A DNA stretch of 64,000 nucleotides from an uncultured Solirubrobacterales bacterium (GTDB taxonomy: Bacteria; Actinomycetota; Thermoleophilia; Solirubrobacterales; JBBDJG01). Every line of letters starts with the position of its first letter. Positions within the stretch are counted from its first letter, which is position 1. Shown one piece after another: positions 1 through 64,000 of the stretch. Under the pieces are notes generated by a model. The model ran no database searches, was not told the DNA's origin, and saw only the letters and a list, made by a program, of their open reading frames with translations. The position numbers were made by a program, and so were the translations under genes. The DNA is taken from the NCBI GenBank assembly GCA_963774075.1, contig CAVZDP010000003.1:408062-472061 (forward strand), written 5' to 3'.

Positions 1-1482
1 CCGCACTGGCTCAGCCACCTCGCCGTCACGTTCCTGAAGAGCTCTCACGCGGGCGTCGGCGGCCCGAACATCCCACCGCCGGGCGGCGGACGGACCGCTG
101 ACTGCGTCGCGAACGCGCCCGGTGGGCCGACGCACGTGCTGCTGTCGGACCGCGAGGCGGAGCACATCCCCGGCTGCAACATGGCTTTTCGCAAGGCGAG
201 CCTGGACGCGATCGGCGGCTTCGATCCGCAGTTCCGCATCGCCGGCGACGATGTCGACATCTGCTGGCGGCTCCAGGACCAGGGATGGACCGTGGGCTTC
301 AGTGCCGGTGCCGTCGTATGGCACCACCGGCGCAGCCGGATGCGGGCCTATCTCAAGCAGCAGTACGAGTACGGCAGGGCCGAGGCCCTGCTCGAGCGCA
401 AGTGGCCGGAGCGCTACAACCGCGTCGGGCACCTGGCCTGGGCCGGACGCGTCTACGGCAACGGCGCCACCAAGGGCCTCGTCTGGCGCCGTTGGAAGAT
501 CTACTACGGGCGCTGGGGCTCCGGCCTGTTCCAGTCCGTCTACACCCGCTCTCCCGGCGCGCTCGCCTCGATGCCGCTGGTGCCGGAGTGGTACCTGGTG
601 CTCACGGCGCTCGCCCTGCTGTCGGCGCTCGGGGCGCTTTGGGCCCCGCTGCTGGCGGCGCTGCCCCTCTTCGTCGTCGCCGCCGGCGCGCTGGTGGTCG
701 AGTCCGCACTCGGCGCCTCACGAGCTTCTCTTCGAGACTGCCCTCGATCACGGCTGGGGCGAATGCGCATGCGGAGCAAGGTCGCTCTGCTGCACATGCT
801 CCAGCCTCTGGCCCGCCTGTCTGGCAGGCTGCGCTACGGGCTCGCGCCCTGGCGTCGCCGGTCGGCCGTCATGGCCCTGCCCATCATTCGTCTCCACAGC
901 ATTTGGAGCGAGCGCTGGCAGTCGGCGCACGAGCGCCTGCACACGATCGAGACGGAGCTTCGCAGCCATGGCTGCGCCGTGCTCCAAGGTGGGGAATACG
1001 ACCGCTGGGACCTCCAGGTCCGCGGCGGAATGTTGGGGGTGGCCCGAATGCGAATGGCCGTCGAGGAGCATGGTGCGGGCAGGCAGCTCGTCCGCACACG
1101 CTCATGGCCTAAGTACTCGCGCGTCGGGCTGGCGCTCATCGTCTCATTCGCAGCGCTCTCCGCGGGAGCGGCCTTGGCAGGCACGTGGATCGTCTCCGTC
1201 ATACTAGGAGCGATCGCAGTCCTGCTTGCCGTCTCGGCAATGAGGGACTGTGCGACGGCGGCAGGCGTGCTTGCACGCGTGCTCGACGCGCAGCCGCCCG
1301 AGAGCGAGGTAAGGGTGAGGCGAGCGCCAAAGGGACCACTACACGCGACGCCCTCTTGGGCGAGCGTGGGACCGGCTACGACAGGCAATGGGAACGAGAA
1401 CGGGCGCGAAAAAGGCCGCCGGCTCCGCCCCGCTCGACCTGCCATCCGCTCCACAGGTGATCCCCTTCTCCTCCAAGCATGA
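1..1482 (+). CDS. Glycosyltransferase family 2 protein, 5'-truncated by the window edge, with a hydrophobic C-terminal membrane region
   Basis: Frame 1 is open from nt 1. It reads GPNIPPPGG..ANAPGGPTHVLLSDREAEHIPGCNMAFRK..GGFDPQFRIAGDDVDICWRLQDQGW..VVWHHRRS..QQYEYGRAEA, which is the C-terminal catalytic half of a GT-A/GT2 enzyme. Leu/Ala-rich helices follow (WYLVLTALALLSALGALWAPLLAALPLFVVAAGALVV; VGLALIVSFAALSAGAALAGTWIVSVILGAIAVLLAV). The stop overlaps the next start (ATGA at 1479-1482). Confidence 0.8.
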   Translation, partial: PHWLSHLAVTFLKSSHAGVGGPNIPPPGGGRTADCVANAPGGPTHVLLSDREAEHIPGCNMAFRKASLDAIGGFDPQFRIAGDDVDICWRLQDQGWTVGFSAGAVVWHHRRSRMRAYLKQQYEYGRAEALLERKWPERYNRVGHLAWAGRVYGNGATKGLVWRRWKIYYGRWGSGLFQSVYTRSPGALASMPLVPEWYLVLTALALLSALGALWAPLLAALPLFVVAAGALVVESALGASRASLRDCPRSRLGRMRMRSKVALLHMLQPLARLSGRLRYGLAPWRRRSAVMALPIIRLHSIWSERWQSAHERLHTIETELRSHGCAVLQGGEYDRWDLQVRGGMLGVARMRMAVEEHGAGRQLVRTRSWPKYSRVGLALIVSFAALSAGAALAGTWIVSVILGAIAVLLAVSAMRDCATAAGVLARVLDAQPPESEVRVRRAPKGPLHATPSWASVGPATTGNGNENGREKGRRLRPARPAIRSTGDPLLLQA

Positions 1483-3995
1483 CTGAGGGCGGCTTCTCCC
1501 AGATCGACCCCTACGGGGGCGGGCAGTCGATTGACCCCTACGGGGGTCACGACCCCGAGTCCCCGAACGGCACTCAGACGAACGTTCCCATTCCCGACCC
1601 GGGAGGGAAAAGCTGGCGCACGTGGCGCATCAAGGGCGCCTTCGACCAGTGGAGCACGCTGCCCCGCGTGCTGCCGTACCTGAAGCCGTACAAGAAGCTT
1701 TACTTGGTGGTCTTCCTGACCATCATGGTGGCGTCCCTGGTCGCGCTCGCGGAGCCGTGGCCGTTCGCCCTGATCCTGGACAGCGTGCTCGCCGACCACC
1801 CTCCGGGACTCGGCCTCAGCGGCATCTTCGGCGACAACCCCAACCCCTACACGCTGCTCGTCTTCATCGTGGTCGGGGGCTTCCTGATCACGATCATCGG
1901 GCACAGCATCGAGGTGGTGAACAACTACGCGAGCGCGCGGCTGGAGCAAAACATGGTGCTCGACCTGCGCAGCAAGCTCTTCCAGCACTGCCAGCGGCTG
2001 TCGCTGACGTTCCACGACGACCGCTACACCGGACAGCTGATGAGCATCATCAACCTGCAGGCGAGTGCCGTCGGGTCGGTGATCATGGCGTTCCCGCCGA
2101 TCGTCCAAAACGCCCTGACACTGGTCGGCATGCTCGTGATCGCGCTGCTGATCTCCTGGCAGGTGACCCTGATCTCGTTGGTGGTCGTGCCGCTGATCTA
2201 CTACGCGAGCGGACTCTACGGGACGCGCATCGTGCCCCGTATCCAGCAGGTGATGAGCCTCGAGTGGCGCTCGCTCTCGATCGTGTTCGAGGCCATGTCG
2301 ATGCTGCGCGTGATCGTCTCCTTCGGACGCGAGAAGTACGAGCACCGCCGGTTCCGCGACCAGGCCAAGACCGCCGTCGACGCCCGGGTGAAGCTCACGG
2401 TCAGCCAGACCTTCTTCACGCTCGGCGTGACGGCCGCGACCGCGTTCGGCACCGCCCTGGTGCTCGGCTTCGGAACCTGGTACGTCCTGCGCGGCAACAT
2501 CACCGTCGGTGAGCTGGTCGTCCTGATCTCGTACATCACCGCCGTCTACCAGCCCATGGAGCAGATCGGGACCCAGATCGGGCACCTGCATCAGCAGTTC
2601 GTGTTCGTGAATGCCGCCCTCATGCTCCTGGACGACGTCCCAGAGGTCTCGGACGCACCCGACGCTCAGTCCATCGCGCGCGCGCAGGGAGGACTCACCT
2701 TCGAGAACGTCAGCTTCGCGTACGAGGGCCGCGTGGACACACTCAAGGGCATCTCATTCGACGTTAAACCCGGAGAGCGCGTCGCGATCGTAGGCCCGAC
2801 CGGAGCCGGCAAGACGACGCTGATCAACCTGCTCGTTCGCTTCTACGAGTTCGGGGAAGGCAAGATCCTGATCGACGACAGGGACATCAGGAAGGTGAAG
2901 CTGGAGTCGGTGCGGCAGAACGTCAGCCTGGTGATGCAGCAGCCGATGCTGTTCTCCGGCACCATCGCCGAGAACATCCGCTACGGGCGCCTCGATGCGA
3001 CGATGGACGAGATCGTCGAGGCGGCGAAGTCGGCCAACGCGCACGAGTTCATCTTGGGCCTCCCCGACGGATACGAGACTTCGCTCGGCGAAGGGGGCAT
3101 GCAGCTCTCCGGCGGCGAGCGCCAGCGCCTGTGCGTGGCGCGGGCTTTCATCAAGGACGCGCCGATCCTCGTCCTCGACGAGCCGACTTCCTCAATCGAC
3201 TCGAAGACCGAGAACGTCATCCTCGAGGCGCTGGACGACCTGATGGTCGGGCGTACGTCTTTCATGATCGCCCACCGCCTCTCCACCATCCACGACGCAG
3301 ACAGGATCCTGGTCATGAATCACGGCGAGCTGGTCGAGCAGGGCTCGCACGACGAGCTGCTGGCACGCGGCGGGCTGTACTCCCAGCTCCACACGGCACA
3401 GACGCGGCACAAGGCGCGGCGAGGCGCTGCCGTGCCCGCCGGCATTCCAGGCCCGGAGACCTCCGCGCCGCCCGTCGCGGCTCCTACCGGGCCCCCCGCC
3501 GGTCCTCCCGTCTCTCCCCAGGTCGAACCTCTCCCCGGCCCGCCCGCCGAGCCGGTGGAGGAGCCTCCGCTCGCACCGACTCCAACGCCGCCCGTGCGCG
3601 AGCGCGTCGCGGCCGCGGTCGCCGAGGCACACAGAGCGCCGCCGCCCGACGACGCCGACGGCCCTCCCCCGCGCGAGCCCAACGGCGTGCCGCCCAAGCG
3701 GCCCAACGGGCCCCCGCCTCGCAAGGTGAAAATCAGCAACGGGGTGCGCCACACGCTTCATTGCGATGTCTGCGGGCGCACCTTGCTCAAAGGCGAGATC
3801 GCCGAGCCGTTCGCGGCGCCGCCCTCGGGGCGGAGGAAGCCGGAGCCGGGGCTCGACACCGAGTTCGATGGACCCTTCCTGACCGACTTTCGCAGGATGG
3901 GTCAGACAGAGCGCAAGCTGGTATGCGAGCTGTGCTGGCCACACGCCGAGGAGCAGGGCTGGACGCCGCTTCCGATGCTGGGAGGCCCGTCCTAG
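1479..3995 (+). CDS. ABC exporter, fused permease plus ATPase (ABCB/MsbA-like), with a ~200-aa Pro-rich and CxxC...CxxC C-terminal extension
   Basis: 838-aa ORF with a TM region (LYLVVFLTIMVASLVALAEPWPFALIL etc.). ATPase motifs are Walker A GPTGAGKTT, signature LSGGERQR, Walker B ILVLDEPTSSID and H-loop MIAHRLST. After ~nt 3400 comes a proline-rich linker, then HCDVCGRTLL...VCELCWPH. Confidence 0.9.
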   Translation: MTEGGFSQIDPYGGGQSIDPYGGHDPESPNGTQTNVPIPDPGGKSWRTWRIKGAFDQWSTLPRVLPYLKPYKKLYLVVFLTIMVASLVALAEPWPFALILDSVLADHPPGLGLSGIFGDNPNPYTLLVFIVVGGFLITIIGHSIEVVNNYASARLEQNMVLDLRSKLFQHCQRLSLTFHDDRYTGQLMSIINLQASAVGSVIMAFPPIVQNALTLVGMLVIALLISWQVTLISLVVVPLIYYASGLYGTRIVPRIQQVMSLEWRSLSIVFEAMSMLRVIVSFGREKYEHRRFRDQAKTAVDARVKLTVSQTFFTLGVTAATAFGTALVLGFGTWYVLRGNITVGELVVLISYITAVYQPMEQIGTQIGHLHQQFVFVNAALMLLDDVPEVSDAPDAQSIARAQGGLTFENVSFAYEGRVDTLKGISFDVKPGERVAIVGPTGAGKTTLINLLVRFYEFGEGKILIDDRDIRKVKLESVRQNVSLVMQQPMLFSGTIAENIRYGRLDATMDEIVEAAKSANAHEFILGLPDGYETSLGEGGMQLSGGERQRLCVARAFIKDAPILVLDEPTSSIDSKTENVILEALDDLMVGRTSFMIAHRLSTIHDADRILVMNHGELVEQGSHDELLARGGLYSQLHTAQTRHKARRGAAVPAGIPGPETSAPPVAAPTGPPAGPPVSPQVEPLPGPPAEPVEEPPLAPTPTPPVRERVAAAVAEAHRAPPPDDADGPPPREPNGVPPKRPNGPPPRKVKISNGVRHTLHCDVCGRTLLKGEIAEPFAAPPSGRRKPEPGLDTEFDGPFLTDFRRMGQTERKLVCELCWPHAEEQGWTPLPMLGGPS

Positions 3996-4102
3996 TGCTG
4001 TTGCCCCGCAGCGGCCGTTTCACTCTTCCCCGGCACTGAGGGGACCTCCTAGACTTTGAGGTCAAAGGCCACGACGCCCGTGCCTTCGCACCCGGGCCGG
4101 CC

Positions 4103-6601
4103 GTGCCACGCAACGAGGAGCACACCTTGAGACCCGGAGCCGGGAAGAAGATCGTTCTGCTCGGAATGATGACGCGGATCCCGGTTGCGGGCGTGGTCTG
4201 GCAGACCGTCCACTACCTGATCGGGCTCCGGCGACTCGGCTACGAGGTCTACTACGTGGAGACCCACGCCCGCACGCCCTCGATGCTGATGAAGCGCGAG
4301 GAGGACGACAGCTCCGCCGAGGCGGCCGCCTTCATCGACAAGGTGATGCGGCAGTTCGACATGAAGGACCACTGGGCGTTCATCGGCCTCCATGACGACG
4401 GGCGCTGCTACGGCCTCAGCGAGGAGCGGCTGCGCAAGCTGTATACGTCGGCCGCGCTGCTTCTCAACCTCCACGGCGGTACCGAGCCGCGACCGGAGCT
4501 CTACGCCACCGACCGACTCGTCTACCTGGAGACCGACCCGGTCCAGCTCCAGGTCGAGTTGAGCCAGAACGTGCAGGCGACCCTCGACTTCCTCGAGCCT
4601 CATTGCGCGTTCTTCACCTACGCCGAGAACTCCGGTAACCCGGACTGCGGGCTTCCCGTCCAAGACCGGTTCCCCCTGCTTCCGACGCGCCAACCGGTCG
4701 TTTTGGACTTCTGGCGCGACCGCCCTTCGGGGCCGCTCGAGCGGTTCACGACCATCGGCAACTGGCGCCAACCATGGCGTGACGTCGTCTTCCAGGGCGA
4801 GCGCTACAGCTGGAGCAAGCACCACGAGTTCCTCAAGTTCCTCGACCTTCCGGGCCGCACCGCGCAGCCCTTCGAGCTGGCGCTCTCGAGCTACGAGCCC
4901 GAGGACAAGGCCATGCTCGAGGAGAAAGGCTGGCGGGTGACGCACGCCCTCGACGTCTCGACCGACACCGATCCCTACCGCGACTACATCGTCTCGTCGC
5001 GCGGCGAATTCTCGGTCGCAAAGGACCAGAACGTGCGCCTTCGCACCGGTTGGTTCAGCGACCGCAGCGCGACCTACCTGGCCGCCGGCCGGCCGGTCGT
5101 CTGTCAGGACACCGGGTTCACGAACGTGCTGCCCTCCGGGGAGGGCTTGTTCGGTTTCTCGGACCTGGAGCAGATCGTTTCCGCGATCGAGGAGATCAAC
5201 GGCGACTACGACCGGCATTCTCGTGCCGCAACGAGAGTCGCGGAGGAGTGGTTCGACTCGAGCGTCGTGCTCGGCAAGCTGCTCGACGACGTCGGGCTCG
5301 AGCGCTCGAGGCTGCGCGCGAGGCCGCGGCTCGAGCGGCTGCGGTCGCTGTTTCCCGCCGGGATGGAGCTGACTCCCACCTCGCGCCGGCCCACCGAGCT
5401 CCCGGAAGGGACCGCGAGGGCCGTCCTCGAGCGCCCGGTCGAGAGCTTCGAGCCCGTGGCGAGGCGCGGGCCGCCCCTGGCGAGCGTCGTCGTGGTGACC
5501 CACGACAACCTCGCCTTCACGCGCATGGCCCTCGAGAGCGTGCTGGCCGACCGCGCCGGCGCGGCCTACGAGCTCGTGATCGTGGACAACGCCTCGAGCG
5601 ACGGCACGCGCGACTACCTGCGCGAGCTGGCGGAACGCAACGACGCCGTCAGGCTGGTGCTCAACGAGGTCAACGCCGGCTTCGCGCGTGCCTGCAACCA
5701 GGGCCTGGCGGTCGCGTCGGGAAAGCTGCTCGTGCTGCTGAACAACGACACGATCGTGGCGCCGGCGTGGCTGACACGGCTGGCCGGCTGGCTGGGCGAC
5801 CCCGAGATAGGGCTCGTCGGGCCGGTCACCAACCGGATCGGCAACGAGGCGGAGATCGAGGTCTCATACGAGACCTGGGAAGGCTTCCTCGAGGCCGCGA
5901 ACGCCCGGGGGCGCGACCGCGACGGCGAGAGCTTCGACCTCCCAACCGCGACGATGTTCTGCCTGGCGATGAGACGGGACGCCAACGAGCGGATCGGGCC
6001 GCTAGATCAGCGGTTCGAGGTGGGAATGGTGGAAGACGACGACTACTCGCGGCGCGCCCACGCGGCTGGCTACCGGGTGGTGTGCGCGGAGGACGTGCTC
6101 GTGCACCATTTCGGTGAGAGCTCGTTCGGCAAGCTCGTCCCCACCGGCGAGTACGGCCGCCTGCTGGAGGAGAACAAGCGCCGCTTCGAGGAGAAGTGGG
6201 GAGAGCCGTGGCAACCCTACGGGAGGGGCGAGAAGCCCGACTACGCCGACCTGACGCGGCGGATCCGATCAGTGGTGGCGCAGGCACTGCCGCCGAGCGC
6301 GACCGTGCTCGTCGTGAGCAAGGGGGACGACGAACTACTGAAGTTCGGCGGCCAGCCGGCCCGTCACTTTCCGAGCGCACCGGATGGCACCTGGGCCGGC
6401 CATCATCCGGCGGACAGCCGGGAGGCCGTGGCGCTGCTGGAGGAGATGCGACAGCAGGGCGGCGAGTTCGTGCTCTTCCCGAAGACGGTGCTCTGGTGGC
6501 TCGACTACTACGAGGGTCTTCGGGAGCATCTCGAGGCACGGTACGAGTCGGTGTACAGCGACAAAGAGACGTGCGTGATCTTCGCCCTCAACGGGCGCTA
6601 G
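4103..6601 (+). CDS. Three-domain fusion: ~380-aa GT-B-like module, then a GT2 catalytic domain, then the C-terminal ~95-aa WWLD domain
   Basis: The N-terminal part aligns with the ORFs at 39332, 53637 and 55586 (VVWQTVHYLIGLRRLGYEV.. TGWFSDRSATYLAAGRPVVCQDTGF). The middle part is GT2 (SVVVVTHDNLAFT..VIVDNASSDGT..NAGFARACNQG..LLNNDTIV..EDDDYSRR). The tail is VLVVSKGDDELLKF..HFPSAPDGTWAGHHPAD..VLWWLDYYEGLREHLEARY..CVIFAL. The start is uncertain: GTG 4103, or TTG 4127, which has GAGGAG 7 nt upstream. Confidence 0.85.
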   Translation: MPRNEEHTLRPGAGKKIVLLGMMTRIPVAGVVWQTVHYLIGLRRLGYEVYYVETHARTPSMLMKREEDDSSAEAAAFIDKVMRQFDMKDHWAFIGLHDDGRCYGLSEERLRKLYTSAALLLNLHGGTEPRPELYATDRLVYLETDPVQLQVELSQNVQATLDFLEPHCAFFTYAENSGNPDCGLPVQDRFPLLPTRQPVVLDFWRDRPSGPLERFTTIGNWRQPWRDVVFQGERYSWSKHHEFLKFLDLPGRTAQPFELALSSYEPEDKAMLEEKGWRVTHALDVSTDTDPYRDYIVSSRGEFSVAKDQNVRLRTGWFSDRSATYLAAGRPVVCQDTGFTNVLPSGEGLFGFSDLEQIVSAIEEINGDYDRHSRAATRVAEEWFDSSVVLGKLLDDVGLERSRLRARPRLERLRSLFPAGMELTPTSRRPTELPEGTARAVLERPVESFEPVARRGPPLASVVVVTHDNLAFTRMALESVLADRAGAAYELVIVDNASSDGTRDYLRELAERNDAVRLVLNEVNAGFARACNQGLAVASGKLLVLLNNDTIVAPAWLTRLAGWLGDPEIGLVGPVTNRIGNEAEIEVSYETWEGFLEAANARGRDRDGESFDLPTATMFCLAMRRDANERIGPLDQRFEVGMVEDDDYSRRAHAAGYRVVCAEDVLVHHFGESSFGKLVPTGEYGRLLEENKRRFEEKWGEPWQPYGRGEKPDYADLTRRIRSVVAQALPPSATVLVVSKGDDELLKFGGQPARHFPSAPDGTWAGHHPADSREAVALLEEMRQQGGEFVLFPKTVLWWLDYYEGLREHLEARYESVYSDKETCVIFALNGR

Positions 6602-6608
6602 ACAGTAG

Positions 6609-8141
6609 ATGAGCGCCTCGTGCTCGATCGTCATTCCGGCCCACAACCGCGCGGGGCTGACGCGGCAGTGCGTCGACGCGATCCTGGCCGAAGCTCCGGA
6701 AACGCCCTTCGAGGTCGTCGTGGTGGACGACGCCTCGACGGACTCCACCGCCCGCCTGCTCGAGAGCTACGGCGACCGCATTCGGGCGGTCACGCTGTCG
6801 CCCAACGCGGGCTTCGCCACCGCGTGCAACGAGGGGGCGGCGGCAGCCACCGCGGAGAACCTCGTGTTCCTCAACAACGACACGATCCCGAAGCCGGGCT
6901 GGCTGGACGCGCTCGCCGCCCATGCCGCCTCTCGTCCGAACGCCGCCGTCGTTGGAGCGAAGCTCTTGTTCCCCGACGACTCGATCCAGCACGCCGGCGT
7001 GGTCGTCTGCCAGGACTGGAATCCGCGCCACCTCTACGCCGGCTTTCCCTCGGATCATCCGGCCGTGAACAGGTCGCGCGAGTTCCAGGCCGTCACGGCG
7101 GCCTGTGCGCTGGTGCGGCGCTCCAGCTTCGAGGAGGTCGGCGGCTTCGATCCGGCCTTCCACAACTGCCTCGAGGACACGGACCTCTGCCTGCGTCTCC
7201 GCGAGCGGGGCCACGAGGTCCACTACTGCCACGAGAGCGTGCTCTACCACCTGGAGTCGATCTCGCGCGGGCGACGCTCGAAAGACGTGGAGCGCAACGC
7301 GAAGCTCTTCCGGGATCGCTGGCAGGGCCGGGTGAAGCGCGACGACCTCGACTACTACCTCGCCGACGGACTGCTCAGGATCCGGTATCGCGACAGCTAT
7401 CCGATCGGACTCGAGGTCTCCGCGGAGCTCGCGTTCCTGGTCGGCGACGAACACGCCTCCGAGCGCCTGCTCGACGCCCAGTCGAGGCACGTCACGGATC
7501 TGTTGCGCGAGACGGTGCGGCTGAGCGCTCACGTCGCCGATCTCGAGCTTCCCGGCGCTGCGCGTCCGCCGAGGGAGCAGCCGGCTCCCGCGCCGGTGGT
7601 CTCGGGCGGCACTTTCGATCGCGAACAGCTCCTTCGCCGCGCCGAGCAGATCGAGATCGAGATCTACGAGCTGCAGGCCGGGCTCGCGGCCGCAGCCGAG
7701 GACGGCCGAGGGCGCGGCGGCGACCGCCCATCCTTCGAGCCGAGCGAGCAGCTCGGCTACCGCAAGCTCGTCACGGAGGTGCGCCGCAAGGCGGTCGGCA
7801 TCCTCCCGGCCGGCGCCACCGTGCTCGTTGCGAGTCGCGGGGACGACGACCTGCTGGCGCTCGACGGCCTGCGTGGGTGGCACTTCCCGCAGGACGAGGA
7901 TGGAATCTATGCCGGGCACTATCCGGCCGACGGGGACGCCGCGGTCGCCCATCTGGAAGAGCTGCGCGAGCGCGGGGCGCAGTACCTGCTCCTTCCCGCC
8001 ACGTCGCTGTGGTGGCTCGATCGCTACCCGGAGCTCGGCGCCCACCTGCGCGAGCGACACCGCGTCGCCCTCGAGGACGAGAGCTGCACTGTCTTCGACC
8101 TCCGCGCGCGGGGGAAGAGCCAGGATGCGACTCGCGGCTGA
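6609..8141 (+). CDS. GT2 glycosyltransferase with a central helical linker and the C-terminal WWLD domain
   Basis: GT2 motifs are CSIVIPAHNRAGLT..VVVVDDASTDST..NAGFATACNEG..FLNNDTIP..LEDTDLCLRLRERG. The C-terminus is VLVASRGDDDLLALDG..HFPQDEDGIYAGHYPADGD..SLWWLDRYPELGAHLRERH..CTVFDL. Confidence 0.85.
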   Translation: MSASCSIVIPAHNRAGLTRQCVDAILAEAPETPFEVVVVDDASTDSTARLLESYGDRIRAVTLSPNAGFATACNEGAAAATAENLVFLNNDTIPKPGWLDALAAHAASRPNAAVVGAKLLFPDDSIQHAGVVVCQDWNPRHLYAGFPSDHPAVNRSREFQAVTAACALVRRSSFEEVGGFDPAFHNCLEDTDLCLRLRERGHEVHYCHESVLYHLESISRGRRSKDVERNAKLFRDRWQGRVKRDDLDYYLADGLLRIRYRDSYPIGLEVSAELAFLVGDEHASERLLDAQSRHVTDLLRETVRLSAHVADLELPGAARPPREQPAPAPVVSGGTFDREQLLRRAEQIEIEIYELQAGLAAAAEDGRGRGGDRPSFEPSEQLGYRKLVTEVRRKAVGILPAGATVLVASRGDDDLLALDGLRGWHFPQDEDGIYAGHYPADGDAAVAHLEELRERGAQYLLLPATSLWWLDRYPELGAHLRERHRVALEDESCTVFDLRARGKSQDATRG

Positions 8142-8874
8142 CACGGTCGAGCCGCTTCCCCCTCCGCTCACCCGCGACCTGATCGCACAGCTCGGGTTGC
8201 GCGGGTTGAGCTGCGGGTGCGGCACCCTCCTGCACGAGGGATGGCTCAACACGGACGTGGCCCGCTTCGCCACCGCCGACGGAGCATCAACCGCCCCGGG
8301 GCGCATCGCACTCGTCAACGGCTGCCACTACCTGGAGCACGACGCGACCACACCGTTCCCGGTCGACGACAAGACATTCGACTGGGTTCATTCGGAGCAT
8401 TTCATCGAGCACATCACCCCGGCGGAGGCGATCGATTGGCTGGCCGAGATGAGGCGGCTGCTGAAGCCGGGAGGACACCTCCGCCTGAGCACCCCGGACC
8501 TGCGCAGGTACGCCGAGGGATACCTCGACGAGGGCGGCACGTTCTTCGCCGAGCACCGGCGCCAGCTGAACCTGATGCTGGCTCGCCTGCTCCGTACCCG
8601 CCCGCGCTCGTTGCGGGCATACCTCCCGGGCGAGGACGACATCCCCGATCGGCGAGCCTTCATCTTCAACCAGATCTTCCTGCTGCCGACCTGGGGGCAC
8701 AAGTGGATCTACGACCTCGACGAGCTGCGGCATGCCGCGAGGCGCGCGGGCTTCTCCGGCGACGCTGTCGTGGAGCGCGCCTTTGGGGAGGGGACCGACC
8801 CCGTCGTCGTCGCCCTCGACGCCCCGGCCCACCTCGACGAGAGCCTCTACGCCGAGATCCATAGCGAGCGGTAG
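8125..8874 (+). CDS. Class I SAM-dependent methyltransferase, paralog of 43643-44413
   Basis: An in-frame ATG at 8125 gives MRLAADTVEPLPPP..LRGLSCGCGTLLHEGWLNTD..FDWVHSEHFIEHITPAEAIDWLAEMRRLLKPGGHLRLSTPD..WGHKWIYD. The longer track ORF from 7828 overlaps the upstream gene in another frame. It aligns end to end with the ORF at 43643. Confidence 0.8.
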   Translation: MRLAADTVEPLPPPLTRDLIAQLGLRGLSCGCGTLLHEGWLNTDVARFATADGASTAPGRIALVNGCHYLEHDATTPFPVDDKTFDWVHSEHFIEHITPAEAIDWLAEMRRLLKPGGHLRLSTPDLRRYAEGYLDEGGTFFAEHRRQLNLMLARLLRTRPRSLRAYLPGEDDIPDRRAFIFNQIFLLPTWGHKWIYDLDELRHAARRAGFSGDAVVERAFGEGTDPVVVALDAPAHLDESLYAEIHSER

Positions 8875-8999
8875 CTCCGCCCTTTACCCGAGCCCAAGCG
8901 GAATCGGGGGGCCTCGCCTATGGCGGCCGTTGCCACATCTCCGGTATGCTCGCTTTGTCTAATCTGTGGATTCTCCGGACCAGGGAGTGGTGACGCTTA

Positions 9000-11900
9000 G
9001 TGGCGGGACTGGGCTGGGGCAGGGCTGGATGCCACGCGCTGAGAGTCTGCCCTTTGGCTGCGCTGATCGCGGTTTTGTTGTTTTCCGCCGCGCCGGCGTC
9101 GGCTGCCGTGACCCTGCCAGCAGGGTTTGACGACCAAGGCGTGACGATCGTGTCCCGCCCGACGGCGATGGACTGGACGCCCGACGGCCGGATGGTGATC
9201 GTCTCCCACCCCGGCATCATCCGGATCTTCGAGAACGGGGTGCTCCAGACCCCCGCCGCCCTCGACTGGCGACCGAACACCTGCCGCTCCGAGGAGTGGG
9301 GCATGAACGGCGTCGCCGTCGACCCGAACTTCGCCACCAACAACTACATCTACGTCTACTACACGGCGAAGAAGTTCGGCGGCTGCGAGAAGAACGTGCC
9401 GAACAGCCCGGTGAACCGCGTTTCGCGCTTCGTGCTGCAGCCCAACGACGTCGTCGACCCACTGAGCGAGACGATCATCGTGGACGGTATTCCGGACCCC
9501 GATGGAATCCATGCCGGCGGAGACGTCGAGTTTGGCTCCGACGGCAACCTCTGGATCAGCACCGGCGACGGCGGCTGCGACTTCCGCGGCGACAGTGGCT
9601 GCTATCCCTTCAACGACGCCGCTCTGGATCTCGGCTCCACCGGGGGGAAGATCCTTCGCGTCACCAAGACCGGCGCCATCCCGCCGGACAACCCTTATCA
9701 GGGCGCCGGCACCACGCAGTGCAGCCCGACCGGCTACACGGTGATCACGTCCATCTGCAGAGAGATTTACTCGTACGGCCTGCGCAACCCGTTCCGGATC
9801 GCGTTGAAAGGCGGCCCCCCGACGCCGCAGGTCTACGCGAACGACGTCGGGCTCAACATCTGGGAGGAGGTCAACCAGGTCGCCGCCGGTGCGAACTTCG
9901 GCTGGAACGTGCGCGAAGGCAACTGTGTGCGCGACTCGAGCACCGACTGCGGGCCGCCACCGGCGGGGATGACGAACCCCATCCACTCCTACAACCACGC
10001 GACGGGCTGCGTGTCGGTGACCGCCAGCGACTTCGTGCCGACCAGCGCCTGGCCGAGCCCTTACGACGGCGACTATCTGTTCGGGGACCTCATCTGCGAG
10101 AAGATCTGGCAGCTCGACTCCAACGGCGGCGGAGTGACCGAGTTCGCCACCGGAGTGCCTTGGTTGATCGACGGCGTCTTCGGCCCCGACGGGGCGAGCA
10201 AGTCCTACTACTACATAAGCTGGGTCGGGTTCCCGAACGACGAGATCCGGAAGATCGTCTACACCGGCCAGGAGAACCGCACGCCGACCGCGGACGCGTC
10301 CGCCAACCCCACCTCCGGTGGCCTACCCCTGAACGTCGCGTTCGACGGCACCGCCTCGAGCGATCCCAACAACGACACGCTCACCTACGACTGGGACTTC
10401 GGTGACGGCTCCCCGCACTCGACCTCACCGATGCCGAGCCACAGCTACTCGACGCCCGACACCTTCACCGTCACGCTCACGGTCGATGACGGCAACGGCG
10501 CTCAGGACACCGACACCGTGGAGATATCGGTCGGCAACGAGGCGCCGCAGGTCTCGATCGACGCGCCGGTGGCCAGTGAGCAATTCTCTGTCGGCGAGAC
10601 CCTGACGCTGGTCGGAAGCGCCGAGGACAGCGAGGACGGAACGCTCCCGAACAGCGCGCTCGAGTGGCGGGTCGAACGGCACCACAGCACGCACAGCCAC
10701 CCGTTCCTGGACACGACGATGGGCAACAACATCCCCATAGTCGGGCCTGAGCCCGAGGAGCTGTCTGCCGCCACCAACAGCTACCTCGAGATCATCCTGA
10801 CCGCTACCGACTCGTTCGGCGTGTCGACGACCGTGAGCCGGAACATCTACCCCAAGACGGTGCCGATCACGTTCGGCACCAGCCCGAGCGGACTTCAACT
10901 CGAGGTCGCCGGCAGCACTCTCACGACGCCGATCACCGTCACTTCCTGGGACAACTGGGACCTGATCGTGAATGCCCCCGACCAGTTCAACCTCTCCGGG
11001 CAGTTCTGGCGCTTCGCGAGTTGGTCCGACCTCGGCGCCCGGAGCCACACGATCAACACCCCGTCGCTGGCCACGAGCTACACGGCGACGTTTGCGGCCA
11101 ACCAGGCGCCGACCGCCGTGGCGAGCGCCGATCCGACCAGCGGAGGGGGGCCGCTGACCATCGACTTCGACGCCACCGGTTCCAGCGACCCCGACGACCC
11201 GAGCCTCACCTACAGCTGGGACTTCGACGACGGCTCGCCGCCCTCGAGCTCACCGACTCCCACCCATACCTACAACTCCGAAGGCACCTTCAGCGCGACG
11301 CTGACAGTCGACGACGGGCACGGGGCCGAGGACGTGGACGTAGTCCCGATCACGGTCACGAACACTGCGCCCCAGGTCTCGATCGACGCGCCGCTCGCCG
11401 GCACGCTTTTCAAGGTGGGCGAGGCGATGACGCTCACGGGCACCGCCCAGGACGCCGAGGAGGGCACGCTGCCCGACAGCGCGCTCGACTGGCGCGTGAT
11501 CAAGCACCACGGCGCGCACACGCACACGCACCTTCCCAACACGCCGGGCAACAACGTGCCGATCACTGGCCCCGCCCCCGAGGACTTGGCCGCGACCACG
11601 TCCACGCATCTGGAGATCGTGCTCGAGGCGACCGACTCACTCGGGGTCACGACGACCGTGACGCGCGACATCTTTCCCAAGACGGTCGGCCTGACTTTCG
11701 CGACCAACCCCACCGGGCTCGACCTGACGGTGGCGGGGCAGGCGCTGATCGCCCCGCAGACGATCACCTCCTGGCAGGACTGGGTGATACCGGTCAGCGC
11801 ACAGAGCCAGTTCGACGACCTCGACCAGTTCTGGCACTTCTCGAGCTGGTCCGATTCGGGCGCGGGCACCCACACGATCACGACCCCGGGCACGGCGTCC

Positions 11901-13409
11901 ACCTACACGGCGACGTTCCAGGCCAACCAGGCGCCGACGGCGGTGGCGGCGGCCGACGACACGAGCGGCCCCAACCCGCACACCGTGAACTTCGACGCGA
12001 CCGACTCGAGCGATCCAGACGACGCAAGCCTCAGCTACCTGTGGGACTTCGGCGACGGCTCGCCGACCTCTACCTCTCCCACCCCGGCGCACACCTACAC
12101 CACCACGGGCCCGTCCACGGCGACGCTGACGGTCGACGACGGCCACGGGGGCGTGGACACGGACACCATCCAGATCGAGGTCACGAATGGGCCTCCACAG
12201 CCGACCATCGTCACGCCCGCCACCGGAACGCTCTTCAGCGTCGGCCAGGGACTGACGCTCTCGGGCGGCGCGACCGACGCGGAGGACGGGACGCTCGGCG
12301 ACGGGTCGCTGTCGTGGAAGGTCCTGGTCCATCACGACACCCACACGCACACGCTGCTCGACGACACGCCGGGCAACAACGTCCCCATCACCGGCCCTGC
12401 GCCCGAGAACCTGTCGGCCACCACCAACAGCCACCTGGAGCTGATCCTGACGGCGACCGACTCCAACAGCGCGACGACCACGGTAACCCGGAACATCAAC
12501 CCGAGAACGGTCGCCCTCACGTTCCAGTCGAACCCGACGGGCTTCCAGCTCGGGGTCGCCGGCACCACGTTCACGGCGCCGCAGACCATCACCTCGTGGG
12601 CGGGCTGGCAGATACCGGTGTCCGCGCCCGACCAGCTCGATTCCCAGGGCAGGTACCACGTCTTCGACACCTGGTCCGACGGCGGGGCGGCGACACACAC
12701 GATCACGACGCCCTCCTCGGCCCAGACCTACCAGGCGAGCTTCCGGACGTTCGCGTATCCGCGCCCGGGCGGCGGCACGCCGCTGCGGGTGGCGCTCGTG
12801 CCTGAGTACGTCCAGTGCGCGACACCGAACGGCAGCCATGTCGGGCCGCTGGACGAACCCTCCTGCAGCCCGCCGCAGCGCGCCTCGTCCCAGCTCACCA
12901 CGTCGACGCAGGGCAGGGGCAACGGCTTCGCCCGGCTCGACGTCAAGCCCGGTACGAACCCACCGTCCATGGACGATGCCGACCTGCGAATCCGGGCGAC
13001 AGTGACCGACGTCGTCCGCAACATCGGAGGGGCGCCCGACTACGTGGGCCCGATGATCCTGCGCATGAGGCTGCGAATCACGGACGGCGTCAGCGGCCCG
13101 AACGAGCAGACGGCGGCGACGGTCCAGGACATCGCGTTCTCGGTCCCGGTCAACTGCGTGGCGACTAACGGCACCCCGACTCCGGTCGGCGGGACTTGCA
13201 GCGTCGACACCATGACCGACTCGATCCTCCCCAACTTCGCCAAGGAACGAAGCCGGGCCGTGATGAGCGCGTTCTCGATGGAGGTCCTCGACGCCGGCGC
13301 CGACAGCTCGATCACTCCGACCTCCGCCCCCTTCGGATTGGGCTGCCCGCCCACTTGCGGATCGGGTGACGAAGCCGTCTACATGCGCCAGGGCGTGTTC
13401 GCCCCCTGA
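9000..13409 (+). CDS. Secreted multidomain protein: PQQ-dependent sugar (glucose/sorbosone) dehydrogenase-like beta-propeller, three PKD-containing repeats, and an unknown C-terminal domain
   Basis: The signal peptide is CPLAALIAVLLFSAAPASA|AV. GSDH-type motifs are GMNGVAVDPNF..NRVSRFV..HAGGDVEFGSDGNLWISTGDGG..GGKILRV..PPDNPY..YSYGLRNPFR..NDVGLNIWEEVN..GANFGWN. Three ~275-aa repeats follow, each starting with a PKD-like unit (..DPDD.SLTYSWDFGDGS..HTY...TLTVDDG.G). Confidence 0.85.
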   Translation: MAGLGWGRAGCHALRVCPLAALIAVLLFSAAPASAAVTLPAGFDDQGVTIVSRPTAMDWTPDGRMVIVSHPGIIRIFENGVLQTPAALDWRPNTCRSEEWGMNGVAVDPNFATNNYIYVYYTAKKFGGCEKNVPNSPVNRVSRFVLQPNDVVDPLSETIIVDGIPDPDGIHAGGDVEFGSDGNLWISTGDGGCDFRGDSGCYPFNDAALDLGSTGGKILRVTKTGAIPPDNPYQGAGTTQCSPTGYTVITSICREIYSYGLRNPFRIALKGGPPTPQVYANDVGLNIWEEVNQVAAGANFGWNVREGNCVRDSSTDCGPPPAGMTNPIHSYNHATGCVSVTASDFVPTSAWPSPYDGDYLFGDLICEKIWQLDSNGGGVTEFATGVPWLIDGVFGPDGASKSYYYISWVGFPNDEIRKIVYTGQENRTPTADASANPTSGGLPLNVAFDGTASSDPNNDTLTYDWDFGDGSPHSTSPMPSHSYSTPDTFTVTLTVDDGNGAQDTDTVEISVGNEAPQVSIDAPVASEQFSVGETLTLVGSAEDSEDGTLPNSALEWRVERHHSTHSHPFLDTTMGNNIPIVGPEPEELSAATNSYLEIILTATDSFGVSTTVSRNIYPKTVPITFGTSPSGLQLEVAGSTLTTPITVTSWDNWDLIVNAPDQFNLSGQFWRFASWSDLGARSHTINTPSLATSYTATFAANQAPTAVASADPTSGGGPLTIDFDATGSSDPDDPSLTYSWDFDDGSPPSSSPTPTHTYNSEGTFSATLTVDDGHGAEDVDVVPITVTNTAPQVSIDAPLAGTLFKVGEAMTLTGTAQDAEEGTLPDSALDWRVIKHHGAHTHTHLPNTPGNNVPITGPAPEDLAATTSTHLEIVLEATDSLGVTTTVTRDIFPKTVGLTFATNPTGLDLTVAGQALIAPQTITSWQDWVIPVSAQSQFDDLDQFWHFSSWSDSGAGTHTITTPGTASTYTATFQANQAPTAVAAADDTSGPNPHTVNFDATDSSDPDDASLSYLWDFGDGSPTSTSPTPAHTYTTTGPSTATLTVDDGHGGVDTDTIQIEVTNGPPQPTIVTPATGTLFSVGQGLTLSGGATDAEDGTLGDGSLSWKVLVHHDTHTHTLLDDTPGNNVPITGPAPENLSATTNSHLELILTATDSNSATTTVTRNINPRTVALTFQSNPTGFQLGVAGTTFTAPQTITSWAGWQIPVSAPDQLDSQGRYHVFDTWSDGGAATHTITTPSSAQTYQASFRTFAYPRPGGGTPLRVALVPEYVQCATPNGSHVGPLDEPSCSPPQRASSQLTTSTQGRGNGFARLDVKPGTNPPSMDDADLRIRATVTDVVRNIGGAPDYVGPMILRMRLRITDGVSGPNEQTAATVQDIAFSVPVNCVATNGTPTPVGGTCSVDTMTDSILPNFAKERSRAVMSAFSMEVLDAGADSSITPTSAPFGLGCPPTCGSGDEAVYMRQGVFAP
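10272..12746 (+). repeat. Three tandem in-frame 825-nt (275-aa) coding repeats inside the secreted dehydrogenase-like gene
   Basis: Repeat units start at 10272 (ENRTPTADA), 11097 (ANQAPTAVA) and 11922 (ANQAPTAVA), so the period is exactly 825 nt. Units 2 and 3 share long identical peptide stretches (ANQAPTAVA, TLTVDDGHG, PGNNVPITGPAPE). Confidence 0.9.
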
Positions 13410-13440
13410 GGCAGCCTCTTCTTTTTGAAGCTTTGCTTGG

Positions 13441-14700
13441 CTAGCGGCTGAACTCGATCACGATCCGGACGAGGTCGCGCTCCAGGGCCGGCACGCAATC
13501 CGGGTACTTCAGCCGCGTGAAGTACAGGTAGGCGCGCCGCCCGACGGAGGCGAACGTACGCGAGCCGCTGTCCGGGTCGAGCACGGAGGGATAGTAAATC
13601 GGGTTCCGGTCTCCGCACTCGAACGTCCAGGGCAGCTCGACCTCGGCGATCAGCTGTCGCCTGGTCCACTCGATCAGGTCTTTCGAAAGGGCGAAGTAGA
13701 TGCCCCATACGGTCCTGCGCCGGCTGGACAGGTACTCGCCCGACACTCCCACCAGCATGTAGCGGTCGTAGTAGGTGTTGTAGGTGAGGCTATGCGTCAT
13801 CGTCTCGATGTCGCCAACGTCGACCGGTTCGCAAAGGTGGTTCGCGACGTTCAGAGGGGGCGACGGATAGGGATCGACGAACCCGACCGTGAAGTCGCTC
13901 CCGTCCCACGCCCTCCACGAGCTCGGCTCCGCCAGGTTGCGGGTACGAATCAGGCACGAGCCGTACTGCTGCCGCTGGTAGGACCCGACCATCACCATCG
14001 CGTAGTACCAGCCGTCCTTCTCGACGATGTTGCTCGGCTGGAAGACGCCGAACGGCCCGGCGTCGGGCACGTACTGGTACGGGAGCGTCGCCGCGAGCTT
14101 GGCCGGGGCTGCCGGCTGGCTGAAGCTCTCGCCCGCGTCCGTCGACGTCGCCGTGGTGATCGAGTTGTACCAGCACTTCTGGTAGTCGCCGCTCGGGCAG
14201 CGACCGGGATGCTTGTCTCCCTGATACTCGTTGTGCACCAGCGCGTGGATGGTCGTTCCGTCCTCGGTGAAGGGTGCGGTCAGCCACTCGCGGTCGTCGA
14301 ACGCCGCCGGGTCGCCGTTGTAGCCGGACTGCATCACCACCTTGCATTCGTGGCGCACCTCGTCGAGAGACGGGCCGACGAACCTGCGCGTCACGTAGTG
14401 CGAGGCGTAGAGCTGTACCCGGCCACGCGCGTCGCGCAGCGCCCTTGCGGGGGCGTCGGGGACGTCGACGTCCTCGCAGGCGTCCCGGCTCCAGTCGAAG
14501 ACCAGCTCTTCGGGCCCGACGAGTCGCACGCCCGGCCACTGCACGGTGCCGCTGCCGGGATCCCGCACGGAGGACAGGATCCCGATCAGCGCCAGCGTCA
14601 ACGGAAGGATCCAGAACCAGAGCCGGGGGGCGAGTAGCCGCGGCAGCCATCGATTCGGCCGACGGCGCGAAACAGGGTTCGCCGTCCGCTGATTCGCCAC
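13441..14700 (-). CDS. Membrane-anchored or exported hypothetical protein (N-terminal TM helix plus ~370-aa extracytoplasmic domain)
   Basis: The track ORF (13441-15042) overlaps cysC antisense at its 5' end. An in-frame GTG at 14700 gives VANQRTANPVSRRRPNRWLPRLLAPRLWFWILPLTLALIGILSSV, followed by a non-repetitive, Trp/Tyr-rich domain. No family recognised. The start codon choice is uncertain. Confidence 0.6.
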   Translation of the reverse strand: MANQRTANPVSRRRPNRWLPRLLAPRLWFWILPLTLALIGILSSVRDPGSGTVQWPGVRLVGPEELVFDWSRDACEDVDVPDAPARALRDARGRVQLYASHYVTRRFVGPSLDEVRHECKVVMQSGYNGDPAAFDDREWLTAPFTEDGTTIHALVHNEYQGDKHPGRCPSGDYQKCWYNSITTATSTDAGESFSQPAAPAKLAATLPYQYVPDAGPFGVFQPSNIVEKDGWYYAMVMVGSYQRQQYGSCLIRTRNLAEPSSWRAWDGSDFTVGFVDPYPSPPLNVANHLCEPVDVGDIETMTHSLTYNTYYDRYMLVGVSGEYLSSRRRTVWGIYFALSKDLIEWTRRQLIAEVELPWTFECGDRNPIYYPSVLDPDSGSRTFASVGRRAYLYFTRLKYPDCVPALERDLVRIVIEFSR

Positions 14701-14797
14701 CGATCGATTATCCCCCTCTGCGCGCAAATGGGAGGCGGGCTGCCGCCGACCCGGATATGCTCCCCGGCCGGGACGCCAGGCACGGCCCCCCGCTCGG

Positions 14798-15340
14798 ATG
14801 GAGACCCCCGGATTCACACTCTGGCTCACGGGCTTGCCGCGTTCGGGCAAGTCGACCGTCGCTGGCCTCGTCGCCGGGCGGCTGCGGGCGATGGGCATCG
14901 AGCAGGTCGAGCTGCTCGACGGTGACATCATCCGCGAGGGGCTGTGCAGGGACCTCGGGTTCTCGCGGGAGGATCGCGAGGAGAACATCCGCCGCATCGC
15001 CTTCGTGTCGAAGCTCCTGACGCGCAATCGTGTAGCGGTCATCGTCGCCGCGATCTCGCCCTACAGGGAGAACCGCGAGCTCGCGCGCGAGGAGATCCAG
15101 TCCTTCGTCGAAGTCTGGTGCAAGGCCTCGGTCGAGGCCTGTGCCGCGCGCGACTACAAGGGCCTCTACGAGAAGGCGATGAGAGGTGAGATCGACAACC
15201 TCACCGGGGTCAACGATCCCTACGAGGAGCCGGAGGACGCGGACCTCGTGCTCGACACCGTGGGCGAGAGCCCCGAGGAGAGCGCCCAGCGGGTGATGGA
15301 CGTGCTGGTCGGCAGGGGTCTCCTCGGGCCGAGGCCCTAG
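14798..15340 (+). CDS. cysC: Adenylyl-sulfate (APS) kinase, copy 1
   Basis: 180 aa. It reads FTLWLTGLPRSGKSTVAG (P-loop), LLDGDIIREGLCRDLGFSREDREENIRRIAFVSKLL and VIVAAISPYRENR, the hallmark CysC motifs. Over a 145-residue core I count 11 substitutions versus the copy at 58540-59082. Confidence 0.95.
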   Translation: METPGFTLWLTGLPRSGKSTVAGLVAGRLRAMGIEQVELLDGDIIREGLCRDLGFSREDREENIRRIAFVSKLLTRNRVAVIVAAISPYRENRELAREEIQSFVEVWCKASVEACAARDYKGLYEKAMRGEIDNLTGVNDPYEEPEDADLVLDTVGESPEESAQRVMDVLVGRGLLGPRP

Positions 15341-15355
15341 CACGCCCTAGCACCA

Positions 15356-15371
15356 GAGCCGGCGCCGGCTC
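15356..15371. repeat. Perfect 16-bp GC palindrome GAGCCGGCGCCGGCTC in the 41-nt gap between convergent genes (possible bidirectional terminator hairpin)
   Basis: Read directly: its reverse complement equals itself. It lies between the cysC stop (15340) and the stop of the minus-strand methyltransferase (15382). There is no U-tract, so terminator function is only a possibility. Confidence 0.5.
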
Positions 15372-15381
15372 CCAGCGGGCG

Positions 15382-16227
15382 TCAGCCCACTCCGACGCAG
15401 CCCACGACGTCCTGAGACCACCAGTCCTGCTGGTGGCCCCATCCGCCCTCCTTGTACATGACCAGCCTCAGCGCGGAGCGCCTCTCGATCTCGGCGCACG
15501 TCCACGACGGGTTCGCGATCGAGATGCCGTAGTTGACGGGCATCGAGAGCTCGCTCCGCCGCTCGTCGCTGAACCAGTCGGTGTAGCCGAAGCCGGTGCG
15601 GTCGTAGCCGTCGAGGACCTCCTCGATCTGCTCCTTCTGCATCCCCCACGCCATCTGGGCCGGATGAGCGCCGAAGCGCTCCTCGACTTCGTGCCTTCGC
15701 ATACCGAACGCTTCGAGCCGCGCTCGCACTCGGTCGGCGATCATCCGCCCGTGCGTCGTGAAGACGAGCACGCCGCCGGTGGGAGCGAGGATCGATTCGA
15801 ACAGGTCGAGGAAGGCTCTCGTGCCGTCGAGGTCGAGGTGAGTCAGGAGCGAGCCGACCCAGATCAGGTCGAAGGGACCCTCGAGCGCGACGTCGCGCGG
15901 ATGCTGTGCACTGTAGACGGGGATCGCGCCGAGCGCCGCGGCGCAGAAATCGACGCCGTCGCGATTGATGTCGCATGCGGTGACGGCCGCCCGCGGGAAC
16001 GCCGCCTTCAGAGTCCTCAACACGCGCCCATGGCCACAGGGAAGGTCGAGCACGCTCGCCGGCTCGGAGAGCCCAGCGGAAAGCATCGCCAAGCGCACGT
16101 TGCGAAGTGCGAGCTGGCCGGCCTCGAAGTAGTACTCCGGGATCGCCTTGTACATCTGGTCGTGCGGCGAAATCTCTTCGATCACCCCGGGGACTTCCCG
16201 GTAAAGGTCTTCGAGCAACCGGGTCAT
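15382..16227 (-). CDS. Class I SAM-dependent methyltransferase
   Basis: An in-frame ATG at 16227 gives MTRLLEDLYREVPGVIEE..SVLDLPCGHGRVLRTLKAAFP..DLIWVGSLLTHL..GGVLVFTTHG. The 5' part of the 480-aa track ORF overlaps the next gene in another frame and is Arg/Ser-rich nonsense. Confidence 0.8.
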   Translation of the reverse strand: MTRLLEDLYREVPGVIEEISPHDQMYKAIPEYYFEAGQLALRNVRLAMLSAGLSEPASVLDLPCGHGRVLRTLKAAFPRAAVTACDINRDGVDFCAAALGAIPVYSAQHPRDVALEGPFDLIWVGSLLTHLDLDGTRAFLDLFESILAPTGGVLVFTTHGRMIADRVRARLEAFGMRRHEVEERFGAHPAQMAWGMQKEQIEEVLDGYDRTGFGYTDWFSDERRSELSMPVNYGISIANPSWTCAEIERRSALRLVMYKEGGWGHQQDWWSQDVVGCVGVG

Positions 16228-16252
16228 GGAGCTGTCAGACGAGACGGAGATC

Positions 16253-17416
16253 TCATTCCCTTCGCAGGGCGAGCAGCCTGCAGGCGTCCTCGTCGACGAC
16301 CACGCTCGAACGCCCCTGGAGCTGGTGCCTGAACGCCTCTCGCTCCTCGAGCCACCGAAACGTCGCAGGCGAAAACAGGATATATCCCGCTCCTCGCCTG
16401 TAGAGCTCATCCAGCGCCGAGCTCTCGTCGACCGCATCCGCGGGAGGGAAGTGAAGCGCCGTCCTGCCGTCGAGTCCGGTGATCTGCTCCAGCACACGGT
16501 CGTCGCCGCCGGACGCGACGAGGACCGTGCTCTCGGGTGGCGTGAGCGTTCGCACGACCTCACGTATGCGTCCCAGGTGGCCTCCCGGCCGCTGGGAGTC
16601 GAAGTCTTCGAACACCGCCTCTTCCCGCGCGGCGTAGATGCCGATGTTGTCGATGCCGGCTCCAGATCCCGGCGCCTTGTACCAGGGCCCGTGGCGGATG
16701 GCGGAGAGGCCCGCCCACTCGAGCATGCGCGCGAGGACCGCAGGGCCGGTCGGGTACCACTGGAGCCCGTGCACTCCCGAGAGCAGGCGAGTACGCGACT
16801 CCTCTCCGGCCACCAGGGCGCCATCGGGAAATCCGCGGCGGCTGGCGGTGCTGAGGATCATGAGCTCGCCGGTCAGGTCGGCGGCGATCCGCAGACCCTC
16901 GATCGGGTCCGGGAGGTGGTAGAGGATGCCGCGGAAGAGCACGACGTCGAAGCGCTCCAGCTCGAGCGCCGGGACGTCGTACAGGTCGCAGACCTCGAAG
17001 CGGATCCCGTCGCTCGGCGCAGACCTCGCCCGGCTGAGGAAGCGCGCCTGCTCGATCCAGTGCTCGCGTACGTCGAACCCGAGGCACTCGCCAGCGCCCA
17101 TCTCCCTTGCCAGGAACAGGTAGGCGCCGCAGTTGCAGGCGCAGTCGAGGACGCTGCGCCCCTGCAGACCGGTCGGGAAGAGGCGCTTCATCAGCCACCT
17201 GAACCCCGGCCCGGGGTCGTAGAACGCCCCAGGCGTCGAGGCGGCGACCGGCTCCAGGAAGTCCCTCGTGCCGAGGCGGCCGGTGATCTCCACGTTGAGG
17301 TGCCAGGGACGAAGCCGCTCGCCCTCGCGCAGCAGTGACGCTTCGGCGGCGTCGGGGCTCGCCTCCAGCGCGTCGGCGCCGGATCCCGGCGGGGGCTCAG
17401 GCCGCGACGGGTGCAC
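16253..17416 (-). CDS. SAM-dependent methyltransferase (CmoB/DUF1698-like core) fused to the C-terminal WWLD-type domain
   Basis: The methyltransferase part is GRSVLDCACNCGAYLFLAREMGA..RFDVVLFRGILYHLPDP. The C-terminus is STVLVASGGDDRVLEQ..ALHFPPADAVDESSALDELYRRGAGYILFSPATFRWLEEREAFRHQL..ACRLLAL. The GTG start at 17416 overlaps the upstream gene's stop by 20 nt, and a later start is possible. Confidence 0.8.
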   Translation of the reverse strand: MHPSRPEPPPGSGADALEASPDAAEASLLREGERLRPWHLNVEITGRLGTRDFLEPVAASTPGAFYDPGPGFRWLMKRLFPTGLQGRSVLDCACNCGAYLFLAREMGAGECLGFDVREHWIEQARFLSRARSAPSDGIRFEVCDLYDVPALELERFDVVLFRGILYHLPDPIEGLRIAADLTGELMILSTASRRGFPDGALVAGEESRTRLLSGVHGLQWYPTGPAVLARMLEWAGLSAIRHGPWYKAPGSGAGIDNIGIYAAREEAVFEDFDSQRPGGHLGRIREVVRTLTPPESTVLVASGGDDRVLEQITGLDGRTALHFPPADAVDESSALDELYRRGAGYILFSPATFRWLEEREAFRHQLQGRSSVVVDEDACRLLALRRE

Positions 17417-19298
17417 CGCGCGCGGGCGTCTGCCCGTGGGTGGGCGCCGCCATCAGCTCTTCGATCAGCGCCCGCCAGCGGTGCGTCTGCAGCCACGCGT
17501 TGTAGCGGGTGGCGAGCCAGCGATACTCACTGGCAGTCGGGTAGGACTGCTCCTCGAGGTGATAGAGCTCGGCCGCCGGCAGGTACCAGTTCTGGCGCCC
17601 GAGGCGGATCAGGCTCAAGCAGAGGTCCGAGTCCTCGTAGCCGCCCTGCACGTACGAGTGGTCGAAGCCGCCAACCTCCTCGAAGAGGGCCCTGTCGATC
17701 ATCATGCACGCTCCCGTCACCGCCGGCACTGGTCGCGCGACGTTGGCAGGCGCGAAGTTCCTCGCGAGCCCCTTGAGGTAGTGCTGGTTGCCCCACAGGG
17801 AAGTCGCCGCGTCGAGCTGGAAGAACATGCCCGCATGTTGGAGTGAGTGGTCCTCGTAGAGGAGCTTCGAACCGAGTGCCCCGATGTTCGGCGTCGCGTC
17901 GTAGAACGCCGCCATGCGGGAGATCCAGCCCGGCCGGGCGGGCAGCACATCGGAGTTCACGAACAGGAGCGTTCGTCCCCGGGCGATCGAGGCGCCGAGG
18001 TTGTTGGCGATCGCGTAGCCTCCGTTGCGGCTGAGGATCGCGACACGGAACGGAAGCCCGTAGAACTCGTGCAGGTCCGCGGCGACGCTGTTGAGGTCGC
18101 GGGCGAGCTCCGGCGAGTCCAGCACGTAGAGCAGGTCGACCGTGCCGATCTCCCGATCGTGTACGAACTGCGCCATCTGGTGCTGAAGGAAGTCGATCCG
18201 CTCGTAGAACGGCACGACGACCGAGACCGTCGGCGACTGCGGTTGGGTCCCGTACTCGATGACGGTGTCGACCTCGACCGACCGTTGCAGCCGCTCCTGT
18301 AGCCGCGACAGGGCTGGGTGAGCGTGCGTCTCGGTCAGCCGATGCTGGAAGTCGTCCTCCTTCGTGTCCCTGAGGATCAGCTCGCGAACCGCGACGAAGT
18401 CCCGAATCACCTCTGGGGTGGCGCCCTCCGTCCCACCTCCCCCGGCGGTCTCGAGCTTCGTCAGCCACCCGGTGGAGAGGCGGCTTGGCGCTGCCAGCTC
18501 GAAGCAGCTCATGAGCCCGTGCTTCTCGGACGTCTCCATGCCGGCGCTGCCATAGGCGTGCTCGATGTCGGGGCGCCCATAGCGGAATGCGTCCTGCAAC
18601 AGCTCCGTCGCGAACCCCTCGGGCGAGACGGCGATCAGCCCGGTCGCCGCCTTCTTCTCGTCTCGGATCCAGCCCCTGATCCAGAATGCGCGATCGTCAA
18701 TCGCCATGATGCGATCGACGTCGTGGTTCAAGGGCTCGTCCGCCGTGCTCACGCGCTCGCGCCCTCGCTCGCGCAGGATCTCGCGCAGGCCCAGCAGGTT
18801 CGTCGCGAGGGTGCCGGCGTCCGCGCCGTCGAGGTGCGGGGCGCAGGCCTCGAGGACGAGCTCGTGCAGCTCCCGCCGCGCGGCCGGCTCCAGGGGCGAA
18901 AGCCGAGCGCCGAGCGCCTCGTCGACCAGCCGGGGTGAGGCCTGCAGCTCGGCCGGGCCCAGGACGAGCGTCGACGGGCCCGAGCGTAGGACGAGCTCGT
19001 TCACGCCCGCGTCGCGGGCGCCTCGCGGAAACTCGACGATGGCGAGCATGCTCACGCTCGCGCCCCCCGCGACCTCGTGACGACGATAGCGCTGGGCGAA
19101 GATGGCGACCTCCGCATCGCCGCCCTCGAGCTTCACTCGAGCACGTACGACGCGCGAGCTGCCCAGATCGCAGACGACGAGCAGCAGATCGTCGTTCAGC
19201 CACGCCGCGCCCGAAAGCGTGCCGTCGCTACGGCGCCGGAACAGTCGGCCCGGCGCCCGGACGAGGTTGCGCAAGGTCGTGGAGAGCCGCTCGAACAT
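17397..19298 (-). CDS. Two-domain glycosyltransferase: unknown ~340-aa N-terminal X domain plus C-terminal GT2 domain (X-GT2 paralog 1 of 4)
   Basis: The GT2 part is VSVVVPFYERIDFLQHQMAQF..LLYVLDSPE..NGGYAIANNLGA..FVNSDVLPARPGW..LLYEDHSLQHAGM..GGYEDSDLCLSL. The N-domain shares IMAIDDRAFWIRGWIRDE..GLIAVSPEG..FRYGRPDI..GW with the ORFs at 24378, 29887 and 34099. Confidence 0.85.
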   Translation of the reverse strand: MFERLSTTLRNLVRAPGRLFRRRSDGTLSGAAWLNDDLLLVVCDLGSSRVVRARVKLEGGDAEVAIFAQRYRRHEVAGGASVSMLAIVEFPRGARDAGVNELVLRSGPSTLVLGPAELQASPRLVDEALGARLSPLEPAARRELHELVLEACAPHLDGADAGTLATNLLGLREILRERGRERVSTADEPLNHDVDRIMAIDDRAFWIRGWIRDEKKAATGLIAVSPEGFATELLQDAFRYGRPDIEHAYGSAGMETSEKHGLMSCFELAAPSRLSTGWLTKLETAGGGGTEGATPEVIRDFVAVRELILRDTKEDDFQHRLTETHAHPALSRLQERLQRSVEVDTVIEYGTQPQSPTVSVVVPFYERIDFLQHQMAQFVHDREIGTVDLLYVLDSPELARDLNSVAADLHEFYGLPFRVAILSRNGGYAIANNLGASIARGRTLLFVNSDVLPARPGWISRMAAFYDATPNIGALGSKLLYEDHSLQHAGMFFQLDAATSLWGNQHYLKGLARNFAPANVARPVPAVTGACMMIDRALFEEVGGFDHSYVQGGYEDSDLCLSLIRLGRQNWYLPAAELYHLEEQSYPTASEYRWLATRYNAWLQTHRWRALIEELMAAPTHGQTPARGAPVAA

Positions 19299-19310
19299 GG
19301 CGTGGGCCTC

Positions 19311-20606
19311 TCAGCCGGTCAGCACTGGCTCTCGGCGCAGAGTGAGCAGGTCGTCATACAGCTGACTGAGGTTCGCCGTGTGCTCCTGCATGGTGTAGAC
19401 GGGCTTGATCCCGGCGTGGAGCTGCTCCCACAGGCCCGGCGTGTCCACAGCTCTCTGGATCGTGTCCGCGAGGTTCTGCGGGTTTCCGACGCGAAAGTGA
19501 AGCCCGTCCACCCCGTCGGTGACCTTCTCCGCCATTCCCCCGACGTCGCTGCAGATCACAGGCCTGCCGTGGAGGAACGCCTCCTGGATCACCAGCGGCG
19601 AGTTCTCCCACCACAGGGACGGAACCACGATCCAGTCGGCTTCGCTCATGAGCCCCGCGACCGCCGCGCGGCTGTAGGCGCCGCGGTTGGCGACCGTCGG
19701 TCCCGCCTCCTGGAGCAGGTTGTGGAACGCGCCCCTCCAGTGCTCGTGCTGCAGCTCCAGGTTGGCCGCGTGGAGCGAGAGCTGGATGTCCTGCCGGATC
19801 CCACGCAGTCGCGCCATGGCACCGAGCAGAACCTGCAGACCCTTGTAAGGGTTGGCCTGGCCGAAGAACGCGAGCCGGTTGCGCGGTCTCGGCTGCCCCT
19901 CGTCCGGCGCCGGCACGCGCGGCTCCGGCCAGCGCCCGTAGTCCTCGAACCGAATTCGCTCGCGCGGGAGTCCCCAGTCGACGTAACGCTCGAGCAGGAA
20001 ATGGCTCGGCGCGAGGAACGTGTCGACGTGCTCGAAATGCGACCGGGCGAAGCGCTCTCGCAGAAAGAACTGCTGAGGAGGGATCTCCGGAAAGCACTCG
20101 TTACAGCGCCGCGGCGACCACTGGAGGCACAGCTCGCCGCTCGATCTCTGGAGCTGCCCCTGACGATGGCAGATCGGGAGGTATTCGTGCAGCGTGTAGA
20201 CGATGGGCACCTCCGGCAGGACGCGCCGAGTGAGCGAGACCAGGTCGATCCCCATGAAGAACGTGTGCTGGAAGTGGACGACGTCGGGTTTCTCCGAGCG
20301 GAGGAACTCGGCGAATTTGTTTGTGTACTGCGACTTCTCCCGCAGGGTCATGAGGAAGAAGTCGAAGTGCGCCTCCTCCGTGAAGAAGAAGTGTTGATTT
20401 TCGTCGTCGTTTATGTTGCTGAACGGGGCGCCCGCGTGTGACGTGCGCGGCTTCGACACGTCGTTGCCCAGCCTTGCCATGAGCACGGGTTGGTACTCCT
20501 GCGATTCCCGCATCGCCTCGTAGAGCTCGAGTGCATATGACTCGGATCCGCCAGGACGGATCGACGGGTGGTTGTGGAGTATGTAGAGGACCTTCTTCTT
20601 GCTCAT
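19311..20606 (-). CDS. GT4-type (GT-B) glycosyltransferase with a Cx13Cx7Cx2C insert (paralog 1 of 6)
   Basis: An in-frame ATG at 20606 gives MSKKKVLYILHNHPSIRPGGSESYALELYEAM. It continues PDVVHFQHT..LHEYLPICHRQGQLQRSSGELCLQWSPRRCNECFPE..FFGQANPYKG..VVPSLWWENSPLVIQEAFLHGRPVICSDVGGMAEKV..GLHF (an EX7E-like GT-B C-terminal motif). Confidence 0.85.
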   Translation of the reverse strand: MSKKKVLYILHNHPSIRPGGSESYALELYEAMRESQEYQPVLMARLGNDVSKPRTSHAGAPFSNINDDENQHFFFTEEAHFDFFLMTLREKSQYTNKFAEFLRSEKPDVVHFQHTFFMGIDLVSLTRRVLPEVPIVYTLHEYLPICHRQGQLQRSSGELCLQWSPRRCNECFPEIPPQQFFLRERFARSHFEHVDTFLAPSHFLLERYVDWGLPRERIRFEDYGRWPEPRVPAPDEGQPRPRNRLAFFGQANPYKGLQVLLGAMARLRGIRQDIQLSLHAANLELQHEHWRGAFHNLLQEAGPTVANRGAYSRAAVAGLMSEADWIVVPSLWWENSPLVIQEAFLHGRPVICSDVGGMAEKVTDGVDGLHFRVGNPQNLADTIQRAVDTPGLWEQLHAGIKPVYTMQEHTANLSQLYDDLLTLRREPVLTG

Positions 20607-20831
20607 GTGAGACGCACGCCCAAGCGGGACGTTAGCCACTCCGGCAGGCGCATCGCCAAGCCCGCGTCGCGTTTCACCAGACGCTGCCGCGGCGACGCGC
20701 CGGCGCTCCTGGAGAGCTCTCCCCCCGCCTTTGTGCGGTGCGGCGGGCCCAAATCGGTCGATTAGACTATACATCGAGAAGTAAGGCGGACTGGGCGGCT
20801 CTGGCGCCGGATCGGGAGCGGTAGGTAAGGC
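20607..20831. promoter_or_regulatory. Divergent intergenic region (225 nt) between the minus-strand GT4/X-GT2 pair and the plus-strand cassette array; candidate bidirectional promoter region
   Basis: This is the largest non-coding gap in the core. It contains the only clearly A/T-rich patch (aaatcggtcgattagactatacatcgagaagtaagg, ~20751-20787). That patch has TAGACT (20763-20768, plus strand) and TATAGT (complement of 20766-20771, minus strand) as -10-like TAnnnT hexamers. No convincing -35 element. Confidence 0.35.
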
Positions 20832-21731
20832 TTGCAATCAGGAGGGGACGGGAGCGGTTCGGCTCAGCTGAGCGCAGAGGAGCGCGACCGTGTGCTGGGG
20901 CGGCTGGGGGAAGTGGTACGCACCCACGTGCCGGCGAATACGCCGGTCGCGGTGGTGAGCGATGGGGACAAGGCCTTCGTCGAGATCGAGGGAGCCAACG
21001 CCCTGCACTTTCCGTCCGCGGAAGACGGTGGGCACGCCGGCCGGCTCCCGGCGGACGGAGCGGAGGCGGTCGAGCTGGTCGAGCTCCTGCGGCGGCGCGA
21101 CGTCCAGTACCTCACCTTGCCGAGCCAGGCGTTCTGGTGGCTCGAACGCTATCCGGAGCTGAACCAGCACCTCATCAAGCGCTACCAACTCCTCGCCAGC
21201 GAGGACGCCTGCCTCCTCTATCGCCTCGTCGAGCAGCCCCGGCAGGCCACCGGGCAGGGTGGCCACCCCGCTGCCGACCCGCGCCTCCTGCAGCCCATCA
21301 GGGACCTCCTCGACCACCTCCTCCCGGCACGGACCGCGGTGGCAGTCATGACGCTCGGCGAGGCAGCTCCACTCCCCGGCGTCCAGGCGTGGCAGTTCCC
21401 GCGCGCCGCCCGGGAGGACCTGGGCCTCGCCGCCGGCCACCTGGCTGCGCTCGAGGCGGGCGGCGTGGAGTTTCTCGTAGTGGCGAGGCCTGAACGCGAA
21501 TGGCTCGAGCTTCACCCGGGGCTGCTCGATTACCTGCGCACGCACCACCGCCTGACGACGAGCCAGGAACACCTATGCGACGTGTACGAGCTCTCCGCTC
21601 CGGTCTCGAACGACCCCGTCCCGGACCGGCCGGAGGAGACCGCGCAGCAGCCGAGCCCGGCTCGGCGCACGCCCGTCACGCGCCTGCTGGATCGAGCCCT
21701 TCGCCCGGGCACCGATGGTAACGACCGTTAA
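20832..21731 (+). CDS. Standalone tandem WWLD-domain protein (tD1): two copies of the ~95-aa domain, the second degenerate
   Basis: Copy 1 is VAVVSDGDKAFVEI..HFPSAEDGGHAGRLPADGAEAVELVELLRRRDVQYLTLPSQAFWWLERYPELNQHLIKRY..CLLYRL. Copy 2 is VAVMTLGEAAPL..FPRAA..GHLAALEAGGVEFLVVARPEREWLELHPGLLDYLRTHH..LCDVYEL. The TTG start at 20832 is inferred because the paralogs conserve the region from SAEERDRV onward. Confidence 0.7.
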   Translation: MQSGGDGSGSAQLSAEERDRVLGRLGEVVRTHVPANTPVAVVSDGDKAFVEIEGANALHFPSAEDGGHAGRLPADGAEAVELVELLRRRDVQYLTLPSQAFWWLERYPELNQHLIKRYQLLASEDACLLYRLVEQPRQATGQGGHPAADPRLLQPIRDLLDHLLPARTAVAVMTLGEAAPLPGVQAWQFPRAAREDLGLAAGHLAALEAGGVEFLVVARPEREWLELHPGLLDYLRTHHRLTTSQEHLCDVYELSAPVSNDPVPDRPEETAQQPSPARRTPVTRLLDRALRPGTDGNDR

Positions 21732-23037
21732 CGCCAGGCCGAAGGTCCTCTTCGTCTGCCACAACCACCCGGCGATCCGTCCGGGGGGCGCCGAGGGCTA
21801 TGCGCTGGACCTGTACGAGGCGATCGGCCTGGCGGGAGAATTCGAGCCGTACTTCCTCGCGCGTGTAGACAACGACCAGCGAGAGGCTCTCTCGCATCAC
21901 GAAACGACGCCGATCACGGGGGTACAGGGCGATCCGAACCAGTACTTCCTGTTCACCGACCTGTCGCAGTGGGACTGGCTCTTCGGCAGGTACCCCGACA
22001 AGACGCCACTGGTCCCGTTCTACCGTGATTTCCTGCAAGCGCTCAAGCCGGACGTCGTCCATTTCCAGCACACCGTGTTCATCGGCTACGACATTCTGCG
22101 CGTGACACGAAACGCGTTGCCGGACTCGCCGATCGTGTACATGCTGCACGAGTACATGCCAATTTGTCTGCGCGGGGGGCAGCTGGTGAGGGTGCATGGG
22201 GACGACCTGTGTCAAAAGGCCTCGCCGCGACGCTGCCACGAATGCTTTCCCAACCTCAGCATGCCCGAGCTCTTCATGCGCGAGCGTTTCGTCAAGTCGC
22301 AGCTGGCGCTAGTGGATTTGTTCCTGACGCCGAGCGCGTACGCCAGAGAGCGCTACATCGACTGGGGCCTGTCAGCCGACTCGATCCGAGCCGTCGAGCA
22401 CGGACTGCGGCCCGTTCAGAGGCTGCCGGAGACCAATGAGGAACGGCCCCGCAACCGCTTTGCGTTCTTCGGCCAGTTCACTCCCACCAAGGGCGCCGAC
22501 GTCTTCCTCGAGGCGGTGAAGCGGCTGGGCGACGACTTCGACGGCCACGTCTGGTTCCACGGCGCGAATCTCGAGGTGCAGCCGCCCGACTTCAGGGAGC
22601 GGATCGAACGGCTGCTGGAGGCGACGGGCGGAAAGGTCAGCATGAGAGGCTCCTATGACCATTCGGGCCTCGCGAAGCTGATGAACCAGATCGACTGGGT
22701 CGTCGTGCCGTCGATCTGGTGGGAGACCGGGCCGCTGGTCGTTCCGGAGGCGTTCCTGTACGGAAGGCCGGTCATCTGCAGCGATATCGGGGGGATGTCC
22801 GAGCGGGTGACCTCCGGGGTCAACGGGCTGCACTTCCGCCGGGCCGATCCGGACAGCCTGGCAGAGGCGATGCTGAAGGCTTCCCGCACTCCCGGGCTGT
22901 GGGAAGAGCTGAGGGCGGGGATCCCGCCGGTGCAGACCATGGAACAGCACGCCGAGCTGGTCGGCGGCATGTACCGTGAGCTTCTCGCCGGACGGCGCGC
23001 AACCGTCGCTCCCGCCGTGCCGAGCACCTCCGCATAG
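21715..23037 (+). CDS. GT4-type glycosyltransferase with Cx13Cx7Cx2C insert (paralog 2 of 6)
   Basis: It reads KVLFVCHNHPAIRPGGAEGYALDLYEAI..PDVVHFQHT..LHEYMPICLRGGQLVRVHGDDLCQKASPRRCHECFPN..FFGQFTPTKG..VVPSIWWETGPLVVPEAFLYGRPVICSDIGGMSERV. The start overlaps the upstream stop by 17 nt. Confidence 0.9.
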   Translation: MVTTVNARPKVLFVCHNHPAIRPGGAEGYALDLYEAIGLAGEFEPYFLARVDNDQREALSHHETTPITGVQGDPNQYFLFTDLSQWDWLFGRYPDKTPLVPFYRDFLQALKPDVVHFQHTVFIGYDILRVTRNALPDSPIVYMLHEYMPICLRGGQLVRVHGDDLCQKASPRRCHECFPNLSMPELFMRERFVKSQLALVDLFLTPSAYARERYIDWGLSADSIRAVEHGLRPVQRLPETNEERPRNRFAFFGQFTPTKGADVFLEAVKRLGDDFDGHVWFHGANLEVQPPDFRERIERLLEATGGKVSMRGSYDHSGLAKLMNQIDWVVVPSIWWETGPLVVPEAFLYGRPVICSDIGGMSERVTSGVNGLHFRRADPDSLAEAMLKASRTPGLWEELRAGIPPVQTMEQHAELVGGMYRELLAGRRATVAPAVPSTSA

Positions 23038-23068
23038 CCGATGCCCAACCCGCTCGAGGAATAGGTCG

Positions 23069-24385
23069 ATGTCCAAGCCCAAAGTTCTCTACGTCGCCCA
23101 GAACCATCCCGAGGTGCGCCCAGGCGGAGCCGAGGGCTATGCGCTCGACCTCTATCACGCGATGCGCCGCATCGGCGAATTCGAGCCGATCTTCTGCGCG
23201 CGTACCGGGCCCCCGATCTCGAAGGTGAAGCGAACCCTCACCGGTGCCCCCTTCACGGCCGCGAACGAGGATCCGAATCAGTACTTCTTCTGGACCGACC
23301 TCACGCACTACGACTGGTTCTACGGGCGTCCGCCCGACAAGTCGATACTGACGAGGTTCTTCCGCGACTTTCTGCTCACGCACCGGCCGGACGTGATCCA
23401 CTTCCAGCACACACTGTTCATCGGCTACGAGGCCGTTCGGATCGCGAGGCGAACGTTGCCGGACACCCCAATCGTGTACATGCTGCACGAGTACCTGCCG
23501 ATCTGTCATCGCGACGGGCAGATGGTCCGCACGCTCGAGAACGACCTCTGCCAGCTCGAGACCCCGCATCGCTGCCACGAGTGCTTTCCGGAAACCAGCC
23601 CGCAGACCTTCTTCGCGCGCAAGCGCTTCATCCAGTCTCAGCTTCGTCACGTCGACGTGTTCATCGCTCCGAGCGAGTACGTGCGCGAGCGCTATGCCGC
23701 CTGGGGAATTCCCGCGGAGAAGATCAGGGTCGAGCCCTACGCCTGCTTCCCCGTCGCAAAACTGGAGACGGACGACCACCAGGGGCCACGAAACAGATTC
23801 GCCTTCTTCGGTCAGTTCACCCCGTACAAGGGCGCTGACGTTCTGCTTCAGGCGATGGCGCAGCTCGGTGACGACTTCGGCGGCCATCTCTGGATCTACG
23901 GCGCCAACCTCGAGACCCAGCGCCCGGAGTTTCGCGAGATGTTCGAGTCCATGCTCGAGGCCACCGGGCGCACGGTGACGTTCGCGGGCCACTACGACCA
24001 CGCCGACTTGCCGAAGCTGATGGAGCGGATCGACTGGGTGGTCGTGCCGTCGATCTGGTGGGAGACGGGGCCCATCGTGGTGCTCGAGGCGTTCCAGTAC
24101 GGGCGCCCCGTCATCTGCAGCGACATCGGCGGGATGTCGGAGAAGGTCACCCACGAGGTCAGCGGACTGCATTTTCGCCGCGGGGATCCGGCCAGCCTTG
24201 CCGAGGCGATGCGTCGGGCCGTGGAGACGCCTGGCATCTGGGACACCCTGCGTACCGGGATCCCCCAGGTTCCGATGATCATGGAGCACGCGCGGGTGCT
24301 GTCGGATCTCTATCGAGATCTGCTTGCCGCGCGCCGGACGCGCCAGAAGGCGGGCCTCGAGACGGTTGGAGCCACCGATGACTGA
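23069..24385 (+). CDS. GT4-type glycosyltransferase with Cx13Cx7Cx2C insert (paralog 3 of 6)
   Basis: An in-frame ATG at 23069 (MSKPKVLYVAQNHPEVRPGGAEGYALDLYHAM) is preceded by GAGGAA. It continues LHEYLPICHRDGQMVRTLENDLCQLETPHRCHECFPE..VVPSIWWETGPIVVLEAFQYGRPVICSDIGGMSEKV. Confidence 0.9.
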   Translation: MSKPKVLYVAQNHPEVRPGGAEGYALDLYHAMRRIGEFEPIFCARTGPPISKVKRTLTGAPFTAANEDPNQYFFWTDLTHYDWFYGRPPDKSILTRFFRDFLLTHRPDVIHFQHTLFIGYEAVRIARRTLPDTPIVYMLHEYLPICHRDGQMVRTLENDLCQLETPHRCHECFPETSPQTFFARKRFIQSQLRHVDVFIAPSEYVRERYAAWGIPAEKIRVEPYACFPVAKLETDDHQGPRNRFAFFGQFTPYKGADVLLQAMAQLGDDFGGHLWIYGANLETQRPEFREMFESMLEATGRTVTFAGHYDHADLPKLMERIDWVVVPSIWWETGPIVVLEAFQYGRPVICSDIGGMSEKVTHEVSGLHFRRGDPASLAEAMRRAVETPGIWDTLRTGIPQVPMIMEHARVLSDLYRDLLAARRTRQKAGLETVGATDD

Positions 24386-26240
24386 CGCGGCGACCTCCTC
24401 CCGCGAGCGCCGGCGCGGGAGGCAACGGCAACAGCGCGCCGGCGGCGTGGCGGCGCTCGGCCCCCGGGTGCTGGTGGCGGTCGGAGAGCTCGCGTCCACG
24501 CGGGGCTCCGAAGTGGAGCTCGCTCAAGGGCGAGAGCGGCTCGAGGCCGAATGTCACATGCTCACGTTCGAGCGCCCCGACCCGGACGGCAGCCCCGAGC
24601 CGGCTCAGCTCCTGTGTGCCGTGATCACCTCCGAAGACTGGGACGTCAACTCCCAAGGGCCGGTGACGCTTACGGCGAACGGGAGCAGCTTCGAGCTCGA
24701 CCCCCGCGCTCAGCTGCAGGCAGCCCTCGGAGCGCTGGTCCGCCGTGACCTCGCCCCTCTCGACGGGCGAACCCGCAACCGGATCAGCGACTTCATGGCA
24801 CGCGCGTGCGCGTCGGCGCTCGCTGGAGCCGGCGGGCTCCGCGTCAGCGAGCGGCTGTTCTCGCTGCGCCAGGCGCTGCGCGAGCGGCTTCCCGTGCACG
24901 CAAACCAGCCCGAGCATCCGATGGGGCTGTATGCCGATCGCCTGCTCGCGATCGATGAGCGCTCTTATTACCTGCGCGGCTGGATGCGAGACGAGGCATC
25001 GAGGGCGGTGCGGCTGACCGCGGTGTCCCCGGAGGGTGCCCGCATGGACCTGCTCGACAGGCTCTACCGCTTCCCACGTCCCGATGTACTCGACTTCTAC
25101 TCCGGGCTCGGCCGGGCGACGGACACGAGACTCGGCATGCTGTCCTTCTTCGACCTCGGCGTCCCGAGCATGGAACCGGCGGGGTGGATATTGGAGATGG
25201 AGGAGGGGGATGGCGCGGCAATCGAGGTCGCCATTCCCCCCGTTGTCCGCGACCCCGAGGTGGTGCGCAACACGATTCTCGAGGACGCCCTGCGCGAGCG
25301 GCAGCTGGACCGGCGGCTGATGGTCGACAACGTCAAGCCGGCGCTGACGCTGATGCAAGAGCGGCTCGAGCAAACGGTGCGCGTGCGTGCCGTCAATCAG
25401 TACGGAGTCGGGCCCGAATCGCCTGACGTGTCCATCATCGTGCCGCTGTACCAGCACATCGAACACGTCGAGATGCAGATGGCCGAGTTCGGCGACGACC
25501 CGCAGTTGCGAGACGCCGACCTGATCTACGTGTTGGACTCGCCCGAGCAGGCCGACGCGCTCGACTTCACGGCGGGCCAGCTCGAGCAGATCTACGGGAT
25601 CCCCTTTCGAACCGTGGTGCTGGAGCACAACGTCGGCTTCGCCGGAGCGAACAACGCCGGCTTCGGCCTCGCCCGCGGGCGGCTTCTGCTATTGCTCAAC
25701 TCGGACGTCTTGCCGGCACGGCCGGGATGGCTGCGGGCGATGGCGGAGTTCTACGACCAGACGCCAGGCATCGGGGCGCTCGGTCCGAAGCTCCTATACG
25801 AGGACGATTCGATCCAGCACGCGGGCATGTGCTTCCATCAGCCTCCGGGCAGCCCCGACTGGCTCGACGCCCACTTCTTCAAGGGCATGCATCGCACGTT
25901 GCCCGAGGCGAACGTCGCCCGCCCGGTGCCCGCCGTGTCGGGGGCCTGTCTCATGATCGCGGCGGACCTCTACCGGCGCCTTCCGTTGCGTGGCATCTAC
26001 GTCCGGGGAGACTACGAGGACTTCGATCTCTGTATGCGGCTGACCGAGGCGGGTCTGGAGAACTGGTACGTCCCAAGCGCCGAGCTCTACCACCTCGAAG
26101 CACAGTCATACACCAGCCAGCTGCGCGGGCCCACCAACCGCTACAACATGTGGCTCCACACGCATCTGTGGAGCGACACGATCGAGCAGCTCATGAGCTC
26201 CGATCGCTACCGGCCCACCGGCGACCTCAGGCCGACATGA
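24378..26240 (+). CDS. X-GT2 glycosyltransferase (paralog 2 of 4)
   Basis: The ATG at 24378 overlaps the upstream stop by 8 nt (ATGACTGA). The N-domain is LLAIDERSYYLRGWMRDEASRAVRLTAVSPEG..LYRFPRPDV..GWILEME. The GT2 part is VSIIVPLYQHIEHVEMQMAEF..LIYVLDSPE..NVGFAGANNAG..LLNSDVLPARPGW..LLYEDDSIQHAGM..GDYEDFDLCMRL. Confidence 0.85.
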   Translation: MTDAATSSRERRRGRQRQQRAGGVAALGPRVLVAVGELASTRGSEVELAQGRERLEAECHMLTFERPDPDGSPEPAQLLCAVITSEDWDVNSQGPVTLTANGSSFELDPRAQLQAALGALVRRDLAPLDGRTRNRISDFMARACASALAGAGGLRVSERLFSLRQALRERLPVHANQPEHPMGLYADRLLAIDERSYYLRGWMRDEASRAVRLTAVSPEGARMDLLDRLYRFPRPDVLDFYSGLGRATDTRLGMLSFFDLGVPSMEPAGWILEMEEGDGAAIEVAIPPVVRDPEVVRNTILEDALRERQLDRRLMVDNVKPALTLMQERLEQTVRVRAVNQYGVGPESPDVSIIVPLYQHIEHVEMQMAEFGDDPQLRDADLIYVLDSPEQADALDFTAGQLEQIYGIPFRTVVLEHNVGFAGANNAGFGLARGRLLLLLNSDVLPARPGWLRAMAEFYDQTPGIGALGPKLLYEDDSIQHAGMCFHQPPGSPDWLDAHFFKGMHRTLPEANVARPVPAVSGACLMIAADLYRRLPLRGIYVRGDYEDFDLCMRLTEAGLENWYVPSAELYHLEAQSYTSQLRGPTNRYNMWLHTHLWSDTIEQLMSSDRYRPTGDLRPT

Positions 26241-26334
26241 TCGAGCTGGATGTGGCTCCCAGAGCGGTTTTCGGCCACAATGCCACTGTTATACTGACCG
26301 TGAGGTTTTCGGAGCGGAAGGAGTAGAGGCAGAG

Positions 26335-27234
26335 TTGGGTCTTGGCACTGAGGGCCGGACGGATGCGGCCCCTGTTCGTGCTGGGGAATACGAGCAGCTC
26401 GCCGAGCAGATCCGCGAGCTCGCGCATCTACGGATTCCGACGGGAGCGACCGTGGCGGTCGTGAGCCGGGGAGACGAGGTGCTGCTGCAGCTCGGGCGCC
26501 GTAAAGGCGTGCACTTCCCCCAGGACGAGGACGGCAAGTGGGCCGGCTTTCACCCCTCCGACAGCGAGTCGGCCGTAGAGATGCTCGAGCAGGCGCGCGA
26601 GGAGGGCGCCGAATACTTCCTGCTGCCGAGCACCTCCTTCTGGTGGCTCGACTACTACCAGGGCCTCAAGACCCACCTCGAGACCCGCTACCAGGTGGTC
26701 GAGGCGGGCGATTCGTGCTGGATCGTCCAGCTCACGCCAGGAATGGATCTTGCCGCCCATTCAGTCCCCGCGCCCAGTGCCGATACAGAACGCATGACGG
26801 TTGGCCTGAGCCTGCACGAATCGTCTCCGTCGCTGCGCGAGGTCATCGACGGTCTCCTGCCCGAAGGCGCGAAAGTCGGCCTCTTGAGCACCGGCGGCGC
26901 CGGAACTCCCGCAGGGCTGCTCCAAGCGGACCTCGCCGACCCGGAAGCCGCCATCGATCAGCTCCACAACCTGGAGACGGACGGCACCCAGTTCGTCGTC
27001 GTCCCGGGGATGCTCTTCGATTGGCTGGCCGACAACCCCGAGGTACGGCAGCAGCTCAACCGCCATCGCTTCATCACGAAGCAGGCTCATCTCTGCGAGA
27101 TCTACGAGCTTCTTCCGGCCACGGAGGAGCGGCCGCCGCGTGAAAGCGAGGAAACGGGGACGACCAGGACCTCTTTCGGCGAGGTACTACGGCGCATCCT
27201 TCTTCGTTCTCGGCGGCATGGCACCGGTTCCTAG
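26335..27234 (+). CDS. Standalone tandem WWLD-domain protein (tD2)
   Basis: Copy 1 is VAVVSRGDEVLLQLGRRKGVHFPQDEDGKWAGFHPSDSESAVEMLEQAREEGAEYFLLPSTSFWWLDYYQGLKTHLETRY..SCWIVQL. Copy 2 is KVGLLSTGGAG..DPEAAIDQLHNLETDGTQFVVVPGMLFDWLADNPEVRQQLNRH..LCEIYEL. The TTG start at 26335 is preceded by GGAAGGAG..GAGGCAGAG. Confidence 0.75.
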   Translation: MGLGTEGRTDAAPVRAGEYEQLAEQIRELAHLRIPTGATVAVVSRGDEVLLQLGRRKGVHFPQDEDGKWAGFHPSDSESAVEMLEQAREEGAEYFLLPSTSFWWLDYYQGLKTHLETRYQVVEAGDSCWIVQLTPGMDLAAHSVPAPSADTERMTVGLSLHESSPSLREVIDGLLPEGAKVGLLSTGGAGTPAGLLQADLADPEAAIDQLHNLETDGTQFVVVPGMLFDWLADNPEVRQQLNRHRFITKQAHLCEIYELLPATEERPPRESEETGTTRTSFGEVLRRILLRSRRHGTGS

Positions 27235-28537
27235 AGACAAGGTCCTCTACGTCTGCCACAACCACCCGGCGATCACGCCTGGTGGTGCAGAGAGCATTGC
27301 GCTCCAGCTCTACGAGGGCATGCGCGATGCCGGCGAGCTCGATGCGGTCTTCCTCGCCCGCAGCGGTCCTCCCGTCTCCATCACGGCCCGCGTGCACGAA
27401 GGCCGCCCGCTGACGCTCGTCAACGACGACCCGAATCAGTACTTCTTCTACACCGACCTCTCCGATTGGGATTGGCCGTTCGGGCGCTCTCCGAACAAGT
27501 CGGCGCTAACGCGCTTCTTTGCCGACTTCCTCCTGGATCAGGATCCTGACGTCGTCCACTTCCAGCACTCGACGTTCCTCGGATACGACGCGCTGCGGGT
27601 GACGCGTAACACTCTGCCGGACGTGCCGATCGTTTACACGCTGCACGAGTTCCTGCCCATCTGCTTCCACGACGGCAAGCTAGTCAGGACGCGCAACTAC
27701 GAGCCCTGCCTCGAGGCCTCGCCACGTCGCTGCCACGAGTGCTTTCCGGCCATCAGCCAGCAGACCTTCTTCATGCGCGAGCGGTTCATCAAGTCGCATC
27801 TCTCGGTCGTTGACCAATTCATCTCGCCGAGCCGTTTTCTGCGCGACCGCTACGTGGACTGGGGCCTGCCGGCGGAGAAGATCATGGTCGAGGAGAACGG
27901 CCGCCTCGCGGTCGAGAAGCTGCCGCCGACCGAGGGGCGCCGAAACCGGTTCGCCTTCTTCGGGCAGCTCACCCAGTACAAGGGCATCGACGTGCTGCTG
28001 AAGGCGATGGCGCTTCTCGACGAGGCGGAGTTCGAAGCACAGGTCTTCATCCACGGCGCGAACCTGGACTGGGCCCCCGAGGACTTCAAGGACGAGCTCC
28101 TAGCCCTGCTCGACGCCGCCGGGCCGTCGGTGAGCCTGGTTGGAATCTATGAGCCGCACGAGCTGCGCAATCTCATGCAGGAGGTGGATTGGGTCCTGGT
28201 GCCCTCGATCTGGTGGGAGAACTCGCCGCTCGTGATTCAGGAAGCCTTCATGTATGGGCGGCCGGTCATCTGCAGCGACATCGGCGGAATGGCGGAGAAG
28301 GTGACCGACGGCGTCGATGGGCTCCACTTCCGGCGGGCCGACCCGGAGAGCCTCGCCGAGGTGATGCAGAGGGCGGTGACCACGGAAGGGCTCTGGGAAA
28401 GGCTGCGCGCAAACGCCCCGCAGGTCCAAACGATGCGCGATCACGTCGCGACGCTCACCGGGACGTACCGCAGGCTGCTTGCCGACCGCGAGGGGCAGGT
28501 CTCCGAGTCCGACGGCGAGGTGGTGCAGCTTGCATAA
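27218..28537 (+). CDS. GT4-type glycosyltransferase with Cx13Cx7Cx2C insert (paralog 4 of 6)
   Basis: An in-frame ATG at 27218 (MAPVPRDKVLYVCHNHPAITPGGAESIALQLYEGM) overlaps the upstream stop by 17 nt, as at 21715. It continues LHEFLPICFHDGKLVRTRNYEPCLEASPRRCHECFPA..LVPSIWWENSPLVIQEAFMYGRPVICSDIGGMAEKV. Confidence 0.9.
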   Translation: MAPVPRDKVLYVCHNHPAITPGGAESIALQLYEGMRDAGELDAVFLARSGPPVSITARVHEGRPLTLVNDDPNQYFFYTDLSDWDWPFGRSPNKSALTRFFADFLLDQDPDVVHFQHSTFLGYDALRVTRNTLPDVPIVYTLHEFLPICFHDGKLVRTRNYEPCLEASPRRCHECFPAISQQTFFMRERFIKSHLSVVDQFISPSRFLRDRYVDWGLPAEKIMVEENGRLAVEKLPPTEGRRNRFAFFGQLTQYKGIDVLLKAMALLDEAEFEAQVFIHGANLDWAPEDFKDELLALLDAAGPSVSLVGIYEPHELRNLMQEVDWVLVPSIWWENSPLVIQEAFMYGRPVICSDIGGMAEKVTDGVDGLHFRRADPESLAEVMQRAVTTEGLWERLRANAPQVQTMRDHVATLTGTYRRLLADREGQVSESDGEVVQLA

Positions 28538-28538
28538 C

Positions 28539-29894
28539 ATGGTCACCGACCAGGTTGAGTCGAGCAACGGGGGCAGGCGGCGTCCCAAGGTCATGTTCGT
28601 CGCTCACAACCATCCGCAGATCCGGCCCGGCGGGTCGGAGGGCTACGCGTTCGAGGTCTACGAGGAGATGCGTGACCAGGGCGAGTTCGAGCCGGTCTTC
28701 GTGGTCCGCAGCGGGCCACCGATCTCCATCGCCGACCGGCAGCACGAAGGCCGTCCATTCACGCTTGCCAACAACGACCCCAACCAGTATCTCTTCTACA
28801 CCGACCCGACCGGCTTCGACTGGCTCTACGGCCGCTCACCGCACAAGTCGGCCCTAACCAGGTTCTTCAGCGACTTTCTCCTCGACCAGCAGCCGGACCT
28901 GGTCCACTTCCATCACACGATGTTCCTCGGCTACGACATCCTCCGCGTCACGCGCAACACCCTTCCCGACGTTCCGATCGTCTACACGATCCACGATCAC
29001 ACGCTGATCTGCAACCGCGACGGCCAGATGGTGAGGACGGGCACGGACCAGCTCTGCAACGAGGCGTCGCCACGTCGCTGCCACGAGTGCTTCCCGGGCA
29101 TCAGCCAGCAGACCTTCTTCATGCGCGAGCGCTTCATCAAGTCTCAGCTGTCGGCGGTGGACCTCTTCATAATTCCGAGCAAGGACGCGTTCGAGCGCTA
29201 CGTCGATTGGGGGATCCCTAGATCGCGCATCGTCCACGAGCCACACGGCCGCCCGCCGAGGGAGATGATCGATGACGCCGACGCCGATCTCCCGCGTGAC
29301 CGGTTCGGCTTCTTCGGCCAGCTGACGGCGTACAAGGGAGCCAACGTGCTGCTCGAGGCGATGTCCCTGCTGGGCGAGGATTTCAAGGGCACGTTGACGA
29401 TTCACGGGGCGAACCTCGAGATCGCTGAGCAGGAGTTCCAGGAGCAGCTCACCGCGCTGCTGGAGGACTCCCACGCCAACGTTCGCCTGGCCGGCGAGTA
29501 CACCTACAGTGACCTGCCGAACCTGATGGAGCGGATCGACTGGGTGGTAGTCCCGTCGATCACCTACGAAACGGGCCCTCTCACGCTTCTCGAGGCGTTC
29601 GAGCACGGCCGACCGGTCATCTGCAGCGACATCGGCGGAATGGCCGAGAAGGTGACCGACGGCGTCGATGGGCTCCACTTTCGGCGCGGCAACGCCCACA
29701 GCCTCGCTTCGACGTTGCGGCGCGCCGCGAGCGACCCGGAGCTCTGGAAAGAGCTCCGCGCCGGAATACCGCCAGTACAGACGATGAGCGACCACATCCA
29801 TCGACTCGCAGGTCACTACCGGTCTCTGCTCGAGCGGCCGCAGCAGATGTCTCGGTCGGCCTCGGGCGGCGGAAAGGTGCATCAGCGTGCCTAG
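28539..29894 (+). CDS. GT4-type glycosyltransferase with Cx13Cx7Cx2C insert (paralog 5 of 6)
   Basis: The ATG at 28539 lies 1 nt after the upstream TAA. It reads MVTDQVESSNGGRRRPKVMFVAHNHPQIRPGGSEGYAFEVYEEM..IHDHTLICNRDGQMVRTGTDQLCNEASPRRCHECFPG..VVPSITYETGPLTLLEAFEHGRPVICSDIGGMAEKV. Confidence 0.9.
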   Translation: MVTDQVESSNGGRRRPKVMFVAHNHPQIRPGGSEGYAFEVYEEMRDQGEFEPVFVVRSGPPISIADRQHEGRPFTLANNDPNQYLFYTDPTGFDWLYGRSPHKSALTRFFSDFLLDQQPDLVHFHHTMFLGYDILRVTRNTLPDVPIVYTIHDHTLICNRDGQMVRTGTDQLCNEASPRRCHECFPGISQQTFFMRERFIKSQLSAVDLFIIPSKDAFERYVDWGIPRSRIVHEPHGRPPREMIDDADADLPRDRFGFFGQLTAYKGANVLLEAMSLLGEDFKGTLTIHGANLEIAEQEFQEQLTALLEDSHANVRLAGEYTYSDLPNLMERIDWVVVPSITYETGPLTLLEAFEHGRPVICSDIGGMAEKVTDGVDGLHFRRGNAHSLASTLRRAASDPELWKELRAGIPPVQTMSDHIHRLAGHYRSLLERPQQMSRSASGGGKVHQRA

Positions 29895-31743
29895 CCGACT
29901 CGCCGCACTCGAAGCTGACGGCACCTCGGTCGGCCTCGCCAGCCGCCTGTCCACCGGCGTGCTGCTGCTGGCGGGCCGCTTCGGCGAGGGCGAGGAGCGC
30001 CGCGTGATGCTCCACAGGGACGATGCGGAGACACCGCTCGAGTCGGTCAGCTTCGACTATGAGCTGTCCGAGTACCCCGGGGAGCCCGGGAGGCCGCGGA
30101 CGCTGATGATGGTCTTCCTGCCAACGCGCTACCCGCTGCGGCGAGACGACAGGCTCACGATCGAGGCTCCCGGTTCCCGCGTGGAGCTCGAGTGGCAGGA
30201 GCTCAAGCGCTCGCTCACAGACCTCAAGACGCTCGCGCGCACCGCGCTGGCGCCCCTGGATGCGGAGGGTCGTGCCAGCGCGATGAAGTTCCTGGCCCGC
30301 GCGCTCGCGATCCACCCCCGTGGCGGCGCGATCCAGCTCAGCGAGACGCTGTTCGAGCTGCGAACCGCCCTCCGCGAGCACCTGCCCGTGTACGACCACG
30401 CACCCGACCAGCCGCGTGGGATTGCCATGGAGTCGATCATGGCGGTGGACGACTGCTCCTTTTACATGGAGGGTTGGGCCCGCGACGAGGAGGCGGAGAT
30501 CGTGCGGCTCACGGCCGTCTCCCCCGAGGGGGACCGGGCCGAGCTGGCCGGGAACCTCTATCGCTTCCCGCGGGCCGACGTGACCAACTACTTCGCGGTC
30601 GGGGTCATCAGCCGTCAAGACCCCAACGAGCAAGTCGGCTTCATTTCTTTCTTCGAGCTCGAGTCTCCGAGCTTCCTGAGCACCGGCTGGGTGCTCGAGA
30701 TGGAGAATGCGCAGGGAACCGTGCTCGAGACGGGAGGACCGCCCGTCGTGCGCGATTCGAAAATCGCCCGTGAGCGCATTCTGGCCGCCGCGAGCAGGGA
30801 GCGGCTTCCCGACGACGAGCTGATGGAGAAGCACGCCATGCCGGCCCTGGTCAGGTTCCAGCAGCACGTCGAGGACTCGATCAGGATCGCGTCCGTGACC
30901 GAGTTCGGGGAGCCCCCTTCGGCGCCAGCCGTCTCCATCGTGATTCCGCTCTACAAACGCGTGGACTTGATCGAGCAGCAACTTGCCGAATTCGTGCTCG
31001 ACCCAGAGATCCGAGACGCCGAACTGATCTACGTCCTGGACTCGCCCGAGCAGAAGGACGAGCTTCTCTTCCTCGCCTCTCGCCTATTTCCGGTCTACCG
31101 AATTCCCATGCGCGTGGCGGTACTCCAGCGCAACGTCGGCTTCGCGGGCGCGAACAACGCAGGCGCCTCGATTGCGCGTGGAAGTCTCTTGATGCTCATG
31201 AACTCCGACGTCTTGCCGGACAAGCCCGGGTGGCTCGGTGTGTTGAGCCGCTTCTACGAGGAAACGCCCAACATTGGCGCGCTCGCCCCGAAGCTGCTGT
31301 ACGAGGACGGCTCGATCCAGAACGCGGGCATGCGCTTTCACCGGCCGCACGGAACATCGGTCTGGCTGGACGACCACTACTTCCGGGGCCTGCACCGCAG
31401 CTTTCCAGCCGCCAACGTGCCCCGCAGAGTGCCCCTGCTCTCGGGCGCCTGCCTGATGATCTCTCGCTCGCTTTACGAGGAGCTCGGAGGCCTGCGCGGC
31501 ATCTACGTACAGGGCGATTACGAGGACAGCGACCTCTGCATGCGCCTCAACGAGCTCGGCCGCGACAACTGGTACATGCCGGACGCGGAGGTCTTCCACC
31601 TCGAGGGCACGTCCTACACGGCCGACATGCGCATGCCCGCCAACAGGTACAACGGCTGGCTGCACACCCACCTCTGGAAAGACCACATCGGCGCCCTGAT
31701 GGCGCGGTACGAAAGCCCGAACGGAGCGGCGGACTCGCCGTAG
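29887..31743 (+). CDS. X-GT2 glycosyltransferase (paralog 3 of 4)
   Basis: The GTG at 29887 overlaps the upstream stop by 8 nt (GTGCCTAG). The N-domain is IMAVDDCSFYMEGWARDEEAEIVRLTAVSPEG..LYRFPRADV..GWVLEME. The GT2 part is VSIVIPLYKRVDLIEQQLAEF..LIYVLDSPE..NVGFAGANNAG..LMNSDVLPDKPGW..LLYEDGSIQNAGM..GDYEDSDLCMRL. Confidence 0.85.
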   Translation: MPSRLAALEADGTSVGLASRLSTGVLLLAGRFGEGEERRVMLHRDDAETPLESVSFDYELSEYPGEPGRPRTLMMVFLPTRYPLRRDDRLTIEAPGSRVELEWQELKRSLTDLKTLARTALAPLDAEGRASAMKFLARALAIHPRGGAIQLSETLFELRTALREHLPVYDHAPDQPRGIAMESIMAVDDCSFYMEGWARDEEAEIVRLTAVSPEGDRAELAGNLYRFPRADVTNYFAVGVISRQDPNEQVGFISFFELESPSFLSTGWVLEMENAQGTVLETGGPPVVRDSKIARERILAAASRERLPDDELMEKHAMPALVRFQQHVEDSIRIASVTEFGEPPSAPAVSIVIPLYKRVDLIEQQLAEFVLDPEIRDAELIYVLDSPEQKDELLFLASRLFPVYRIPMRVAVLQRNVGFAGANNAGASIARGSLLMLMNSDVLPDKPGWLGVLSRFYEETPNIGALAPKLLYEDGSIQNAGMRFHRPHGTSVWLDDHYFRGLHRSFPAANVPRRVPLLSGACLMISRSLYEELGGLRGIYVQGDYEDSDLCMRLNELGRDNWYMPDAEVFHLEGTSYTADMRMPANRYNGWLHTHLWKDHIGALMARYESPNGAADSP

Positions 31744-31830
31744 GGCCGGCGCGGGTTACGCGGCCGCAGCCGCGCGTGCAGAGCGGGAAACGGCACGGTC
31801 CCCCAACTAGACTTGAGAGGTGGAGAGGAA

Positions 31831-32781
31831 GTGAACGCGGGTGCATCGAGAGGCCCAACCAGCGTGACCGCGGAGCCTGCCAAGGGGCCCTATCCGCGCG
31901 TCACGAGCTCCGAGTACGCCCACACCGTCCAGCGACTTCAGGAGATCGTCAGCACCAGCGTGCCGGCTGACGCGGTCGTGCTGATCGCAAGCAGGGGCGA
32001 CGAGGCGCTCTTGGAGCTGGACAGGCGCGAGGGGTGGCACTTCCCGCAGGCCTCGAACGGCGAGTACGCCGGCCACTATCCAGAGGATGGGGCGAGCGCA
32101 ATCTCCCATCTCGAGGAGCTGCGAGGCCGTGGCGCGCAATACGTCGCGTTTCCCGAAACGGCCATGTGGTGGCTCGACCACTACGGCGAGCTACGCGAGC
32201 ATCTCGAAGACCGCTGCCGCCTCGTCGCCGACGAGCCGGAGTGCAGGGTCTTCGAGCTTGCGGCCGTCGCGCCCGAGGGGGTGCTCGCCGAAACGGAATC
32301 GTCGCCCGTCGAGCCCATGCCCGGTGCCGCCACGTCGCGCCTGCACGCGGAGGACTTCAAAGCGTTGCGCGAAGTTGTGCGAGGCCTGCTTCCGCCCAAC
32401 GCGAGCGCCGCCGTCGTGGGTTCGGACCCCGCGACGCTGAGCGCGCTCGAGCTCGATGGTTACCGCGTTTGGGCGATCGAGCCCGACGCCGGCGCGCCGG
32501 CCGCGGAGCTCGCGGAAGCTGAGCGCCTTGGTTGTCGCTTTCTGGTCGTCACCAGAGCGGGCTTCGACTCTCTGGACGAGATGACGGAGCTGAGCGACCA
32601 CGTCCGGCGCCGGTATTCGTTCGTGACCCGGCAGGAGGAGCTGTGCGAGATCTACGAGCGCCGCGAAAGCTCCCAGGGCTCTCAGGGAGCGGCTCATGCG
32701 GCGACGGACGGCCCCGGCGGGCAGTCCCTGCTCGCGCGCCTGCGCTCGATGCTCCCCGGCCGCCGCGGCGGGAAAGCGTAG
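31831..32781 (+). CDS. Standalone tandem WWLD-domain protein (tD3)
   Basis: Copy 1 is VVLIASRGDEALLELDRREGWHFPQASNGEYAGHYPEDGASAISHLEELRGRGAQYVAFPETAMWWLDHYGELREHLEDRC..CRVFEL. Copy 2 is AAVVGSDPATL..AAELAEAERLGCRFLVVTRAGFDSLDEMTELSDHVRRRY..LCEIYE. I prefer GTG 31831 (GGTGGAGAGGAA immediately upstream) over the track's TTG 31813. Confidence 0.75.
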   Translation: MNAGASRGPTSVTAEPAKGPYPRVTSSEYAHTVQRLQEIVSTSVPADAVVLIASRGDEALLELDRREGWHFPQASNGEYAGHYPEDGASAISHLEELRGRGAQYVAFPETAMWWLDHYGELREHLEDRCRLVADEPECRVFELAAVAPEGVLAETESSPVEPMPGAATSRLHAEDFKALREVVRGLLPPNASAAVVGSDPATLSALELDGYRVWAIEPDAGAPAAELAEAERLGCRFLVVTRAGFDSLDEMTELSDHVRRRYSFVTRQEELCEIYERRESSQGSQGAAHAATDGPGGQSLLARLRSMLPGRRGGKA

Positions 32782-32786
32782 TCGGC

Positions 32787-34106
32787 ATGAAGGTCCTGTT
32801 CGTCTGCCACAACCACGCGAAGCTGCGCCCCGGCGGAGCGGAAGGCTACGCGCTCGACCTCTACGAGCATCTTCGCGCACGCGACGACTTCACCCCGATC
32901 TTGCTCGCGCGCGCCGAGCCGCCGCGCTCGGATCGCTCCCGCCGGTTCGAGGGCAGGCGGATCAGGCGGGTCGACGACGACCCCAACCAGTACCTCTTCT
33001 ACACGGACCCCAAGGAGCACGACTACCTATTTGGCAAGGGCCGCAACAAGAGCGAGTTGACGCGGTTCTACCGTGAGTTCCTGCTGGCCCAGGAGCCGGA
33101 CGTGGTCCACTTCCAGGGCACGCTGTTCCTCGGCTACGACATCATCCGGGTGACGCGCAACGCTCTGCCTCACGCGGGGATCGTCTACACGCTGCACGAG
33201 TACCTCCCGATCTGCTACCGCGACGGCCAGATGGTCCGCACGAAGGGGAACGAGCTCTGCGGCGAGGAGTCTCCACGCCGCTGCCACGAGTGCTTCCCCG
33301 AGGTGAGCGAGCAGGACTTCTTCCTGCGCAAGGCCTTCATCCAGTCCCATCTCGAGCTGGTCGACCGGTTCATCGCTCCAACGCCCCACACGCTGGAGCA
33401 GTACGTGCAGTGGGGCATCCCGCGCGAGAAGATTCGTCTCGAGTCGCAAGGGATAGTGCGCCCACTGCCCGAGCGGCCGAGGCGGCGGCCGGCCACTCGG
33501 GACCGCAGGCGAAACTGCTTCGGCTACTTCGGCCAGCTCACTCCCTACAAGGGCGTCGACGTGCTGCTGAGGGCGATCGACGCGCTCGGAGACGAGTTCG
33601 ACGGGAAGCTGTGGATCCACGGCGCGAACCTGGAGCATGCAAAGCCCGAGTTTCGGGCCGAGCTGCGCGCGCTGCTCGAGCGCACGAAGGACCGGGTCAC
33701 GTTCGCCGGTCGCTACGAGAGGCACGAGCTGCCCGAGCTGATGGAGCGGATCGACTGGGTTGTGATCCCGTCGATCTGGTGGGAGACCGGCCCGCTCACG
33801 GTGTCGGAGGCCTTCATGCACGGCCGTCCGGTGATCTGCTCGAACATGGGCGGAATGGCGGAGCGCGTCGAGGACGGGGTCAGCGGTCTGCACTTCCGCC
33901 GTGGCGATCCCCACGACCTCGCGGACGTGCTGCGGCGAGCGTCGACCGCGCCGGAGCTCTGGGACGAGCTGCGCGCCGGCATACCCGAGGTTCATTGGAT
34001 GAAGGACCACGCGGCCGTGCTTGGCGAGCTGTACAGGGAGCTCGCCGCCTCGCGCTCCCCCGCCAGCTCGCCGCTCGAGACGCGCGAGGCACTCAGGAGT
34101 GCCTGA
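32787..34106 (+). CDS. GT4-type glycosyltransferase with Cx13Cx7Cx2C insert (paralog 6 of 6)
   Basis: An in-frame ATG at 32787 gives MKVLFVCHNHAKLRPGGAEGYALDLYEHL. It continues LHEYLPICYRDGQMVRTKGNELCGEESPRRCHECFPE..VIPSIWWETGPLTVSEAFMHGRPVICSNMGGMAERV. Confidence 0.9.
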   Translation: MKVLFVCHNHAKLRPGGAEGYALDLYEHLRARDDFTPILLARAEPPRSDRSRRFEGRRIRRVDDDPNQYLFYTDPKEHDYLFGKGRNKSELTRFYREFLLAQEPDVVHFQGTLFLGYDIIRVTRNALPHAGIVYTLHEYLPICYRDGQMVRTKGNELCGEESPRRCHECFPEVSEQDFFLRKAFIQSHLELVDRFIAPTPHTLEQYVQWGIPREKIRLESQGIVRPLPERPRRRPATRDRRRNCFGYFGQLTPYKGVDVLLRAIDALGDEFDGKLWIHGANLEHAKPEFRAELRALLERTKDRVTFAGRYERHELPELMERIDWVVIPSIWWETGPLTVSEAFMHGRPVICSNMGGMAERVEDGVSGLHFRRGDPHDLADVLRRASTAPELWDELRAGIPEVHWMKDHAAVLGELYRELAASRSPASSPLETREALRSA

Positions 34107-35964
34107 GCAGCCGAGAGACGAGCTCGAGCCGGCCGCGCCCAAGGCTGCGAGCGTGCGCGGCGCCGCGTGGCTCGTCCCGGAGATCCTCGTCGTGGTCTTC
34201 GACCGCCGGCAGGACGACGCCGAGGCCCAGGCGGTCCTGGAGACCAACGGAAGCTCCCACAGCCTCCCGCTGCGCCAGCTCGACATCCCGGCCGGCCCTG
34301 AGGGAAGCGGCGGGTCGGTGGGGCTGCTGTTCGTCCACGTACCCGAGCCGCTTCGCCCGGCTCTCGCTCGCTCCCGGCTCGTCCTCGAGACCGGCGAATC
34401 GGAGCTCTCGCTCTCGGGCAGGCAGGTCGGTGAGGCGGCAAGAAGCCTTCGTGAGCTGGCACGCAGGCACCTCGCCCCGCTGCCGGGCCCGGCTCGCAAC
34501 GAGATCAGCCACTTCGCCGCGATAGCGGCGCCCGGCCTCGCCGGCGCTGCGGCCGAGAAGCTCCAGGAGGCGCTGCACGATCTGAGAGCAGCGCTGCGCG
34601 AGCATCTGCGGCCGGCCGACGAGTCGGCGCGCATGGGGCTCGGCGTGGAGAAGCTGCTCTCGATAGACGCCTTTGCGTTCTACGCCTACGGCTGGATGGG
34701 CGACAGGGACGCGAAGGTAACGCGCATGACGGCTGTGACTCCGGAAGGTGAGCGCGTGGACCTGTCCGAGCGGCTGTTCCGCTACCGGCGACCCGACGTG
34801 TCGGCGCTCTTTCCCGGTGAGCGCGGTGAAGCCGCGGGTACCGGCTTCGCCTGCTACTTCGAGCTCAATTCCCCGAGCCACCTGTCGCGCGGCTGGATGT
34901 TCGAGATCGAGAACGACAGAGGGGACGCGGTCGAGGTCGAGGCTCCCGAGGCCATCTGCGGCCGGCCGGCCGTCACGGTCGAGATCCTCGAAGACCCGTA
35001 TCACCAGCATCGGCAGGACGACGAGTTGATGGCTACACACGTGGTCCCGGCCGTCACCCGCCTTCAGGCCCAAGTGCAAGCGCTCGGGCAGGTCGACTCG
35101 AGCACGGACTTCGGCTCTGTGCCTCGCTCGCCCGAGGTCTCGATCGTCGTGCCGCTGCACGGCCGGATCGACTTGATCGAGTATCAGCTCGCGAAGTTCG
35201 CCGACGACCCCGAGCTGCGCTCAGCCGAGCTGATCTACGTTCTCGACTCGCCGGATCAGGGCGAGCAGCTGCTCGCGCTCGCGGGCGGGATCTCCGAGAT
35301 CTACCGCGTCCCGTTCCGAATCCACGTGCTTGCGGAGAGCGTCGGCTTCGCGGGCGCCTGCAACGCCGGCGCCGCGGCCGCTTCCGGTCGTCTCGTTCTG
35401 CTGCTCAACTCGGACGTGCTCCCATCCAGGCCGGGCTGGCTCGGCTCCTTGGCGGCCTTCTACGACGAGACGCCGCGCATTGGCGCGCTCGGCCCCAAGC
35501 TGCTCTACGAGGACGACACGATCCAGGCAGCGGGGATGTACCTCCACAAGGCGCCGGAGGAAACGGTCTGGCGTGATGCGCACTACTTCAAGTGCCTCCA
35601 CAAGAGCTTTCCGGCCGCGAACGTGGCCCGACCCGTGCCGGCGATCTCCGGTGCATGCATGATGGTCGTGCGAGAGCTGTACGAGCAGCTCGGCGGCATG
35701 CGCGGCGCCTACGTCAGGGGCGACTACGAGGACTTCGACCTCTGCCTGCGCCTGGCCGAGCTGGGTCTCGAGAACTGGTACCTGCCACACGTCGAGCTCT
35801 ATCACCTCGAGGCGCTCTCATACGAGAGCAGCGCCCGGCTCGGCGCCAATCGCTACAACGCCTGGCTGCACACTCACCTGTGGCGGAGCCGCATCGAGAC
35901 GCTGATGAGCGGCCACGAGTCACCCGATGGCGCCCCGGCGCTGAACGTGGCCGCCGGCGAGTGA
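34099..35964 (+). CDS. X-GT2 glycosyltransferase (paralog 4 of 4)
   Basis: The GTG at 34099 overlaps the upstream stop by 8 nt (GTGCCTGA; compare GTGCCTAG at 29887). The N-domain is LLSIDAFAFYAYGWMGDRDAKVTRMTAVTPEG..LFRYRRPDV..GWMFEIE. The GT2 part is VSIVVPLHGRIDLIEYQLAKF..LIYVLDSPD..SVGFAGACNAG..LLNSDVLPSRPGW..LLYEDDTIQAAGM..GDYEDFDLCLRL. Confidence 0.85.
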   Translation: MPEQPRDELEPAAPKAASVRGAAWLVPEILVVVFDRRQDDAEAQAVLETNGSSHSLPLRQLDIPAGPEGSGGSVGLLFVHVPEPLRPALARSRLVLETGESELSLSGRQVGEAARSLRELARRHLAPLPGPARNEISHFAAIAAPGLAGAAAEKLQEALHDLRAALREHLRPADESARMGLGVEKLLSIDAFAFYAYGWMGDRDAKVTRMTAVTPEGERVDLSERLFRYRRPDVSALFPGERGEAAGTGFACYFELNSPSHLSRGWMFEIENDRGDAVEVEAPEAICGRPAVTVEILEDPYHQHRQDDELMATHVVPAVTRLQAQVQALGQVDSSTDFGSVPRSPEVSIVVPLHGRIDLIEYQLAKFADDPELRSAELIYVLDSPDQGEQLLALAGGISEIYRVPFRIHVLAESVGFAGACNAGAAAASGRLVLLLNSDVLPSRPGWLGSLAAFYDETPRIGALGPKLLYEDDTIQAAGMYLHKAPEETVWRDAHYFKCLHKSFPAANVARPVPAISGACMMVVRELYEQLGGMRGAYVRGDYEDFDLCLRLAELGLENWYLPHVELYHLEALSYESSARLGANRYNAWLHTHLWRSRIETLMSGHESPDGAPALNVAAGE

Positions 35965-36010
35965 CCGCTGGTACGGTGGCGGTCGAGATTGGAGGTGGAG
36001 GACAGCTCCC

Positions 36011-37336
36011 GTGAGCTCCGTGACGAAGATCGCGTTCCAGCGCGCCGAGCCCGACGGCGAGAACCTCGCCGACTTCTGGTTCGAGTTCGTCGATGAGGCC
36101 GGCCCGTACGAGCTTATTCTGGACGGGTGGGTGATCGGGGGGCAGGGCCCGGTCCAGGCGGTGGAAGTGGGAGCCGAGGGAATACTTCTGTGGTCCCTGC
36201 CCCTCAACGTTCGCCGGGAGGACCTGCGAGCGTTGCATCCCGAGATACCGTGGTCCGACGGGGCGGGGATCAGGCACGAGCTGAGCGCCCTGAAGCTGCG
36301 AACGGAGTTTTTTTTGGAGGTCGGAGTGCTGCTCGAGAACGGCGATCGGGTCGGCATCGGCTCTCTCGTCGGCAGGCGTGACCCGCTGCCCGCCGGCCCG
36401 TCCCAGTTCGACCCCGTCATGCTCACGTCGCTCGGACGCACGGGCTCGACCTGGGTGATGACGCTCCTCGGCCAGCATCCCGAGATCGTGGTCTACCGTC
36501 CCTTCGACTACGAGCCCAGGGTCACGCGCTACTGGGCCGAGGTCTTCGGCGTGCTCAGCGAGCCCGCCAGCCATCGCCAGGTTCTCGGCGCCGTGGAGGA
36601 GTACTACCCCGAATGGTGGATGGGCAAGAGGCGTGAGCTGCCGCCTGTCGACAGGAGGGATCCAGAGCTGGAGGGGTGGCTCGGTGGGCACGGCGTGGAG
36701 GCGCTGGCGCGAATGTGCCGAGAGAGGTCGGACGACTTCTACGCGCACGTGGCAGGCACGCAAGGGAAGGATGGTGCCCGATACTTCGCCGAGAAGTGGC
36801 TGCCGGGAATGTTCTCTCAGCACATACTCCCCGAGCTCTACCGAGACCCCAAGCAGGTGTTCCTGGTGCGCGACTTCAGGGACATGGCCTCTTCCATAAT
36901 TGCCTTCGACCGCAAGCGTGGGTTCACGGGGTTCGGCCGCTCGACGGACGTCACCGACGCGGAGTACGTCCGCCGCTTGAAGCTGGACGTCGATTCACTT
37001 CTGAGCAGCTGGAGGCGCTACCAGGATTCGGCATTCCTCCTGAGATACGAGGAGTTGATATCCGATCCGGTCCCAACGCTGCGCTCGCTGCTGTCGTATC
37101 TCGACCTCGAAGCGAGCGAGATCCTGGCCGAGCGCATGGTCGAAGAGGCACAGGACGATGCCGCCCGCAGAGGGAGAACGCACCCGACGAGCGCCACTCC
37201 CGCCGCTTCGATCGGCCGCTGGCGGCAAGAGCTCGACGCGGAGGCCCAGGCCGCGTGCGAGGAGGCGTTTCGCGAGGCTCTCGATGCCTTCGGGTACGAC
37301 GAGGAGCGGTACGGAGCGAAGGCTGTTTCTTCCTAG
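36011..37336 (+). CDS. PAPS-dependent sulfotransferase with a ~130-aa N-terminal unknown domain (N-ST paralog 1 of 3)
   Basis: The 5'-PSB-like P-loop is LTSLGRTGSTWVMTLLGQHP. The 3'-PB-like motif is VFLVRDFRDMASSIIAF, then LLRYEELISDP..IGRWRQEL. The GTG start is preceded by GGAGGTGGAGG. The N-terminal domain shares GWV.G...V.AVEV...L.LP.EF with the ORFs at 37953 and 41126. Confidence 0.8.
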   Translation: MSSVTKIAFQRAEPDGENLADFWFEFVDEAGPYELILDGWVIGGQGPVQAVEVGAEGILLWSLPLNVRREDLRALHPEIPWSDGAGIRHELSALKLRTEFFLEVGVLLENGDRVGIGSLVGRRDPLPAGPSQFDPVMLTSLGRTGSTWVMTLLGQHPEIVVYRPFDYEPRVTRYWAEVFGVLSEPASHRQVLGAVEEYYPEWWMGKRRELPPVDRRDPELEGWLGGHGVEALARMCRERSDDFYAHVAGTQGKDGARYFAEKWLPGMFSQHILPELYRDPKQVFLVRDFRDMASSIIAFDRKRGFTGFGRSTDVTDAEYVRRLKLDVDSLLSSWRRYQDSAFLLRYEELISDPVPTLRSLLSYLDLEASEILAERMVEEAQDDAARRGRTHPTSATPAASIGRWRQELDAEAQAACEEAFREALDAFGYDEERYGAKAVSS

Positions 37337-37348
37337 GTCGCGCCCGAG

Positions 37349-37948
37349 ATGGTGATCGGCGACAGGTTCGCGTGGGGTCACGTGCCCAAGACGGGGGGCG
37401 AGGCGACCCGCTCGATGTTCGACCTCTTCCCCGAGCTGATCCGCTTCTCGGATCCCCGGAACTCCGCCGAGCAGCACACGACCTTCGAGGCGCGGATCGA
37501 GCAGGTCGAAGGCAAGCTGCTTGCACTCAACATGCGCAGGCTGCCGGCGTGGATCCTGAGCCGCGAGCAGCACAAGGCGCGCTGGGGGCTTCATCCCGAC
37601 TACAGGCCGATCCCGATGGACTCGGCCGAGCAGATGGCCGAAAGCTCCTTTCCCGACTACCGGCTCTCCGGGTTCCTGCGTAACGGGGCCTTTCGCATCG
37701 ACCGGTGGCTGCGGATGGAGCAGCTCGCCGAAGACTTTTTCGCCTTCGTGTCCGAGCTGACCGAGGTTGACGCCGACGCCAGGGAGCGAATCGACGAGCT
37801 GGGAAGCGTGAACGCGAACGACTACGACCACGAGCTCGCACATTGGTTCACGCCCGAGCAGGTGCAGAGCCTGTACCGCAACAACCCACTGTGGGCGTCG
37901 GTCGAGCGGCAGGTGTACGGGGACCTGGCGCCCGGCAGTGAGGGCTGA
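37349..37948 (+). CDS. Small sulfotransferase-family protein (HxPKTGG type)
   Basis: It starts MVIGDRFAWGHVPKTGGEATRSMF. The xHVPKTGG motif near the N-terminus is the PAPS 5'-phosphosulfate loop of Sulfotransfer_2-like enzymes. It is related to the ORF at 54798 (ILIHVPRTGGQFIRKV). 199 aa. Confidence 0.65.
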   Translation: MVIGDRFAWGHVPKTGGEATRSMFDLFPELIRFSDPRNSAEQHTTFEARIEQVEGKLLALNMRRLPAWILSREQHKARWGLHPDYRPIPMDSAEQMAESSFPDYRLSGFLRNGAFRIDRWLRMEQLAEDFFAFVSELTEVDADARERIDELGSVNANDYDHELAHWFTPEQVQSLYRNNPLWASVERQVYGDLAPGSEG

Positions 37949-37952
37949 CGGG

Positions 37953-39335
37953 ATGGCCGTATACCGAGTCCTGGACGTCCAGGTTCCGGCCGAGCCGGCC
38001 GAGGAGCTGCTTGGTTCGTTCATCGACCTGCCCAAGGTGGGAGACGAAGGGGACGTGTTCGTGCTCCACGTCGTCGGCTGGGTTCTCGGCCGCCACTCTC
38101 CCGCGACCGCCGTCGAGGTCGTCTACCAGCCCGAGCCGGACATAGTGCGGCCGGGGCCGGACCGCGTGATCCGGATCACGCCCATCCGCGGCGACCGCGG
38201 CGACGTCGCCGCCGCCTACCCGGGGGTTCCGGCGGAGATCGACTGCCATTTCGAGTCGCTTCTCTCGGTAGTCGGACTCACGCCCGAGTTCGAGCTGCGC
38301 CTGAAAGCCGTGCTCGAGGACCAGACGCGCGTCCCGATCGGGTCGCTGCGAGTCCGGCACGAGCCGCTTCGCACCAGCTTCGAGCCGACGATGCAGCCGC
38401 TCACGCTGACCTGCCTGGGTCGCACCGGGACGACGTGGGTGATGGGGATGCTCGCCGCTCATCCGCAGATCGCCGTGTACCGCCGCTTTCCGTACGAGTC
38501 GAGCACCGCCAAGTACTGGATGCAAATGCTCAAGGTGCTCGCCGAGCCGTCGAACATGGTCCAGTCGTCCCACCCCGACACGTTCCACAACGACATCTGG
38601 CGCGTCGGCCACAACCCCTATTACGACGACGCGATCGCGAGCAACCCTACGCACAACGCCTGGTTCGGCCGGTCCTATGTGGAGCGCTTGGCGGCCTTCA
38701 GCCAGCAGAGCATCGAGGACTGGTACCGGACCCTTGCCGAGACGCAGGGACAGGAGAGCCCCCTCTACTTCGCGGAGAAGCACCTGTGGCCGAATTACAT
38801 CCCGGTGCTCATGCGCGAGCTGTACCCGCGCGCGAAGGAAATCTTTCTCGTGCGCGACTTTCGCGACATGGCGCTCTCGATCATGGCGTTCGACGCGAAG
38901 CGTGGCTGGGCCGGCTTCGGGCGCCGGGAAGGCACCACCGACGAGCAGTACCTGCAGGAGGTCCTGCGACCCGCTGCGCTCAGCATGGCCAACAGCTGGC
39001 GCACGCGGGGCTCGAGCTCTCATCTCGTGCGCTACGAGGACATGGTGCTCCAGCCCCGATCGACGCTGAGCGCCCTGCTCGAATACCTGGAGCTCGACGC
39101 TTCGCCCGACCTGGTCGACTCCTTGCTCGAGCAGGCTTCGATGGAGACCGACCAGGTTCGGCGCCACCGCACCACGCGCGACCCCCGCGAGTCGATAGGT
39201 CGCTGGCGGCGAGAGCGCGACGACCTTTTTCGCGAGGCATGCAACGCGGCGTTTGCGGACGTGCTGCCAGAGTTCGGTTATTCCGAGCACGGCTACACCG
39301 AGTCGGGCGTCTCGGAGTCCGGCGTAGGCTCGTGA
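37953..39335 (+). CDS. PAPS-dependent sulfotransferase with N-terminal unknown domain (N-ST paralog 2 of 3)
   Basis: It reads LTCLGRTGTTWVMGMLAAHP..IFLVRDFRDMALSIMAF..LVRYEDMVLQP..IGRWRRER. ATG 37953 is preferred over GTG 37938, which would overlap the upstream gene. Confidence 0.8.
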   Translation: MAVYRVLDVQVPAEPAEELLGSFIDLPKVGDEGDVFVLHVVGWVLGRHSPATAVEVVYQPEPDIVRPGPDRVIRITPIRGDRGDVAAAYPGVPAEIDCHFESLLSVVGLTPEFELRLKAVLEDQTRVPIGSLRVRHEPLRTSFEPTMQPLTLTCLGRTGTTWVMGMLAAHPQIAVYRRFPYESSTAKYWMQMLKVLAEPSNMVQSSHPDTFHNDIWRVGHNPYYDDAIASNPTHNAWFGRSYVERLAAFSQQSIEDWYRTLAETQGQESPLYFAEKHLWPNYIPVLMRELYPRAKEIFLVRDFRDMALSIMAFDAKRGWAGFGRREGTTDEQYLQEVLRPAALSMANSWRTRGSSSHLVRYEDMVLQPRSTLSALLEYLELDASPDLVDSLLEQASMETDQVRRHRTTRDPRESIGRWRRERDDLFREACNAAFADVLPEFGYSEHGYTESGVSESGVGS

Positions 39336-40480
39336 TAGCCGTCGTCGCGGGCTCCGTCGCCCAGCGTCCGGGGCGAGGCGGTCACACCTGGGTCTTCCTC
39401 CAGTACCTGCTCGGACTGCGCGAGCTCGGCTGGGAGGTGCTGCTGCTGGATCGCCTCGAGCCGGGCATGCCAACGGATGAGCTGGGACAGCCGTGCGACC
39501 CCGAGCGCTCGGTCAACGTCGCGTACATGCGCGAGGTGATGAGGGGCTTCGGCCTCGAAGAGAGCTACTCCATCTTTCTCGGCGACGGAGAGTCGATCGG
39601 GCTCACGCGAGAGGAGGCGGTCGAGCGGCTCGCCGCATCCGAGCTGCTGCTGAACGTGAACGGCTTCCTGACCGACCCGGACCTGCTCTCGCGAGCCTCC
39701 AAGCGCGTCTTCCTCGACATCGATCCGGGCTTCTGGCAGATGTGGCGAGAGCTCGGCCTCCACGACGCCTTCGGGGGCCACGACGCCTACGTGACGGTCG
39801 CAGAATCGATCGGCCGCCCGGGCTGCGCGGTCCCCACCTGCGGACTCGACTGGATCACCACGCCGCAGCCGGTGGTGCTGGACCAGTGGCCCATGGCCGC
39901 CGGCGCCGGCGGCCGCTTCACGAGCGTGGGGAGCTGGCGCGGGCCGTTTGCCCCGATCGAGTACGGCGGGGTCACCTACGGACTGCGCGTCCACGAGCTG
40001 CGCCGGTTCGCCGAGCTGCCCCGGCGTTCGAGCGAAGGATTCGAGCTCGCCCTGGACATCGACGCCGCCGATGCTGCGGACGCCCAGCTCCTGAGGGAGA
40101 ACGGGTGGTCCCTGGTGGATCCTGCTATCGCGGCGCGCGACCCTTGGGCGTACCGCTCTTACGTCCAGGGCTCGAAGGCCGAGCTGATGGTCGCCAAGAA
40201 CATGCCCGTGCGGGCGCGAAGCGGCTGGTTCAGCGATCGCAGCATCTGCTACCTCGCCTCGGGGCGGCCCGTCCTCGCGCAGGAGACGGGCTTCTCGGAC
40301 AACCATCCGACCGGGCGCGGGCTGGTGGCTTACGAGACGCTCGAGCAGGCGGTCGACGGCGCTTCGGCCATCGCGGCCGACTACGATCTTCACTCTCGCG
40401 CGGCGCGTGCCCTGGCCGAGGATCGCTTCGGCTCCAAAAAGGTGCTGACGCGCCTGCTGGAGAGGTTGGAGGTGGCATGA
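39332..40480 (+). CDS. ~380-aa GT-B-like protein (family member 2 of 4), function unassigned; candidate glycosyltransferase
   Basis: The GTG at 39332 overlaps the upstream stop (GTGA). It reads VIAVVAGSVAQRPGRGGHTWVFLQYLLGLRELGWEVLLLD..LLNVNGF..VFLDIDPGFWQMW..SGWFSDRSICYLASGRPVLAQETGFS..GLVAYETLEQAV. The 681-aa track ORF is a read-through artefact across the upstream sulfotransferase in another frame. Confidence 0.8.
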   Translation: MIAVVAGSVAQRPGRGGHTWVFLQYLLGLRELGWEVLLLDRLEPGMPTDELGQPCDPERSVNVAYMREVMRGFGLEESYSIFLGDGESIGLTREEAVERLAASELLLNVNGFLTDPDLLSRASKRVFLDIDPGFWQMWRELGLHDAFGGHDAYVTVAESIGRPGCAVPTCGLDWITTPQPVVLDQWPMAAGAGGRFTSVGSWRGPFAPIEYGGVTYGLRVHELRRFAELPRRSSEGFELALDIDAADAADAQLLRENGWSLVDPAIAARDPWAYRSYVQGSKAELMVAKNMPVRARSGWFSDRSICYLASGRPVLAQETGFSDNHPTGRGLVAYETLEQAVDGASAIAADYDLHSRAARALAEDRFGSKKVLTRLLERLEVA

Positions 40481-40559
40481 TCCGCGCGAGCGAGGCCCTT
40501 GCGGCGAAGGTGCGCAGGGCACGATCCGATGGACCCGACTCCGGGAGAGTGTCGAGCTG

Positions 40560-41114
40560 ATGGCAGGTCAAAAGACGGAGCTGAGAAGGCTGAACTGGGG
40601 CTGCGGCCCCTGGACGGTGGAGGGATGGATCAACTCGGACATCGCGGACCACCCCGGGGTGGAGCTCGTCTGCGACATTCGGGAGGGGTTGCCGCTCGAG
40701 GACGAGAGCATCGACTATGCCGTCAGCAACCATGCTCTGCCCGAGATTCCCTACTCCGACCTGCTGCCCACGCTGGACGAGCTCCGGCGGGTGCTGAAGC
40801 CAGGCGGCGTCCTGCGCCTGGCGCTGCCCGACATGGACAAGGGCATCGACGCCTACCGGTCCGGCGAGGAGGACTACTTCCTCATTCCCAACGAGGAGTG
40901 GCGCAGCATCGGCTCGAAGTTCGTCGTGCAGATGGTCTGGTACGGCTACTCACGCACGATGTTCAACCACGACTTCGTCGCGGAGCTGCTCATCAAGGCG
41001 CAGTTCTCGCAGGTCACTCGCTGCGAGTTCCAGCAGACGGCGAGCCCGTACCCGGAGATCGTCGAGATCGACAACCGCGAACGCGAGAGCCTGTTCGTCG
41101 AGGCAGTCAGGTAG
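40560..41114 (+). CDS. Class I SAM-dependent methyltransferase (small)
   Basis: It reads LRRLNWGCGPWTVEGWINSD..ESIDYAVSNHALPEIPY..LRRVLKPGGVLRLALPD. 184 aa. Confidence 0.75.
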   Translation: MAGQKTELRRLNWGCGPWTVEGWINSDIADHPGVELVCDIREGLPLEDESIDYAVSNHALPEIPYSDLLPTLDELRRVLKPGGVLRLALPDMDKGIDAYRSGEEDYFLIPNEEWRSIGSKFVVQMVWYGYSRTMFNHDFVAELLIKAQFSQVTRCEFQQTASPYPEIVEIDNRERESLFVEAVR

Positions 41115-41125
41115 GGCTTGCCGCC

Positions 41126-42475
41126 GTGGAGGCGTTGGTCGAGTTCTCGGACGTCCGCGTCCTCGAGACCGGCGGCGACGCGCTGTGGGGGTTCTCGCTC
41201 GACGGCCCGCGCGTCGGGCCGGACGCCGCCCCGGAGGGGCCCATCCGGGCCCACGCCTTCGACCTGCGGGGCTGGGTGCTCGGGCGGCGCGCGCGGGTGG
41301 AGGCCGTGGAGGTCCTGTACGCGGGGGCATGCCTTTGGCGCGTGCCGACCGACGTCAGGCGCCGCGACGTGGCCGAATCGTTCCCCGACGCGGAGGGCGC
41401 CGAGCACAGCGGCTTCTTCGTGCCGGTCAACTCGCTCTCCCTGCCGCCTGAGTTCGAGCTGCTGGTCGTGGCGGCGTTGAGCGATGGCACGAGGGTGGAG
41501 CTGGCCGAGATCCGGGGCAGCCGGCAAGCATTGCGCTTCGACCTCGAGCCCCGCCTGCGCCCTCTCATGGTGACGACGATCGGGCGCACGGGCTCGTCGA
41601 TGCTGGTGCACCTGCTGGGCGCGCACCCCGCCGTGGTCGCGTATCGCCCGTTTCGGACCGAGCCGCGGGTGGCGAGCTACTGGATCGGCGTCCTGCGCGC
41701 GCTCTCCGAGCCGGCTAGCTATCGGCGCCAGATACTCCAGGCACAGAACCTCCACGACCCCACATGGTGGCTCGGGCGAGAGGGAAGGCTGCCACGCCGC
41801 ACGCTCGACAGGGAGTTTCAGGACTGGCTCGGCTCCGACGCTGTGGAATCGCTGGCCGAGCTCTGCCGGAGCCGGATCGACGCGGTCTACTCGCGGATCG
41901 CCGACCTCTTCGACCGCCCGGATGCGACGTACTTCACCGAGAAGTTCCAGCCCGACGCGGTACCCGACCTCGTCTGGGAGCTGTACCCGAACGCGCGCGA
42001 GATCGTGCTGGTGCGCGACTTCCGCGACATGCTCTGCTCGATGCTCGCCTTCAACGCCAAGCGGGGCATCCAGGGCTTCGGCCGCCAGCGCGCCGACAGC
42101 GACAGCGAATTCGTCGAGGAGATCGGGAAGCCGGCCAAGGCGCTCGCGCGCAGCTGGGAGCGGCGCTCGGGGCAGGCGCACCTCGTGCGCTACGAGGAGC
42201 TCGTCGCGGATCCGGCGCGCACACTCGAAGCAATCCTTCGCTACGCCGATCTGGACTCCGGCCCGGAGGCGGTGGCGGCGATGAGGCAGAGCCTCGAGGA
42301 CGCCGAGGACGATGCTGTTGTCCACCGCACCGCCGAAGACGGGCCCGAAGCATCGGTGGGCCGCTGGCGTCGCGAGCTCCCCGACGAGCTGCGCGAGCAC
42401 GCGGGGCGATCCTTCGCGCCCGCGCTGGAGGCGTTCGGCTACCCCGTCGACGCAGCGACGCCTAAGAGCCTCTAA
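41126..42475 (+). CDS. PAPS-dependent sulfotransferase with N-terminal unknown domain (N-ST paralog 3 of 3)
   Basis: An in-frame GTG at 41126, just after the upstream stop, gives VEALVEFSDVRVLETGG. It continues VTTIGRTGSSMLVHLLGAHP..IVLVRDFRDMLCSMLAF..LVRYEELVADP..VGRWRREL. The 5' part of the 658-aa track ORF overlaps the methyltransferase in another frame. Confidence 0.8.
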   Translation: MEALVEFSDVRVLETGGDALWGFSLDGPRVGPDAAPEGPIRAHAFDLRGWVLGRRARVEAVEVLYAGACLWRVPTDVRRRDVAESFPDAEGAEHSGFFVPVNSLSLPPEFELLVVAALSDGTRVELAEIRGSRQALRFDLEPRLRPLMVTTIGRTGSSMLVHLLGAHPAVVAYRPFRTEPRVASYWIGVLRALSEPASYRRQILQAQNLHDPTWWLGREGRLPRRTLDREFQDWLGSDAVESLAELCRSRIDAVYSRIADLFDRPDATYFTEKFQPDAVPDLVWELYPNAREIVLVRDFRDMLCSMLAFNAKRGIQGFGRQRADSDSEFVEEIGKPAKALARSWERRSGQAHLVRYEELVADPARTLEAILRYADLDSGPEAVAAMRQSLEDAEDDAVVHRTAEDGPEASVGRWRRELPDELREHAGRSFAPALEAFGYPVDAATPKSL

Positions 42476-42641
42476 CGAAATGCCCGTGGTGCCTGAGGCG
42501 GCGAGAATCAAGTCAGCCAAGGACGCAGGGAGACCCCATACCCAGGCGGTATGGGGTCGACCGAGGACGCAGGATGGCGATGATTCGCAGCCGCGTCAGG
42601 CGTCTGCGGGTGTTTCTGTTGGAGGCTTAAGAGGTAGGCCG

Positions 42642-43592
42642 GTGCCAACCGTCCTCTTTCATCGCAACCACCCTCGCTTCTCGGGCGGGGCGCTCAAGGT
42701 CTGGGACTACTTCAACCACATCCTCGCCTTTCCCGGGTACTCGGCCTACGTGCGCTTCGGGCCCAGCACCGCCTGGGACGAGGGCAATCCCTGGATGGCC
42801 GCTCGCGACCGCGTGCTCGGGCCGGACGACCGGGTCGACGCCGACATGCACTTCCTCGCCGGCATCGACTGGCTCCGCCTCGAGGAGAGCGAGCGCCCCG
42901 ACTCGCCGCGTCCGATCATCAACTACCTGGCTCACGTGCTGCACGCCTGCCCCGACGACCACCTCGGCCGCTACGCCTTCCTCTCGAACAAGGCGATCCG
43001 GATCTGCATGAGCGAGCAGATCGAGGAGGCGGTCCTCGCGACGGGGCGTGTCAGGGGGCCGACGTTCACGATTCCCGGTTCCATCGACCTCCAGGAGGTG
43101 ACCGGCGGCCGCGACGGACGGGAGCGTGACCTCGACCTGCTCGTAGTCGCCAACAAACGGCCTCGGCTCGGCCGGCGGGTCGCCCTGCGGATGCGCCGGC
43201 CTGGGCGGCGCGTGGAGCTCATAGACAATCTCGTGCCGCGCAGGGACGTGCTCGACGCGATCAGCCGTGCACGCGTGACGGTCTTCCTGCCCAACCGCAA
43301 GGAGGGCTTCTTCCTGCCGGCGCTGGAGGGCATGGCGCTCGGGACGGTCGTGGTATGCCCGGACTGCATCGGCAACCGTTCGTTCTGCCTCGACGGCGAG
43401 ACCTGCCTCCGGCCCGACTATTCCGAGGATAAGATCGTCGCGGCTGCGGAAGGCGCGCTGGCCGAGGCGTCTGCGCTCGGCCGCATGCTCGAGGCTGGAG
43501 CCCGCACCGCACGGGAGCACGACCTGAACGACGAGCGAACCAAGTTCCACGACATCATCACTCGGGTGGACGCGCTTTGGCAGAGCGCGTGA
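42642..43592 (+). CDS. GT-B glycosyltransferase (GT1/GT4-like C-terminal domain)
   Basis: The GTG at 42642 is preceded by GGAGG..AAGAGG. It reads VPTVLFHRNHPRFSGGALKVWDYF. The C-terminal half is VFLPNRKEGFFLPALEGMALGTVVVCPDCIGNRSF, an EX7E-type motif. Confidence 0.75.
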   Translation: MPTVLFHRNHPRFSGGALKVWDYFNHILAFPGYSAYVRFGPSTAWDEGNPWMAARDRVLGPDDRVDADMHFLAGIDWLRLEESERPDSPRPIINYLAHVLHACPDDHLGRYAFLSNKAIRICMSEQIEEAVLATGRVRGPTFTIPGSIDLQEVTGGRDGRERDLDLLVVANKRPRLGRRVALRMRRPGRRVELIDNLVPRRDVLDAISRARVTVFLPNRKEGFFLPALEGMALGTVVVCPDCIGNRSFCLDGETCLRPDYSEDKIVAAAEGALAEASALGRMLEAGARTAREHDLNDERTKFHDIITRVDALWQSA

Positions 43593-43642
43593 GAGCCGGC
43601 AGAGCGGGGCCGACGCCCCGCCGCGCGGACTGAAGAGCCGGA

Positions 43643-44413
43643 ATGCCCAGACGCTACGACCAGCTCGAGCTGCTTCCGGACGCGCCGCCGTACGGCGCCG
43701 AGCTGATGCGCCGGATCGGCCTTCGGGGCCTCCAGTGCGGCAGCGGCCCCAAGCTCCCTCCGGGCTGGATGAACACCGACATGGTGCACATCACCTCCAA
43801 GGCCGGTGAGGAAACCGAGAGGGGACGGATCGCGGTGCTCGACGGCAACTTCTACTTCATGGAGCACGATGCAACCGAGCCTTTCCCGTTCGAGGACGCC
43901 TCCTTCGACTGGGTCTACTCGGAGCACTTCATCGAGCATCTCGAACCCGCGGAGGCGATCGCCTGGCTGACCGAGATGCATCGCATCCTCCGCCCGGGTG
44001 GTCACATCCGGGTCAGCACCCCCGACATGGGCAAGTACATGCGCGGCTACGCCGATCCCGCGGGACAGTTCTTCGATCAGCACCACGAGCGGGTGGCCCC
44101 GCACCTGAAGCCGTTCGCGCCTGATGACGAATCCGTCCCGCTTCCGCGGCGGCAGTTCGCGCAGCGGTACATGCCGGGAGAGCAGGAGGTGCCCGCCAGG
44201 CGCGCCTTCCTCGTCAACCAGATCTTCTTCTTCTGGGGGCACAAGTGGATCTACGACTTCGAGGAGCTGCGGTGGGCGCTCTCCTGCGCGGGCTTCGACC
44301 CCGCGAACGTGGTCGAGCGCGGCTTCCGGGAGGGCAGCGCGCCCGAGCTGGCCCAGCTCGACCTGGAGCTGAGGAACGACGAGAGCGTGTACGCGGAGGC
44401 CGTCCGTACTTAG
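43643..44413 (+). CDS. Class I SAM-dependent methyltransferase, paralog of 8125-8874
   Basis: It reads LRGLQCGSGPKLPPGWMNTD..FDWVYSEHFIEHLEPAEAIAWLTEMHRILRPGGHIRVSTPD..WGHKWIYDFEEL. Confidence 0.85.
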   Translation: MPRRYDQLELLPDAPPYGAELMRRIGLRGLQCGSGPKLPPGWMNTDMVHITSKAGEETERGRIAVLDGNFYFMEHDATEPFPFEDASFDWVYSEHFIEHLEPAEAIAWLTEMHRILRPGGHIRVSTPDMGKYMRGYADPAGQFFDQHHERVAPHLKPFAPDDESVPLPRRQFAQRYMPGEQEVPARRAFLVNQIFFFWGHKWIYDFEELRWALSCAGFDPANVVERGFREGSAPELAQLDLELRNDESVYAEAVRT

Positions 44414-44898
44414 ACCCTCTCTCTCGGAGTTGGGGCGCCCTCCCGCTCGAGGATCACGACCGGGATCTCTCGGTGCGTCAACCGCCGGTACTGCTCAAAT
44501 CCGGAGTACTGCTCGAGAATGCTCGGCCACAGCCGATTCTCCTCTTCGGCCGATGCACGCCTGGCACGAACTACGCGATGCTCCCCGCGGAAGTCGACTT
44601 CAGCTTGGGGATTCGCCTGAAGGTTGAGCCACCACGCGGGCGGACGGTCCTGCCCCGCATTTGACGGCACTACTACCAGGTCATCGCCGTGGGGCATGCA
44701 GGCTATGACCGTTGATCGTGCCGCCCCGGATTTACGCCCCGTCGTGGTGAGGGCGAGCACAGGCTGACCAGCCGCAAAGAGAAACGAGCGTTTGAGCCGG
44801 CCGCCGCTCATCCGCAGGATCCTTGCGTGTAGCCGAGTTACGCGGGTCGCGATGAAGCGAGGCCGGCTGAGGATGTTGCTAACGCGGGCCAGGCTCAC
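44410..44898 (-). CDS. Deazaflavin (F420H2)-dependent nitroreductase-family protein (DDN/DUF385-like), copy 1
   Basis: It reads VLALTTTGRKSGAARSTVIACMPHGDDLVVVPSNAGQDRPPAWWLNLQANPQAEVDFRGE..EENRLWPSILEQYSGFEQYRRLTHREIPVVILE. Its stop codon overlaps the convergent methyltransferase stop. Confidence 0.85.
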   Translation of the reverse strand: MSLARVSNILSRPRFIATRVTRLHARILRMSGGRLKRSFLFAAGQPVLALTTTGRKSGAARSTVIACMPHGDDLVVVPSNAGQDRPPAWWLNLQANPQAEVDFRGEHRVVRARRASAEEENRLWPSILEQYSGFEQYRRLTHREIPVVILEREGAPTPRERV

Positions 44899-45206
44899 CC
44901 GAAGAGCCTAACTCCTTTCGCGCAATGCACAAGCCCGCGAACCGAAGGTCGCATTAGCTACAACGGACCGGTTGGGAAGACGATCAGCTTTGCGGGCGGT
45001 TTCCTTTTGAGCCAACGCGGCTGCGTACCGCTCGAGGTGCGAGTTCGAGGGCGTCGTCCGACGCGCGCGCGCATTCCATTCGGCGTCGGTCGCTGCTGAG
45101 AGCAGTCGCGTCAGCGCCCAGACTTTTTTGGGTACTCGATCCACGCCGCCTGGGCCGTGGTTCGTCGCGGGACGCTGCTGGGTTTCGCGATGCGACAGCG
45201 CGGCTT

Positions 45207-45615
45207 CTACGTGGAGTCTTCCGCAATGCCAGCGGCTTCGAAGGCCCGGCTCCGATCGGTGTGTATCGAGAGGCGAGCGACCTTGCCGCCAACCAAGGTC
45301 CAGACATGGAAGAAGCGTTGCCAAACCTCGGAATCGCTTCCCTTTAGCCGCCCCCCGTCGCGGATGCGAGTGATCACCTGCTTCTCGTCGGCATAGACCA
45401 CCTCTTCGATTTCGATACGGAAATCGTCAAAGGTCTTCCAGTACGGAAGCATGCTTTCCTGGACGGCGTCGTATCCCCGAAGGACCCCAACCGTATCCAG
45501 GGGGACATCTGAATCATCAGATTCAAAGTCTGGCTCGAATAGCTCCCGAGGTGGCTCGAGGCGCACAGTGACCCCGTCATAGATACGCGACCACGTCGAG
45601 GTTCGCTTGCGACAT
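45207..45615 (-). pseudogene. NTF2/SnoaL-like protein gene with an apparent 1-nt frameshift after codon ~9
   Basis: ATG 45615 gives MSQANLDVVAYL then a stop at 45577. The +1 frame continues without a stop as RIYDGVTVRLEPP.. into the 119-aa ORF 45207-45566, which ends ..KVARLSIHTDRSRAFEAAGI. The total span is 409 nt (3n+1). Alternatively the gene simply starts at GTG 45566 and lacks the first helix. Confidence 0.5.
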
Positions 45616-45737
45616 CTCTCGCGGAGTATAGGTTCCTACCTCGCCGCTCCTGGCGGACCGCGGTGCTGCAGTTCGCGCAGGCAGTCGCACGGCCTCCGCG
45701 CAATCCAGCAGCGGCCGACCCGACCCCTGCGAACGAT

Positions 45738-46058
45738 CTACGAGCTCCGGGAACCAGTCTCTGAAGAAAAGCCGAGATCCAGCCCGCTCGTCTTGCCGCC
45801 CCCGCTGAAGTGCTGGAGCACGAGCACGCGCTCGCTGTCGAGTTCGCGAAACTCCTCCGCCTCGAAGCGGACGTCCTCCGAGGCGCTCAATCGTCCCCGC
45901 CAGGCCTCTGCCATCTCGGCTATCCCTTTGAAGTGCCCGGGATCTGGCCCGTCGGGTAGCACGTACTCGATCTCGGGGTGCGCCCATTCAGCAGAGCTCC
46001 AGTCGCCGCGCTCCCAGGCGGCGTAGAGGGACCGCACGAGATCCAGATTCGCCGACAC
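45738..46058 (-). CDS. NTF2/SnoaL-like protein, possibly 3'-disrupted
   Basis: An in-frame GTG at 46058 gives VSANLDLVRSLYAAWERGDWSSAEW..FKGIAEMAEAWRGRLSASEDVRFEAEEFRELDSERVLVLQHFSGGGKTSGLDLG. The ORF then ends in FSSETGSRSS without the expected last strands. The +1 frame reads LFFRDWFPELVDRSQ..AEAVRL, resembling the C-terminus of the neighbouring paralog. Confidence 0.5.
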   Translation of the reverse strand: MSANLDLVRSLYAAWERGDWSSAEWAHPEIEYVLPDGPDPGHFKGIAEMAEAWRGRLSASEDVRFEAEEFRELDSERVLVLQHFSGGGKTSGLDLGFSSETGSRSS

Positions 46059-46257
46059 GGTGAGCCAAGTATCCACGATTTCTATGTAGCTGAAGGGCTC
46101 GGGTCCGTGGACGCAGCGCTGCCCGCCCCGCGGTTCTCGTCCAGGACGCAAGTGATGGCCGATAAGCTGGAGTCGCCCCGGCGCACGACACCAGGACGGG
46201 TCCGTAGCTCACACACCGACACTGCACAGCTTCTCGCTGTGGGAGGGACGAGGCACG

Positions 46258-46518
46258 ATGGAAACGCTGCTTGTGTTTCACGAGGTAGACGACGTCGACC
46301 ACTGGCTCGCTTCACCGAAGCGAGAGGAATTCTTCGGGCCGCTGGGAATGACGGCGCGCACTTTTCGGGACCCGGCGGGCTCGAATCGGGTCGGGCTGAT
46401 CGTGGAGGTCCCGGACATCGCTGCCTGGGAGGAAGCACTGCAGACTGAGGCGGCGGCGGAGGCAATGAAGTTCGACGGTGTTCGCCCCGAGACGATCTTG
46501 GGCCTCGTGGAGGCGTAG
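46258..46518 (+). CDS. Small hypothetical protein (86 aa)
   Basis: The ATG start is at 46258. The sequence is non-repetitive and balanced in composition (METLLVFHEVDDVDHWLASPKREEFFGPLGMTARTFRDPAGSNRVGLIVEVPDIAAWEEAL..). No family assigned. Confidence 0.55.
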   Translation: METLLVFHEVDDVDHWLASPKREEFFGPLGMTARTFRDPAGSNRVGLIVEVPDIAAWEEALQTEAAAEAMKFDGVRPETILGLVEA

Positions 46519-46679
46519 CGCAAAGATCCGTTCCACGCGGCTGCCTTCCGGACCAACGCCGCGTGGCGGTCGTTTCTCGCGCAATGGGGCAGCGAGCATG
46601 GGCTGGCCAGATAAATCTCCCCCTTCGGAAGGGCCGGGCCGACTGCACGCAGCCGCCGTCGCGGCCGATCGGCGGATGC

Positions 46680-47513
46680 TCAGGAGCTCGCCGAGGTGAA
46701 ACGCAGAATCTCGGAGGCCACCAGCTCCGGGTCGTCGAACATCGCGGTGTGGCCGCAGCCGGTCAGCTCGCGCAACTCCCCGTCCGGCAGCTCGGCGAGG
46801 AATCGCTCGGCATGTTCGCGCGAAAAAAGTCGATCGCCGGACGGATGGAGGATGAGTACGGGACAGCTCACCCGCTCCAACCCATCGATCCGAGCGATCC
46901 CCCCGTCAGCGCCCGTGTTCGCGGCGAGGTGTGCGGCGACGTCGCAGTGGGCGAACTGGGCCAGCAGGCGCTCCGCCTCGACAGGCGGGATCCGGGACGG
47001 GTCGACGCAGTTGTCGGCTAGCAGCAGGCGTCTTCCCCGACGGACGTGAACCAGCCGACGCGCGAGCGGCTTTAGCATCCGGATCGTGCGGTGGTCGCGG
47101 CGAGACTTCTTCGCGAAGGCGTGCCATTCGTCGCGCGTGAACATCCCGGCGGGGGCAACCCCGACGACGGTTCGCGCCCGCCCGCGCTTGGCGAGCTCGA
47201 GCGCCAGCCAGCCGCCGAGTGAGTTGCCGGCGATGTCGGGCCGCTCGAATCCCGCGGCATCCAGCTCCGCTTCGACGGCGTCCGCCCAGGTCTCGACCGT
47301 GGGCGCGGCCCCGGCGTCGAGCGGCGGCGACCCGAGGTGGTCGGGAAGCGTCGGCGCGAGCACCTCGCGTTCAGCAGTGAGTCGGTCGAGTACGGGCGAC
47401 CAGCTGTGCCAGCTCTCCCAGATCCCGTGAAGCAAGAGGAGCGGCGCGCCGCTTCCGGCGCGGTAACGGTCGACTTCCACGCGCGGAGTATTCCACGGAC
47501 CGCGGCGATTCAC
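46680..47513 (-). CDS. Alpha/beta-hydrolase fold protein
   Basis: It reads APLLLLHGIWESWHSW..IAGNSLGGWLALELA (a GxSxG nucleophile elbow) ..CPVLILHPSGDRLF..GCGHTAMFDDPE. The GTG start at 47513 forms a GTGA overlap with the reconstructed stop of the upstream NTF2-like gene. The 345-aa track ORF fuses the two genes. Confidence 0.75.
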   Translation of the reverse strand: MNRRGPWNTPRVEVDRYRAGSGAPLLLLHGIWESWHSWSPVLDRLTAEREVLAPTLPDHLGSPPLDAGAAPTVETWADAVEAELDAAGFERPDIAGNSLGGWLALELAKRGRARTVVGVAPAGMFTRDEWHAFAKKSRRDHRTIRMLKPLARRLVHVRRGRRLLLADNCVDPSRIPPVEAERLLAQFAHCDVAAHLAANTGADGGIARIDGLERVSCPVLILHPSGDRLFSREHAERFLAELPDGELRELTGCGHTAMFDDPELVASEILRFTSASS

Positions 47514-47872
47514 GGAGGCTTGGACACGTGATCGAGGATGACTATGCCACGTCAGCGCCTGGAAGATCTCCATCGTGGTCATCGCGCCGCTTCGCCTTCG
47601 GAGCGCATGCACCATGGCGAACGCGAGCGTCTGCGCGCCAAGATCGAAGTACGCCTCGGATTCGATGCGAATGTCGTCCCGCCACACCTCCTCGAAGCCC
47701 TGGTACCACTCGCGCATCCCAGCTGTCCGCGATAGATGGTCACCCCGCCGACCGCCACAAGCCGCGAGTGAAACTCGATCTCGGGATCGCAGAGCGCGAT
47801 GATCGCCTCGATATCGCGGGCATTGAAAGCCTCGTAGACGCGTCGATGAAGCTCGACGTTCTCGGCCGACAC
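47510..47872 (-). pseudogene. NTF2/SnoaL-like gene interrupted by two compensating frameshifts
   Basis: The sequence VSAENVELHRRVYEAFNARDIEAIIALCDPEIEFHSRLVAVGGVTIYRG runs from 47872 in one frame. MREWYQGFEEVWRDDIRIESEAYFDLGAQTLAFAMVHA..EIFQALTW runs from 47717 in a second frame. The first frame then returns with RGIVILDHVSKPP and a stop at 47510-47512. The total is 363 nt (121 codons), a normal NTF2-like length. Confidence 0.55.
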
Positions 47873-47977
47873 GAGTCGCAGTATCGCGACGCCGCCCATC
47901 CGCGTAAAGGGGTCTCAGGGTGTTGCTCCTCGGCGATCAGAGCGCCACGCACCCCTTTTGTGTACGCGTCATGCTGT

Positions 47978-48517
47978 ATGGGTCCGACCCCGGAAAAGCA
48001 CTGGGAGATCGACGTCGCCGAACCACTGACCTACGCCCAGGCGAACCCGCTCCAGAAGTCGCTGCGCCGCTTCGCAGCCAGCCGCCCGGGCGCATGGCTC
48101 TTCGCGGGCATTCTGCATCACATCGATGAACCCGTGTACCGGCTTTCGCGAGGCCGGCACACGTTCGCGAGCCTGTTGTCAGGATTGCCCGTCGTCATGC
48201 TGACGACGACCGGCGCGCGCAGCGGTGTGCGGCGCTCGGCGCCGGTGCTCGGCGTTCCAACCGAATACGGCCTGGTCGTGATTGCGTCGTCCTGGGGCCA
48301 GGAGCGCCACCCTGCCTGGTACTACAACCTGCGCGCCAATCCCGAGGGTGAGGTCAGCGTCGACCGGACTACGCAGCGATTCCGCGCGACAGAGGCGCAG
48401 GGCGACCAGCGCGAACGGATCTGGCAACAGGCTGTGCGGATCTATCCGGGTTGGTCGACATACGAGCGGCGCGCTCCGCATCGGCGCATCCCCGTGCTCG
48501 TGCTCGACCCGGTCTGA
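47978..48517 (+). CDS. Deazaflavin (F420H2)-dependent nitroreductase-family protein (DDN/DUF385-like), copy 2
   Basis: An in-frame ATG at 47978 gives MGPTPEKHWEIDV.. It continues VVMLTTTGARSGVRRSAPVLGVPTEYGLVVIASSWGQERHPAWYYNLRANPEGEVSVD..RERIWQQAVRIYPGWSTYERRAPHRRIPVLVLD. The upstream part of the track ORF (from 47528) is antisense to other genes. Confidence 0.85.
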   Translation: MGPTPEKHWEIDVAEPLTYAQANPLQKSLRRFAASRPGAWLFAGILHHIDEPVYRLSRGRHTFASLLSGLPVVMLTTTGARSGVRRSAPVLGVPTEYGLVVIASSWGQERHPAWYYNLRANPEGEVSVDRTTQRFRATEAQGDQRERIWQQAVRIYPGWSTYERRAPHRRIPVLVLDPV

Positions 48518-48576
48518 ACCGGCTAGGTTCGCCCCCGCGGCAAGCCGGGAGCGCCGCGCACGCGACCCACGATCGG

Positions 48577-50139
48577 CTACCGCCTGGACACGCGTTCCAG
48601 CTCGCTACGAAGCGCGGGAAGATAGATCTGGATCTCCTGGTCGAGCGTGCCCACGCCCGACGTCGCCACGCGCACGGCCCCGTCCCGCCAGGGACGCAGC
48701 GAGCCGGTGACCGCGGACTCGCGGCCCCGCTTGCGCCGGAACTCCTCCTCCGAGCGCGTGTAGTAGTGGTTCACGCGCAAGCGCGAGAACGAGACCGACT
48801 TGGTCCGCATCCCCCCGACCGGGTACTCGCTCTCGTTCACGGCACTGCGAAAGCGGTACGAGAAGTGATGCGGGCTGCGTGCCTCCAGCGCCTCGCCCGG
48901 ATCGACGACGCTCTTGACGTAACGGCTCGCACCCCCCTCTATGCGCTGCTCGTAGCTCTCCACCACCAGGCCGGGCGGGGGAGTGACATGTCCGGACGTG
49001 CCGAAGTTGGCACGGTTCACGGCAACTGCGGGCCAGCGCTCGTATGCTCGCAGCACCTCCGGCAGCGGCCTGCCCGTGGGAGAGAAGAGGAACTCGTCGA
49101 GGTCGAGGAAGGCGATCCAGCGCGACTCGGGGCCGTGCTCCCGCAGAGCGTGCTCGAACGCCGACAGCTGACCGGGATGAGCGGGCCATTCGTGCAGCGT
49201 CACGGTCCCGTCGTCGAGATAGGGGGCCAGCGCCTCCAGGTGAGCGTCCGTGCTCTGATTGTCGTACAGGAAGAAACGCTCGACTCCGACGATGCGGTGG
49301 AAGGCCACCCACTCGCGCAGGTAGCGGGCCTCGTTGCGGTAGATGCCGCACGCGGCCAGGTAGGTCGGCTTGCCCGCGGCACGCGCGAGCCGGGACTCTT
49401 CCGTGCTCTCGGCCGGAGCGTCTACCGCCCAGAACTCGTGCTCCTGGGCGGCCGCGAAGATCAGACTCTGTGCATCGATCGCGTCTCGCACTGGCACGCC
49501 CGCCTCGCGCATGCGCCGCTCCACCTCCCGCACGAACGACAGATGCGCGGCGTACTCCTCCGCTGGCGACCGCTCGCTGACGGGCTCGCCGAGGATTCGC
49601 TCGAGCTTCACCAGCACCCTTCTGCGCATGATCGGAAACCGCTCCGGATCAAGCGCGAAGTTGAGGAGCGACCCGACCGCCAGGACGCGGTCGGGCGCGT
49701 CCACCACTGCCGAAGGCGCGTGCTCGGCCGCGCGCGCGAACGCCTCGAAGCGAGCCTGCGGCTCCGACCCGCCGCCCCGGAAGGCGGTGAGGGCACGGCC
49801 GAGCGACTCGGGCTCGGCGGCCGCCCACGCGCGAAGCGCGCGCAGGTCGGCGGGAGTCGTCAGCGTGTACAGCCGCGCGTCGAAGACGGAGTCGAGCGGG
49901 GCCAGCGCCTCTTCGACCACCGCGCGCACGTCCGATCCGGTGACGACCCGGTGGATCATCTCTTCCACGAGACCCGCGACCTCCGGCTTGAAGTCGCGCT
50001 CCTCTTCGTCGAAGGCGGACCTCGCCCGCGAGCGCGCGACGTAGGCCAGGAAGCGTTGCCATGCCTGAGCGGGCTCCGGGCGAGCGCTGAGAGGCTCGAC
50101 CGCCATTTCGCGAGCGAACACTACCCGTCGGCGCTGCAA
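48577..50139 (-). CDS. GT92-family (DUF23-like) glycosyltransferase with a ~260-aa unknown N-terminal domain
   Basis: The C-terminal half is YLAACGIYRNEARYLREWVAFHRIVGVERFFLYDNQSTDAHLEALAPYLDDGTVTLHEWP..RWIAFLDLDEFLFSP..VNRANFGTSGH..LRVNHYYTRSEEEF. The start is uncertain: TTG 50139, GTG 50121 or ATG 50106. Confidence 0.8.
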   Translation of the reverse strand: MQRRRVVFAREMAVEPLSARPEPAQAWQRFLAYVARSRARSAFDEEERDFKPEVAGLVEEMIHRVVTGSDVRAVVEEALAPLDSVFDARLYTLTTPADLRALRAWAAAEPESLGRALTAFRGGGSEPQARFEAFARAAEHAPSAVVDAPDRVLAVGSLLNFALDPERFPIMRRRVLVKLERILGEPVSERSPAEEYAAHLSFVREVERRMREAGVPVRDAIDAQSLIFAAAQEHEFWAVDAPAESTEESRLARAAGKPTYLAACGIYRNEARYLREWVAFHRIVGVERFFLYDNQSTDAHLEALAPYLDDGTVTLHEWPAHPGQLSAFEHALREHGPESRWIAFLDLDEFLFSPTGRPLPEVLRAYERWPAVAVNRANFGTSGHVTPPPGLVVESYEQRIEGGASRYVKSVVDPGEALEARSPHHFSYRFRSAVNESEYPVGGMRTKSVSFSRLRVNHYYTRSEEEFRRKRGRESAVTGSLRPWRDGAVRVATSGVGTLDQEIQIYLPALRSELERVSRR

Positions 50140-50149
50140 TAATGGGCTC

Positions 50150-51001
50150 GTGGGAGACCTTGGCGGCGGGAGCGCGAAGCAGGGCGCTCACTACCTCTCC
50201 GCCTGCGCGATCTACCGCGACGAGGGGCCCTACTTGCGCGAATGGATCGAGTTCCATCGGCTGGTCGGGGTGGAGCGCTTCTTCCTGTACGACAACGCAA
50301 GCCACGACGACCACCTTCAGGTGCTCGCGCCCTACCTCGACGAAGGGATCGTTACCCTCCACGACTGGCCGGTGTTCCCGGGGCAGCTTCAGGCTTACGA
50401 GCACGCGCTGCGAGAGCACGGCCCCGAGTCGCGCTGGATCGCCTTTCTCGACCTCGACGAGTTTCTCTTCTCTCCCACGGGCAGGCCGCTGCCGGAGATC
50501 CTCGCGGACTACGAGCAATACCCGGGGGTCGGAGCGAACTGGGCCGTCTTCGGCACCTCGGGCCACGTGGAGAAACCGCAGGGGCTGGTGACGGAGAGCT
50601 ACGTCTGGCGCTGCGAGGACGAGCAGGAGGGGAACCGACTCGTCAAGAGCATCGTCGACCCGACCCGGGCGGTCTCGTGTCCGGACCCGCACTTCTTCGT
50701 GTACGCCGACGGGGCACTCGCGGTGGACGAAAACAAGGAGACGATTCGCTACGGGCGAACCGCACCCCCCGCCTGGTCCCGCCTGCGGGTGAACCACTAC
50801 TTCACGAAGTCGGAGCAGGAGTTCCGCGCCAAGCTCGCCAAGGGCAAGGCCGACAAGCCAGAGGGCCGCGAGCCCGCCGTCGCAAACATCGCGCGGATCA
50901 CGGAGGCGCTCCACCGGGAGCGCGACGAGAAGATCCTGTCCTACGCGCCCGACCTGCTCGAAGCGCTGTCGCGCCGCCGGCGGGCCGCCCCGGCGACATG
51001 A
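50150..51001 (+). CDS. GT92-family glycosyltransferase (tandem copy 1 of 4)
   Basis: It reads YLSACAIYRDEGPYLREWIEFHRLVGVERFFLYDNASHDDHLQVLAPYLDEGIVTLHDWP..RWIAFLDLDEFLFSP..ANWAVFGTSGH..LRVNHYFTKSEQEF. The GTG start at 50150 is the only start codon upstream of the conserved YLS block. Confidence 0.85.
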   Translation: MGDLGGGSAKQGAHYLSACAIYRDEGPYLREWIEFHRLVGVERFFLYDNASHDDHLQVLAPYLDEGIVTLHDWPVFPGQLQAYEHALREHGPESRWIAFLDLDEFLFSPTGRPLPEILADYEQYPGVGANWAVFGTSGHVEKPQGLVTESYVWRCEDEQEGNRLVKSIVDPTRAVSCPDPHFFVYADGALAVDENKETIRYGRTAPPAWSRLRVNHYFTKSEQEFRAKLAKGKADKPEGREPAVANIARITEALHRERDEKILSYAPDLLEALSRRRRAAPAT

Positions 51002-51789
51002 GCGCGTACCTCTCCGCCGCCGCGATCTACCGCGACGAGGGGGCCTACCTGCGCGAGTGGATCGAGTTCCACCGCCTCGTCGGCGTGCAGCGGTTCTTCC
51101 TCTACGACAACCGCAGCTCCGACGATCACCTCGACGTGCTCGCACCCTACGTCGACGATGGAACAGCGGTGCTGCACGAGTGGCCCGAGGAGCCAGGCCA
51201 GCGCGGCGCATACGACCACTGTCTACGCGAGTACGGGAGCGATTCGCGCTGGATCGCGTTCCTCGACCTGGACGAGTTCCTCTTCTCGCCGACCCTTCAG
51301 CCGCTCTCCGAGCTGCTGGTGGAATACGAGCAATGGGCTGCCGTCGGCGTCAACCGCGCGACGTTCGGCACGTCCGGCCTGAAGACCAGGCCCGACGGGC
51401 TGGTGATCGAGAGCTACGTGATGTACTGGCCGATGGTGGCGAGCATCAAGAGCATCGTGGACCCGAGCCGCACCGTCCGCTACCAGAACCCGCACGCGTT
51501 CGTGTACCGCGACGACGGCTTCGCGGTCGACGAGCACAAAGGCCCGATCGAAGGCTGGTTCACGAAGGAGTTCACCCACGAGCGGCTTCAGATCAATCAC
51601 TACTACACGCGCTCGGAGGCCGAGTTCAGGCACAAGCTCGAGCACGGTCGAGCGGATACCGGCGAGCTGCGTGAGCAGCCGAAGAGTTGGGAGAGGGTGA
51701 GCGGGCGCGAGCGCGACGAGACGATCACCGCGTACGCGCCGGCGCTGAAGGAAGCTCTCGCGAGTCCCCCCACCACGACTGGCGCGTGA
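50998..51789 (+). CDS. GT92-family glycosyltransferase (tandem copy 2 of 4)
   Basis: The ATG at 50998 overlaps the upstream stop (ATGA). It reads MSAYLSAAAIYRDEGAYLREWIEFHRLVGVQRFFLYDNRSSDDHLDVLAPYVDDGTAVLHEWP..RWIAFLDLDEFLFSP..LQINHYYTRSEAEF. Confidence 0.85.
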   Translation: MSAYLSAAAIYRDEGAYLREWIEFHRLVGVQRFFLYDNRSSDDHLDVLAPYVDDGTAVLHEWPEEPGQRGAYDHCLREYGSDSRWIAFLDLDEFLFSPTLQPLSELLVEYEQWAAVGVNRATFGTSGLKTRPDGLVIESYVMYWPMVASIKSIVDPSRTVRYQNPHAFVYRDDGFAVDEHKGPIEGWFTKEFTHERLQINHYYTRSEAEFRHKLEHGRADTGELREQPKSWERVSGRERDETITAYAPALKEALASPPTTTGA

Positions 51790-52598
51790 AGCACTACCTC
51801 TCGGTCTGCGCGATCTATCGCGACGAGGCGTCCTACCTGCACGAATGGGTGACCCTGCACCGCCTCGCCGGCGTGGAGCACTTCTACCTCTACGACAACG
51901 GCAGCGTCGACGAGCACGAGGAGGTGCTCGAGCGCTACGTCGCCGAAGGCCTGGTGGACGTGCTTCCCTGGGACGTCCATCCGGGACAGCTGAAGGCCTA
52001 CGAGCACTGCCTGGCGGAGCGACGGGACGAGTCGCGCTGGATCGCGTTCATCGACATCGACGAGTTCCTCTTCTCCCCGACACTGCGCCCGCTCCCGGAG
52101 CTGCTGGCTGGATATGAGCAGTGGCCGGGAGTCGTCGCGAACTGGGCCGTTTTCGGCACGTCGGGCCACGAGACGAGGCCGGACGGACTCGTCATCGAGA
52201 GCTATCTGAATCGCTCCGGCAACGAGCGGCTGAACAGCCACGTCAAGACCATCGCGGACCCACGGCGAGTCGAGCGGCCGGGTGGCAACCCGCATTTCTT
52301 GGTCTACTCCGAGGGCGAAGCCGTCGATGAGACCGGAGGGCCGGTCGATGGGCCACCGTGGAGCTTCACGGCGGAGGTTCACTTCGACCTGCTGCGCGTC
52401 AACCACTACTACACGAAGTCCGAGCAGGAGTTCCGCACGAAACTCGCCAAGCCCAAGGCACATGGCCCGAAGTACCAGGTGCCCGTCGCCGAGCGCGAAC
52501 GCCTCGAGCCGGCGATTGCGGCGCTGAACGACATCGAGGACCGAACGATCCTCGCGTACCTTCCCAGGCTCCGAGAGGCGCTAGATGCGCTGCAATAA
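51786..52598 (+). CDS. GT92-family glycosyltransferase (tandem copy 3 of 4)
   Basis: The GTG at 51786 overlaps the upstream stop (GTGA). It reads VKHYLSVCAIYRDEASYLHEWVTLHRLAGVEHFYLYDNGSVDEHEEVLERYVAEGLVDVLPWD..RWIAFIDIDEFLFSP..LRVNHYYTKSEQEF. Confidence 0.85.
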   Translation: MKHYLSVCAIYRDEASYLHEWVTLHRLAGVEHFYLYDNGSVDEHEEVLERYVAEGLVDVLPWDVHPGQLKAYEHCLAERRDESRWIAFIDIDEFLFSPTLRPLPELLAGYEQWPGVVANWAVFGTSGHETRPDGLVIESYLNRSGNERLNSHVKTIADPRRVERPGGNPHFLVYSEGEAVDETGGPVDGPPWSFTAEVHFDLLRVNHYYTKSEQEFRTKLAKPKAHGPKYQVPVAERERLEPAIAALNDIEDRTILAYLPRLREALDALQ

Positions 52599-52607
52599 TC
52601 GCAGTCG

Positions 52608-53633
52608 TTGAAGCCGTACCTTTCCGTCTGGGCGCTCTATCAGGACGAGGCGCCGTATCTCCGAGAGTGGATCGAGTTCCACCGCCTGATGGGCGTGGAG
52701 CGCTTCTACCTGTACGACCACGACAGCGTCGACGACCACCGCGAGCAGCTCGCGCCCTACGTCGCCGACGGCACGGTGGTGTTTTACGACTGGCCGATCG
52801 ACCCGGGGCAGGTCCAGGCTGCCAACCATTGCCTCGAGCACCACCGAGACGAGACGCGCTGGCTCACCTTCCTCGACCTCGACGAGTTCCTCTTCTCGCC
52901 GACGGGCAGGCCGCTTCCCGAGGTGCTCGCCGACTACGAGCAGTGGCCCGGCGTCGTGGTCAACTGGGCGACGTTCGGCACGTGCGGCCACGAGACGCCG
53001 CCCGACGGGCTCGTGATCGAGAACTACACCTCCCGTACCGACAACCCTGGGATCAACGGGAACAAGAAGACGATCGTCGACCCGGCCCGCGTGATCCAGA
53101 ACCGTGGCGGGTTGTTCGACTACACCGAGGGCTTCTCGGTGGACGAAAACATGGAGCAGGCGGACGGCCGCGTGTCGGAGAAGGTCTCGTTCTCGCGCCT
53201 CCGGATCAACCACTATCACACGAAGTCGGCGATCGAGTTCGAGCGCAAGATCGCCAAGCCTCGAGCGGACCGGCGCGGCGTGCGAGATACGAGCAAGCGG
53301 CTGCGGGGGAAGATCCTGGGCGGCCTGAACGAGGTCCACGACGAGACGCTCGTCCCGTATGGGCCGGCGGTGCGCGAGGCGCTAGAGCGCACCGAGAGCC
53401 GCTGGCGCGAGGCGGGCGGTGGCGCGCGTGGCAACGCTTTCGAGGTCGACCCGCAGGCGCTCCAGTTCGCGCGCGACGTCCTGATGGGCGTCGCGGTCTG
53501 CTCGGCCGACGGCGATCCGTACCCGCACGTGGACCTGGTCGAGAAGGCGGCGGCCATGCTCGTCGGGCGGCCGTACCCCGAGCGCGACGGGCCCGAGACG
53601 CCCGAGACGTCCGAGACGTCCGAGACGGCGTAA
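52608..53633 (+). CDS. GT92-family glycosyltransferase (tandem copy 4 of 4) with a ~90-aa C-terminal extension
   Basis: The TTG start is at 52608. It reads MKPYLSVWALYQDEAPYLREWIEFHRLMGVERFYLYDHDSVDDHREQLAPYVADGTVVFYDWP..RWLTFLDLDEFLFSP..LRINHYHTKSAIEF. The tail ends in PETPETSETSETA. Confidence 0.85.
   Translation: MKPYLSVWALYQDEAPYLREWIEFHRLMGVERFYLYDHDSVDDHREQLAPYVADGTVVFYDWPIDPGQVQAANHCLEHHRDETRWLTFLDLDEFLFSPTGRPLPEVLADYEQWPGVVVNWATFGTCGHETPPDGLVIENYTSRTDNPGINGNKKTIVDPARVIQNRGGLFDYTEGFSVDENMEQADGRVSEKVSFSRLRINHYHTKSAIEFERKIAKPRADRRGVRDTSKRLRGKILGGLNEVHDETLVPYGPAVREALERTESRWREAGGGARGNAFEVDPQALQFARDVLMGVAVCSADGDPYPHVDLVEKAAAMLVGRPYPERDGPETPETSETSETA
53592..53627 (+). repeat. Four tandem 9-nt units (CCCGAGACG x2, TCCGAGACG x2) encoding PET-PET-SET-SET at the 3' end of the last GT92 gene
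   Basis: Read directly from the sequence. The units lie at 53592-53600, 53601-53609, 53610-53618 and 53619-53627. The stop codon is at 53631-53633. Confidence 0.9.
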
Positions 53634-53636
53634 CCG

Positions 53637-54797
53637 ATGCCCGCGGTTGTCGTCGGCGGCGCTGTCGCCAACAAGCTGCTGAACGGCGGCGAGGCCTGGG
53701 TTCGCCTGAGCTGGCTGCTGGGCCTGGCGCGGCTGGGCTGCGACACGTACTTCGTCGAACAGATACACCCTTCGAGCTGCGTGGACCGCGACGGGCGACC
53801 CGCGGAGTTCGAGGACTCCGCCAACCGTCGGTACTTCGACGCGGTCATGCGCGAGTTCGGGCTCGAGCGCTCGTCGGCGCTGCTCCTCGAGGGGAGCGAG
53901 CACACGAGCGGCATGGCCTACGACGATCTACTCGAGCTGGCGGCATCGGCCGACCTGCTGATCAACGTCAGCGGTCACCTCAGCGCCGAGCCGGTCATGA
54001 CGCGGCTGCGGCGCAAGGCCTACGTCGACCTCGACCCCGGCTTCACCCAGTTCTGGCACGCGAGCGGCCGCCCCGGCGCCCGCCTGGAGGGACACGACTG
54101 GTTCTTCACGGTGGGCGAGAACATCGGGAGACCGTCCAGCACCGTGCCCACCGGGGGCATCGACTGGCGCCCCGTGCGCCCACCCGTCGTGCTCGACGAG
54201 TGGCCTCGGGCGGAGATTCTCGAAGCGCGGCGCTTCACGACGATCGCCACCTGGCGCAGCGGTTACGGCACGGTGGAGCACGAAGGCCGCACGTACGGCC
54301 TCAAGGTGCACGAGTTCCGCAAGATCGTGGACCTTCCCCGGCGCGTGCGCGCCCGTTTCGAGCTCGCGCTCGACATCCATCCCGGCGACTCACGCGATCT
54401 GGAGTCGCTTCGCGAGCATGGCTGGCAGATCGTGGACCCGCGGGAGGTGGCGGTGACCCCGGATGCGTTCCGCGCCTACGTGCAGGGCTCCGGAGCTGAG
54501 TTCTCGGTGGCGCAGGGCGTCTACGTCGACACGCGCTCCGGCTGGTTCAGCGACAGGACCGTGCGTTACCTCGCCTCGGGAAGGCCGGCTCTGGTGCAGG
54601 AGACCGGGTTCAGCGACAACTACCCGACGGGCGAGGGCCTGCTCTCCTTCTCGTCGCTCGAGGAGGCGGTGGCGGGCGCCGACGCGATCGAATCCCGCTA
54701 TGAGGAGCACAGCGAGGCGGCGCGGGCGCTGGCGGAGCGCTTCTTCGACTCAGACGACGTCCTGAGCTCGTTTCTGGAGCAGGTGGGAGTTCGGTAG
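53637..54797 (+). CDS. ~380-aa GT-B-like protein (family member 3 of 4)
   Basis: It reads MPAVVVGGAVANKLLNGGEAWVRLSWLLGLARLGCDTYFVE..LINVSGH..AYVDLDPGFTQFW..SGWFSDRTVRYLASGRPALVQETGFS..GLLSFSSLEEAV. It is colinear with the ORFs at 39332 and 55586 and with the N-terminus of the ORF at 4103. Confidence 0.8.
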   Translation: MPAVVVGGAVANKLLNGGEAWVRLSWLLGLARLGCDTYFVEQIHPSSCVDRDGRPAEFEDSANRRYFDAVMREFGLERSSALLLEGSEHTSGMAYDDLLELAASADLLINVSGHLSAEPVMTRLRRKAYVDLDPGFTQFWHASGRPGARLEGHDWFFTVGENIGRPSSTVPTGGIDWRPVRPPVVLDEWPRAEILEARRFTTIATWRSGYGTVEHEGRTYGLKVHEFRKIVDLPRRVRARFELALDIHPGDSRDLESLREHGWQIVDPREVAVTPDAFRAYVQGSGAEFSVAQGVYVDTRSGWFSDRTVRYLASGRPALVQETGFSDNYPTGEGLLSFSSLEEAVAGADAIESRYEEHSEAARALAERFFDSDDVLSSFLEQVGVR

Positions 54798-55562
54798 ATG
54801 AGCGATCCCACGAGCCACGCGCAGCACGGGGACCCGGCGCAGGCGCCCGCTGCGACCCCGGACTGGCCCACCTTCCCCGGCGGTCCGCGCGCTCAGCGGC
54901 TGCACTCGATGGTGATGACGCGCCACTTCATCCTGATACACGTCCCGCGCACGGGCGGACAGTTCATTCGCAAGGTGTGCTTCGAGCACCTGCCGGCGAC
55001 GTGGTTCATCCGCAACGCGCTCGACGCGCATACTCCGTACGACGTGATCGCGGACGACTTCGCCCAGCTCCCGATGTTCGCTGTGGCACGCAATCCGTGG
55101 GACTGGTACGTGTCCTGGTACCACTACCTGACCCAGACCGACGCCGCCGACAGGACCGGCCCGATGTGGACCTCCGCCTTCGACAGCGGTAGAAGCGACT
55201 TCAAGTCCACGGTCACGGCAGCGTGCAGCGGGCGCGGGTTCACCAACCCGCGCACGGAGCCCATCATGCGCGAGCTCGACTGCGACCACCTCTCCGCCGT
55301 CTACATGCGGATCGCGGGCCGGGGAGTGGATGCCGGGCGCGTGCAGGTCGGGCGCTTCGAATCGCTCCAGCTCGATTTCCTCGCGTTCCTCGAGCGCCAT
55401 CAGGTGCCGACCGGGCGCGCGTTCGAGCGAACGGTCATGGCCGAGCCACCGTTCGGGTCCAGCAAGCGGGGGCGCTACCAGGACTACTACGACGATGAGC
55501 TGCGCGATCTGGTGGCCGAGAAGGCGCGCCGCCTGATCGCCGCCCACGGGTACGAGTTCTGA
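54798..55562 (+). CDS. Sulfotransferase-family protein (HxPRTGG type)
   Basis: It reads FILIHVPRTGGQFIRKV (the PAPS-binding loop) and is related to the ORF at 37349. ATG 54798 directly abuts the upstream TAG. An alternative start at ATG 54909 (MVMTRHF) would match the paralog's N-terminus. Confidence 0.7.
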   Translation: MSDPTSHAQHGDPAQAPAATPDWPTFPGGPRAQRLHSMVMTRHFILIHVPRTGGQFIRKVCFEHLPATWFIRNALDAHTPYDVIADDFAQLPMFAVARNPWDWYVSWYHYLTQTDAADRTGPMWTSAFDSGRSDFKSTVTAACSGRGFTNPRTEPIMRELDCDHLSAVYMRIAGRGVDAGRVQVGRFESLQLDFLAFLERHQVPTGRAFERTVMAEPPFGSSKRGRYQDYYDDELRDLVAEKARRLIAAHGYEF

Positions 55563-55585
55563 GCGACCGCCGGCTGAGACTGATC

Positions 55586-56719
55586 GTGAGCGGGATGGTC
55601 GCCGCCGTCCCGCGTCAGGGGGGCGCCGCCTGGGCGGTGCTCCAGTACGTGCTCGGGCTGCGGCGGCTGGGCCACGAGGTCCTGCTCGTGGAGGAGTACG
55701 GCCAGCGACCGGACGAGTCGGGCGGAAAGCCGCTCGCCCAGTCCGCGGCAGGCCTCTACTTCAGCGGACTCGCCTCCCGCTTCGGGATCGAGGACTCCGC
55801 GGCGCTCCTGCGCGCCGGGAGCGAGGAGACGGTCGGGCTGCCGTACGCGCGCCTCGTCGAAGCGGCCGCCGGCGCCGACGCACTCGTCAACATCTCGGGC
55901 ATCCTCACCGACGAGCGCCTGCTCGAGCCGATACCCGTCCGCGTCTACCTCGACCTCGATCCCGCGTTCACGCAGCTGTGGCAGGACGAGGGCATCGACA
56001 TGCGCTTCGGCGGCCACACGCACTTCGCGACGGTCGGCAAGGCGATCGGCACGCCAGAGTGCGACCTCCCCACGTGCGGGCGCGACTGGATCACGACCCT
56101 CCCACCCGTCGTGCTGGAGCACTGGCCGCGAGCAGAGAAGATCGAGCACGACGCTCTCACCACCATCGCGAACTGGCGCGGTTACGGCTCGGTGGAGCGC
56201 GACGGCGTTCATTACGGCCAGAAGGTTCATTCGCTGCGCGAGCTGATCGAGCTTCCCCTCAAGGCCCCGATCCGCTTCCTGCTCGCCCTCGCGATCCACC
56301 CGGACGAGGCGCGCGACCTCGAGGCACTCGAGCGCAACGGATGGGAGTTGACGAGCGCCGACCTCGCCGCCGGCACGCCGGACGCCTACCGCGACTTCAT
56401 CCGGGGATCGCTGGCCGAGTTCGGGTTCGCCAAGAGCGGCTACGTGCTGTCTGGCTCCGGCTGGTTCAGTGATCGCAGCGCCTGCTATCTGGCGTCCGGG
56501 CGGCCGGTGATCGCGCAGGAGACCGGCTGGAGCCGGTTCATCCCCGCCGGAGAGGGACTGTTCGCGTTCAGCAGCCAGGAAGACGTCGTCGCTGCTGTCG
56601 TCGAGATGAAGAGCGACTATGAGCGTCATGCCCGCGCCGCTCGGCGGCTGGCAGAGCGCCATCTGGACTCGGACGTGGTGTTGCCGCGCCTCTTGTCAGA
56701 GCTCGGTCTGGACGCGTGA
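55586..56719 (+). CDS. ~380-aa GT-B-like protein (family member 4 of 4)
   Basis: It reads GGAAWAVLQYVLGLRRLGHEVLLVE..LVNISGI..VYLDLDPAFTQLW..SGWFSDRSACYLASGRPVIAQETGWS..GLFAFSSQEDVV. Confidence 0.8.
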   Translation: MSGMVAAVPRQGGAAWAVLQYVLGLRRLGHEVLLVEEYGQRPDESGGKPLAQSAAGLYFSGLASRFGIEDSAALLRAGSEETVGLPYARLVEAAAGADALVNISGILTDERLLEPIPVRVYLDLDPAFTQLWQDEGIDMRFGGHTHFATVGKAIGTPECDLPTCGRDWITTLPPVVLEHWPRAEKIEHDALTTIANWRGYGSVERDGVHYGQKVHSLRELIELPLKAPIRFLLALAIHPDEARDLEALERNGWELTSADLAAGTPDAYRDFIRGSLAEFGFAKSGYVLSGSGWFSDRSACYLASGRPVIAQETGWSRFIPAGEGLFAFSSQEDVVAAVVEMKSDYERHARAARRLAERHLDSDVVLPRLLSELGLDA

Positions 56720-57735
56720 CCCAAACCTCAGACGCCGACCTCCGCGCGGGGCTCGAGCGGGCGCTCGCCGAGGCGTCCGCGCAGCCGGGGCCCATCGCGC
56801 GCCTGGAGCGCCGTCCCTGTCCCTACCAGACGAGCTTCACACTCGAGGAGCTCGACGTCGAGCTCGAAGGCGGAGAGACGCTGGAGCTGGTCTTCAAGGA
56901 CCTCGCTCGCGACGCCCTGTCCGAGGAGGCACGCGATGCCAAGCCGGCCTTCCTGCACGACCCGGAGCGCGAGATCGAGGCCTACTCACGTGTGCTCTCG
57001 AACGCCGGCCTCGGCACGCCCCGCTTCTACGGCGCGGCCGTGGAGCCTCGACTCTCCCGCTACTGGCTCTTCATCGAGCGGGTCGAGGGAGTGCCGCTCT
57101 GGCAGATCGGGGAGCTCGAGCGCTGGCGGCACGTCGCTCGCTGGCTGGCTCGGATGCACGAACGCTTCCTGAGCGAGCGAGCGCCGTGGGAGGACGCGAG
57201 GCATCTGCTTCGGTACGACGCGGACCTCTTCAGGGTCTGGCCCGAGCGCGCCCGCGACCTGGCGCGGCGGGCGACGGACGAGGAGGCGCCCTCCCGGCTC
57301 GAGCGAATCGAGTGGATCGCCGCCCGCTACGAGCCGGTCGTGGAGCGCCTCGGTTCGCTCCAACAGACGTTCCTGCACGGCGAGCTCTACGCCTCAAACG
57401 TGCTGATACCCGAAACGGGCTCGGAAGGCCGCGTGAGCCCGATCGACTGGGAGCAGGCCGCGATCGGGCCGGGCATGATCGACCTCGCCGCGCTGTCCGC
57501 AGGGGATTGGGACGAAGAGCAGCGCGCTTCGCTCGCCGACGCCTACGCAGGAGCGCTCGAGCGCCCGGAGGCGCTCGGCGCCGGCCCGGAGGACATCACC
57601 GGGTCACTGGACTGCTGCCTGCTGCATCTGGCGATGCAGTGGCTGGGCTGGGCAGAGCGCTGGCGGCCGCCGCGAGAGCACGCGCACGACTGGCTCGAGG
57701 AGGCGACGGGAGCGGCGCAGAGGCTGGGCCTGTGA
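56716..57735 (+). CDS. Aminoglycoside/choline-kinase-like phosphotransferase (APH fold) with Glu in place of the usual catalytic-loop Asp
   Basis: The GTG start overlaps the upstream stop (GTGA). It reads LVFKDL..YWLFIERVEG..FLHGELYASNVLI..VSPIDWEQAAIGPGMIDLA, which has the layout of the HGDxxxxN / IDW(E/D) kinase motifs but with HGE. Confidence 0.7.
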   Translation: MTQTSDADLRAGLERALAEASAQPGPIARLERRPCPYQTSFTLEELDVELEGGETLELVFKDLARDALSEEARDAKPAFLHDPEREIEAYSRVLSNAGLGTPRFYGAAVEPRLSRYWLFIERVEGVPLWQIGELERWRHVARWLARMHERFLSERAPWEDARHLLRYDADLFRVWPERARDLARRATDEEAPSRLERIEWIAARYEPVVERLGSLQQTFLHGELYASNVLIPETGSEGRVSPIDWEQAAIGPGMIDLAALSAGDWDEEQRASLADAYAGALERPEALGAGPEDITGSLDCCLLHLAMQWLGWAERWRPPREHAHDWLEEATGAAQRLGL

Positions 57736-57775
57736 GCGGGGTGGGCCCGGTCGATCCGGGATCATCCGAGCTGAG

Positions 57776-58480
57776 ATGATGATTTCGCAGGACGGCCGCT
57801 TCCTGATCGTGAACGCCGATGACTTCGGTCACAGCGCGGGCGTCAACGCCGGCGTCATCAAGGCCCACGAGCGCGGGATCGTGACGAGCGCGAGCCTGAT
57901 GGTGCGAGGCGGCGCCGCTGCCGGGGCGGCGGCCTACGGGCGCGGCTCGTCGCTCAGCCTGGGACTGCACGTCGACCTCGGAGAGTGGTCCTGGGGCGAT
58001 GGCGACTGGGTGGAGCGCTACGAGGTGGTCCCGATGGAGGATGGGGCGGCCGTCGAGGGAGAGGTGCGGCGCCAGCTCGAGCGCTTTCACGAGCTGGTCG
58101 GGCGCGGCCCCAGTCACTTGGACTCGCATCAGCACGTCCACACCTCCGAGCCGGCCGCGGGCGTGCTCGTGCGGCTGGCGCAGGAGCTGGGCGTGCCGTT
58201 GAGGCACAGCGGCCAGGTCCGCTACTGCGGGGACCTCTACGGGCAAACCTCCACCGGCGAGCCGATGCGGGAGGCGATCGGGGTCGAAAACCTGATCGAG
58301 ATCCTGCGCCGGCTCGAGCCGGGGGTCACCGAGCTCGCCTGCCACCCCGGCGAGGGCAGCGACATCGACTCCCCCTACCGTTACGAGCGCGAGGAGGAGC
58401 TGAGCGCCCTCTGCGATTCGAGGGTTCGCGCGACGATCGAGGCCGAGGGCATAGTCCTTCGATCTTTCGCGGACATTTAG
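57776..58480 (+). CDS. YdjC/ChbG-family carbohydrate deacetylase
   Basis: It reads FLIVNADDFGHSAGVNAGVIKAHERGIVTSASLMV..LGLHVDL..HLDSHQHVH, the hallmark YdjC motifs. Confidence 0.8.
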   Translation: MMISQDGRFLIVNADDFGHSAGVNAGVIKAHERGIVTSASLMVRGGAAAGAAAYGRGSSLSLGLHVDLGEWSWGDGDWVERYEVVPMEDGAAVEGEVRRQLERFHELVGRGPSHLDSHQHVHTSEPAAGVLVRLAQELGVPLRHSGQVRYCGDLYGQTSTGEPMREAIGVENLIEILRRLEPGVTELACHPGEGSDIDSPYRYEREEELSALCDSRVRATIEAEGIVLRSFADI

Positions 58481-58539
58481 CCTCCCCCCGCACCGCGACC
58501 GCCGAGGCCGGGGGCCGCCGACCTGTAACTTTCCCGCTC

Positions 58540-64000: not shown

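Follow-up and report, generated by a model that had tools for sequence, protein, structure and literature searches.

What would five adjacent family 92 glycosyltransferase (GT92) genes do for a soil actinobacterium, and do all five belong to one system? A preliminary description of a 64,000-nucleotide stretch of DNA from an uncultured Solirubrobacterales bacterium (the window) reported such an array and called it unusual, in a family whose bacterial members were said to be essentially uncharacterized. On the latter point our literature search agrees, as it found no study characterizing a bacterial GT92 enzyme. To our knowledge, the only activity class demonstrated for GT92 is that of an inverting, UDP-Gal-dependent beta-1,4-galactosyltransferase.

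Five paralogs, four of them in a tightly coupled tandem

All five open reading frames were recovered. Gene A (48577-50139, 520 aa) is on the minus strand, with an alternative ATG start at 50106, and genes B (50150-51001, 283 aa), C (50998-51789, 263 aa), D (51786-52598, 270 aa), and E (52608-53633, 341 aa) follow on the plus strand. The junctions between the four plus-strand genes are exactly as tight as described. The ATG of C overlaps the stop codon of B (ATGA, 50998-51001), the GTG of D overlaps the stop codon of C (GTGA, 51786-51789), and the TAA stop of D (52596-52598) is followed, after 9 nt, by the TTG start of E at 52608. We placed the start of D at GTG 51786 rather than at the upstream TTG 51687 because its orthologs are 270 aa long; public databases contain a protein identical to D (P0001). 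B is a single-domain GT92 protein. E carries a C-terminal extension of approximately 70 aa with an acidic ETPETSETSETA tail at its end.

The three sequence motifs by which the array had been recognized match all five sequences in our alignment, which contains 81 invariant columns. Pairwise identity among the paralogs is 49 to 59% (49 to 57% for the catalytic domain of A against B-E), and the blastp E-values between copies, 1e-72 to 1e-98, rule out chance likeness. As described, copy A is divergently oriented, and in the alignment it has about 258 additional N-terminal residues. Only 10 nt lie between the start codons of A (50139) and B (50150); with A beginning at ATG 50106, the distance would be 43 nt. 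A 105-nt inverted repeat (49259-49363 and 50191-50295) is accounted for by the conserved motifs of A and B, which lie on opposite strands. Between positions 48000 and 54200, no terminator-like signal rose above background; a promoter scan gave no match with a consensus that may not suit the host organism.

A conserved, predicted operon within a glycan locus

Gene B is the first gene of a predicted 10-gene operon that ends with an APS kinase. Three nucleotides separate E from the remaining six genes (53637-59082, plus strand), which have intergenic distances of -4 to +40 nt and encode an unknown 386-aa protein, a 254-aa protein with weak likeness to sulfotransferases, a 377-aa paralog of the 386-aa protein, an APH-like kinase, a YdjC-family protein, and the APS kinase. 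Three Solirubrobacterales genomes share the core gene order. One of these, an independent metagenome-assembled genome (MAG) from another study (L001), contains the same four genes B-E in the same order as 1:1 orthologs, at 70 to 78% identity compared with 49 to 59% between paralogs. The orthologs of B (L001 8371-9219; 72% identity, dN/dS 0.22), C (9216-10004; 71%, 0.27), and D (10001-10813; 70%, 0.25) each group with their counterpart at 100% bootstrap; those of E (78% identity in L001 and 67% in L004; dN/dS 0.23) do so at 98 to 100%. L004, a complete chromosome assembly, has a three-gene version of the array with no counterpart of D. The downstream gene order is likewise conserved, as far as the APS kinase in L004 and, in L001, up to the YdjC-family gene at the end of the contig. 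The tandem B-E is old, and each of its copies is under purifying selection.

In L001 and L004, the upstream modification gene directly adjoins the GT92 array. Here, a lineage-specific block (44410-48517) lies between an upstream methyltransferase gene (43643-44413) and gene A; neither this block nor gene A occurs at the two syntenic loci. By Pfam, the block encodes two F420H2-dependent quinone reductases, two SnoaL-like proteins, and one alpha/beta hydrolase; it stands apart from the glycan pathway. Gene A lies within a lineage-specific insertion. We found no convincing flanking repeats that would mark mobile-element boundaries around the insertion at 44410-50139.

The surrounding glycan locus extends over more than 45 kb and is rich in paralog sets, namely GT4, GT2, sulfotransferases, and methyltransferases; every enzyme class in it besides GT92 is also multiplied. 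A fused ABC exporter is encoded in the window as well. Within the window, we identified no priming phosphoglycosyl transferase, flippase, or polymerase, nor did we recognize any donor-sugar gene such as that for UDP-galactose 4-epimerase (GalE).

Based on these observations, we propose, with a probability of about 0.65, that B-E are distinct GT92 enzymes acting on one sulfated and methylated surface glycan and that A is an inserted member of a separate subfamily. B-E would be GT-A-fold enzymes with a DxD motif, presumably metal dependent and inverting, whose genes head the operon, sharing a transcript and coupled in translation. Each would most likely add a different sugar or linkage to the same growing glycan, which would be an intermediate, linked to a lipid or bound to a polymer, on the way to a cell-surface or extracellular polysaccharide. 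This glycan would also be methylated and sulfated by other products of the locus, with the PAPS donor made with the help of the operon's APS kinase. The likely donor, acceptor, and substrate class are extrapolated from eukaryotic enzymes, at approximately 16% identity in the fold alignment. That B-E have retained distinct functions is suggested by their 1:1 orthologs in conserved order, the bootstrap values of 98 to 100%, and dN/dS ratios of 0.22 to 0.27.

The copies could instead be alternative rather than sequential enzymes, the array being a diversification hot-spot at which gain and loss of GT92 genes alters the surface glycan, for example under pressure from phages or predators. Such a role would fit the variable copy number (three in L004, four in L001, four plus A here), the independent recurrence of multi-copy arrays in distant phyla, and the multiplication of the other enzyme classes. 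We regard it as possible but rather unlikely, since four copies keep 1:1 orthology, order, and purifying selection at approximately 70 to 78% protein identity, and since translational coupling suggests equal co-production and not a choice between copies.

Four orthologous paralogs in a conserved operon, together with sulfation and methylation genes, provide a handy entry point to bacterial GT92, as any differences in specificity could be examined in parallel. From the surrounding genes, a glycan carrying sulfate and methyl groups is predicted in Solirubrobacterales; nearly all reports of sulfated polysaccharides from bacteria concern cyanobacteria (PMC8205485, PMC13390465). Our findings overturn nothing in current understanding.

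Family assignment and fold

The assignment to GT92 stands. When the PF01697 (Glyco_transf_92) model was run against the five copies, it was the best Pfam match in each, with scores of 72.6 to 87.9 bits (81.4 bits for B; 72.6 bits for A, over aa 264-462) against a gathering cut-off of 23 bits. The closest solved structure by sequence is also a GT92 protein (8d3t; E 4e-6). An AlphaFold model of A built from a 37-sequence alignment reached a pLDDT of 91.2 and a pTM of 0.91, compared with a pLDDT of 35 in single-sequence mode, and its best fold match in the PDB is poplar GalS1 (8d3t, GT92; E 1.7e-11), at about 16% identity over the fold alignment. In a library of viral structures, giant-virus GT92 proteins rank first. 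B-E are expected to have the same GT-A fold because they are 49 to 57% identical to the modelled A.

The DxD motif, D-[LI]-D-E-F, is invariant in the five copies and nearly invariant in the 37 homologs, and in A (D346-L-D348-E-F) it aligns with DVDEY of GalS1. Four histidines, H281, H300, H330, and H458 (the last in the NHY motif), are invariant in the five copies; the sequence alignment with GalS1 spans the N-terminal half only. A histidine catalytic base is reported for GalS1.

Could the proteins belong to GT2 (Glyco_tranf_2_4 or SpsA-like) rather than GT92? We consider this improbable. The GT2-like model PF13704 does pass its threshold in all five copies, at 58 to 63 bits, but it spans only the first 98 or so residues, and in every copy it is outscored by PF01697, whose match spans up to approximately 200 residues. 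PF00535 passes in copy C only, and its scores across the copies are 27 bits at most. GT2 structures are the next-best fold matches of the A model, led by SunS (E 7e-6) with others weaker, yet the E-value of GalS1 is better than that of SunS by more than 5 orders of magnitude. Homologs are named GT92 by NCBI and JGI, and close ones already carry the label "glycosyltransferase family 92 protein" in public annotation. Some cross-hits to GT2 are to be expected because the two families have the GT-A fold in common. The five copies are new members of a known CAZy family, GT92.

Gene A and its N-terminal domain

In gene A, an all-helical, acidic N-domain (49375-50082, minus strand; aa ~20-255; pI 5.2, net charge -9) precedes the GT92 catalytic domain (48577-49365, minus strand; aa 259-520). 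The preliminary description had assigned no function to the extra domain, and it indeed matches no Pfam, NCBIfam, or PADLOC model. A lax Pfam scan of individual N-domain members revealed no family common to more than one of them. Comparison of an N-domain profile with PDB sequences gave only weak helical matches (HP0242, two 12-bit pieces), which we judged not credible.

Relatives of the N-domain emerged from an exhaustive search, which returned 225 representatives; a word-index search of 8,000 candidates had found none. GT92 is present in 61 of the best 150 of the 225 relatives. Among 62 scanned relatives that lack GT92, 33 contain an AAA_5 domain of the McrB type, and some of the remainder contain EVE, PUA-like, HNH, Mrr_N, MrcB_N, or methyltransferase domains. 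Fusions of the N-domain with sugar-type methyltransferases (FkbM and CmcI/rhamnosyl O-methyltransferase kinds) also occur. Gene A belongs to a separate "N-domain + GT92" subfamily; its closest relative, P0122 (58% identity, bootstrap 100%), has the same two-domain architecture. By analogy with CBM95 on plant GalS1, the N-domain is most likely a targeting, partner-binding, or acceptor-binding module, although acceptor binding leaves its occurrence on McrB restriction subunits unexplained.

A more far-reaching interpretation, to which we assign a low probability, takes the ~235-aa N-domain as an undescribed family spanning GT92, sugar-type methyltransferases, and McrB, and allows protein A a non-polysaccharide substrate. 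If these proteins did have a common ligand, such as a modified or glycosylated polymer or a shared partner, the domain would tie surface-glycan or DNA glycosylation to modification-dependent restriction. In any case, domain annotation gains a minor lead of its own from the unnamed domain common to A and McrB.

It is very unlikely that A acts on a nucleic-acid or defence-related substrate, for example in DNA base glycosylation, and not on a polysaccharide. The idea draws on two observations: the N-domain stands at the start of true McrB proteins that also carry MrcB_N, EVE, PUA-like, or Mrr_N readers and are encoded beside McrC (as is P0213, an N-domain protein), and gene A lies outside the conserved operon. 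However, the catalytic domain of A is 49 to 57% identical to B-E, the N-domain also occurs on the FkbM and CmcI/rhamnosyl kinds of methyltransferases, and no genes for defence or DNA modification adjoin the N-domain+GT92 genes of L003 and L005. The domain is moreover acidic in GT92 and McrB contexts alike (median pI 5.2 to 5.5, net charge -6 to -7); we considered a DNA-binding role, and this acidity makes direct DNA binding unlikely.

Bacterial GT92 arrays are not rare

The bacterial family comprises at least 1,213 clusters (90% identity) at E<=1e-5, and soil, rumen, and gut metagenomes are rich in its enzymes. The 80 species-level genomes with relatives come from Actinomycetota, Verrucomicrobiota, Bacillota, Bacteroidota, Chlamydiota, Pseudomonadota, and others, and approximately 14 of the 80 loci contain arrays of 2 to 4 copies, with separate 3- to 4-copy arrays in Selenomonadales and Verrucomicrobiae MAGs. 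With such numbers, the statement that five in a row is unusual was too strong. What remains of it is a conserved four-gene tandem; the fifth gene is of a different subfamily and was apparently brought by the lineage-specific insertion. The local count of five is the highest among the loci examined because an N-domain subfamily member adjoins the array. We conclude that the five-copy array is a real, fairly ordinary expansion. The tandem arrangement itself is all that speaks for a recent amplification or for the assembly collapse or expansion raised in the preliminary description, and these have a negligible probability because the copies have diverged (49 to 59% protein identity, pS of about 0.5 between neighbours) and because synteny is conserved in independent assemblies, as four genes in a MAG and as three in a complete chromosome.

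Comparison with known systems

Uncharacterized bacterial GT92 genes of Solirubrobacterales and many other phyla are direct homologs of the array at 50 to 78% identity, and they include the syntenic four-gene (L001) and three-gene (L004) arrays. The plant beta-1,4-galactan synthase GalS1/GALS1 (8d3t, 8d3z) has PF01697, the GT-A fold, and the aligned DxD motif in common with A-E. GalS1 is a modular GT92 protein with an N-terminal acceptor-binding module (PMC11062476), and gene A is similarly modular, with an accessory domain before the catalytic domain. The plant enzyme is a type II membrane protein of the Golgi, and its accessory module, CBM95, is a beta-sandwich, whereas the accessory domain of A is all-helical, B-E are bare catalytic domains of ~265 aa, and A-E have no membrane segment. 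Specifically, the N-terminal signal-anchor transmembrane helix typical of eukaryotic GT92 is absent from A-E in a 19-residue Kyte-Doolittle scan (maxima of 0.76 to 1.18, none exceeding 1.2), and B-E are predicted to be soluble cytoplasmic enzymes. The signal-anchor helix is an architectural difference and not a criterion of the CAZy family.

Animal GT92 proteins (C. elegans GALT-1, the nematode family, and the pigeon beta-1,4-galactosyltransferase) belong to the same CAZy and Pfam family. These eukaryotic enzymes work on N-glycans in the secretory pathway, and, unlike B-E, they are encoded outside operons. In nematodes and plants, GT92 has typically expanded into many paralogs.

A subset of McrB proteins of McrBC type IV restriction systems carries the ~220-aa helical domain of A at the N terminus, with E-values for that domain down to 1e-19 to 1e-34 by local phmmer. 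The accessory domain alone is common to the two: protein A consists of the N-domain and GT92 only, without an AAA+ GTPase (AAA_5) domain or a DNA-reader domain, and there is no McrC-like partner gene near it.

The locus as a whole can be compared with wps-1 of the actinomycete Actinoplanes, which is predicted to make a sulfated exopolysaccharide by a Wzx/Wzy route and for which GT92 is unmentioned (PMC13390465). In our window, no Wzx, Wzy, or Wzz gene was recognized and a fused ABC exporter is found instead; a sulfated product is predicted here as well. Both loci include a SAM methyltransferase and a kinase-like protein (PMC13390465), and both, like the xss/synechan cluster of Synechocystis, combine glycosyltransferases with sulfotransferases (PMC8205485, PMC13390465).

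Five GT92 glycosyltransferase genes, four in a coupled tandem

The array comprises five paralogous genes: A (48577-50139; 520 aa) lies on the minus strand, and B (50150-51001; 283 aa), C (50998-51789; 263 aa), D (51786-52598; 270 aa), and E (52608-53633; 341 aa) follow one another on the plus strand. We recovered all five ORFs at exactly the coordinates assigned in the preliminary description, and the three motifs quoted there are present in the protein alignment, 81 columns of which are invariant. Pairwise identity ranges from 49 to 59% (blastp E values of 1e-72 to 1e-98). The tight coupling claimed for B-E is likewise exact, with overlaps at ATGA (50998) and GTGA (51786) and a 9-nt gap between the TAA stop codon of D and the TTG start codon of E; the stop codon of E is 3 nt from the start of the following gene. 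A and B diverge from start codons (TTG, 50139, and GTG, 50150) separated by only 10 nt; taking the ATG at 50106 as the start of A widens this to 43 nt. Either spacing would leave room for promoters only within a coding region, unless the transcripts are leaderless; a sigma-70 consensus scan for promoters at these starts gave no match. At its 3' end (53597-53630), E contains about three copies of a 9-nt tandem repeat resembling CCGAGACGT, encoding an acidic ETPETSETSETA tail. The E ortholog in a related genome (GCA_038330145.1, locus L001) is shorter by 11 aa, so tail length may vary.

Sequence places these proteins in GT92, as proposed, and the modelled fold of A agrees. The Pfam model PF01697 (Glyco_transf_92) matches all five at 72.6 to 87.9 bits (cut-off, 23); PF13704, a related GT-A model, gives lower scores and reaches only the first ~98 residues. 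With a five-copy profile, the top solved sequence match was the poplar galactan synthase GalS1 (PDB 8d3t; E value, 4e-6), in which DVDEY aligns with a DLDEF motif invariant in A-E. An AlphaFold model of A, built from a 37-sequence alignment (pLDDT, 91.2; pTM, 0.91), also had GalS1 as its top PDB fold match (E value, 1.7e-11), followed by the GT2 enzymes SunS and SpsA (7e-6 to 3e-5); in a viral structure library, giant-virus GT92 proteins ranked first. Eukaryotic GT92 enzymes are type II membrane proteins, whereas a search for hydrophobic segments found none in A-E, which indicates that they are soluble. The five proteins are genuine additions to a bacterial GT92 branch that is known but unexplored biochemically.

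The tandem copies are old and individually conserved

The nearest relatives are Solirubrobacterales MAGs, one of which, L001, contains four tandem GT92 genes (282, 262, 270, and 330 aa) with the same gene order and flanking genes as B-E. Each of B-E pairs with one L001 gene at 70 to 78% identity, well above the identity among paralogs, and all four ortholog pairs have neighbor-joining bootstrap values of 98 to 100% and dN/dS ratios of 0.22 to 0.27. In a complete Solirubrobacterales chromosome (OY970293.1, locus L004), the syntenic locus is compact and has three copies, namely one B-like gene and orthologs of C and E, with no D. The orthologs, synteny, and dN/dS together show that the duplications predate these lineages and that each copy is held by selection.

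These observations bear on the main rival to our reading of B-E as transferases of distinct specificity, which is that the GT92 copies are alternative, diversifying enzymes. The variation in GT92 copy number among relatives is in its favor; the strict orthology and translational coupling of the copies count against it. The one-to-one orthologs, the synteny in L001 and L004, and the dN/dS ratios exclude an assembly artefact or a recent amplification of the tandem.

Bacterial GT92 is a very large family, with at least 1,213 clusters at an E value of ≤1e-5, many of them already auto-named GT92, and relatives were detected in 80 species-level genomes spanning many phyla. An HMM scan found at least two copies inside a 10-kb span in about 14 of the 80 loci, and three or four copies in 6, including Selenomonadales and Verrucomicrobiae MAGs. 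The preliminary description considered five in a row unusual. Five is indeed the highest count among these loci, but it is reached only because A adjoins a conserved four-gene array, and multicopy loci as such recur.

The array belongs to a large glycan locus

B-E are the first of ten consecutive genes on the same strand, separated by -4 to +40 nt, and a terminator scan of 48000-54200 gave no signal exceeding background. Directly after E come a 386-aa protein of unknown function (53637-54797), a weakly sulfotransferase-like 254-aa protein (54798-55562), a 377-aa paralog of the 386-aa protein (55586-56719), an APH-like kinase, a YdjC-family protein, and, as the last gene, an APS kinase (58480-59082). 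This order is kept in L004, and in L001 as far as its contig end. The 386- and 377-aa proteins, both kept in L001 and L004, are 48% identical to each other and are homologous (36%) to the N-terminal ~390 residues (window 4103-5300) of an 832-aa GT2 protein (4103-6601); their sole Pfam match is a weak one to Glyco_trans_1_2. Convergent on the end of this putative operon is a minus-strand gene for a 1,170-aa protein (59101-62613) that has no match in Pfam or NCBIfam and a counterpart at the same position in L004 (50% identity). It adjoins a minus-strand RTX calcium-binding repeat protein gene at the right window edge (62591-64000).

Upstream of the array are six GT4 paralogs, four ~640-aa GT2 paralogs, two more GT2 genes plus a partial one clipped at the left window edge, one GT1-like gene, a fused ABC exporter, four methyltransferases, and three sulfotransferases. 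Two of the sulfotransferases are clear (36011-37336 and 37938-39335); the third is a sulfotransferase-like ORF in another frame (~41100-42315). The region 17397-35964 consists of repeated modules (an unknown ~300-aa gene, two GT4 genes, and a ~640-aa GT2 gene), two of them full (20832-26240 and 26335-31743) and one shorter (31813-35964), with an inverted GT2-GT4 pair at 17397-20837. The GT4 copies are 45 to 60% identical and the GT2 copies 41 to 48%. Thus, the GT92 array is one paralog set among several in a >45-kb glycan locus equipped for methylation and PAPS-dependent sulfation. Also in the window is a 1,469-aa protein (9000-13409) that combines three PKD domains with a glucose/sorbosone dehydrogenase propeller.

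Gene A carries a domain shared with McrB

A and an adjoining 4.1-kb block are missing from L001 and L004. The block (44410-48517), between the cluster methyltransferase and A, is made up of small, unrelated genes for two F420H2-dependent quinone reductases, two SnoaL-like proteins, and an alpha/beta hydrolase; no mobile-element signature was seen around it. The extra N-terminal domain of A (N-domain; residues ~20-255; 49375-50082, minus strand) is acidic (pI 5.2) and all-helical in the model. It matched no Pfam, NCBIfam, or PADLOC model, and its profile had no credible match among PDB sequences.

An exhaustive search yielded 225 representative N-domain relatives. GT92 is present in 61 of the best 150, and McrB-type AAA_5 in 33 of 62 others scanned, some of which additionally have an EVE, PUA-like, MrcB_N, Mrr_N, or HNH domain. 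A few relatives are methyltransferase fusions, with the FkbM and CmcI/rhamnosyl O-methyltransferase types represented. Those that are true McrB proteins have MrcB_N, AAA_5, and McrB_lid domains and an adjacent McrC, as in P0213 (locus L082, 6001-8784), where the N-domain is N-terminal. This domain common to A and McrB is the one unexpected element of the array. The catalytic domain of A clusters with P0122, another N-domain-GT92 protein (bootstrap, 100%). Such genes also occur in loci L003 (two, divergent) and L005, with unrelated housekeeping genes as neighbors. In L005, a homolog of the propeller protein (10914-12707) is 80 nt downstream of the N-domain-GT92 gene, a possible recurrent association.

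A model for the array and comparison with known systems

The best-supported reading is that B-E are transferases of distinct specificities serving one methylated, sulfated glycan. They would be co-produced, soluble, DxD-dependent GT-A enzymes acting on a single glycan intermediate, with the same pathway methylating and sulfating the product. Family membership, fold, the DxD motif, gene coupling, orthology, and selection rest on the results above; the sugars, the acceptor, the order of action, product sulfation, and the part played by the N-domain are elements of this model that we infer. A would be an accessory-domain variant. GalS1 carries a CBM95 module (PMC11062476), and by analogy the N-domain probably functions in targeting or in partner or acceptor binding.

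From the sulfotransferases, the sulfotransferase-like 254-aa protein, and the APS kinase, we predict that this Solirubrobacterales-type actinobacterium makes a sulfated glycan. A comparable gene combination is found in an Actinoplanes cluster, where sulfotransferases, a methyltransferase, and a kinase-like protein were read as a sulfated-exopolysaccharide cluster (PMC13390465); apart from that case, the sulfated polysaccharides described in bacteria are mainly cyanobacterial (PMC8205485).
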